A stretch of 64,000 bases of DNA from Saccostrea cucullata (lineage: Eukaryota). Of this stretch, positions 1-64,000 are shown in pieces (positions within the stretch are counted from its first letter, which is position 1; the number at the start of each line of letters is the position of its first letter). A program made the translations under genes and the position numbers. Under the pieces are notes generated by a model. It was not told where the DNA came from, did no database searches, and saw nothing but the letters and a program-made list of their open reading frames with translations. Location: the NCBI RefSeq assembly GCF_032062105.1, contig NW_026923980.1, positions 62,001 to 126,000 of the forward strand, read 5' to 3'.

Positions 1-769
1 TTAAATCACAATATATCGCTAAATTAATGTATTTTTATTGTGCATACATATGCTTTTGATAATTATCCCTTGAATATTTTATCAAACAAATTATTATAAT
101 TATAGATATGCTATTGATAATAATATGTATGAGCCTTAAATTCCGTTTTAACTTGATCACTGTTCGTAATTTTTCAGAATTTATTTACTTCCCCTCATGA
201 ATAATATTCATATAATGCGACTACGTATGCTGAGAACTAAATTACCATGGAGTGTTTTCCCTCCTGCTCGAGTATACATTATGTACATACTCTAAAACCA
301 TAACGCTACAGTTCTGTAGCTTACATCGCCCTACCATTAGTGTTCCGAGATACAACGATATGTAATTATAAAACTGAGATATTAAATTTAAAATTAAGAA
401 CAAGAAAACAACTAGGAAGTTTAATTAACTTTAGTAAGAAAACATGTCTCTTTAATATCTTCCACGAAACTATTACATGTAAAGTTTATAACTAATACTA
501 TACTTTTTATTTTATCAGGCGAAAAGAAACACACATACATGTTTATAATTTTACCAGAAGTCATCTATTCATCCTGGAAATAAGACATTTTCCTAACTGT
601 TTTATTTATTCTACGTTAAATGTTGACCAACTTTCATGAATTTATCTTTGTCCTTTATAGAGTAAAAGTTAATGTCTCAATAACTTCCAAACAGCTCTCG
701 TATATGGGTACAACATGTACAGGCCTAAATATATGAGTAAATATTGAGAAAAAGAAATGTATGAAAAAG

Positions 770-2310
770 AAACTTATTGTAATTTTTGTCTAAAATTAAA
801 TTATGCTTAAGAATATTATGACAATATATATAAATGTGATAACAAAAGAGTTCTACGAAATTGAAACACGTTTTTAAAAAACTTTACTCAGCAGCGATTG
901 ATTTTAAAATTGGGTGCAGGTTATTCAACTGCACTATTAAAGCGTATCGTCAGTAGAAAAGATATTGATAATGAACTTAGTCATACCTATAAATAAATCA
1001 TTCACGTGCATTAAATATACCCTTTAAATCTAGGTATATTATTCAGGGAAAGATTTTTCAATAATGGTTCAAATAAACAACTGATTACCATTGCAGCTTT
1101 TCAAAGCAAATCACTTTTCTTTTGTAAAATTTTGTTATTTTTTAATCTTTCTTTTCTTTAGAGACAAGTATGCCAAATATTCAATATCAAAAATACTAGT
1201 CTGCTGTCAAATTCAGAGCAGGGCTTTTTAAAAATAATTAAGGTGTATTGATTACTTACATAAATATTCTCTGAATCAATAGAGAAAGTATATAGCAGAA
1301 ACTAGTACAATGTTAACATGATTTGGACCTTCAAAACCTGATTCTGAATGTTATATACTTCCAAGGGCAATATTGTCCCCAAAAGAAGGTAAGATTTTTT
1401 GTTTTAGTTTTTTTAAACATTGTTTAATAATTAATGTCATGAAAAGGTTATAAGGCTAAATCACGGACACTTCATGCATTTGTTGGCAAAACAACTTGTT
1501 TATATATCTTACTTCAAAAACGCAACATAAACTGATCCCTCCAAATTCCAATACAAGAAATAAAATATAAATAAATTCAAATACTAGTTAGTTACGTTCT
1601 AATGTTCGCAAAGGTTGCAAACTGAAAAAAAATGCATGGTATGTACATGCAATTTGTAAAGGTTTTTTTTAAAAAAAAAAAAATTTCTCCGGATTTTACT
1701 TCATTTTAATTTAAACTTCATATTTTTACTTTATTTTCATCTTTTATTTTCACAATGCACTTCCAATTGTCCAAATCATGACAATTTAGTTTTTTTTTTA
1801 ATAAAATTTTCCAATGTCTACAGTACCCTGATCATAGGAGTAGATTAAGACTACTGTGCGTATCTATGCAACTATAAAATAGACATTATAAATAGATACT
1901 CAAATTCCATATACTTTAGATTTTAATGAAAGAATTCAATTGTTTAAATTTTTTAAACAGCTTTGATTATCAGGCTGATTTAGACTATAGAGCTTAAACT
2001 TGGAGTTCGAGAAATTCAACGAAATCCATAATAGCACGCCTTGTTTTTTTTTTCTCTGAAGAATAGACGTTTTATTTTCAACATTCTTAAAAAGAAATTT
2101 GATACTAGTAAGCCATTAGGAATGTCCAAATTTTCATTGGAATACAAATGCTAGGATTTATTACAAAAACTGACCTATATAGCAAAAGAGCAATGTCCCG
2201 AATAATGTATATTACTAGTTTTCTTTAAATATAAAATGTTAACGATATAAACTTCCTGGTTTTGATCCATTTACAATTAGATTAAAAGAAACGCACCGTT
2301 TGTTGCAGGA
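770..2310 (+). repeat. Upstream duplicate of the ZNFX1-1 promoter/5'UTR-exon/first-intron block (paralogous to about 3185-5157)
   Basis: Colinear shared blocks: acaaaagagttctacgaaa..gaaacacgtttt (843/3255), aaagaag|gtaaga donor (about 1389/3695), ttggagttcgagaaattca (2000/4875), gcaatgtcccgaataatgtatattactagtt (2190/5047), ttgcag|gat acceptor (2308/5156). Confidence 0.8.
857..867 (+). promoter_or_regulatory. ISRE/IRF-element-like motif GAAATTGAAAC
   Basis: Matches GAAANNGAAAC; retained in both duplicated upstream blocks; TATAAAT follows at 988. Confidence 0.3.
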
Positions 2311-2579
2311 TGAATTATATGGAGATAAAACACAGTATTTAATACAAAAGTCTATAGAACAATACAAAAAAAAGGAGCAGAGCAAACACAGACATTTACA
2401 GGATTCTAAAACATTAAGATATTAGGATTATCATTCACTTCAATGCAATTTTTCGATGAGAAAACATGTACGAGGGTTGATCCAAAAGTTCGTGGAATTT
2501 CTTTCAAAAATTTTATCGTGATTTGTTAAAAGCAAACAACAGACATATTCATAATTTAGTGTCATAATGCAAGAAGAAT

Positions 2580-2945
2580 GATATGGACATAACGATCAGT
2601 ATTCACAATACAAAATAAGAGCAGAGCAAGCACGGATCCCCGAAACATCAGAGGTGGGATCAGGTGCTATGGAGGAGTGAGCATCCCTGCCGACAAGGTC
2701 ACACCAGCCGTGTGCTCTTTGTCATGATCAGGAAAAAAATGAAAAAAATCCGTCGTCAATTCAGTGTATAAATAATGGATTAACAATTGGTATGAAAAAC
2801 GTCAGTCAGCATTTGACTCAATGATAAATTGTATTTGCTGACAAGGTCATTGTATCGACCATAGAAATTACATATGATGACTTTAAACGAGACTGCTGAT
2901 ATTCTTGTTTCATCAACTTGCTTGTCAATAATTTACCTCGTTTTA
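2580..2945 (-). mobile_element. Penelope-like retroelement 3' end fragment
   Basis: gagcagagcaagcacgga..catcagaggtgggatcaggtgc..gagcatcc..ggtcacacc terminus shared with the RT-bearing copy at 13800-14990; a shorter piece lies at 2310-2430. Confidence 0.7.
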
Positions 2946-3269
2946 GGAAATGTTAATTCAGATTAGGAATTCAGAATTAAAATGAAAATAGACGCGTTAA
3001 TGTCTCCAAACAACCGTTTCTATGGCAACTGCCATAGAGTTACTATTAAATATATTTAAACTCTTTTTTAAATTTTAAATATTCATGAAGTGTCTATATT
3101 TTCATTTGTAATTTTCAACCAATTCCACTGAAAATAAATTAAATATGAAAAAATTCCACGAACTCCAGGAAACGTAAGAAAATGAACTTACCGTATTTTT
3201 TGTCCAGAATTAAATTTAAATGCTTAGATGTTTAAGAATATATATAACATGACAACAAAAGAGTTCTAC

Positions 3270-3285
3270 GAAATGAAATCGAAAC
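3270..3285 (+). promoter_or_regulatory. ISRE/IRF-element-like motif GAAATGAAATCGAAAC
   Basis: Triple GAAA, contains GAAANNGAAAC; TATAAATA at 3403; upstream of ZNFX1, an interferon-stimulated gene in vertebrates. Confidence 0.35.
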
Positions 3286-4254
3286 ACGTTTTTTAAAAAC
3301 CTTACTCAGCAACAATTGATTTTAAAATTGAGTGCAGTTTATTCAACTGCACTAAAGCATATCGTCAGTAGAAAAGATATTGATAATGAACCTAGTCATA
3401 CCTATAAATAAATCATTCACGTGCATTAGATATACCATTTGAATCTATGTATACTATAAAAGGTAAGCATAAAATAAAGTTTAAAAAACTGATATATTCA
3501 TTATAGATAATCCTACTCTTCCGTAAAATCCAGAACATGGTTTTTTAAAAACAAGGTGGATTGCGTAAATACATTTATTTTCCCCGAATCAATTAAGAAA
3601 GTAGAACATATGCTAGTATACATGATTTGGACCGGTCTACGTAATCTGATTTTGAATGTTACATACTTTTAGGGGCATCTTTTTCCTAAAGAAGGTAAGA
3701 ATTTATTAGTTTTTTATTATTAATGACATGAAAAGGTTCTACAGCTAAATCACAGAAACTTTGTGCATTTGTTTGTGAAACAACTTTTTGAATAGCTTAC
3801 CTTAAAAAAGGCAACATAAACTGATATAGAAAGAAATGAAAAAAAAAAGAAAATGTAAATGTAAAAAAAGTAATGATCTACATTCGCTAGATCTAGAGGT
3901 TGCAAAAATGCATGGTATGTACTTTGTCAAGATTTTAAAATATTTCCATAATTTCCCTAATTATAATTAAAACATCATATTTTTACTTTTTTATTTCCAT
4001 AATGAACTTCCAATTGTTCAAATCATGACAATTATAAGTTTAAGTTTTCCAATGTCCACAATACCCTGATAATAGGAGTAGATATCTATATCACAGACAG
4101 TATAAATTTATACAATCACAACTTCTCGGGCCTTTCCGACTAGCGGAAAAACGACCTCGAATGTATATGGTAGCCGCCATGACAACCCTCCTTTTTCACG
4201 AAATAAATGCATAGAGACCTGTTATCTGTGGAATATGGAGTTTAACTTTATTCA

Positions 4255-4600
4255 ATGAAGGATATGGAGATAACAAACAGTATTCAATCTCAAAGTCCAT
4301 TAAACAATATACAAAATCAGAGCAGAGCAAACACGGACCCCTGAAACATCAGAGATGGGATCGGGTGCCATGGAGGAGTGAGCATCCCCTGCCGACCGGT
4401 CACACCGGCGTGTGCTCGTTGTCATGATCAGGAAAAAACGGAAAAATCCGTCGTCAAATAGTGTATAAATAATGGACTAATAATTGGTATAAAAAACGTC
4501 AGTCAGCATTTGACTCAGTGTTAAATTGTATTTGCTGACAAGGTCATTATATCGACCATAGAACTTACGAACTAATGCCTTTAAACGAGACTGCTGAATG
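4255..4600 (-). mobile_element. Penelope-like retroelement 3' end fragment
   Basis: Close copy of 2580-2945; begins atgaaggatatggagataac as at 13803 and 47197. Confidence 0.7.
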
Positions 4601-5276
4601 TTATGAAATTACTTAGAATATACTATATAAGGGACTTCTAAATCTGTCTATCCTATATTTGAATAAACAGGAAGATGTAAAAAAATTTTAACATCCGATG
4701 ATGTTAATACATTCGAGGTTGTTTTTCCGACCTCTGACGGAAAAATCCGAGATGATGCGATTGAGTATAAATATATAGGGAAAGTCCATATATTTTTTTT
4801 AATGGAAGAATTGAATTGTTTATATGAATTAACAGCTTTTATTGTACGAGCAATTCAGTCTGTAAAGCTTAGATTTGGAGTTCGAGAAATTCAGCAATAG
4901 ACGTTTTATTTTCAATATCCTTAATATTCCTTAAATTGAGAATGGAAGGGGTTATCTCTTTAAAAGAACTCGATAAGTAGTGTTCCAATTTTCACTGGAA
5001 TAAAAATGCTAGGATTTATTACAAAAACTGGCTTATAGCCAAAAGAGCAATGTCCCGAATAATGTATATTACTAGTTTTTAACATTTTATATTTTATGCT
5101 TCCTGGTTCTGATCTATTTACACTTTAAAGAAACACACTATATTGTTGTGTTGCAGGATCCTGAAGTATAAGGTGAGATCATAACCGAGGATGATTATTC
5201 AGTCAAATGCAATTTCTCGGACAGAAAACTAGTAACCAGTTGACAAATTTTAAATTTGGATAGAAAGAAAATAAAC

Positions 5277-6380
5277 ATGGATTCCCGGAAGAGGAGGCAG
5301 GAACAAGATAATCGCCATACAAAGCGAATTCGATATGACCCTAACCCAGCAACGGAACGGAATGATAGTTTACGGCCATCTGAAATGTTGCAGGACAAGA
5401 AATATGAACGAAGTAGTGACTCAAGGCTTGCTTCTACGTCAAAGTCTAGTTATATGCCAACAAGAAAAAGCGCACAAAAAAGAAACACTATTTGGTCAAA
5501 AAGAGATAATGATTGTCCTTTCGATTTGAGAAAGAAACTTAAAGGTCATGCTAATCCACAAAGGTCTTCACACAGTTTAAGAAACTTGAACCACCCTTCG
5601 ACGGATTCTTGGGAAATAGAAACCAATCAAGACTGTTCTACATCCAGAACCAAGGCAAGCGTTTCTACACATAGAGAAGAATCACCAAGGACAAATTCAA
5701 GCTACAGAAAGAACAGCCCAAGATATAGGGCAAAGAGCCCTATTTATAGACCAACCAGTCCTAGCTACAGATCAACAAGTCCCAGCTACAAGTCGACCAG
5801 TACTAGCTACAGACCAACCAGTCCTAGGTACAAGCCAACCAGTCCTAGCTACAGACCAACCAGTCCTTGCCGCCACAGACCAATCAATTCTAACCACAGA
5901 CAAACCATTTCTAAAAACAGATCAACCAACCCTGGTCATAAACCAACCAGTTCTATTTACAAACCAACCAGTCCTATTATCAGACCAACCGGTTCTAGCT
6001 TCAAACCAAGTTCTATCCACAAACCAACCAGTCCTAGCTACAGACCTACCAGTCCAGACTTTAAACCAATCAATTCTAGCTATAAACAAATCAATCCTAG
6101 CTATAGACCAACCAGTCCTAGCTACAGACCAACCAGTCCTAGCTACAGACCAACCAGTCCTAGCTACAAACCAACCAGTCCTTGCTACAGACCACTGCGA
6201 CCAACCAGTTCTACTTGTGAACCATTTAACCATAGTTTCAGATCAGACCACAATCAAACTACTTTAGGACACATCAAAAATCAATCCTTCAATTCCATTC
6301 CGAGGGCACACACTATACAAAAGGGTACACATTTATCACCAGAAAAACAAGAGACATACAAGCTCAGACAGATTTCTTAA
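5277..6380 (+). CDS. ZNFX1: N-terminal segment of ZNFX1 paralog 1: low-complexity region with Pol II CTD-like Y[RK]PTSPS heptads; out of frame (+1) with the downstream helicase ORF
   Basis: ATG 5277 gives MDSRKRR..KRIRYD, TIWSKRDN, DLRKKLK, matching MNSRKRT..KKPRYE, PIWSSRGN, DLRDKLK at the N-terminus of paralog 2, which is continuous with its helicase; acceptor ttgcag| at 5156 is equivalent to ttgtag| at 15647. Confidence 0.7.
   Translation: MDSRKRRQEQDNRHTKRIRYDPNPATERNDSLRPSEMLQDKKYERSSDSRLASTSKSSYMPTRKSAQKRNTIWSKRDNDCPFDLRKKLKGHANPQRSSHSLRNLNHPSTDSWEIETNQDCSTSRTKASVSTHREESPRTNSSYRKNSPRYRAKSPIYRPTSPSYRSTSPSYKSTSTSYRPTSPRYKPTSPSYRPTSPCRHRPINSNHRQTISKNRSTNPGHKPTSSIYKPTSPIIRPTGSSFKPSSIHKPTSPSYRPTSPDFKPINSSYKQINPSYRPTSPSYRPTSPSYRPTSPSYKPTSPCYRPLRPTSSTCEPFNHSFRSDHNQTTLGHIKNQSFNSIPRAHTIQKGTHLSPEKQETYKLRQIS
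5703..6210 (+). repeat. 21-bp coding minisatellite (agctacagaccaaccagtcct), about 24 heptads
   Basis: Directly visible; translates to YRPTSPS/YKPTSPS and variants. Confidence 0.95.
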
Positions 6381-6420
6381 CAGCAATTCAAAACGAAAAC
6401 AAACAATACACAAAGGTGAC

Positions 6421-9400
6421 ATGATGCAGCGTTTTAAAAGAATCCAAGACTTCGATGGATTTAATTTGAAATATCTTGATGATCTTAAGTTGTTATTGGC
6501 ATCAGAAGAAAATTTCAGAGATGAAAATTTACAGTGTTTGATGAAAATGTTAGCCCATCTGTTCGAAGAACAAAACTCGGATGTGTGTGAAGCGTTGATG
6601 AAATTTGATTTCTTTGCACGAAAAGACCTTATGGCATTAATATCTGGTATTCTAGTTCGTTCTGAGCTGACAAATTCTGATGAAGAATTTATAAGACATT
6701 CCTATCAGGTACTGGTTGCTCTCTCCTTAGATACTACATTAAGGTCGAGTAAAGTGAAGGCGTTTTTGAATCTAATTCTTCATTTGGTTAGGCGTACAAA
6801 TAACCAGGAAAGGGAGAAAACTTTATCAGAAATATCAACACGATTGGACATGAAGGAAAAAAGAGAAAATTTAGAAGTCGATGAAAAAGGAGAAATTGTA
6901 TTCTCTGATTCAATGAAAAAAGAACTGTCTACCATGAGTCAATTCCAAATATTACCGACGAGTGCTATGATCCGAGACAAGGTTACCCCAAAACTGTTAC
7001 AAAGGGAGTTAAAACGTGCATCAAAGTCCCAGGCGCACTACCTTATAGAACAATTCTATCTGTTTTTGCAGGATTTCATTGGTCCTCTAAGACAAGGAAT
7101 AGAAGATTACATGGAACATGCTCTGAATCCCGACACAGAAAAGAGATTTCGCCACGAAAGTGTCAGGCTTTATGAAGGCATACATATTCTGGAGAGGAAA
7201 TGTGTTCCTGATTCCGGCATGGTAATAGAGATACAGTTTGAGGCAAAAGGATTTAAACGAATTCAGTGGGATTTTTGCAATTTTCTACAGTATGGAAACG
7301 TTGTCTGTTTAACTCACGGTAATTGTGATACACTTTTGTATGCATTAATTGCAGAACGAAACACCCAAAACCTGAAAAGGGGGAAAATTTCTCTGAGTTT
7401 GATAGGACAGATATTCCAAGAGGTTGAAGAAATGAAGAATGTGGCAAACGGACGCATTGTGATGCTGGAGAGTAAAGCCTTTTATACTGCATACCGGCAC
7501 ACCTTGGAGTCCATGCAATCTATGGCTAGAAATATGGTGCTTTATCCCAAAGATGCAAGAATTCCTTTTGCAAAGCATATTATTGACCTCAAAACTGATG
7601 TACTCGAACCTCTCTATAGCAGAAGTGAAGACGGTGAGGTCAAACTTGTAAACTTTGAATGCCTATTGAAGCCTGAGGAGTGCATAATGGACAAGGATTA
7701 CACAAGAGTACCGCTTCTTGATACAAGTATGTGGCCCTCAGCAGAGGAAGTAGGAATGGACGAACACCAGTACTCGGCGCTTAAACTCTGTCTTACAAAG
7801 AAACTTGGAATCTTACAGGGACCTCCTGGTACTGGAAAAACATGGATGGGTTTGAGAATTGCAGAATTTCTACTGAACAACAATCTTGGCCAGGAGGTGG
7901 GCGAAAAGAGACCCATATTGCTACTAAGTTATACCAATCATGCTCTTGATCAGTTCTTCAATGCATTATTTGATATGGATAGCCTCAGGAAACTTTTTTC
8001 AGGAACAACGCAACCCTTCGTCCGTGTGGGTTCACGAAGTAATGTTGAACGAATTCAGAACTGTACTTTGACAGAACACAGAAAGCAAATGAAAGGAAAC
8101 AGATCAAGATTTCAATGGAAGAATGGCATGAGACTAAAACAGGAGATATTTGAAATAGAGTTGTGGTTAGAGAAAATAAAGGACAGCATTGTGTCTCCTG
8201 TATTTCTGTTTAGAAATGAATACATTTCCGAGAATCATAGTCGATCACTTCAGGACAAACGTTATCTCTGCAATGGAACTGATATTGTTGCTATCATTTT
8301 TCAGTGGCTAGAAATAGGTCCTCGTGGCAGGGAGATAAGAGATTTCTCCAATGAAGCAAATACCGCAGATATTCCGAAAAATGAGCTGTGGGAGATGGAC
8401 GAAAACGATGAAGACCTTTTTATGTCTCATTTAGTAAGAAGGATTGTAGAAGATGCGGATGATTTGCGATTTGATCAAAAAGAGTGTCTTCAGAATGTTT
8501 TGTCAAACCTTCTTGTGACTAAAGAATTATTAATTCCTAAAAAGAAATCAACTCAACTGCACCCTTTCTGGCAATCTCTCGAACTTCGAGAGAGGGAACA
8601 GATATTGAGTTACATTTCCTTAAGATTGCGGTTGGATGTTGCCATGAACTTGTATGAAGCTCAAGAAGTTGCAAACGTTTGGTGTATAACCATTGAGGAT
8701 AGATGGCGATTATACAAGTTTTGGGTACAGCAATTTAAAGATTATCTTCTAAATAAAAGGAACGTACTTATGCTAGATTTCGAGATGGAAAATAGCAAGT
8801 ATTTAAAAGAGAAAACGGCTGAAAATATCAAAATAGTGTCGAGTTGTCATCTTGTTGGTATGACTACAACAGGAGCTGCACAAAATATTGACCTCTTGAA
8901 GAAGGTTCAACCAAAAATTATGATTGTTGAGGAAGCCGCTCAAGTTTTTGAACAGCACATACTAGGATGTCTTACAAAAGATTTACAGCACTTGATACTT
9001 ATTGGTGATCATCAACAGCTTCGACCTTCAATTAACAATTACCAATTATCAAAAACTCACAAAACAGATGTTTCGTTAATGGAACGACTTGTAATGAATA
9101 AAATGCCGTATGTGTGTCTTTCACAGCAACACCGAATGCGCCCTGAAATATCTTCAATGCTTACTCCCACGATTTACAAGAACTTGCAGGATCATTCAAG
9201 TGTGTTATCATATGATCATGTTCAAGGTATGAAACACGACATTTTCTTTCTTAATCATAAAAATCAGGAGAGCCAATCGGAATACTCAACCAGTCATAAA
9301 AATGAATTCGAGGCAGAAATGGTTGCAAGATTGTGTCGCTATTTATTGTTACAAGGATATAACAAAACCGATGTGACCATCCTAGCGACATACAACGATC

Positions 9401-11982
9401 AAGTAAAGTTAATCAGGAATTATGTAAAGAATTTGGAAAATGATTTACCAAACTCTAGACTTGATATTAAAGAAAAGATTGCAGTTACGGCCGTAGATAA
9501 TTTCCAAGGAGAAGAAAACAAAATTATTATATTATCTTTAGTAAGAGGAAACGACGAAAGAAAAATAGGTCATCTGCATGATATCAAAAGAATATGTGTT
9601 TCACTTTCAAGAGCAAAACAGGGTTTTTTTGTTATTGGAAACTTTCAAACCATTCGAAAAAGTAGGACCTGGAGTGAAATTATTTTAAAAGCAGAAGCAG
9701 ATAATATCTTTGGAAGTTATATTCCCTTGAACTGTTTTAATCATCCCCAGACTATAACAAAAGTATCCAAACCATCAGATTTTGATATGGTGCCAGTGGG
9801 AGGATGTAACGAGCCGTGTGGGTACCAGCTGAACTGTGGGCATGCCTGCGACTTGAAATGTCACGCGGATCCATCATACCATGATATGCCATGCAGGAAA
9901 ATTTGCGAAAAGGAAATGTGTGATAAAGGGCATAGATGCAAAAGAGTTTGTTCGCATCCTTGGTCGTGTGGACCATGTGGAACTCTAGTAACCAAGGTAT
10001 ACACGGAATGTAATCACAAAGTACAAGTAAAGTGTTCTATAGACTTAGAAACCTACCCCTGCCGAGAGAAATGTAGCAAAACAAATCCCTGTGGTCATAT
10101 TTGTCAACTAAATTGCGGTTGCAAATGCCAGCCAGATCAATGTTCAGTTCTAGTGCCAGTTGTTCACCCGAGATGTGGGCATGAAATAGAGGCTCCATGC
10201 TGTATACGTTCCAAACCAAAGAAAATAAAATGCAAGCAGAAATGTCAGACGATTCTGCCCTGTGGCCATGCATGCAAGGGGGACTGTTTCTCCTGTTCTA
10301 GTGGGAGGCTTCATGTGGTATGTGAGCAATTATGCCAGCGTGTCCTCGTGTGTGGCCATTCTTGTAACAATAAGCATTCATGCTCTACAGCTTGTCCACC
10401 TTGTAATAAACCCTGCATGTCCGGTTGTAATCATTTGGGAAAACGTGGTTGTCGTCGAAAATGTGGCGAAACATGTATTGATTGCAGGGAGCAATGTGAT
10501 TGGAAATGCGATGAAAATTGCGAAAACCAATATCGTTGCCAAAAGCAATGTTTTGAAAAATGCGATAGACCACGTTGTAACAGAAGATGTAACCGAGATT
10601 TGCGATGTAAGCATCGTTGTGTAGGTTTATGCGGTGAGCCCTGTCCTAGGCTGTGCAGAAGATGTAACAAAGAGGAATTAACAACAATTTTCTTTGGGGA
10701 AGAGGACGATCCTAAAGCATTGTTTATCGAACTAGAAGACTGCAAACACGTCTTTGAAGTGAACGGCTTTGACAAGTTCATGGAAATGGAGGTGGAAAGA
10801 AATGATGAATCGGTTTCAGAAAGCCATGCAATAAAACTTCTGCGATGTCCTTTATGCCAGACACCAATACGACGCAGTAAAAGATACAAAAACATTATAA
10901 TACAAAATTTAAAGGATATGAATGCCGTGAAAACAATTGAAAAAGAGAAAGTATGTACCTTGAACGCCAAAGAGACTTTTGAGGAACTCTCTAAATTTAA
11001 CGAAGCTTATGAAATTTTGAGATTTAAATTAAATTTAACCAAACAGTATTACGACTTTGAATTCTCAAACAAACAAGCTGAAAAATTGTTTACTTTCTTA
11101 GTTCCAAAATATAAAGAAAGGTTTGATAAAATGATGGGAAAATCCTCAGAAGAAACTACTGAAATCGTAGACCAATTTCAAATGCTTACTGAATGGCTTT
11201 TGCGACACAGACGTACGATGTTTACCGAATACGAGGTCAAGCAATTCAGTGAAGAAGTAGACAGATTCTTTCTATATGTAGACTATGCTTTGCTCGTTCA
11301 ACAAGTGGATTCAAATAATCCATCCCAAGTGACCGAAGAAGACAGAAACACACTTAATGAGCAAGTAGTTAACCTAAGATGGCCAATCCCTAAGCAACTG
11401 GAAATAGAGGATATATTACATTCCAAAGAGATCCTAACGACCATGCAAGAAAAGCTACCACTTACTGGTCTAGGAATATCAGATAAGGAGAAGGCAATGA
11501 TTTTGAAGGCGTTTAACTTTTCCAAGAAAGGACACTGGTACAAGTGCAAAAATGGTAAGAATTTTTCTTTTATGCAGTAAGAAATGAAAAAGATCAAAGA
11601 CTGCAACGTTTCACATGACAGTTTTGACAATATTTAATCCCAACTTTTCAGTCTTGTAAGACCACATTTTCTTAATATATTTGAATCATAAATCAGCCAA
11701 AGAAACAGTTCGCCGTTTAATATGAAAAGTGTTCTAGGTTTCATTAATATTTTTTGTTATTGAATGTTTTATTTGATTTTCACAGGTCATATTTACGCTA
11801 TAGGGGACTGTGGCGGAGCGATGGTGGAGTCTAAATGTCCAGAATGCGATGAAACGATTGGTGGGTCTCGACATCAGTTGCGGGGAGACAACGAGGTTGC
11901 TGGAGAAATGGACGGCGCAGCCTTTTCAGCCTGGTCTGAACAAGCTAACATGGCCAATTACGAAATTGATGATAGATTTTGA
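6421..11982 (+). CDS. ZNFX1: NFX1-type zinc finger-containing protein 1 (ZNFX1) paralog 1: SF1/UPF1-like helicase, NF-X1 Cys/His zinc fingers, RING-like region, C-terminal RZ finger
   Basis: GPPGTGKT, VEEAAQ, LIGDHQQLRP, QHRMRPEI, VDNFQGEE, RICVSLSRAK; long CGH-rich array; exons (6268)6421-11554 and 11786-11982 (AAT G|gtaaga..ttttcacag|GT CAT) give HWYKCKNGHIYAIGDCGGAMVESKCPECDETIGG. Confidence 0.93.
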
Positions 11983-13159
11983 CACTTTCTATTACTAAAA
12001 AACTTCGGCACTATTACATGCGATTGAGACAATATGATCAATATTGTTTTTAGTTTAAAGGATTTACTCCTTGGGGTCAATTTTAAATCGATTTTTTTAA
12101 CGACACAGAATGAAAGAAAATTTTGTTGCATTTTTGCTTGAATATTTTTTTCTCAATTGAAAATCAGTCACATTGTTTTGTACATTGTTTTGTTGAGGAT
12201 CAGCAAATGTAAAACGTGAGAAAAATCAGTGATTTAATGCTTTTCTGTCATGTTAGACGTGATTTCTCTGTTAGAATTACATTTGTATCAGTTTCATCCA
12301 TTTTGTATCATTTAGAATATTTTAATTTAACCATGACATAAGTGAGATTTTTAATCAATGCCATGACAAGTACTCATTAGTATTTTTTGAAAGATGTTTG
12401 CTGTTAAATTGTATTTCAATCGATCTGGCATTTAGTAAATCAAGGTTTTTAGTGTTAAACTGTATATTATGCTTTTATAAATATGTCATGTTGTAAATTT
12501 TGTATTTACTGCCACCCGGTAAATTCAAAATTTACAATATGACAAATACACAACTTTGTCCTGCTATGAACCTTTCAACGTAAACGAGAAAACAACATAT
12601 AAGCTTACGTCCACACTCAAAAGTACAACGTTTAGAAACTCACATTTCATTCATGCTTTGAAATGAATTCGTAGAGAAAAAGTTTTGTTGTTATCAAGAT
12701 CGTTTTTTTTTTTATTTTGGAAAAATATTGAGAATTTCATTTCATTAATAAGTGTTATCAAAGCAATTAAGGCAATTAATCAATGACGAAATTTTTTTAC
12801 CTTTACAATAACATTTACATGAACAAATGTATATTTTATTATTTTATTTAAATTACTTGCCATACATAGTAAATTTTTCGAGTTTACAGAGGATGTTTTA
12901 TTTAATGTAATTACGTTTGCTGGTCATTCAAAATACTGTATGTAGTTCAAAATGGCATGTTCATTTTATTTCATTTTGTACTCCTGTTTGATTTATTCTG
13001 TCCAACTAAACAGATTCTGCGTATCTTTCATTTTCAATTATACATGTAGTTGCCTTGTTTTGTACAATCTTATAGTAACACATACATTTGTATTATCACA
13101 TATGTTTAATTGTAAAATCTATTGTTTTAAGATATTTTTAAAATCAGTATATTTGATAA

Positions 13160-13520
13160 ACATTTAAAAAAGACTAGAAGTATTCTCTCCTGGGAGCTTA
13201 TGTCATTCTTGATTTTATCATTGTATATCCACTTCTGCATTTAGACAACAAAGAAAATAAATTGCAGAACTTGACTGGTTTCTCTCATCAATTATTTATC
13301 TTGCAATCTTGTTATTATTTAATTTATATTTTGCAACATGATATCAAGTATGATTACATAACACTATTCTCAGGTTAAAAAGGTTTGGATTACAGGTTAA
13401 AACACAATCAATGCAGCAGCCGCAATCACACAGAACTATCATGCTCAGTTCCCTGCAGTGTGGGTGATTCAACTGGTCACAACTGATTGAATTTTATATC
13501 AATGTGATTATTTATATATT
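13160..13520 (-). pseudogene. Duplicated remnant of the ADH5 3'UTR and terminal codons
   Basis: Homologous to about 23450-23920, including aactggtcacaactga (ADH5 stop and last codons) and caatcacacagaa..ctatc(a/g)tgct. Confidence 0.55.
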
Positions 13521-13799
13521 AGTCAATACAGTCAGAATACATTGATAAATGTCACATATTTTTATTGCTGAAATTTTGCATTGCATTTCTGAAAATTTTA
13601 CTTGATTTTCATTACTAAGGATTGCAGTAGCAAACGTTTTTATTAACATTTTAATATAGACCATTGATTTGTTAAAATAAAAAAAGTATTTAAAAATTCC
13701 AGATCACATTATTCTTAGAACATTATAAGTGTAAATACTTTGAATTATATTTTTTGTTGTGGTACACATCCGTATACACAGATGAACGGCTTAAACAGG

Positions 13800-14990
13800 G
13801 GTATGAAGGATATGGAGATGAAACACAATGAGATTATGAACAGTATTCAATATCAAAGTCCATAAAACAATACAAAATAGGAGCATAAACAGGGACCTCC
13901 AAAACATCAGAGTTGGGATCAGCTGCTACGCAGGGGTGTATATCCCCTGCCGACCGGTCACACCCGCCGTGAGCCCCTTGTCTCATGTGTATCGAATCAA
14001 CTGAGATATATAAACTCATTATGCAGGTGATGAAGGTGTAGTTCTGCATAAGTAAGGGAAGTTGACGATAGTAAAGTTGAATTCATCACATTTTTCATAG
14101 ATCTTGGTTGTTAGATTACCATAAACGTATTTTTCAAGTAAAATATCCAAGTATGAAACAGATGTGTCAGACTGTGGCATCTTTTATCTTAAGCTCACCA
14201 GGATATGCCGTATCGACATAGGAATGGAAATTACCGTTGTTGATTGACAATACGCAGTCGATATATCTAAATGTCGAGATGAAGGCCACAGCAATTGTTT
14301 CCTTCTTTTCATGCAAGTTAAGTTTTTGAACGAATCCTGTTTCATATGAATAAAAAAAATAGGTCAGCTAATAATGGAGCGGAATTGGTACCCATGGAAA
14401 TTCAAATATGCTGTTGGAAGACCTGGTCTCAAAAAAAAACACACAGATATTTTCAATCAGAAACTCAAGCATCATTTTGATGTCAACTTCAGAGTACTTA
14501 TTAATTTTGCAAATAACCAATGAACAGGTAAGTAAATTTATGAGTTCCATTTTTATTGAAAAAGCAGTTGTCAATGATTTAAAAAAAAACATGGACTTTA
14601 ATTTATCTCTGGGGAATACTTGCATAAAAAGTTGAAAAGTTTTTAAGCTGTTGCTCTTATGATGTTTTTACAAAGAAAATTATTGGCATGTGTAAATATC
14701 TCGAAAAAAAATTGCGACATATTTTTAACCTTACTCAGCAAAAACTTATGAAACAAATGTGCAATTTATTTAATTTCATTATACCGATTTGTCTTTTGTA
14801 CAATTTCTTATTTGTATGATATAATTTCTTATTTGTATGCGATATTTCTTTTTATTTGTACTGTTTCCAATGGATTGTTTTTTATATTTCGGTATGAAAT
14901 GAGTTTTGATTAGTATGATCATGTTGAAATCAAGCCATGTTTCGTTATTGTACCAGGGATCATACTGAAAGCCGCTCAACTGTCAAAGTA
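13800..14990 (-). mobile_element. Degenerate Penelope-like element reverse transcriptase
   Basis: Frameshifted pieces KYSEVDIKMMLEFLIENI, QVFQQ..MGTNSAPLLADLF, FRYIDCVLSINN (YIDD motif), SYLDILL, FNFTIVNFPYLC. Confidence 0.8.
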
Positions 14991-15752
14991 CATTTGCTGC
15001 GTCATGAATACATTTAACTTTAATTCATTTCAAAAACGTGGGCAATAAACAAAAACGGGTTTTTAAAAACCACCCGGAGATGAGTATATTCATTCCACGA
15101 ATTGAAATTATGAAATAAGTTCCTCATTGATTTACAAATAAGTGTATTCTTTACAATGATATTACATATACTTAGCCCGACAAAAGGTAAGAAGCACAGT
15201 CTTTTTAATCCATAAAAGAAAGTAATTCATTTCGTTTGTTTCTCTCTTGCTTAAGATCTAATTAGTTTAACAAAAATCTTGATTAATGAAACGTTGCCTG
15301 TTCCAAAAGTCTTTGATAGAGCAGTAGATAGACTTTTAACTAAAAATAAAAATAGGAAAGATAAACAATAAGCTAGTACAAAAATTATCGAAAGTAGCCA
15401 TACTTTTCATTTGCAAGATGTTTAAAAGATCTTATCGCAGAATATACAAATAAATGCTAGTATTATGACAAAAATATAAAATTAAGATTCATTTTTCTAA
15501 TGATTCATAAAATATCATTTTATTATTATTTTATCATTAATATTCATTTTTGGAAAGCTCTTTGTTGTAAAGTAGAGTTTATTTGCAAATAACTGAATGA
15601 TTAATAATATAATATAACTATATGTAAATTACTTAATTTTTTGTAGGATTTTGAAAGTAATGAAATTAAGTAAAACACCCGTAAATCTTAAAAAGAAAAA
15701 TACAGAGAACAAATTCAATATATCTAGAAACTGATTGACTTACGTTTCAAAG

Positions 15753-18700
15753 ATGAACTCTCGTAAAAGAACAAAAGGACAAAAAGAGCCTTCCCATAAA
15801 AAAAAACCGCGCTATGAACATGATTTAAGGGAAATAAATTCCAAAAAAGACGAGAACAGCTCGGGGCAAAATCATGTACCTGAACTTGAAGAGATTCTGG
15901 GAGGGCATACCAGCATACAGTTGGAAGATACACGAATTTCAAAAATAAACAGAAGCACCCTATCAAATAGCCCAATCTGGTCAAGCAGAGGCAATACGGG
16001 CGTTTCCGATGGATTAAATGGTTCCTACACACCATATCATCCAAAAACCTTTAAAAGTAGTACTCACAATACACTAGGCGATCTCAGGGACAAATTAAAG
16101 TCTAAAAGAAACAATGCAAACACTTCAGGGGACGTAGGCGTGGTAAAAAATAATTCAGAAGAACAACGATTAAATAGTTCTAGTAGATCAGATGGAACTA
16201 GACAAAAGAATGGTTATGATGATTTTTCTTGTAAAGTAACTGATGACAATTTCAGAAGCAAATTGGATGATCACCTTGTAGACAGATCGGTTATTTCTTC
16301 AGGCGGAATAAATTATGCGTATACCAGACAAGAGTGCAATCAGAGAAAAGGTGCAGAAAGTTCGATTGCTTATAATAACAATAATAAACATATGTCGAAT
16401 CTACCAAAAGAGAAAATGGTTGTCTCAGAAAACAAGGCAGGTACACTCAGTGCCAAGTCAAGAACAGATGATAAGAAAGATTTACAGGTATCAAGCAATT
16501 CCAGAAAAATATCAGAAACCAGTCGTAGACCTAGTCTTGATGATCAGTTTCACCACAGAAAGGTGTTAATCCATAGCAGAGATAGTCCAAGTGACATTCT
16601 TAATGCCTTAATAGACTTTAAAATATTGCCCACAAGTAAAATGATCAGAAATGAAGAGGCTCCACCACTACCGAAAAGACAGTTACGCGTCGCATATAAG
16701 TCCCAAGAAGACTACCTTGCTGAACAATTCTATCTGTTTGTTGAGGACTTTCTTGGTCCACTGAGGCAAGGAATAAAGGAATTCATGGCAAATACATCAA
16801 ATTCTTTAGAAAATGGAAACGAAAAATTTAGACCCAAAAGTATAAGAATTTATGAAGGAGTACATATTCTAGAACGAAAGTGTGTCCTTGATTCTGGAAT
16901 AGTTGTTGAAATTAAGTTTGATACAAAAAAACACAAGTTGGTTAAATGGGATTTCTGTAGCTTTTTGAAATATGGAAATATCGTTTGCTTAACATACGAC
17001 AATTGTGACACACTTCTTTATGCATTAATCGCAGAGCGAAAAACTAAGAACTTGAAAGAGGGGAAAATTTCCCTGAATATAATTGGTAAAAAATTTTCCG
17101 CTTTTGAAGAAATGAAGGCAGCTGCAAACGGAAGGATTGTTATGCTGGAAAGCACATCCTTCTATACTGCCTACCGACATACAATTACGTCAATGAAATC
17201 AATGGCCGAAAGAATGCTCCGCCGTGAAAGAGAAGTTATTCCGTTCTCAAAATATATTGTCGATCTCAAAACCCGTATCGCTGAACCTCGTTACAGCATA
17301 TTAAGTAATGGTGATTTCGATTGTTTAGTGCGAGATAAGGCAATGAAACATAATTATAGCAGAGTACCACTCCTCAAAACAAAACATTGGCCAAAAGCAG
17401 AAGAATTAGGCATGGACGGAGACCAACACAGGGCGCTTAGACTCTGTCTCACCAAAGAGCTTGGAATTTTACAAGGACCCCCAGGAACAGGCAAAACATG
17501 GATGGGACTAAAGATCGTAGAGTTTATGATAAATAACAGACTTGGATGCAGTGAACGAGGAAGGAACCCCATATTGTTGCTTAGTTATACTAATCACGCG
17601 CTCGATCAATTTTTCAATGCTTTATTTGATATTGAAAGTCTTCAAAAACTATTACATCGATCAGAACCACCATTTGTTCGCATTGGTTCGCAGAGTAATA
17701 TCGAAAGAATTAAAGCGGTCAGTCTAACAGAGATCAGGAAAAAACAAAGGCATAGCAATTCAAAAGCACACCGAAAAAACATTTTCGATTTAAAACAGAA
17801 GTTGCATGAGAACGAACTGTGGAAAGAGAAGACCAAGAGCAGTGTCATTTCTCCAGATCATTTGTATTCCAAGGGATGCATTTCAAAAGAACATATAGAT
17901 TCGCTCAAGCAGCAAGGCGCCGATTACAAAAAAATTATTTTCGAATGGCTTGAATTAAAAAATCCAACCTTTAGTGATTCAGTCTTAACAACGAACTTCA
18001 CGGTTAATCAAAATAATCAAATAACACTTGATGCAGACGATGAAGAAGACTTCAAATCACAATTGGTTGAAAGAATTGTGGATTATGCTGATGATCTGCA
18101 CTTTGACGAAAAGAAATTTCTTCGGGGAGTGTTATCAAATCTAGTTGTGTCTGAGGAGCTTCTGGTTCCTAAAAAGGAATCATTCTTGCATCCTTTTTGG
18201 AAAGCACTCAGCTTAAAGAACAGAGAGAAAATACTAAAATATGTCTCCATGAGATTCCGTCTTTATGGCGAAATGATGGAGAAGGAAGTAAATAAAGTTA
18301 AAAATGTTTGGGAACTTTCTATCGATGATAGGTGGAGGCTCTACAAGTTCTGGAGAGGGAAATTTCAAGAACTGCTTCGTCAAGAAGAAATCACACTAAT
18401 GCAAGAATTTGAAGAGAAAAACAAAATATACCTAAAAGAGAAAAAAATTGATGATATTAAAATCGTCTCTAACTGTTTTCTTGTCGGCATGACAACAACA
18501 GGAGCTGGGATGAATATCCTACAAGAAGTGCTTCCCAGAATTGTCATTGTGGAAGAAGCGGCTCAGGTCATGGAACAACATATTTTAGGTTGTCTGACGA
18601 AAAACGTAGAACATCTTATACTCATAGGTGATCACCAACAACTCAGACCAGCCGTTCACAATTATGAATTGTCAAAAACTCACAAAACTGACGTTTCCTT

Positions 18701-19700
18701 GATGGAGAGACTAGTGTTAAATAGAATGCCATACGAATGTCTTTCACAGCAACATAGAATGCGTCCAGAAATATCTGCAATGCTTACTCCCACTATATAC
18801 AAAACACTGCGAAATCATCCAAGTGTATTAGACTATGAACGTATTCGAGGGATAAAGAACGATATTTTCTTTTTTTGCCATACAAATCGAGAGAGCCAGT
18901 CAGAGAACTCAACAAGTCATAAAAATGCATTTGAGGCAGAGATGATTGCAAGATTGTGTCTATACTTGTTCTTACAAGGATATAGCAAGAAGGGCATAAC
19001 CATTTTATCTACTTATAAAGATCAGGTCAAAGTGATCAGGCACTGTATAAAGTCAGCAGAAGACAAAATATCCCATAAAATATATGACAACAAAGGGAAA
19101 ATTTCAGTTACCACAGTCGATAACTTTCAAGGTGAGGAGAATGAAATCATTTTACTTTCACTGGTAAGAAGTAATGAAGAAATGAAAATCGGTCATTTGA
19201 AAGACACAAAACGAATATGCGTTGCACTTTCCAGGGCTAAAAATTGTTTGTTCGTCTTTGGAAACTTTCAAAGCATTCAGAAAAATGAGACCTGGAAAAA
19301 AATAGTTTTTAAAGCGAAAGATGATGGAAATTATGGAAACAGCATCTTGCTAAAGTGTGTCAATCATCCAAATAAAACGACAGAGGTATCTAAACCAGAG
19401 GATTTTGACATGATCCCATTTGGAGGATGTGGCAAACCATGTGGTTACCGGCGAGAGTGTGGTCATATATGCGACTTGACATGCCATGCTATTGCTGCCT
19501 ACCATGAAAGACCTTGTGAAGTGTTGGTGAGAAAAGTACACCCAAGATGTAAACACGAACTACGACTTAGATGTTCCACAAGGTTACGGACACCTCTCGG
19601 ATATATAAGTTGTCGCGTGTGTGAAAAAGATTCTGGCCTTCCGTCCTCGTCTGAGGCCCAACCTGATCAGGATCGGGATCCGATGTCGTCACCATGGTGA
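15753..19700 (+). CDS. ZNFX1: ZNFX1 paralog 2, single coding exon, helicase with truncated zinc-finger tail (1315 aa)
   Basis: Same helicase motifs as paralog 1 with high visible identity; only a few NF-X1-type Cys/His clusters, no RING-like or RZ region before the stop. Confidence 0.9.
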   Translation: MNSRKRTKGQKEPSHKKKPRYEHDLREINSKKDENSSGQNHVPELEEILGGHTSIQLEDTRISKINRSTLSNSPIWSSRGNTGVSDGLNGSYTPYHPKTFKSSTHNTLGDLRDKLKSKRNNANTSGDVGVVKNNSEEQRLNSSSRSDGTRQKNGYDDFSCKVTDDNFRSKLDDHLVDRSVISSGGINYAYTRQECNQRKGAESSIAYNNNNKHMSNLPKEKMVVSENKAGTLSAKSRTDDKKDLQVSSNSRKISETSRRPSLDDQFHHRKVLIHSRDSPSDILNALIDFKILPTSKMIRNEEAPPLPKRQLRVAYKSQEDYLAEQFYLFVEDFLGPLRQGIKEFMANTSNSLENGNEKFRPKSIRIYEGVHILERKCVLDSGIVVEIKFDTKKHKLVKWDFCSFLKYGNIVCLTYDNCDTLLYALIAERKTKNLKEGKISLNIIGKKFSAFEEMKAAANGRIVMLESTSFYTAYRHTITSMKSMAERMLRREREVIPFSKYIVDLKTRIAEPRYSILSNGDFDCLVRDKAMKHNYSRVPLLKTKHWPKAEELGMDGDQHRALRLCLTKELGILQGPPGTGKTWMGLKIVEFMINNRLGCSERGRNPILLLSYTNHALDQFFNALFDIESLQKLLHRSEPPFVRIGSQSNIERIKAVSLTEIRKKQRHSNSKAHRKNIFDLKQKLHENELWKEKTKSSVISPDHLYSKGCISKEHIDSLKQQGADYKKIIFEWLELKNPTFSDSVLTTNFTVNQNNQITLDADDEEDFKSQLVERIVDYADDLHFDEKKFLRGVLSNLVVSEELLVPKKESFLHPFWKALSLKNREKILKYVSMRFRLYGEMMEKEVNKVKNVWELSIDDRWRLYKFWRGKFQELLRQEEITLMQEFEEKNKIYLKEKKIDDIKIVSNCFLVGMTTTGAGMNILQEVLPRIVIVEEAAQVMEQHILGCLTKNVEHLILIGDHQQLRPAVHNYELSKTHKTDVSLMERLVLNRMPYECLSQQHRMRPEISAMLTPTIYKTLRNHPSVLDYERIRGIKNDIFFFCHTNRESQSENSTSHKNAFEAEMIARLCLYLFLQGYSKKGITILSTYKDQVKVIRHCIKSAEDKISHKIYDNKGKISVTTVDNFQGEENEIILLSLVRSNEEMKIGHLKDTKRICVALSRAKNCLFVFGNFQSIQKNETWKKIVFKAKDDGNYGNSILLKCVNHPNKTTEVSKPEDFDMIPFGGCGKPCGYRRECGHICDLTCHAIAAYHERPCEVLVRKVHPRCKHELRLRCSTRLRTPLGYISCRVCEKDSGLPSSSEAQPDQDRDPMSSPW

Positions 19701-20279
19701 CATGATCTAGAAACTATATAAGTAAGTAAAGTATTACTTTTTTTTCACCCTTCAAAATAGGGACTTCCAATTATGTGCTAAATGAATCATTTTAGGAAGA
19801 AACATGACACATATGTCGCTTATGACAACCATGCTTCAATTACTGGTAAATGCTAAAGGAAGGGTATTAATAAAGATTATTATTATCACTGGATGACGTA
19901 AGGAATAGGAAAAATAAGAAAATGTATTATCTTCTTGAAATCGGAAAGATGCATGGATATACCTCATAGAAAGACCGATAAACAAATCACAAGGTCATTT
20001 AAAACAAGAAGAGGTCTGCAATAGATAAAAACAGGAGAAAACCTGTACAAAAATATCCTATTTTTATCGTCGAATATTTAGAATATGTACACAGGACCAC
20101 AGAAATGGTTTAATAGTGGGGGAGGCAACTTCCATCAAAAAATACTAATCTTAGCAAAAAAAGTGCCCTCCGCGTTCTTCGAACCTGAACACGATGATGG
20201 ATGATGTAATATGAGCCTTATATTTCGGGGGATTTTCAAGATGCAGAGAACAAAATAAGGCCAACATTTAAACACTGAT

Positions 20280-20428
20280 CATGACAAGGCGCACACGGTT
20301 GGTGTGACCGGTCGGCAGCGGTTGATTGCTTCTCCGTGTCACTTGATCCTACCTAAGATTAATTTAAATGTCAGCTCCAAAGAGTTTGTATAGTTTGAGC
20401 TTGAATACTGTTCGTTATCTCCACATTT
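20280..20428 (+). mobile_element. Penelope-like element 3' terminus fragment
   Basis: ggtgtgaccggtcggcag..ctgttcgttatctcca is the reverse complement of the termini at 4255 and 13800. Confidence 0.55.
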
Positions 20429-20502
20429 CGTGCACCAGTTCAAATAGGAAATTCAGAATCTCTAAAAATAGCAGCACAAAATGTATCTTGGTCAAATCAG
20501 AG

Positions 20503-21237
20503 ATTTGGGGGTATATAGTTCTTGCCCTGTCTGTCTGTTTGTTTGTCCGCAAAAACTCTTACCCTACCCACATCTTTTGATTGGTTATAGCTATAACTTT
20601 CAAACTTCACGTGTTAATTTTTTGTGACAAGACCATTTTGGGTACCAACATATTTTACCTCTTGGCCTTGGAATCTGAAACACTTTTGCAAAAAATTACC
20701 CGACTTTAACCTTGGCCAAAACTTTTGAGCAGTTAGTTCTATGGCTTGTTTTTTGCACGTGTAATCATCATGGCAAGTCCTTTGCAGGAGTTAACTATAT
20801 TTGACCTTGACCTTAGGGTTTGATTTATAAAAAAAAATCTAACCTTTGCCATGTCTTTTATTACTAAATTTTCAATTTCCACACGAAAATAAACTTTTAA
20901 CCTTCGCCAAATATTTGAACAGTTGGTGCTAAGGCTTTTATATGTTGCATGTGTATTTCTTATGACAAGGTATTCCCTTGCGTACCATTAATTTCGACCC
21001 ATTGACGTTGGAGTTTGGCCCACTTTTTTAGAAAATATTAAAATGACCATATCTTTTGAATATTTGATGCTTGGGCTTTCATATTTACCAGATATATCCA
21101 TTGACACAAGTCCTCTCTTTGAGTAAAAACAATTTTGATCTCCTGACCTCGAAATTTTACTTTTATTTGAGAAACTTCAACCTTCCCCATAAGCTGCCAT
21201 ATTGGTCATCAGTGTTTCACAAACGCATCTTGTTTCA
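20503..21237 (+). mobile_element. Helentron-associated (HINE-like) element with internal tandem repeats
   Basis: gggtatatag..(ctgt)n head, repeated taaccttg units, end gtgtttcacaaacgcatcttgttt. Confidence 0.55.
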
Positions 21238-22009
21238 ATCTTATAAATTAACCCAATTTTTTAAACGTTTATTTCATAAATATTGATTATACTATTTGTA
21301 GGGAAAGTAGTCCAGAAGAAATGACACTAAATGGAGTATGAATGTTGTCGTGTTTGATAACATAAGGTATGACATATTTACTGGAGCATACACAACTTCC
21401 CAGTGGTGGATTTGATCAAACTTCCAATGGAGGATATGATCAAATACGGTGAAGAAATATCCAGCAAGACTAGAAGAGGCAAAGTGGTCACTACGTCATG
21501 ACTTTTGTTGTAGTTTTTGTCTCTTTTCAATCTGATACTTTTTTTTTTATTATAAACTTGTTGGAGATGTTAATGAGCAGGCTTATATCCTATTATTTTG
21601 CAAATTATCATATTCGCTCACTCCAAAAGCAATTAAATTCGTGGGAGTAAATTTTGTTGTTTTAAAGAAAAGCATTATATTTTTAAAATTATTTTTAGGG
21701 AAAATGTTTTATCAAATATATTTGACATGTTTAACCTCAACAAATTATTCTGCTTTTCCAATAAAATTAAAGTATATTATTTAAATTACTTGCCATACAT
21801 ATTAAATGTTTCAATTTCACAGTTTTATTTCATTGTTATCAATCGCTAGAAATGCAATTTCTAAATGCAAGTAATTAAAACTTTATATCCTTTCACTTTT
21901 TTGTACTCTTTTTTTGATTGTATCTATCTGTATAGTTTTATCATAGAAAATCTTTGATTTTCACACCAATATTGAGTTACGCTTTATAATTTAAAAGCAT
22001 ACATAATCA

Positions 22010-22312
22010 TTATACCCCCTGCTTGAAAAGTGGGAGGGTATACTGTAATTGCTATGTCCGTCCGTCTGTCTGTTACGCTTTGGGGTACCTATCTCTTACC
22101 CGCAACTCCTCTTATAGCACTGCGTGAAATTTAATGAAACTTTCAAAGAATCTTTATTACATATTGCCATTGTGCACCTCCTATTTTACTCTTTGATCCG
22201 ACACATATTTTGGGTTTCCCGGCCACAGCAAAACATAGACCTTTCCATTATAATCATATGGGAGGGGGGATGTATCATTTAGTAAGCTCATTGCTCACAG
22301 TACCTCTCGTAT
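22010..22312 (+). mobile_element. HINE/DINE-1-like element
   Basis: ttataccccc..gggtatac head, (gtcc/gtct)n microsatellite, 3' subterminal gggg..tat plus hairpin. Confidence 0.55.
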
Positions 22313-22539
22313 TTGTTTTGTATTATAAAATTAATTGATTCAAGATATGTTCCAACCAGTATATTTACACTTCCATGTATTTTTTCTTAAGATTCTTTGC
22401 AAATCAGAAGACTGTTTACTTTCTCATGAACTAGCAAATCAGAAGACTGTTTACTTTCTAATGAACTACCATAGATGAGCATGAATATCTCCGTTGTTAC
22501 ACCATCAGAAAATTTTGTAAATATAAGAAATGTATTTAA

Positions 22540-23291
22540 GGGGGCCAACTATAGTTTCCATTGCGCAATATTTCGCGCATCATAGTAAAACGAAGAGTAT
22601 TTACTGTTTTAATGCAACTTTTTTCGCTTAATTATTAAAATTAAACAAAATTAAGAAATAATAGGTATAAAAATGTAATTAGAATTTGATATAACTGATT
22701 TTTTAACCGATTTTGCAATTGATAGGCAGGTTGACGTCGTTGCAGTGTGTTTTTGACGTTATGATAATCTGTAGCTCTTAAAGAAAGGGGTAATAAAAAT
22801 ATTATTAAAGAAAAAGTAATACACATACGCTCTTGAAATTCAAAACATAGAATTTTGAGAATATCTCCGATATTTTTACTATGTTTTCATGTGAATCCAT
22901 TTTGCACGTCATATTTTGTAATACTTTATAAAAATAGTAAAATTTGCTAATTTTTTGCATTTTGAGATGTCCCCTCTGGTAACAAGACGGTAGAATTTTG
23001 TGTTTCTTACATATATTGTATAATAAAGTATATCTCATAAAACATTATAGTTTAAACAAAATGTCTATTGTAGTATTTGTATAATTTGCTTTAAAGTGCT
23101 AAAAATGGGCATTTTCCTATATAATCCTATAGTAAATATACTGTATTTTGAGACGGTCCCTCAAAAATACCTGAACGGAGATTTACTAAAAACTTAGCAT
23201 GTACACTGATGTCAATGTCAGTTATATATGGTATAAAAATGAAGAGTTTCGTTATTGTAGTTTTCACACAATAAAACTATAGTCGGCCCCC
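22540..23291. mobile_element. Non-autonomous TTAA-specific DNA transposon (Kolobok-like), 752 bp
   Basis: TTAA on both sides; TIR gggggccaactatagttt / aaactatagtcggccccc; near-identical copy at 56123-56875; inserted in the TIR of a smaller MITE (22525-23427). Confidence 0.85.
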
Positions 23292-23833
23292 TTAATTTTT
23301 GAAAACTCATGAGGTAAATGAACAAAAACGCTTCAAGTCGGCACATTGATCATAAAGCGCAAACGTGCTTCATGAACCGTCATAGTTCATGTCCTTATGA
23401 ATCTTCAAAAATCAAATTCATTTCTTAAATGTATGATAAACTTGTAAAAAAGATAATAAAAAAGTCTTTCCTGTCCATAAGCTAATGTCAACACTTGATT
23501 CTTGTTTCAATCATTGTATATTAACTTTTGCCTGTAGAAAACAAATCAGAATACATTGCAGCACTTTATTAATTTTTATCAGTTATAAATCTTTTATAAC
23601 TTGTGTCATTATCATCATTTTATTTATCATAAGCATCATTGTATAACGTCTGAATACATCACAATATTTTTGGATTAAGCATTTTTGCATCACAGATTAA
23701 CAGAATGTCAAGTATACAATCAACAACCACAATCACACAGAATCAGTAAGAGCTACACAGAATCAGTCAGAGCTACACAGAATCAGTCAGAGCTATCGTG
23801 CTTGGTTCCTTGGAGAGTGAACGTTTAAACTGG

Positions 23834-34510
<10,677 letters not shown>

Positions 34511-34689
34511 CTTTTAGATAGTGTCGTGTGCAAAATTGAACCCGAGCAAAATTGTGTCATCTGTCGATCAGATATAATTTAAATTGATGATTAATTTCCC
34601 CCCTCTCTCTTTGTCAGACTTGATACACGGTACCTGATTTGACCAATATCTAAGAGAAGTAAATGGAACATTACAAGACACGTTGAATT

Positions 34690-35095
34690 GCTAAATAACA
34701 TTAATTATTATATGTTATTTTCTTATCTTTCCAAGTTAAGAATAAGTGCACATAAGTTGTACGTAGAAACAGGTAGATACCGTAATCCTGTCATTCCTAG
34801 AGAAAATAGATTTTGTTTCCAATGTGAAACTATTGTTGAAGATGAAAAACACTTTTTACTTGATTGTCCTGTGTATAAAAATGTCAGAAAAAAGTATTCA
34901 AGGGTACTAGATGTTAATAACTTATCTTGTTTGCTTAATCCACATAAAACAAATCTGTCTATATATCAGAGACTGTTTTGATATTAGAAACAAGCTTACA
35001 ATAGTATAATATTTTGCAATACATGTATATGGCTAACAACACATTTCTGTATATAAATATGTGCTTTAGTGCCAATAAAGAATTTAATTGAATAT
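34690..35095 (+). mobile_element. CR1/L2-group LINE 3' end
   Basis: KLRISAHKLYVETGRY..RENRFC..C..VEDEKHFLLDCPVY C-terminal zinc motif, then 3'UTR with aataaa and short attgaa-type tail. Confidence 0.75.
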
Positions 35096-35834
35096 GTGGC
35101 AAGGTGCCACGGCAAATCAAGTGCCGTCAAAGATATTATATGCCCGTCTGTCTGTCCGTTTAATATTACCTGTTTTGGATTTTTCTTTACTGCGAAAAAG
35201 CAAGCGCTGATCCAGGAATTTTTTTTCTATGGGGTCCACCCCAATAAAAAAAAAACAATCTAAAAAATTAAATTAAAAAAAAACCCCGTAAACTCGTCCA
35301 AACGCCCCCCCCCATCTTGTATAGAAAAACGAGGAAAACGAAAATATGCGTTCTATTGAAAAATACCCCACTTAATTATTTTTTTTGAAAGCCTTTCAAG
35401 TTTGATTGATACATTACTTCTGGGAGGTAGGATGGGGCCCTAAAACGATCCCGTAGATCAATTTTTACAAAGAAATACATAGAGAAAATTCTTTTGAAAA
35501 TATTCTAATCCTATGATTAATCCAAGAAATATAGAATATCCTCAGTTAGAATCAAGGTTGTTCAAATCCCTACCCAACCGGGACAGGGAGTAATATTTTG
35601 AAACTTTTCAATTATGAACTAATATCTGCTTTTTCCAGCCAAAGTGCTCAGGTGAGCAACATGGCTCATAGGCCTATTGTTTAGTGTTAATTTATGCATT
35701 CTCACTAAAAGACAATACCGTCAATACAATAGGCATTATCACATGTAGGCAGTGATAGTCAATAGTTGACAGTAATCGCCCACCACTGACAGTTAGCAGC
35801 TGACAGCGTTAAATGAAGTTCGACAGGTACCATC

Positions 35835-35835
35835 G

Positions 35836-35881
<46 letters not shown>

Positions 35882-37030
35882 CATTTTGTCCGGCGTCCGT
35901 CTGTCCGTCTGTCTGTCTGTCTGTCCGTAAATATTTTATATTTGTCTTGGAATTTTCAACCAAACTTGCCACAAAGCATCCTTGGGTAAAGGGGAAGCAA
36001 GGGCCACGCGATAATTATGAATTAGAGAAAAATTAATGGCATTTTTAAAAAATCTTCTTCTCAAGAACCACTGGGCCAGGAAAGATGGAACTCATGTGGA
36101 ATCATCCTCAGGTAGTGTAGATTCAAGTTTGTTCAAAAAAAAAAACAGTTTTACGTAGGAATATATAAAAAATTAAAAATTTAAAAAACCCGAAACTCAT
36201 ATGGAATCATCCTCAGGTAGTGTCGATTCAAGTTTGTTCCCCCCCCCCGGGGCTATCAAGTTTTTGAATATATAGGAAAAATCTTTAAAAATCTTCTTCT
36301 CAAAAATAAGCGTTTTATTGAAAAATACCCCACTTTATTATTTTTTTCTATTGAAAATTTTCAAGTTTATTGAATATATAGGAAAAATCTTTAAAAACTT
36401 TCAAGAACCACTGGGCCAGGAAAGATGAAACTCATGTGGAATCATCCTCAGGTAGTGTAGATCAATTTTTACAAAGAAATACAGTTTTACATAGGAATAT
36501 ATAGGAAAAATCTTTAAAATTCTTTTTTCAAGAAAATCAGGAAAGATGAAACTCATGTGGAATCATCCTATGATTAATCCAAGTTTGTTCAAAATATAGG
36601 GTGGGGCCAATATCCTCAAGTTTTAGTATATATATTTAGGAAAAATCTTTAAAAATCTTCTTCTCAAGAACCACTGGGCCCAACCATGGGATCCTCAGGT
36701 AGTGTAATAGTTTTTGAAACTTTTCAATTATGAATATATAGGAAAAATCTTTAAAAATCTTTTTTCAAGAACCACTGGGCCAAAGTGCTCAGGTAGTGTG
36801 ATTCAAGTTTGCAACATGGCTCATAGGCCAAGTTTTTGTATATATTGAAAAATCTTTAAAAATCTTTTTCTCACTGGGCCAGGAAAGACAAACTCATGTC
36901 AATACAATAGGCATTATCACATGTAGGCAGTGATAGTCAATAGTTGACAGTAATCGAAACCTTTTAAAATCACCACTGATTACGATATTAATATGGAATC
37001 ATCTTAGTAGCTGACAGTTTGTTAAATGAA
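35835..37030 (+). mobile_element. Helentron-associated element with Cg170/HindIII-like satellite units (partly chimeric sequence)
   Basis: ttttagctcacctgagccgaaggctcaagtgagc head, (gtct)n, repeated caagaaccactgggcc..gaaactcatgtggaatcatcctcaggtagtgtagattcaagtttg; family assignment from recall. Confidence 0.7.
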
Positions 37031-37813
37031 GTCCCCCCCCCCCCCCCCCCAGTAAACTTTCAGTTCTGATCTGATATGTGCTTTTTCCTAGCCAATATGC
37101 TCAGGTTTTTCGCTCACCTCAACGAAGTTTGGGGAGCTTATGTGAAACGGTCGGCATTGGAGTCCCAGGGTTTGGTGCTACTTTCTTTAGTACGTCTATG
37201 CCTACATTAATCAGAGATGCGCGAAGGATACTTCTAGTATGTTTCGTCGTACCAGTCAGGGTTCAGATGCTGCATTTTCAGCCAAGGAATGACCAGGTTA
37301 ATGCTTTTAGAGTAGATTAAGAATTTTTGCAGGTTACAGTTATTGGGACAGATCCCATTCTCAAGTAGCTTTAAGTCCTATGTTGACCAAACTTGCATGG
37401 ATACACGATACATCTACCGGCTTGCTTCGGATGCTGAATCTGACCTACATTTCCAGATGAGTGACCAGGTTTAATTTTTGGGAGCAGATTCATTCTAAAG
37501 AACCTATGCGCCTTACATTGACGAAACTTGCAAAGATGATACATCGAAGGATGCACACTCTAGGCTTGCTTCGGATACTGGATCTGTCCTACATTTTCCA
37601 GATGAATAACCAGGTTAAAGAAATTTATACCAAGAAACTATAAGACCTATCATTTTAAAGTACTTTTTGATATATAATTACTATTTTGACCAAACTTTCA
37701 TGGGTGATAATCTAAGAATGCACACTACCAGACTTGCTTCATATGCTGGATTTGACCTACATATTTACAGATGAGTTACCAGGTTCAAGTTTTACAAAGA
37801 AACTATAAAGCCT

Positions 37814-38740
37814 GATGTTTAAGCCCCACGTCCCCGTCGTAGGAGGTGGAAACGGGTAATGCCAGCTAACGGGGCTACGCCTGCAGCATGGGGCCAGTCA
37901 CCCCTTCTGTGGTAAACACTGACTACAGAAACAGAAAAACAGAGAAACGTATCACCTGGTTCTTCAGTGGGTAACATCAGAAACGAAAGCATGACGTCTA
38001 GTCAGGAAAATTATCAGAGAACTAGTAGACTGAGAAGCTTCCTTCTGAGACCAAACAAGAACATCAACATAGCAGCATGGAATGTGCAGACTACGTTTGA
38101 AATTAGCAGAGCAGCACAGATTGCCAAAGAGATGAGGCAATATTGATTGATTGTTTATTGTTTAACGTCCCTCTCGAGAATTTTTCAATCATATGGAGAC
38201 GCCACCACTTGCCGACGGAGAGCTGCAAATTTTGTCCTATACTCGGCACTTAGGGCCATTGAGCAGGGGAATCTTTTTCGTGCCAGCACCTACTGCGACA
38301 CGGGACCTCGATTTATACGGTCTCATCCGAAGGACCGGTCTCCAACTTTGAAACTGAGAGTGTTTGTAAATCGTTGCCTACGGACCATATTTAAGATCAG
38401 ATGGCCAAAAATAGTGTCTAACAATGAACTCAGGGAGATTTCAGGACAGGAAGACATTGTGGTAGAGATTGTAAGAAGAAAGTGGAGATCGGACATGTGC
38501 TCAGAAAAGAACCAGCATAATATCACAAGAGAGAACATTTTCTGGACAGCCGACGGCAAGAGAAAAAGGGACAGGCCAAAAACAACATGGCGAAGAACAT
38601 CAGAGAAAGAGCTGAACGATATAGGGCTGATGTGGAAGGAAGTAGAAAGAAAAGCAAAGGATAGGACTGGTAGGAGGGACTGTGTGGCTGCCTTATGTGC
38701 CACCTGGCACGAAGAGGCCTAACTAACTAACTAACTAACT
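37814..38740 (+). mobile_element. Internally deleted RTE-clade LINE
   Basis: Endonuclease start NIAAWNVQT..AQIAKEMRQY; C-terminus RCLRTIFKIRWP..VAALC; (CTAA)n tail; approximate TSD actataa(a/g)gcct. Confidence 0.8.
38145..38342 (-). mobile_element. tRNA-SINE 3' part
   Basis: Near identical to 63302-63490. Confidence 0.8.
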
Positions 38741-39599
38741 ATAAGGCCTATCTGAACCAAACTTGCAATGATGATGCATCAAGCAATGAACACTGTCAAA
38801 CTCTCCTTAGGTTGATCAAACTTGCAAGGGTGATACATCTAAGGATGCACAATATTGGACTTGCTTCGGATGCTGGATCTAACCTACATTTTCCAGATGA
38901 GTGACCAGGGTAATGCTTTTGGATCAGGTCCATTACCGAGAAATTATTAGGCCTATCTGAACCATACTTGCAAGGATGATGCATCACAGAATGAACACTC
39001 TCATATTTGCTTTGCTGGATTTAAATAATCTTGTCTGGATGAGTGACTAGTTTAAAGTTTTTAGTTTTGTCCTTTCCCAAATAGCTTCATGCCTTGTCAG
39101 ACCAAAAAATGAATATATTGCATCTAGGGATGCACATGATTAGATTATTGTTTAGTGTGAAACTTTGTCTTTGTGAAAGACAACATTCGTTGAGGTGAGT
39201 TCTGTAATCTCTGATTACCTATGTTTTCCCCAGCCGCTTTCTTTCACTGCTATTGTCAGTCGATCTCTCTTGGGTGCCACTGTAAACTGTTACTGAAAAG
39301 TGATAATTATAGAGGAACGCTGAAATAAAGCGGTTTCAGTAGCAACGCGTATAATAATAAGTCTTCGTTGTATATGAACTCCTATTATATTAACACTTCC
39401 ATAACATAATTGTGTTATTGTTCACACTTTGACGTCTTTGTATTTAGACTCGATGGAGTTGGTTTTGTAAAAAAAAATGTTGTTTTAATTAAATTTTAAA
39501 TGATGATCGAGGTATATTAATCAGGATTAACGACAGACCTGTAGCGTAACGGTTTTATACTCCATAACTAATATATGAAACAATAACTCTACAGGTCTG

Positions 39600-39885
39600 C
39601 AGCTAAATCAGGATATCCATTGAATTTTACATTTTCATCACATGAAGGTCTCTCATCTCAAACCAAGAGATTTTCGTCACATTACAATATCTAGGTGTGA
39701 CATTTTGTTCCTCGGGTTCTTTCTCCTTTGCTCAAAAGCAACTTTATCAAAAAGCATTTAAATCATTTTTTTAAACTTAGGAAAAATTTCATTTTTTTGA
39801 ATGCTGACATTTAAACCACCATTCACATTTTTTGACCATACTAGCAAACTTATTTGACTGTCTGCATCTGGAATTTTGGGTTGTT
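39600..39885 (+). mobile_element. Degenerate CR1/L2-group RT fragment
   Basis: YLGVTFCSSGSFSFAQKQLYQKA and IHIFDHT motifs. Confidence 0.55.
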
Positions 39886-40247
39886 TTAACTCATTCCCCC
39901 CCCCCCCCCCCAAACTTAAACTGGTTCCTACCTGCCTGTATATCAAACATAGGTAATCAGATATTACAGAGCTCAACTCAACAAATGTTGTCAAAGTCCC
40001 ACAATTAATTAATATTCTAGAAATTCACATCCCAAAATGCAAAATCTATGCAATTTTGATTTAATAGGGCTTGCAGTTACTAAAGGACCTATCCAAAAAC
40101 TTAAAACTAGTCGCCCATCAAGAAAATGTAATTCAAATCCAACACCTGAAGCAAGTTTGAGAGTATTCATGATCATCCCTTGATGCATCATTTATGCAAA
40201 TTTGGTAATAGATTTATTGGTGTTAAACTTACACCCATAACATACAG

Positions 40248-43200
40248 GATTCGGTTGCACGAACGATAGTTAAATTTTACGTTAACGGCTAGTTAAATTT
40301 AACGGCGAGTTAAATGCGTTGCACGAAAGTTAACTCACAGTTAAACGTTAGTTAAATCTCAATGACATCATTTAATTGAGGTATACAAGGTACATTAAAT
40401 ACTTAACTAATCATTAAAAACAAAAATGGCGGATTTATTTTGTTTGGAAATTTGTATGAGGAACAGAAAAAGCGAAATTACAAAAAGAGTAGATATGGCC
40501 GATCTCTCTGATAATCAAATTCGGTCCAGGTTCCGTTTCAAGCGAGAATCACTCAATTTTATTGCTGATTTACTGAGAGATGATTTGGAGAGAACCACTC
40601 GATAGTTGATTAAATTTCAATAACGCATGTCACTATTAAAAGTTTCTCATAAAATGCTACATTTTTCATATTTTTTAGTTTTAGAAAAAATATCATTTAA
40701 TTCAACAAGCAATGCTTATAAACTTTAGGTAGAATCTTTTTTAATGTACATGTATATTTCTCCAATAATTTCGACCAACCGATTTTATCCATTAAGTCAG
40801 CACTTGATTCGATACTGAAAAATTGAATCTAAACTAGGAAAATAAGGGGAGGGGTATCATTTTTGACAGCTCTGTACCTGTATCATTCATATTTCGTAAA
40901 TTTTGGTACCACCTTTTTGAAGAGCTTAAAATTTCAAATTAAACTTGACAATAACAAAGAAAATTTGGAAATTCAAAGATGTGAGTTGTGTGAGACGTAA
41001 CTAGAAAATTCGTTACTGGTAAAATATGTATATTTCATTTGATATTTAGTCTTTATAATTTAAAAAATAATTAATATCACTGAAAGTCCTAAATATCACC
41101 TTAAAATAGCCTTTTATAAAATACATTTTTGAGTTATTAAAAATCCGAACACCTGTGTGAGAAGTCACCAGACGTCATAAATTAGTGGACTGTAATAAAC
41201 ATTTACTACCTCATACTGCATTGTCTGCAAATCAGCTAATGTAATCTTCTTCCTTTTCTTATGTTTATATATTGATCATTGAAATCTCTGTTTCCTTTTC
41301 CATATCCGACCTAGGTAGTAAACAGTTAAACTGGATTAACTTAATACCAGAAAGCTTTGGAGTAAAATTATGATATACAAGTTTATCTTTTAAAAAGATA
41401 GGTGAGCTAGCGCCGTAGCATTTTTTAAACACAGAAAGGAAGATCCGTGATCAAGTGATTTATTTCGCTGAATTCTTTAATTTTCATCAAGGCTGGAGAG
41501 TGATAAAGTAATTATTGTTCTGTGAGGCGTATTTTATAGACACAAAGGTTAAGAAATAAGGGGGGGGGGGTGACCTATTGGAGTGCTGTTCAATAACATA
41601 TATGACCTTTACTGGAGGGGGGGGGGTGCTCTATATAGAATGAAGAAGATTGCATGTGTGAGCTGATTTAAAGAAGAGAATTTCTTGCAATTAGCAAAGA
41701 AAATACATGGGAGCTGAAAGGAATATAGAAAAAACACAGTGTATGTCGTGTAAAGACAGAGAGTTTTTAACGCAATGTTAGCTTAATTGGTCCTTTTCAT
41801 CTTTGTCAAGATATTTTTGGTTAAAAGCCATACACATCAGAATTTTTTATTTTTTAAACACAAAAGTGGATTTATTCGTTATTTTTAGTGTAAATTCTTG
41901 CTTCTGTTTCTGGAATTTTGTTTCTTGACCAATCAGAAATTGTTTTTTGATTGTTTTGAAATAAAAAAAAGTCAAAATTGTTTAGAACAATCAGATAATG
42001 ATTCAGCTTTTCCGTCAGCAAAAAAACCCAGAATTTGAAATATTATAAATATGAAGTTATCTTTAAAGTGTAAGTTACACAATAAATAAACAGTTATTTC
42101 ATGCTACAACACGATACAACGAAATTGTTATCGTACGGTCTATATTTGTAGTAGTTTTTCACAGTTTTCCCAGAATGCGCGACCATTGCGGCCGAGCATG
42201 TGTATTCAAGGAATTTGGACTAACGTAGTTGCTAGCGCTCGAGAGCGCTAGCAAAAAGCAGAATTGATAAGACTTACCGACAGTTGAGAATAAACCAATA
42301 AATCTAGTCAGTGGCAAACAAAAAAATTCGCAAAATTAATTTTCCCCCAAATAGATCTGTATGTGATTGGCCTCGTAAAAAGTACGTTTACAGCATTAAC
42401 ACGAAAGAATTTTTTCTTGACAAACTGAAAAAGAATTATTTTTAGCCTTCACCATTGCTTTCATTTTACGAGATTATCAAACAACCTTTCACAATACCAA
42501 ATTGCATATAAATCTGTCTTTGTGCATCTGCAGTTCCTTCTTCATTGGTACCATGGGTGGAGGTAGATGTTGCCTCTGGCTCAGTTTCTTTTGACACCAC
42601 TTTAAAGTAAAAATGACAACAGAATATGATTAATGCTAAATACTATAGTATAGTAACAATTATGTCTAAATGCACTGCTGGAAAATATATTCTATATGAA
42701 ATATCAAAAACAAACGTAGATAAGCCTTCCATGTTCCATTTTCCAAACGTTCATTGATTTTATAACAATAAAATTAAAAAAAAATCATACAGGCCCACTA
42801 CCTACCGTTCTACAATCAATCAGAAACAAGGATTTATACCGTGATATACCTGAATTATTTAAAATCATTTATAGGTTACCGTTAAACGGTGTTTTACATA
42901 ACTTCAGGAACTACGATCTGAGCGTGGCGTTTTTTTTTTTACAAGATGGAAATGGAAAATGGGTAGGTTGAAGAGAAAAAAATTAAAACCTTTTGAAAAT
43001 AATACCAGGGAATATCAAGGAAAGACAATAAAATCGTGCAGAGGAAGATGGGATGTTGAAAGTAGGGGAGGGGATTTAAACCTACGTCCACTTGAAGCAT
43101 ATTGCCTATATTATGTATATATTAGGTATATTTGCAAAAAAGTGGGGAGGGGCTAAGCCCCCTCGCCCCCGGTTCAGACGCCCATGTAATGGAGATATTT

Positions 43201-44413
43201 AAATATTATGTCATTATGACAACCCATACTGTGCCCCACTAATGACGTCACTTTATAAATGAGAATGTGATAGGCCTAGATTGAGGGCTGAGTTTACATC
43301 GGACTTGACAAACATTCCTGTGTGATGACTTGGATTTTTTAAAAGTTTTGACGGAGATGTTAACTCTCTTAACGTGAAAAGTTGATTTTATACTCTCTGT
43401 TTAGACGATCATAGAGTTTTCAAAGACTAGGCTATGTACAGGATCGAGACATGTGTAGGCCCCTACTGATGTAGCCTTCGTCATTACATCGAGGCTTAGT
43501 TGCATCAAATGCTGGATTATTTAAAGTAGCTGTTTTCAAGTAAGTCTTACATTTTAAGGAGAAAATTAAGATATAATCAAAACAGCAGAATAGTCATCAT
43601 TTAGGTCTATATTACACGTGTTATGTGAATGGTTGGTGACGTCATCATCCTGAGCAATGTTGTCAGACGATGTAAACAAACATTACAAGTAGACTGGTTT
43701 CATTTGATAAGATTGAAGTATAATTTGGTTTAATGTAATTTTGATTTTAATTTTTTTTTGTTGTCTTTGATAATTGAAAAATACGTACCTGCAAATGCCG
43801 GCACAGATGACTCAAAGCCACCTACAATGCCACTGAAATTGGGAATCTAATATATCTCGATGATCTTCTTTGGCAGTAAGCGGCTTTGGTGGAACCTCCG
43901 GTCAATTTGCTTTTTTTTGATATATTTTAAAACTTTTCTTTGCTCCTTGTTGCAAATTACCCCACTTAAATTTAACTTGCTCTACGGTGCGTTTTTGCAC
44001 ACCGATGGCATTAATCATTATTTTATCATAGCCGTAACCTCTGCCCACATAGCATTTTTTTTTTGAGTTCGTAATCTGGTTACATTGTTTCGCTTTAAGA
44101 GTTTCCTCATTTTTTTCAACAAACTCCGTCAAAACGGTAATTTCTGAGATACTCCACTTAGCACATCTCTCTCGTTTGGCAGCCATATTCCATACAGTTG
44201 TAAGGAAAACGCACGTGCAGACGTATTTAAAATTGCTTGTTAACAATTGTTATGAGTTAAGTCATAGTTAACTATAAACGTTTAATTACGATATATAAGA
44301 CATATAAGCAACCCATTTTTAATGGCTAGTTACGTAACTGACAGTTAAATTTTTAACTAACAATTAAAGGCTTAACTTACAGTTAATTTAACTATCGTTC
44401 GTGCAACCGAATC
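40248..44413. mobile_element. Defective PIF/Harbinger transposon
   Basis: Perfect TIR gattcggttgcacgaacgatagttaaatt; CAG/CTG flanks; transposase N-terminal remnant (+, about 40426-40600, DLSDNQIRSRFRFKRE) and convergent Myb/SANT gene. Confidence 0.85.
43790..44186 (-). pseudogene. Harbinger Myb/SANT-like DNA-binding protein, disrupted
   Basis: [26 protein letters not shown]...[21 protein letters not shown]; apparent frameshifts near poly-T runs. Confidence 0.7.
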
Positions 44414-45744
44414 CTGGTCTATTATCTGGAAAATATATGTTTGGTCCAGAATCAGAAGCAGGCCAATCAGTGTACATCCTTAGATGCTTCATCTATGCAA
44501 GTTTGGTCATCATAGGACTCATATTTACTTAGAAATGAGAACCGCACCAAAAACATTAACGCGTTCACTCATCCGGAAAATGTAGGTCATATCCAGCATC
44601 CGAAGCAAGTCTTTTGATGCATCCATTATCACCCATAAGTTTTTTTTAGTTAATTGGAAATAAGACCTACACAAAAAATGTTAACCTGTTCCTAAAACAA
44701 TCTGGTCATTTCTTTGCTGAAATTGCAGCATCTGAAATCTCATCTGGTACATTGAAACACCTTAGAACCATGTTCCATGCATGTGTAATCAAAAAAGGGC
44801 ATAGAACTACTTATAAAGAAAAAAAGCCGACACCGAAGCCGAGGGTTTTATAAGCTCTCCCCGATTTTATTGAAGTGAGCTAAAAATGAGTATAATATAT
44901 ACTTCTTCTAAATGCACGTTACACAAAAATAGGATCATTCAGCAAGTTTCTTTTTTCTGTTAACATTTTTGGTTATTAAAAATCCCTCGGTAATAGACAT
45001 GGCATCTGTATCTTCCAGCTTACTTGTATGGAAAGCAATAGGGACCTCCATGGTATGTTGTATATATTTCATTGAAAATCAACCCTGGCTGGTCAGGATG
45101 GCAATTATGACCATGTCAAGATTTCAAACATGATTAAGCCATGATTATTATCTTCGTGACCAGGTCAGGATTGATAACATGGCCTAGGACATGTCATTGA
45201 ACATCCCTCGTATGGCTTTCCATAAACTTGAGCAATGCACATGTCAATTTGTGTCGAAATTTAACCAAGTTTACTTTTGAAACTCAAAGTATGATATCAG
45301 AAATTAAACTTATCTTTGAGTCATATAGTCATAAAACTTTAAGAATTGTGAATAATCACTTTATTGATATTTAACACCGGAACAAATATTGCATGAAACG
45401 TTGAAAATCGGTTTGGTTCATATTCAAACATTTATATTAATCAGAAAATAGTAAATGACACATGTGCTCGTGTTAATGCTTTCAATACTTAAGTTGTTAT
45501 ATATATTTCATTTAAATGAAGTGTTTTATAAAATAGAGGAAGTAAAAAGATCTACAGTTTTGCAAGTTCTGAATCAATCGCCCTTTGTAATTTAATGTGT
45601 ACAAGTTGCATAGGTTTCATATATATCTGAAGGTATAGTAGCGATTAACAAGAAAGCACCAAATTTTTTACATATTGAAGACTTAATCACACAGCACAAT
45701 GATGATTAAATCCACCCCCCCCCCCCCAAAAAAAAAAAATTTTG

Positions 45745-46875
45745 TTAACTGGACTCAGTATCATACTGACTTGTACAATTAGTAAATGGAATCAGTTTCT
45801 GACCTGTACAGTCATAAAATGATTTCAGCTGCTTTAAAAATCTGACATCAGAAAATGAATAGATAACTGGGTTAATCACATTATTAACCAGGAATATCCA
45901 CACAAAGGTATAATAAACCACACTGCCGCTAAAGGACATGTTACACTCCGTCTCCGGAAACAAGAAGATGACCAAAGCTAAACAGTGATGCGGGAACGCT
46001 GACACAAGGTAACCAATGGTTACCGATAGAAGCGTAATGGTGGTCCGTCGGAGCCGCTGGTACTTGTGGTTCTTGACGGTTTTATCCGAGTGCTGGTTTC
46101 CAGAACCGTTCAACTTGTCCAAGTCTACTGAGAGAGAGTGCATTGATTCAGAGTGCATGGTAAAGTTAACGTGGTTCTTCACGACTTTCCAAATGAAATG
46201 ATACAGTATCACGAGAGTGGTCAGGATCAAAATGAATAGTGACGTCAAAATGACGTTAAACACTGCGGTAAACGGTGTATTTTTGAATTTATCTTCAATG
46301 TAACACCGGTGTCCAGTCAAATTATTGACCGGTAAAGGCACATTCCTCCCCCCGTACAGAATCGGTGCCGGCCAAGCAAACACTAAACCTGAAAATAATC
46401 CCGCCAAACATATTCGAAATGTCTGCTTTTTGGTCCATTGACGCTTGAAAGGTGTCTTAATTTTTCTGTATCGATCAACCGCAACAATAACCAAGATTAT
46501 CGTTGATGCAATGCTCACATAATACAAGAAGAACCGGTATACCTTGCAAAAGAAGTCGTTAAAGAACTCGAGAGGAAAACTGAGGTAGACGATCGTCAGA
46601 GGCATACTAATAGTGGAGTTTGTCATGTCCAGGGCCCCCAGAAATAAGATGTAAGTTCTATAGGACGACCTCTTGTATCGAAGCAGATACACCATCAGAA
46701 CGTGAAAGTTTCCAATAACTCCAACTATACAAAGCACCGTGACAAAGATGATGCCACCGAAATTCCGGGCTCTGAATCGGGTGTTGACGTCATCTAACGT
46801 GGCATTGCTCGGAAGATCCTCCTCCTCCAACCAAGCGTAACAGTGCTCCTGTTGGAGAGAGCTATTGTCCGCCAT
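45745..46875 (-). CDS. Intronless class A (rhodopsin-like) GPCR, peptide/orphan receptor-like, 376 aa
   Basis: Seven hydrophobic segments, GN in TM1, DRY after TM3, NPVIY in TM7, N-terminal N-glycosylation sequons. Confidence 0.92.
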   Translation of the reverse strand: MADNSSLQQEHCYAWLEEEDLPSNATLDDVNTRFRARNFGGIIFVTVLCIVGVIGNFHVLMVYLLRYKRSSYRTYILFLGALDMTNSTISMPLTIVYLSFPLEFFNDFFCKVYRFFLYYVSIASTIILVIVAVDRYRKIKTPFKRQWTKKQTFRICLAGLFSGLVFAWPAPILYGGRNVPLPVNNLTGHRCYIEDKFKNTPFTAVFNVILTSLFILILTTLVILYHFIWKVVKNHVNFTMHSESMHSLSVDLDKLNGSGNQHSDKTVKNHKYQRLRRTTITLLSVTIGYLVSAFPHHCLALVIFLFPETECNMSFSGSVVYYTFVWIFLVNNVINPVIYSFSDVRFLKQLKSFYDCTGQKLIPFTNCTSQYDTESS

Positions 46876-47194
46876 TTTGTCGGTGCCCCAGGAATTGAAT
46901 CCCCTTATAGATTTTCACTATATGTTCACAAAGAATATTATAAAACACTTTTCCCAAGACAGAGAGTCATATCTGATGTAAATTGATATTCTATCAACGT
47001 TAGGATACCGGAATTTCCGTTCAAATACAACACACAGTGGGAGATACTTCCGCTGGAATTTCTTGTAAACAGGTGTTGATTAAATCGCTTTTTATTTCGT
47101 CAGCGCGCGTGCACTTGTTAAGAGGAAGTTAGGGTTTCCGCGTGCTCGGTTGAGACTCTCCAAATAATACAATTATGTCATTTATATGTACTTT

Positions 47195-47880
47195 ACTGAA
47201 GAAGGATATGGAAATAACGAACAGAACTCTCTCAAACAAACATACAAAATATCCGAAACATCATGGATATATGTACTGTTATCAGGAAATAACGGAAAAA
47301 AAATAACTCTCTATACACAGCATTTATTCAATGATAAAAAAACATACATGAATAATTTTTCAATTTAATAAATTTAATTTACCTCGTTTTTTTTTTACTT
47401 CTTGCATGAGATATAAAATATGCAGGTGATGAAGGTATATTGCTGCATAAGTAAGGGAATTTCGATAGAAAAGTTAAAGTCATCACGTTTATCATATAAG
47501 ATTACCATTTGTGTCTTTTTCAAGTAAAATATCCAAGTATGAAGCAGAAGTGTCGGCCCTGTGGTATCTTTTATTAAACAGGATATATCGTGTGATGGAA
47601 ATTATCATTATTAATTAATTTTTAAAATTGTCGAGTTGAAGGCCACAGCAAGTGTTTTTTTCTTTTCACGTAAAAGATTTTGTAAATTCTGCTTCATATG
47701 AATATAAAAATTTTATTTGTACCCATGGGAATTCCAATAGATTGTTGGAATACCTGGTCTCCAAAAACCACATAGATATTGTTATCAAGTGATGTGTTAT
47801 GTGTGCAATCAGAATCTGTTTTAACAAAATAATTTTTCAAATGACCAATGACGAGGTAAGTATAAATGCAATGATTCAAA
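47195..47880 (-). mobile_element. Penelope-like RT remnant with internal deletions
   Basis: DNNIYVVFGDQVFQQSIGIPMGTN; tcaagtaaaatatccaagtatgaa shared with 14134; same terminus. Confidence 0.75.
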
Positions 47881-49412
47881 AATGATTTTAATTTGAACTC
47901 TCTTTATGTCATATATATGTACTTTACTTAACTCTCTATTCACACTTTCCTAAAAACATACATGGATAATTTTTCAGTTTAATTAAGGAATGAAGCTAAT
48001 TTCAACTTTTGTTATACGATATAACATAACATAGGATCTTTATAAACCGTGAAGCGGTTTATAAAAAGCATCTCTAATGAACATTTAACACTATAATTTA
48101 ATTTCAATGTTTTTTCCATTTTTCCTTAGAAAAAGGATATGCATATTTTAAAAGTTAACGTCAAGTGGAGTAATACGTTTTTGACGTAACTCATTGTGAC
48201 GTAGGCAAGTTATGTTATACAAAATGGATAAAACCGTTTAACCAATTAATGTTGCAACTAAAATTAAATTATTGAACTTTAATATTTTTTTTAACATCCT
48301 GCATATAAAAATACCAGCGCATCTTAATAATTAAAGTGCATACTAAATAAAGGTCCTAATTAAACAGGTGATATTTTGATCTTTAAATTGTAGCTGTTTG
48401 TAAGTGAATTTGAGTGTTTTCGAATACTGAATTAAGTTGTGTTACCGGGATATGATACGCATCACATGTAAATTCTAACCATGTATAAGCTATATATACA
48501 TGCAGACTTAAACTAAATATTTTCATTTAGTTACAAGTAGGATTTGTATCAAGTAGCATCTCTAATGAACATTTAACACTACTAATTTTCTCCTATAGAG
48601 AATACACATTTTATTTTCTTCTTTCCATCTATACAGTATATTAGAAAACGAACATATCCTTATTATACTCAAGTATTATACTTATCGATATCAATTTAAC
48701 AATAAGAATTTCGACGCCCATTTGGTGAGAACTCGGAATGTCAGTTGAGTTTATTTCCGTATGAACATCATTTATCAATCAATGGTCATATCGTATTTTA
48801 TATACCAATAATATTAAAAGAGATCTTTCGACCAAAAACGCTATATTGAAAATCATTGAACTATCAATAAATTAAAAGCAAAAATTAAATCTAACTTTGG
48901 CATGATGTTGGTTGTAATTGCTTATTAACTTGTTTAACAAAGAGGTCTTCCGTTTCTTTATTTGTAAAATATCATTACTTGCTCTGTATAACCTAAAGAA
49001 AAATCCTTACAGACATTAAAATACAAGGTGGACGTCAGTTAATGTTATATCAAGCCTCAAAATATCAACGGCATTGAAGTAGACATGCTAGAGGTTCAAC
49101 AAGTAATGTTTTGTTACTTCATATAACAGTATCTTGATACTAAACTTTTAGAAAAATGGAAGTCACAAAATTTATCCGAAATCAATCTTGGATCATCCAA
49201 ACATAAGACTTTGCAGCACATTATCTAAAATAATCTCAAGTCTACAGGCTTTTTGAAGTCACAGACATATATTATTTTATTTGAATAAAAATGGAATTCG
49301 TATACTAGTATGAAATTGTAAATATCTTGTCATTGACGGTATGCTGTGGCTTTCAATCTGACTTTCAATCTTTTTTTCAATTAACAATATTCATTTTAAT
49401 TTATAAATTGAA

Positions 49413-49712
49413 TCGCTCGCTCCGTGATCGGAAGGTTGTGAGTTCGAATCACTGAGCGACTGACCTAAATCGACAAAAAAAGGTAGCAGCTGCACCTTCG
49501 CCAAGCTCATGGCACTTTTGAAGAGAAAATTATGGGCCCTTCGGATGAGATATAAAAAACCTTAACCCCGTATCACGGCAGGTGTTGCACGATCAAGAAC
49601 CTTCACTACTCAATGAATGCCGAGTAAAGCTTCTTCACCGGTACATGGTGATGTCTCTATATAAGTAAAAATTCTCGAAAGGATAATAAACAGGATACAA
49701 TCAATAAATCAG
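49413..49712 (+). mobile_element. Degenerate tRNA-derived SINE
   Basis: B box gagttcgaatc, body related to the reverse complement of 63302-63600, (aatc)n tail. Confidence 0.6.
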
Positions 49713-49886
49713 TTATATCCGGGATCAACAGAAAACACTTGCGCTTTATTGCAATGTAAGGCCCTAATACTTTATTAATGGTTTAAAAAAGAAAGTCCAA
49801 AATGAAAATAGTCAGAAATGGCACCGCATCACTTTTGATATATCAATGGCGATCGAGGTATCTTTTTGTTTTGATCTGCAGAACAT

Positions 49887-51668
49887 TTAAATAAGTATAT
49901 CTTTATTGATTTGACTGAAATTGGGAGGTGTCGAGTGGACCCCTTTCTTGTTTTCCAGGAGAAGGTTTAGCACTGGATACAAAATATCCCCTCTTCTAAG
50001 GTATAAGCACAAACGGTAGAATCCTTTTTTTGGCAGAAGTGACTTCAGTTTGACCTCCGAGAGACTGCTGTCTGTCCCCATATAGTCGTCAAAGTTCCGG
50101 CCATCCTCCAACCACCTCAGAGAGGCGTACACATCGAGCATTGTCTTTGTAGAGATGGACAAATCCAAACTCCCATCCTTCACTTCTTGGAAGGCTGGTG
50201 GAATGGCACACATTTCGTCCGTGAATTCTGGAAATCTGGGTTCGATTCCCCATGACTGGTATTCCTTTGGAAACTTACGCAGGTGCTTCTTTACTGAGGA
50301 GCACGTGACAAGGAACTCGGTGATTGGTTCCATTCTTGTGCTTGAAAGTTTACCGAGAATAGTCAGGCGGAAGTTACCGACAAACGGGGGTCTGACGTTC
50401 ACAAAATAGGAGTGGGATCCGCCCCGAGAGATGAAAACGAATTCATTGTGGGCGAGACCGTCTTCTGAACTTAAGACTGCGGCGAAATCAGTCAACACAG
50501 CTTGTGTGTCGTCCACAGAAACAATAAAAGAATGGCGAACGTTTACAACCCGGGTCTTTGGAAACACTACCCGAACACCACGCGCGATCGCGGACTCAGA
50601 TATAAGAGGTGCTAGGTTGAACTGCTCAAGTGTAATAGGCTCTGTTAATAACTGCCAGAACTGGTCGATATCAAGTGGAAAATGATTGCTGATGAATTGC
50701 TGTGGGTCAGGTAGAAAATAGAAAGATTCTAAACGAATATCACTGGCGCCACATTGACAGTCAACCACGTGCCACTTTCCCGCCAAATTAACGATGTTCC
50801 AGCTGTGGTCTCCATGGATATTGGGGTTTGCGTTTGTCTGATCCGCTGGAACTTTGTGGAAACCTTTGACTATCTTTGATTCAATATTCGCAACTCTATG
50901 GAGAAAAAAATTGAATGAATAACCAGCAATGACAATTTGTATGTATTTAAACCAGATATTCATTCCACAGGTACTATAAAATATTTTCTGTGTGGACAAT
51001 GTATTTACCTAGTGAGTGAATTGAACTTCTCTGTTAGACTCCCATGCCCTTTCCTCTCATCATTTGAAAGTGCTTGTATTTGACTATAAAAAGATTTTTA
51101 AAAATCATAATAAATTTTATAGCTTCTCTTAGAATATTCAAATATTTCAGTGAATATTAAGTATAAAATTACGTTTTGTTGGTGATAATCCACGTATAAA
51201 ATGCACGTATTTTGTTTACGTCATCATTTGTCCCCTCACAAAGATAGGCGACAAGATCATCATCTGACGTCATCAGCCTTTTTGGTGCCTATAAATGAAT
51301 TTTGAATTTTATTATCAACGACGTCATAAAATGAGATCATTTGGGAATAAGCATCACGAAAAATTAAAGGTTATTGCATTAGTAAGTCACTTTAAACAGT
51401 CTGAAAAGAAATTAATCTCGGATTATGAGATTAATATTTTGAAGGCATTATTTTCTCACCATAGTGTGTCAAAACTGCTACCTTTTGAAATTAAAGTTAA
51501 TAATCGTCAATTTAAACTTTTAGCACTGAAAAAAAAAAACACTATTTGGCTCACCTTTCTCGCATGATCATCTATAGCGGCAAACTTGTCCTCCGACTCA
51601 GCCCTCGGGCAATCCCCATTCAAGTCGGTATGAGAGGGATGTATTCGTTTGGATGAGGCAGATCCCAT
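49887..51668 (-). CDS. Kyphoscoliosis peptidase/hillarin-like transglutaminase-fold protein, 437 aa, 4 exons
   Basis: Exons 51555-51668, 51173-51288, 51009-51083, 49887-50895 (1314 nt, GT-AG, in phase); MGSASSK start, KIRAFYTWI, HSWNIV..WHVVD, FYFLPDPQQFISNHFP..WQLL. Confidence 0.85.
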
Positions 51669-52599
51669 GATTATTACATCTCAGTGTCCCCAGAAGAGTA
51701 GATGTTTACCAAAGTTCACGAGTATACATGCCATAAATGACAATTTGTTTTGGAATTTCAGTTATCAGTCGCAGCGTGCACCGCGTGTGTCCGCGACTGA
51801 AAATGTTCCCGTGGAATTTGGTGATATTTAAGTGGTAGCGCCCCCAACTATAAATCTGACGGAATACGCCGATGAAGGGCTTTAATTCTTGGGACAATGT
51901 TATGGAAGTTTTATCAAACAGCGGGGTCTTTAAAGTTATTTACAACTAAATAAGCGAACGTGTGGGTGAAATTAAATGGAGAAGCGAAGAATCACATCTA
52001 TTATTTAATGTATAATGTTAACGGGATAAAAATTTAAATCAAACTTTGTTTAATCTATACTTAGGCTCTTCTTCTGCACGTCACTGAAATTGACACAGCG
52101 GTCTAACCATTATTAGTTTTAGACGATTCTCTTTTTTGATTATGGCCTTTGATCTGAGGACCATAATTTATTATTATCATGTCCACACTAGGGCGTGTCT
52201 GTCATACTGTTATTGTAAGGATCGCCAGTGACGGACCAGAGCTGCCTGAGCATGTTAAGTAAAGGGTGTTAGGTTTAAATTAAGGTTTTATATTTTTCAG
52301 TTTTGGTTATTTAAATTTTATCTCATTATACATAGTATCCGCAATATAATGGTTTCTTGATTACAACATTTTGTCTTTCACTCACATAATTATAAGATAA
52401 AACTGTATGACATGTCAAAGAGCTTAAATGTTGTAGCTACTAAAAAGAAATTAAATGTGGTTTTAATTTAATTGAAATTACATTAATTAAGCTCATTTGT
52501 AATCGAAAAAAAAGTCTTTGTTTTTAAGAATTTTAAAATTTATTTCACTTTAATATTTATTAAAGAAAAAAATTAAACAAAATCTAGTAACATAACATT

Positions 52600-55500
52600 T
52601 TATTGAGGATTCAAAGATCTTTGCAGGAAATAGGGCAGCTTGATGTCACGGCCAACGGGTGGACTCTACAAAAAAGAAACAGGTAACATTAATTAATTTG
52701 CGTCTGGCAAGATACATGTATCTGATTTGGTTTTTACAAGCACATTTAGTTAAATCAATTGAATGACATTTAAATCAATTAATATTAACACTTGAATAGG
52801 AAAGAAACTAAAGTGTATGTACTCCCCCGTGTTCTTTATACTTATTTATTTTGATCATGATCTTTGGTCAATAAATTGTAATAATATTTTGTAAATTAAA
52901 AGCTCATCCCCTCTTCGTTTATAAATATACGTACGGAATTTGCTGACAAGGTCATTGTATATCGGCAAAGGAACTTGCGAAACAATTACTTTATATCCTT
53001 GTTATATCAACTTCTTTGTCAATTTTCATAACTTGCTTAGTTTTAAAATTGATCTGATATAGATAAGAAAACAGGGGAGAATAGATGAAAGACGTCGTTG
53101 TATCTGATCAGATAACGTTACGTGGAACACATAATGTGGTAAACGAACATGAAAACCATGACAAGAGGCGGGAATATGAGACACGTGATGAGGTAAACTA
53201 ACGCGAACACAATGACAAGCGGCGGGAATATGGGACACGTGATAAGGTAAACTGATGCGAACACAATGAAAAGAGGCGGGAATATGGGACACGTGATGAG
53301 GTAAACTAACACGAACACAATGACAAGAGGCGGGAATATGAGTTATGATTGGATAAACTGACAAGAGGCGGGAATATGGGACACGTGATTAGATAAACTT
53401 ACGTGAACACCATGACAAGAGGCGGGAATATGGAACACGTGATGAGGTAAACTGTAATCTAGGTTTGTGAAGAAATATGTGATCTCCTCAATAGCTGAAA
53501 ATGGGGAAAAGAAGGGGAAAAAAATAAATGATTATGTTTATAAAAAAAAACTCGTCAGTACATTTAAAAAATGTAGATAAAATTAATGCTACTTTTAATT
53601 AGAATTTTATTATTTTGATCGACAATCACATCAGCTCCATAAGAGATGATTCGGCATTACCTCCTTCAATGACGCCGTACGATGACGCCGAGATGGGGGT
53701 ACAGTCGTCTGCTGTAACAGAGATCTTCATGGTGATGTTAGCGGCCTTTGTAAGATCGGCGACGAAGGAGTTGACTCTGACGCCATTACTAGCAGGTCCC
53801 AATATACGGGACTCCACGAATGTAGATGTCGCTATTAACAGATATCAAGAAATACTTATTTTCTGAAATAGATACTCTTTAAGTATAAGAAAATCAACAA
53901 AATATACAGTAAGACGACATTATTTACCGGGTACACACGGTTCTTGCATTGGTTGATTGTGAAGACGAGTTACATAACAAGTTCCCGAAACAATAGAGCG
54001 CGCTATTTGCTGAAAGAAAAAAAAACCGATAAGCATTATTTTCTTACATGAGCTTTCTTCAAACTCATCTGTTTGCTATGAGATAAGTGTCTGCTTAGTT
54101 GACTTATAGTGTATCTTACAGTGAGGTTGTATGTCTATGACCATGTAACCCATCTCTTTACGGTCAACGTACAAAGTGAGGTTGTAGGTTGAATTTATGA
54201 CTACTATAATATCACTTACATCTTTGTAATCGACATACACAGTGAGTTTGTACGTCTAGGATCACGTATAAAGTGAGGTTGTATGTCTAGGATTATGTAA
54301 TGTACATTTACCTACCTCTTTATAATCGACGTACACATTGAGGTTGTATGTCTAGGTCCACGTAATGTATATGGACAACCCTTTAATAATCGACGTAAAA
54401 AGTAAGTTTATAATTTTAGGATGACGTATAAAGTTAGGTTGTGTGTCTGGGATCACGAAATGTACATAACCCATATCTTTATAATCGACGTACAGTGTGA
54501 GGTTGTGTGTCTGAGATCACATATAAAATGAAGTTGTATGTCTAGGATCATGTAATGTATGTTACCTCCTAATAACCCACATGTACAGTGAAAATTGTAT
54601 GTCTAGGAGTACGTACTTCCTTATAATCGACGTACATAGTGAGGTTGTATGTCTAGAATCTCTACCTTTCTCTTTCTAATCGACGTACACAGTAAGGTTG
54701 TATGTCTATAGATTCATGAACACAGTAAAGTTGTATATCTAGGATCATGTAATGTACATTACCCACCTCTTGATAGTCGACATACACAGTAAGGATGTAC
54801 ATGTATGTCTAGGATCATGTACATACTGAGGTTGTATGTCTAGGATCACGTGCACATTAAGGTTGTATGTTTAGAATCACGTACAAAATGAGGTTGTATG
54901 TTTAGAATCACGTACATAGTGAGATCGTTTGTCTGGGAGCACGTGCTCCTTGACAATCGGCGTACACAGTAAGGCTGTATGTTAGAATTACTACCTTTCT
55001 CTTTTATAATCGACATACACAGGTATAAATCGGATCACGTACATAATAAGGTTGTATATCTAGGATCATATACTGTACATTACCTACCTCGAGCTCTTTA
55101 TTGACAACGTAAACAGTAAAGGTCTTTTGTCTAGGATAACGTACCTCTTTATAATCGACGTACACAGTAAGGTTGTATATCTAGGATCGCTTACCTCTTT
55201 ATAGTCGACATACACAGTGAGGTTGTATGTCTAGGATCGCGTACCTCTTTATAGTCGACATACACAGTGAGGTTGTATGTCTAGGATTACGTACACAGTA
55301 AGGTTGTATGTCTAGGGTCGCGTACCTCTTTATAGTCAACGTACACGGTGAGGTTGTATGTCTAGGATCGCGTACTTCTTCATAGTCGACGTACACAGTG
55401 AGGTTGTATGTCTAGGATTCTTTATAACTGACGTACACAGTAAGGTTGTATGTCTAGGATCGCGTACCTCTTTATAGTCGACGTACACAGTGAGGTTGTA

Positions 55501-57523
55501 TGTCTAGGATTACGTACACAGTGATGTTGTATGTCTAGGATCACGTTTACAATACGGTTGTATGTCTAGGATCACATACCTCTTTATAATCGAAGTACAC
55601 GGTAAAGTTGTATGTCTATGATCATATACCTCTTTATAATCGACGTACACAGTATGACTGTATATATATCTAGGATCACATACACAGTATGACTGTATGT
55701 CTAGGATCACGTGCACAGTATGACTGTGTGTCTAGGATCATAAACCTCTTTATAATCGACGAACACATTGAGGTTGTATGTCTAGGATTACGTACACAGT
55801 GAGGCTGTATGTATAGGATCGCGTACCTCTTTATAATCGACGTATACAGTGAGGTTGTATGTCGTCCCGTCATCATTCTCCACCACTCTGTCTACTCGCT
55901 GTTTCTTGGCGTCATAATCGTAGTACAGCTTGGACTGAATCTGTAAAATTAAGCTGGCTATTAACATTGTTTTCATATTGACTTCCATATTATTGTCTGA
56001 TTGTTTTTCGATGATATACTGGCTATTCTGGTTAAACCAGAGTTAAAGTATTAGGCATCTGAATTCTAAAAAGTCGAGCTGCAAAATAAAACAAAATTGA
56101 AGCAGCACCCAATGATAGTTAAGGGGGCCGACTATAGTTTCCATTGCGCAATATTTCGCGCATCATAATAACATGAAGCGTATTTACTGTTTTAATGCAA
56201 CTTTTTTGCTAAATTATTAAAATTAAACAAAATTAAGAAATCATAGGTACAAATATGTAATTACATTTTGATATAACTGATTTTTTAACGGATTTTGCAA
56301 TTGATAGGTAGGTTGACGTCGTTGCAGTGTGTTTTTGACGTTATGATAATCTGTAGCTATTAAAGAAAGGGGTAATAAAAATATTATTTAAGAAAAAGTA
56401 ATAAACATATGCTCTTGAAATTCAAAACATAGAAATTTGAGAATATCTCCAATTTTTTTATTATGTTTTCATGTGAATCCATTGTGTTCGTCATATTTAG
56501 TAATACTCTATAAAGATAGTAAAATTCGCTAATTTTTAGCATTTTGAGATGCCCCCTCTAGTAGCAAGACGGTAGAATTTTGTGTTTCTTAGATATATTG
56601 TATAATATAGTATTACTCATCAAATATTATAGTTTAAACAAAATGTCTATTGTAGTATTTGTATAATTTGCTTTAAAGTGCTAAAAATTGGCATTTTCCT
56701 ATATAATCCTATAGTAAATGTACCTGTATTTTGAGACGGTCCCTCAAAAATACCTGGACGGTAGATTTCCCCCAAACTTTGCATGTACACTGAAGTTAAT
56801 GTAAGCTATAGATGGTATAAAGATGAAGAGTTTCGCTATTGTAGTTTTTACATAATAAAACTATAGTCGGCCCCCTTAATTAGAACTTTCAAAGAGCAAT
56901 AAAAAGGCATATCATGAGAAAATGTCGAATATAAGAAAATGGTGGTTTTGAGGAAGACTACCCTGGTAATGGTTCCCTTAAAGTTTCTTGCGCGGATTTA
57001 TAGGAATCTCGGCTTTGGAGATCTGAAATATTTAAAAGACTTTCTCACAGGCTCTTTTTATTACAGCATATTGTTTCTATCGGATTTTAGTCTACATCTG
57101 TATTAATTATGACAAGGAATCTCTTAAAGTCAATTAATCTAAATCCATACTATCATTATGGAATGCCAGCAATTAACACATGTTTCTTGATCAGTCATAT
57201 TGATGGTATTTGTTCTGTTCACAGTAATTTGTTCACATTGTTCACAATGACCTTGGTCCTTCTGTCACAGTAAACAGTTCAGTATAGTTACTTTTTTTCA
57301 ATTATTGGTATAATGTAATTGGTTCAGCCCTACCTTTAACAGTGATTGGTTTACCCTGTGTACTTACAGTAATTGGTTCAGGCGTTCCAGTCTTGGGGTC
57401 TATTTTTCCTCCAACTTCCAGCAGGTCCGCTGTGAACTGATGATGGACGCAGCAAGGGGTTGGGTTAGCGGCGAGGGTGGTGCCGACCAGGGCCACCAGC
57501 AGGAGGAGGGACTGTCTGACCAT
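52600..57523 (-). CDS. Ependymin-related secreted protein A, 226 aa, 6 exons
   Basis: Exons 57368-57523, 55827-55940, 53928-54009, 53661-53831, 53403-53494, 52600-52665 (681 nt); signal peptide, PCC..QF, YYDY..K, C..PC.P, DCTPI, FFTN..FHIPASC. Confidence 0.88.
52935..53100 (-). mobile_element. Penelope-like element fragment
   Basis: tttgctgacaaggtcattgtat shared with 2834 and 4531. Confidence 0.55.
53115..53402 (-). repeat. About 54-bp tandem repeat derived from the ependymin A exon 5 end plus donor
   Basis: Units gacaagaggcgggaatatgggacacgtgatgaggtaaact copy 53403-53453. Confidence 0.9.
54115..55826 (-). repeat. 1.7 kb minisatellite (50 bp and about 30 bp units) derived from the ependymin A exon 2 end plus donor
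   Basis: Unit gtacctctttatagtcgacgtacacagtgaggttgtatgtctaggatcgc copies exon end acatacaacctcactgtatacgtcgattataaagag|gtacgc. Confidence 0.92.
56123..56875. mobile_element. Kolobok-like non-autonomous transposon, second copy
   Basis: TTAA TSD, perfect TIR gggggccgactatagttt; colinear with 22540-23291. Confidence 0.85.
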
Positions 57524-58335
57524 GTCTATTATAGTTGTTTAATGGTTCTTTGATAGTTCTGTAAGAAGTCTGGAGGTCTTATCAGGAGACAAAAGAATGG
57601 GTGAATAATACGGCCGAAATGTTACGTCTATATGTACTTGTTTTATTGCTAAGAGTATAGTTATAGCACAAGGTTCTTCTATTGCAACACAAAGTTTCCA
57701 GAAGATAAGGACATTGTACTCTAGAATTATGTTAAAGTGCACGTTGGCAAAACATGTTCTAAATCTATCGTTTGTTCCTACAATTCCTACAAAGACCTTC
57801 AACCAAGAAGTAACAAAGAACTAATGCATGCTTATATATTGCGTGTCCTCCTGGTCCTTGAAGCCACATGGTCCCTTTAAAAAATTAAATTTCCTTTTAA
57901 TAACTCCAATTTTAAAGAAGGGTTGTTGAGAAAAAGCAGATACGGGTAAAAATTTTACTCACAGGGCAACTTTGTCAGAGGTGATTTTGAAAGAGCAGAT
58001 GTCAAACAGTTAACACAACAACTCCACCCCACCCCGCAAATTAAAGGTTCACAAAAGTCAAATTGTATTTAGAGGTACTCCAACAACAATATTCACCTAT
58101 TAACCTCTGCGGTTATAGTACCTTAATTGTCGCATTGACCTCAAAATAGTGGTAATTTTAAAGTGTAACAGTTAGTAAAAAGTAATGACGTTTGATATAT
58201 GACAATTACAACACATAAGTCTGGTCTTTTCCCAGTATTACGCAGACGGGGAGTGATTTTTCCTTATCTTTCTCCTATTATCTCCGTCAGTTGTACTACA
58301 TTTGATCTATTTTATTTCTGGCATCTCCTGTTACG

Positions 58336-61300
58336 ATGTATCTAGCATTTCTGTTGATTTCTGTTCTCCCCGTGGTGTTCGGCAGGGCGTCTACTCCTGC
58401 CCCTTGCTGTATAGGTAATCAGTTCACTACTAATATTGACGAAACAGGAGGACAGGTCGCCGCCGGTTCGTCAGGAAGTAAATTTATTGATGTAAGTCAG
58501 ACTGTTTTGTGTCCATCTATCGTGGAATTTATTAAGTTCATCTTGTATTTTCTTCTATGAAGATTAAATCTTATTGAGGTGTATCATGTACCTTTTGAAA
58601 AAGCCTTCTTTAAAAAAATGAATAAAAAATAGCTATAGTTCAGTTTAAAACAAAGTATTAAGTTTGAATTAATAGTGTCCATATAATAAAAATCAACAAT
58701 TTGAAAGATTTTTGCATATAAACTGATTAAAGAAGTTCTGTCTTCGTCGAATAACGCTGAGTTTATTTCTAAGGTTCTGAATATAGTTTGTCCTTTTTTC
58801 TTCCAACAGCAACAGCTTTTTCTCCAGTTTGACTACACTAACAAAAGAACTTACGTAGAGGGCACTGTGACTTTACCTACCGGGACATTCCCGTATAAAG
58901 TAGTCAACGACTATAAAGCGGTGTGTACAATATCAATAGTACAAGGCTTATGGCTTTAAAATTTTCATAAAAATACATGTCTCATGTCTACTTCAATTTT
59001 AAGAGTACTTTTTTTTCTAGTCGGAAAATGTAAAATCTGTAATATCACCAGAGCTTTATTTTTTGAAAAAGTGATTTTCTGTATTCCAGAACGTTACTTA
59101 TTCCTTCACTAACGGCCTCTGCTACACAGTAGGAGCCCCCACCTTCCCTCTACAGGACCCCTGTCAACTAAGTGAGTACAAGTCATTGTCAGTTGTACTC
59201 ACCGTGTAATGACTCAGTGAGAAATCGATCAATAATAATTTGTCCGAGTGCAGCCATAACTTATTTTCATCACTTGAACATCATGAAAACGCTTTTAGAT
59301 TGTAATTTATCCTCAATGAGAAAAGGCTATTGAAAAGGCAACTGAAAGAGTATTTAAAACACCTATTAATCTTTGTTTACGCAATCTTAAAATTATAGAT
59401 ATTACAATTTTTGTAATAATGTATTTCTTTTAATTTATTCAAACATTCCAAGCTTCACTCTACCCTTTTCTCATGCTAAAACATTGAAGACAATCAATTC
59501 AGCAGTGTACAGTATTTATTTGTGAGCTAACAGTGTTCGATTAATAATTTATTATGACAGCTCACGCCACCTATGTGGGGAGCTCAGTGATGGGGTCTCC
59601 GGGTCACCACATCGCCGTCAACACGTTCCAGCTGGACCTGGGGGGAATCAGCGTTAAGGCTGTCCTCACGGCGGACGGCTCCTGTATCCCCATCATGGAG
59701 TCTCTGGTCGGAGCCATAGGGGGAGGTAAATCAGATTATCTACAATAGCAGTACACTAGTACAAGTCTCCTTAAGTTCCTAACAATTTCGAATGGTATCC
59801 TACAGGTAGTTATGTTCCCCAAACGAAGTTGGGGAACATATTGTTTTTACTCTGTTTCTTATTAAGGTCTTCCGTTTCAACGGAAGACCTTCTTATTTTT
59901 CTGTTGTTTCTTTTCTACTTTTCTTATTAAGGTCTTCCGTCTTCACGGAAGACCTTATAGTTATTCTACTGTTTCTTATTATTTTTCTTATTTTTTTTCC
60001 AAAATTTTGTGCACGCGATTTCTCAGCAACCATTCAATGAATTTCAATGAAATTTTCAGAAATTATGCGCATCTATATGAACTTGATACATCTGGGAGGA
60101 AATTTGATAATTCGCTTTTGGTGCCAAGTTATGGCCAGTTTCCTGATTTTAAAATGCGATTTTGTCGCGCACTTTTTTCGAAAATGGCTGAGAATATGAA
60201 CTGGAGACTTATCTAAGAGCATAGGGCATGGTTATTAGATGTGCGTAAGCCCAATTTCCTGCGTCGTCGGTGCTTCCGGTCGCTACCGGAAGCGAAATTA
60301 AAAAGTGCATTTTTTTCATTTTTTTTTGTTTTCAAATGTTTTTCTACGATTTTAATTATCTTAAAAGTGACTCTTATGCGAATGAGAAATATGTAATTTG
60401 TTTAAGAATTGAAAAGGGCAATCTCGAGATATTTGCATTTAAATATTTGAAGCGGTGTTTTCAATGGCTGAATACGTAGCGCGTTGGATTGTCACGCGGG
60501 CGACCCGGGTTCGCTCCCCCGAATATCCGAATTTTTTTTTATCACTTTTTCATCTCGATTTTTGGTGTTTTTAATTCGGAATCGGACGGAAGACCTCTCG
60601 TTGCTAGCAACGAGATCTCATCTAGTTATTATTATTCTTACCGATTTTGTGCACGCGATTTCTCGTAAATGCGTCGATGGATTTTCATGAAACTTTCAGC
60701 ATTGATGACAAATGATATGAACTTAAGACGTTTTCTTTTTAATTTGATGACGTCACTTCCGGTTCAGAGTTTTTCGCGATTTAGTGAGTTTTAGAGGGTC
60801 ATTTTGTCCGGCAGTTTTCTCAAAAAGAACTCAACGCAGAAGCAGGAAATTTTCAGTGCTGATAGTGCAACCTTTGGAGATATGTATTTGGTATATCTCA
60901 ACCACCGGAAGTACGAAGCGCCGACGCTGGCTATGGTCCGAAAACAGTCCTATCAAGAATTTCAAAATTTTTAACACCTTTTCTACGATAACTTTTTATC
61001 CAGAAATATTTTGTTAAAGCATGTAGAACAAAAGAAGTGTAGAATTTAAAGATCTTTCAAGTGATATCTCAAAAAAAGGGCTGGCTCCTAAAATTAAGGG
61101 CCAAGGGGGGCCGAAAGTTTTTCCTGTATATCTCAAAAAGTATTGAGAATTTGTAACACCTCAAAGAAGCAAAGTTGTTCAAAATGTCAAGATTAATCTA
61201 CTGTAGTCAAAATAATACGTCCGGCGTCGTCACTTCCGGCCAAACCGGAAGTAGTCTAAAAACGCGTATTTTTGCCATTCTTGACAAGTGTTGGGTAACA

Positions 61301-63134
61301 TATGTCACTGGAAGCCTAAAACTTAATTTTCTGTCCGTTGTTGTCACTTCCGCCGGTGTCGTCACTTCCGGCCAAACCGGAAGTAGTCGAAAAACGCGTA
61401 TTTTTGCCATTCTTGACAAGTTTTGGGGTAACATATGTCACTGGAAGCCTAAAACTTAATTTTTCGTCCGTCGTTTTCACTTCCGGTTTAACCGGAAGTA
61501 GCAAAAATTGCTTATTTCTGCATTAATCAACATAGCTTTAGATGATTCAAACCATTTTTAGGCGTTATTTCTTATTTTTTGTTAAAAATTGAAGCTACTT
61601 CCGGTCAAACAGGACGGAAGACCTACTCGTTGCTTTGCAACGAGCTTTGCTCTAGTTATTATTATTTTTCTTCTTCTTCTTCTTCTTCTTCTTCTTCTTC
61701 TTCTTCTTCTTCTTCCTGGGTACTTTTTTGTCCCGGAGTGATCTTGTAAACTACACATCTAACTTAGGTAAAACCTTTTTAGGGTCAGTAGGCATGTTAT
61801 GTAGATTTGTGGAATGAAGCTAATTTTGCGCGCACGTGCTTGCAAGAGCGTGCACGTGCAACACGTGAAATGACCAATATAATAGATATAGCCGTAACTT
61901 TTCTATTTTTTGATTATATACTTAAAAACTCAACATAAAAGTATATATTAGTAGTATAGACATGATGACATGGTCAAAATAGCAAGAACTCACGCGCATG
62001 CACGTGCACCTCGCTCTGATTGGCTGAAACTAAAACCTCAATATCTTTCTCGTTTTTTGACAAAATCCTTTGAAATTTTGAATGTATTCATAGACTTTGA
62101 AGATCTACAGTATGATAAATAAGAATTATCATGAAAGCATGTGCATGCACGTGTGCTGCAATCTGATTGGCTGAAACTTTAAATGTCTATAACTTTCTTA
62201 GTTCTCAACGAAACGAGATGAAATTCAGAATATGAATAGGTATAATGGATTTCTACATTAAGCATCTATCAAATTTAAATTCAAGGACATGCATACATGC
62301 CCGTGCGCACGCGCAATACGTAAAATAACAAATATATTTGAAAAACAGTAACATTTATATTTTTATGATATTTTTATCAATTCTCGCGATAAACAGATAT
62401 GTTAATGGTTTAGACAACATGCCATTATTAGCTTGCATGTGCGTGCGCATGCAATACGTTAAATGAGATATAGTGGATATCATTGTAGTTTTGATAATTA
62501 TATGATGAAATCCTTTAATACTGAGCATATTTTTAAAAAGTCTTACAGGTAAAATGGCATAAAAAGGGAGTTGGGGAGCGTTTGGGGAACATCTGTAACG
62601 GTCCCCGTTACAATTAGAACTAGTTATGTTTAGTTTTATGATGGAAAACCTACTTTAAAAAAATAAAAGTGTATATACATGTACCAGGTAAAAATGTATC
62701 ATCTCCGTTAACAAAAAAAAAAAATATATGTAAATTCCTGCTGCTTAATAAGATCGACTGAGGCCAATAAGGAAAGTGCACGGTCATATGGTCACAAGGT
62801 CAAGATTGTGTAATATTCGAAATTAGTTTCTAAATCACAAAACTTTGACAATGTGAGGATGGTAGCATCTATTCAAAAAGCAAAACTGCTTTAATTCTTG
62901 GCAATTGCTATTATCATACTGGGTATACTGCTATTAATGAGCAAAGTTTGAATAACATGTCACACAAATCTTACAGTGTCACTTACATTAAGAAATATTT
63001 CTTTATTCACAGCACCTGAGCAGTTGACTTTATTCTTCTCTAACTTCACCAAAGGCCTGACGAAGCCCGAGGTCTTCACCTTCGATCAGACGGCCTGTGG
63101 ACCTATCCCAACCACCCCCGCCACGGGATCCTAA
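58336..63134 (+). CDS. Ependymin-related secreted protein B, 211 aa, 5 exons
   Basis: Exons 58336-58491, 58810-58920, 59090-59171, 59561-59725, 63013-63134 (636 nt); same intron phases and exon 1/3 lengths (156, 82 nt) as paralog A; PCC..QF, FDY..K, SCIPI, FFSNF..G..PEVF..C. Confidence 0.88.
59810..62625 (+). mobile_element. Three nested HINE/Helentron-associated elements (59810-62625 > 59862-61657 > 59927-60627)
   Basis: Each has a 5' hairpin head (gttccccaaac..ttggggaac or aggtcttccgt..acggaagacct), a matching subterminal repeat, a 3' hairpin and a CTAGTT end. Confidence 0.75.
61670..61715 (+). repeat. (CTT)n microsatellite
   Basis: Directly visible. Confidence 0.95.
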
Positions 63135-63301
63135 AATGTCACATTTGTTGTTCTTTGTTAACCTTTGTAATTAAAGAAAATTGACTTGGAAAAACAATTA
63201 TTTGTCAATCATATCGTTCGAGTGTACAACACATGAGGAATTTGTCACCTGGATATTTGTATAACTCGAATCAACAGTGAGTGTGTCGTACATCATTCAG
63301 C

Positions 63302-63600
63302 TGATTGATTGTATATTGTTTAATGTCCCTCTCGAGAATTTTTTACTCATAATGGAGACGCCACCACTTTCCGATGGAGAGCTGCAAATTTTGTTCTAAG
63401 CTCGTCACTTAGGGCCATTGAGCAGTGAGGGATCTTTTTCGTGCCAGCACCTATTGCAACACGGGACCTCGGTTTATACGGTCTCATGCGAATGAGAGGT
63501 CCCACAGTGGGATTCGAACTCGCGACGTAAGGATTGCATGACTCCTTACTTCGCGACTCTAGAGCAGACGCTCTAACCACTGCGCCACGCGGGTGACTCC
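63302..63600 (-). mobile_element. Full-length tRNA-derived SINE
   Basis: Minus-strand head with A box TGGCGCAGTGG and B box GAGTTCGAATC, (aatc)n tail; second copy at 38145. Confidence 0.85.
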
Positions 63601-64000
63601 CTAGGTTGATAAAAACTGATATGGCTCAAATAATAATATGAAAATCTAGTTCTTTAGTTTTTGTAATAACCATAAATATTGTCTATATCTTATTGTCTAT
63701 AATCTTTTTGGTCATCATTGAATTTTAAGTTCAGAGTGGTCATGGTGAAAATATGATCGGAACCGACATCAAAACGTCATAGCTCTCCAGCTTGATACTA
63801 TAATTATATATTTGCATCCAATGTCCTCTTTCTAATGTTTTTTATGTCCCTGATGATGTGAAAAAATGAGCAGGTTTCCAGTTCCAGGCATGTCACTAGC
63901 AGTCTCCACCAAAAAACAAAAGAACTATAACTATAATTGTTGATCGATCAAATCATCTAGGTACAGTGTGATAATAAGTTCCCCAAGGTCATCTTTATGA

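Follow-up and report, generated by a model that had tools for sequence, protein, structure and literature searches.

The 64,000-nucleotide stretch of Saccostrea cucullata DNA analysed here (the window) carries on its forward strand a ZNFX1-type gene, the body of which (6421..11554) was delimited with Pfam profiles and motifs and extends from a helical N-terminal domain through a Cys-rich zinc-finger arm. It includes the ZNFX1 domain (7150-7476, +; PF25396, 70.8 bits, cut-off 27) and the AAA_11 and AAA_12 helicase lobes (7756-9642, +; Pfam E-values 9e-24 and 7e-42), with the Walker A motif GPPGTGKT at 7819-7842 (+). The core is that of a UPF1-like SF1 helicase: Walker A, Walker B and motif VI were located and are intact. 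A 231-nt GT-AG intron (11555..11785, +), seen as a spliced joint in the X1 contigs, precedes the last coding exon (11786..11982, +), in which alignment to mammalian ZNFX1 placed an RZ-type zinc finger. The Cys and His of this finger are 21 residues apart, the spacing of C1860 and H1881 reported for human ZNFX1 (10.1101/2025.09.05.674436); PF20173 is listed for P0001. At the 5′ end RNA contig X2 points to a likely 5′-UTR intron (GT..AG, 3694..5156, +), with the coding exon beginning at 5157. The loose end of this contig at 5155 resembles the sequence preceding the GT at 3694, and no joint is listed. The upstream blocks 754-2899 and 3169-5079 are duplicates of 78-93% identity, and contain a stretch that resembles the likely first exon.

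The ORF of the body matches the S. cucullata protein XP_062603583.1 at 100% identity. The NCBI gene model begins at Met 6421, without heptads, and the public model is short of about 360 N-terminal residues. In our trees, which are unrooted and weak in the deep forks, the gene was placed in a separate mollusc ZNFX1 clade (SH-aLRT 99-100).

Upstream of the body lies ORF A (5277..6380, +; TAA at 6378-6380), which encodes, as assembled, a basic, predicted disordered N-terminal region of 367 residues. Its net charge is +45, and AlphaFold2 run on the single sequence predicted no fold (mean pLDDT 44). ORF A matched no Pfam family, PF05001 included; a PF05001 profile search of the genome gave no match anywhere, controls included, and so carries no information. 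ORF A used as a protein query retrieved no oyster fragment, and the ESM Atlas returned no usable match.

The main feature of ORF A is an array of heptads resembling those of the RPB1 C-terminal domain (CTD). The initial annotation had put about 24 of them at the N-terminus of ZNFX1, and 24 units were confirmed at 5703..6206 (+), with the consensus Y-[R/K]-P-T-S-P-S. Read in the frame from ATG 5277, the array consists of 23 seven-residue units, one six-residue unit and one extra codon; Tandem Repeats Finder reported 21.3 copies of a 21-bp unit at 5748-6194 (score 394). Position 2 is basic in all 23 heptads (Arg in 15, Lys in 8), as had been claimed, but the further claim that all other positions are retained held only in part: Y1, P3, S5 and P6, by which tandem CTD heptads were judged, are kept in 16, 16, 16 and 17 of the 23, T4 in 17 and S7 in 11. 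Exact Y[RK]PTSPS occurs in 5/23 units, and 12/23 match at least six of the seven positions. Ser2, the first residue of the Ser2-Pro3 pair of the Pol II CTD, is present in none of the 23 units (in 5/28 in S. echinata). Basic residues outnumber acidic ones 31 to 2 among the 166 array residues, and ORF A contains seven RPxSP and four KPxSP sites. A search of the six frames of the window for Y-x-P-[TS]-S-P gave ten matches, all ten inside the array, and all eight matches of the array DNA unit in the 1.17-Gb genome fall at this locus (control, 0).

In the window as assembled the tail is not fused to the helicase. The heptad frame closes at TAA 6378-6380, and the helicase ORF (6268-11580) lies one frame over, behind its own stop at 6265. 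The break coincides with 13 nt at 6296..6316 (+) that are present in the assembly and absent from contigs of other individuals. Without these 13 nt, the heptad frame continues as the helicase frame. Five runs, which stem from five studies (X1, X2, X7, X8 and X10), have contigs that span the break, and all five are in frame. X1, X2 and X8 each have one 909-nt contig covering 970 window bases, i.e. 61 nt fewer, and X7 and X10 carry the same shorter form; the difference is made up of 3 nt at 5871, 45 nt at 6167-6237 and the 13 nt at 6296-6316. A second, more divergent X8 contig apparently also lacks the 13 nt (loose end at 6303, judged by eye). X2 is RNA-Seq on record and the other four are presumed RNA, X1 showing the spliced 231-nt joint. 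The contigs stand about 3-5% or more apart from the window, and their source may be a diverged population or a sister species. Two further runs, X24 (raw RNA) and X15 (presumed DNA), gave no depth at the break.

The same fusion is found in the S. echinata ortholog (XP_061166000.1, 2053 aa), which has 28 in-frame heptads. Position 2 is Arg in 18, Lys in 5 and Ser in 5 of these, three units are perfect YSPTSPS, Y1, P3, S5 and P6 are kept in 26, 24, 22 and 27 of the 28, and there are 11 RPxSP sites. The heptad consensus is alike in the two species, the bodies of which are 87% identical, and the S. echinata linker maps to the heptad frame of the window at 6234-6263 and to its helicase frame from 6349. 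The fusion proposed in the initial annotation is thus missing from the assembly, where it is out of frame, but is borne out by the in-frame contigs and by the ortholog. We conclude that the translated CTD-like tail on this ZNFX1 paralog is real and is broken only in the S. cucullata assembly; the window copy is either a frameshifted (null) allele or an assembly error.

Splicing-out of the array was considered and rejected: no GT-AG joint across it was found in the seven sequencing runs aligned, and contigs read through. Because contigs run through the array, the objection that it might always be spliced out, raised in the initial annotation itself, fails. The other objection raised there, that the array drifts like a neutral minisatellite, was answered for the frame but only partly for the sequence. 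The eight other coding indels listed (-3, -45, +3, +21, +21, -357, 84 and +123) are all multiples of three; four of them are not multiples of the repeat unit, for which chance would be about 1 in 81, with the proviso that joints in repeats may be assembly shortcuts. The same may apply to one X10 contig that lacks 17 heptads. Within the array pN/pS was 0.69, or 0.86 with transition bias (26 synonymous and 59 non-synonymous differences among units). These values are close to neutral, and the middle units have decayed; the ratio obtained for RPB1, 0.34-0.41, is raised by serine switches between TCN and AGY codons, which makes it an imperfect control. The contig-window differences listed at 5602-5895 (at least 14) include 5 synonymous and 9 non-synonymous changes, three restoring the heptad consensus and two losing it. 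Position 2 is restricted to R, K or S in 51/51 units of S. cucullata and S. echinata, units that are not independent of each other.

Two further elements were recognized in front of the array. Residues 4-19 of ORF A (5286..5333, +) match the classical bipartite nuclear localization signal (NLS) pattern, two basic clusters 9-13 residues apart (RKRR, spacer, KRIR), and this NLS-like motif is also present in the S. echinata ortholog and in both neighbouring paralogs. A conserved motif, N-x-[IV]-W-S-x-R-x-N (5484..5510, +), is common to paralog 2 and to the Ostrea and Crassostrea orthologs. Homology of the start of ORF A to the N-terminus of paralog 2 had been asserted; by BLASTP the similarity is not significant (E 0.35), but the K5-R6 and W-S-x-R-x-N motifs are shared, and K5-R6 and W73-S74-x-R76-x-N78 are invariant in 5/5 aligned N-termini.

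NLS-like motifs were then counted in the first 300 residues of 80 ZNFX1 rows, using patterns based on the importin-alpha literature that were relaxed after the oyster sequences had been seen. The motif is present in 21/24 rows of the mollusc clade of the gene (2.8 expected from shuffles), in 5/5 of the P0313 clade, in 1/26 vertebrate-type rows and in 4/25 others; the rows were grouped by hand and are not independent, many being close kin. Among 135 further ZNFX1 representatives 15 have such motifs. Of the six array lineages described below five have one; the exception, P0443, may be an incomplete sequence.

Neither neighbouring paralog contains heptads, in agreement with the claim that the array is paralog-specific. 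Paralog 2 (15753..19700, +; 1315 aa) has an NLS-like motif; its frame ends early in the zinc-finger arm, with no RZ finger in that frame, and the stored model (P0009) omits the first 296 residues. Paralog 3, just upstream of the window on the opposite strand (1819-aa model), likewise has no heptads; it stands head to head with the array gene (L011, G000 C6117, minus strand), carries an NLS-like motif and is conserved among the oysters. In the orthologs of the array gene from S. echinata, Ostrea and Crassostrea the N-terminal extension is uninterrupted. A single degenerate heptad unit stands at the corresponding place in the Ostrea edulis ortholog, and the C. gigas and C. virginica orthologs have no heptads. 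By these comparisons the array is specific to one paralog and to the genus Saccostrea. Since the Crassostrea and Ostrea orthologs lack it, the array is dispensable.

The codons of the array are homogeneous, unlike those of oyster RPB1, and the array differs from any oyster RPB1 unit in at least 5 of 21 bases. For these reasons it most likely grew locally from a seed unit, as judged from the DNA. A recent DNA copy from oyster RPB1 was rejected (mismatches at least 5/21 and 18/63), and so was a mobile minisatellite, the DNA unit matching this locus only. Minisatellites of 21 bp with long open frames are common in the S. cucullata genome; the Y-x-P-[TS]-S-P unit was found in none of ten other such loci that were translated. 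A degenerate di-heptad pattern has 37 matches in the oyster genome, of which 30 fall in RPB1, 5 in the array gene and 2 in the copies of one other locus. Oyster RPB1, with its own CTD, is on contig C21863, and the array of the window is not attached to it. The third locus (L046/L052; C5933 near 5185 and C6732 near 8600) consists of two identical copies, each with some six degenerate units of YSPTSPG type in short frames.

CTD-like arrays were also found on other ZNFX1 proteins. Two of the 120 ZNFX1 matches of a heptad-free query carry arrays: Babylonia areolata ZNFX1 (11 N-terminal units, three of them perfect YSPTSPS) and P0047 (6 internal units). The oyster genome has tens of thousands of genes, and an incidence of about 2 in 100 among ZNFX1 proteins is, with length allowed for, far above the genome background; none of 2400 shuffles, in which the first 800 residues were scored, yielded three or more heptad units. 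Queries bearing heptads, which favour array carriers and Arg2, retrieved P0313 and P0333, with 24-25 units in register, mostly YRPSSPS, and 19 RPxSP sites in P0313. Two 4-unit arrays (P0497 and P0443) were found among the best 150 representatives, from which P0079, P0047 and P0313 are missing, so the survey is not exhaustive. The arrays of P0079 and P0047 are Ser2-rich and have no DYRK motif. Three arrays are internal, at distances of 123, 125 and 142 residues ahead of Walker A; the distance for a seed unit in Littorina is 120.

On an unrooted 63-row tree (quick LG+G4 with SH-aLRT support only; 64 rows had been chosen by hand, and one without a Walker A match was dropped) the fewest changes that account for the seven array carriers number six. 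Six or more distinct lineages of ZNFX1 carry CTD-like arrays, which occupy just two sites in the protein. Arg or Lys at position 2 occurs in 0/3391 heptads from the 101 RPB1 proteins that an Arg2-rich query retrieved, and in 50/299 heptads of non-polymerase arrays.

The reading that we favour, with a probability of roughly 0.45, is that the CTD-like tail brings a likely nuclear ZNFX1 to sites of Pol II transcription, and that phosphorylation of Ser5-Pro6 releases it. The bipartite NLS-like motif would import the protein into the nucleus, where the periodic tyrosines, aided by Arg/Lys2, would bind weakly and multivalently to Pol II/Mediator compartments and to nascent RNA. CDK7-type or DYRK-type kinases would phosphorylate Ser5, Arg2 making the sequence R-P-x-S-P, and thereby loosen the binding. 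Arg2 would at once remove the elongation mark, add charge and create a DYRK1A motif, and the loss of Ser2 would keep the tail from passing as an elongating polymerase. The enzyme could then unwind and ubiquitinate aberrant, transposon or viral RNA in the nucleus.

Several published observations fit this scheme. An NLS-GFP-CTD fusion was reported to enter Pol II transcription sites by itself (10.1101/448506), and the NLS plus heptads of the oyster ZNFX1 would, by analogy, be the same design. Periodic Tyr1 residues are described as anchoring the CTD on Mediator, SP phosphorylation as releasing it, and CDK7 as preferring Ser5 (PMC13377220). The DYRK1A motif is given as RPXS/TP (PMC10952393). ZNFX1 is reported to polymerise and to act as a helicase and E3 ligase upon activation by RNA (PMC13710534, 10.1101/2025.10.14.682297, 10.1101/2025.09.05.674436). 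We favour the phospho-switched tail acting at transcription sites because of the targeting by NLS-GFP-CTD, the Tyr1/Mediator anchoring, the DYRK motif made by Arg2, the biochemistry of ZNFX1 and the predicted lack of a fold in ORF A, together with the in-frame fusion, the NLS-like motifs and the recurrence of arrays on ZNFX1. The near-neutral pN/pS, the orthologs without an array, the abundance of 21-bp minisatellites and the broken allele of the window count against it. Targeting to Pol II sites is known for real CTDs, and the oyster tail consists of Arg2 heptads that are known here from sequence.

Part of the same evidence would serve a tail that has no link to transcription. The array could be a kinase-switched condensate or RNA-binding tail, its CTD likeness being a by-product of physical grammar; we consider this unlikely but a serious rival. 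ZNFX1 polymers or granules could be tuned by Tyr/Arg repeats whose Ser-Pro sites are of DYRK or MAPK type, in line with the high net charge and the RPxSP sites of ORF A (7), S. echinata (11) and P0313 (19). DYRK3 reportedly dissolves condensates, both stress granules and speckles (PMC10952393), and ZNFX1 is described as forming polymers and entering stress granules (PMC13710534, 10.1101/2025.10.14.682297, PMC11959080). This account leaves unexplained, however, the exact seven-residue period with Y1, P3, T4, S5, P6 and S7, the perfect YSPTSPS units of S. echinata and Babylonia, and the Ser2-rich arrays of P0079 and P0047; moreover, the Arg2 composition of P0313 is a biased sample, since P0313 was found with an Arg2-rich query. 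As probable, and as serious a rival, is a tolerated coding minisatellite, in which a chance Y-x-P-T-S-P-S seed was amplified by slippage and only the frame is selected. The pN/pS of 0.69-0.86, the homogeneous codons unlike those of RPB1, the single seed-like units in the Ostrea ortholog and in Littorina, the many 21-bp arrays in the genome and the lack of an array in most orthologs all suit it. Against it stand the absence of the Y-x-P-[TS]-S-P unit from the ten other minisatellite loci translated, the arrival of six distinct ZNFX1 lineages at one heptad in two places of the protein, and the restriction of position 2 to R, K and S in 51/51 units, dependent as these are.

The initial annotation had offered either a decoy or a phospho-regulated condensate module. 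Of a module that forms condensates or acts as a phospho-switch we can say that it is plausible. A decoy, in which a phospho-Ser5 tail lures CTD-binding viral proteins to the E3 ligase for ubiquitination, seems to us improbable. It would make sense of Ser5-Pro6 as the retained half of the heptad, and an arms race would be in keeping with arrays that are quickly gained and lost; no oyster virus protein is known to bind the CTD. Influenza polymerase is reported to bind the Ser5-phosphorylated CTD directly (PMC4907247). ZNFX1 genes were reported to be induced by OsHV-1 in the Pacific oyster, with no paralog named (10.64898/2026.05.15.723513). Least credible, by a wide margin, is that the array lies outside the protein, the gene making only the helicase from Met 6421 and ORF A being an upstream frame or a relic. 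This is true of the S. cucullata assembly as written, but all contigs spanning the break lack the 13 nt, and the N-terminal extension is continuous in the S. echinata, Ostrea and Crassostrea orthologs.

A broader and decidedly tentative proposal is that animals repeatedly evolved a portable Pol II tail which, together with an NLS, carries a cytosolic RNA-surveillance helicase/E3 ligase to transcription sites in the nucleus. Invertebrates would in this way have a nuclear branch of ZNFX1 directed against transposons and against viruses that transcribe in the nucleus. From the proteins retrieved, the same heptad module may be in wide use on parts of ubiquitin ligases. The label of an antiviral dsRNA sensor, attached to the gene in the initial annotation, was carried over from vertebrate ZNFX1; the oyster gene appears to belong to a separate mollusc clade with NLS-like motifs.

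Comparison with known systems defines what is particular to the oyster protein. It shares with human ZNFX1 the ZNFX1 domain, the helicase lobes, the zinc-finger arm and the RZ Cys/His pair, and in both a disordered region precedes the helical domain, the first 140 human residues being described as disordered/unresolved (PMC13710534). It differs by its place in a separate mollusc clade and by its NLS-like motif and heptads; the human protein is reported to be cytosolic (PMC11959080). Like the RPB1 CTD, the array has a seven-residue period, a similar copy number (24-28), the Y1/P3/T4/S5/P6/S7 consensus and, in S. echinata, some perfect YSPTSPS units; unlike the CTD, it is N-terminal on a helicase, has Arg/Lys2 and is confined to the genus. 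Yeast Sen1, with a CTD mimic that is an acidic single motif, provides the nearest precedent (PMC7110113). Sen1 is likewise a UPF1-like helicase with a CTD mimic in a disordered region and acts on nuclear RNA, but the NIM of Sen1, Trf4 and Mpp6, read by the CID of Nrd1, is reported as a single acidic mimic of phospho-Ser5 (PMC7110113), whereas the oyster tail has basic tandem true heptads that would need a kinase. The acidic stretch before a Tyr-containing hydrophobic motif that characterizes the NIM is lacking in the oyster array. Each Arg2 heptad matches the RPXS/TP motif reported for DYRK1A substrates (PMC10952393), but in the literature searched no tandem heptad array of such sites was found on ZNFX1.

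The statement that no description of this fusion was known agrees with our literature search, in which nothing joining ZNFX1 with YSPTSPS or with a heptad was found, subscription papers being mostly outside its scope; searches on CTD-like or CTD-mimic proteins likewise found no tandem array on ZNFX1. The recurrent heptad arrays on ZNFX1 are apparently an undescribed pattern. The study of metazoan ZNFX1 by Blasi et al. 2022 (PMID 35063603) may describe such N-termini. Three ZNFX1 genes were reported in Aplysia, and the accessible part of that paper does not mention repeats (PMC9334734).

CTD heptads are as a rule regarded as a property of RPB1 alone. Natural arrays with Arg/Lys2, arisen several times on one enzyme family, offer a test of heptad targeting versus the transcription code, and an undescribed, probably nuclear class of mollusc ZNFX1 would be relevant to defence against oyster herpesvirus. 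Heptad-bearing Mytilus proteins are mislabelled RPB1: in five Mytilus species (P0122, P0126, P0127, P0128 and P0130) a MATH-domain protein has a C-terminal, near-perfect YSPTSPS array, two of these proteins being annotated as RPB1-like and two as USP7/UBP15. Among 58 non-RPB1 heptad proteins found, 14 have RING (6), BTB (3) or MATH (5) domains, and NLS-like motifs occur in 12, where shuffles would lead one to expect 2.2. The matches of the heptad searches also included Arabidopsis KH proteins and a grass serpin.

Elsewhere in the window, the minus strand carries a single-exon rhodopsin-family GPCR (45745-46914; 7tm_1, E 3e-27) and an ORF with KY-like immunoglobulin domains (49887-51008; PF23265, E 4e-13). 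A 191-aa frame on the plus strand (38147-38722) has no Pfam match and presumably resembles the end of a LINE reverse transcriptase. Tandem Repeats Finder located two complex minisatellite blocks, at 31654-32162 (periods of 27, 95 and 149 bp) and at 53127-55863 (31, 50 and 81 bp).
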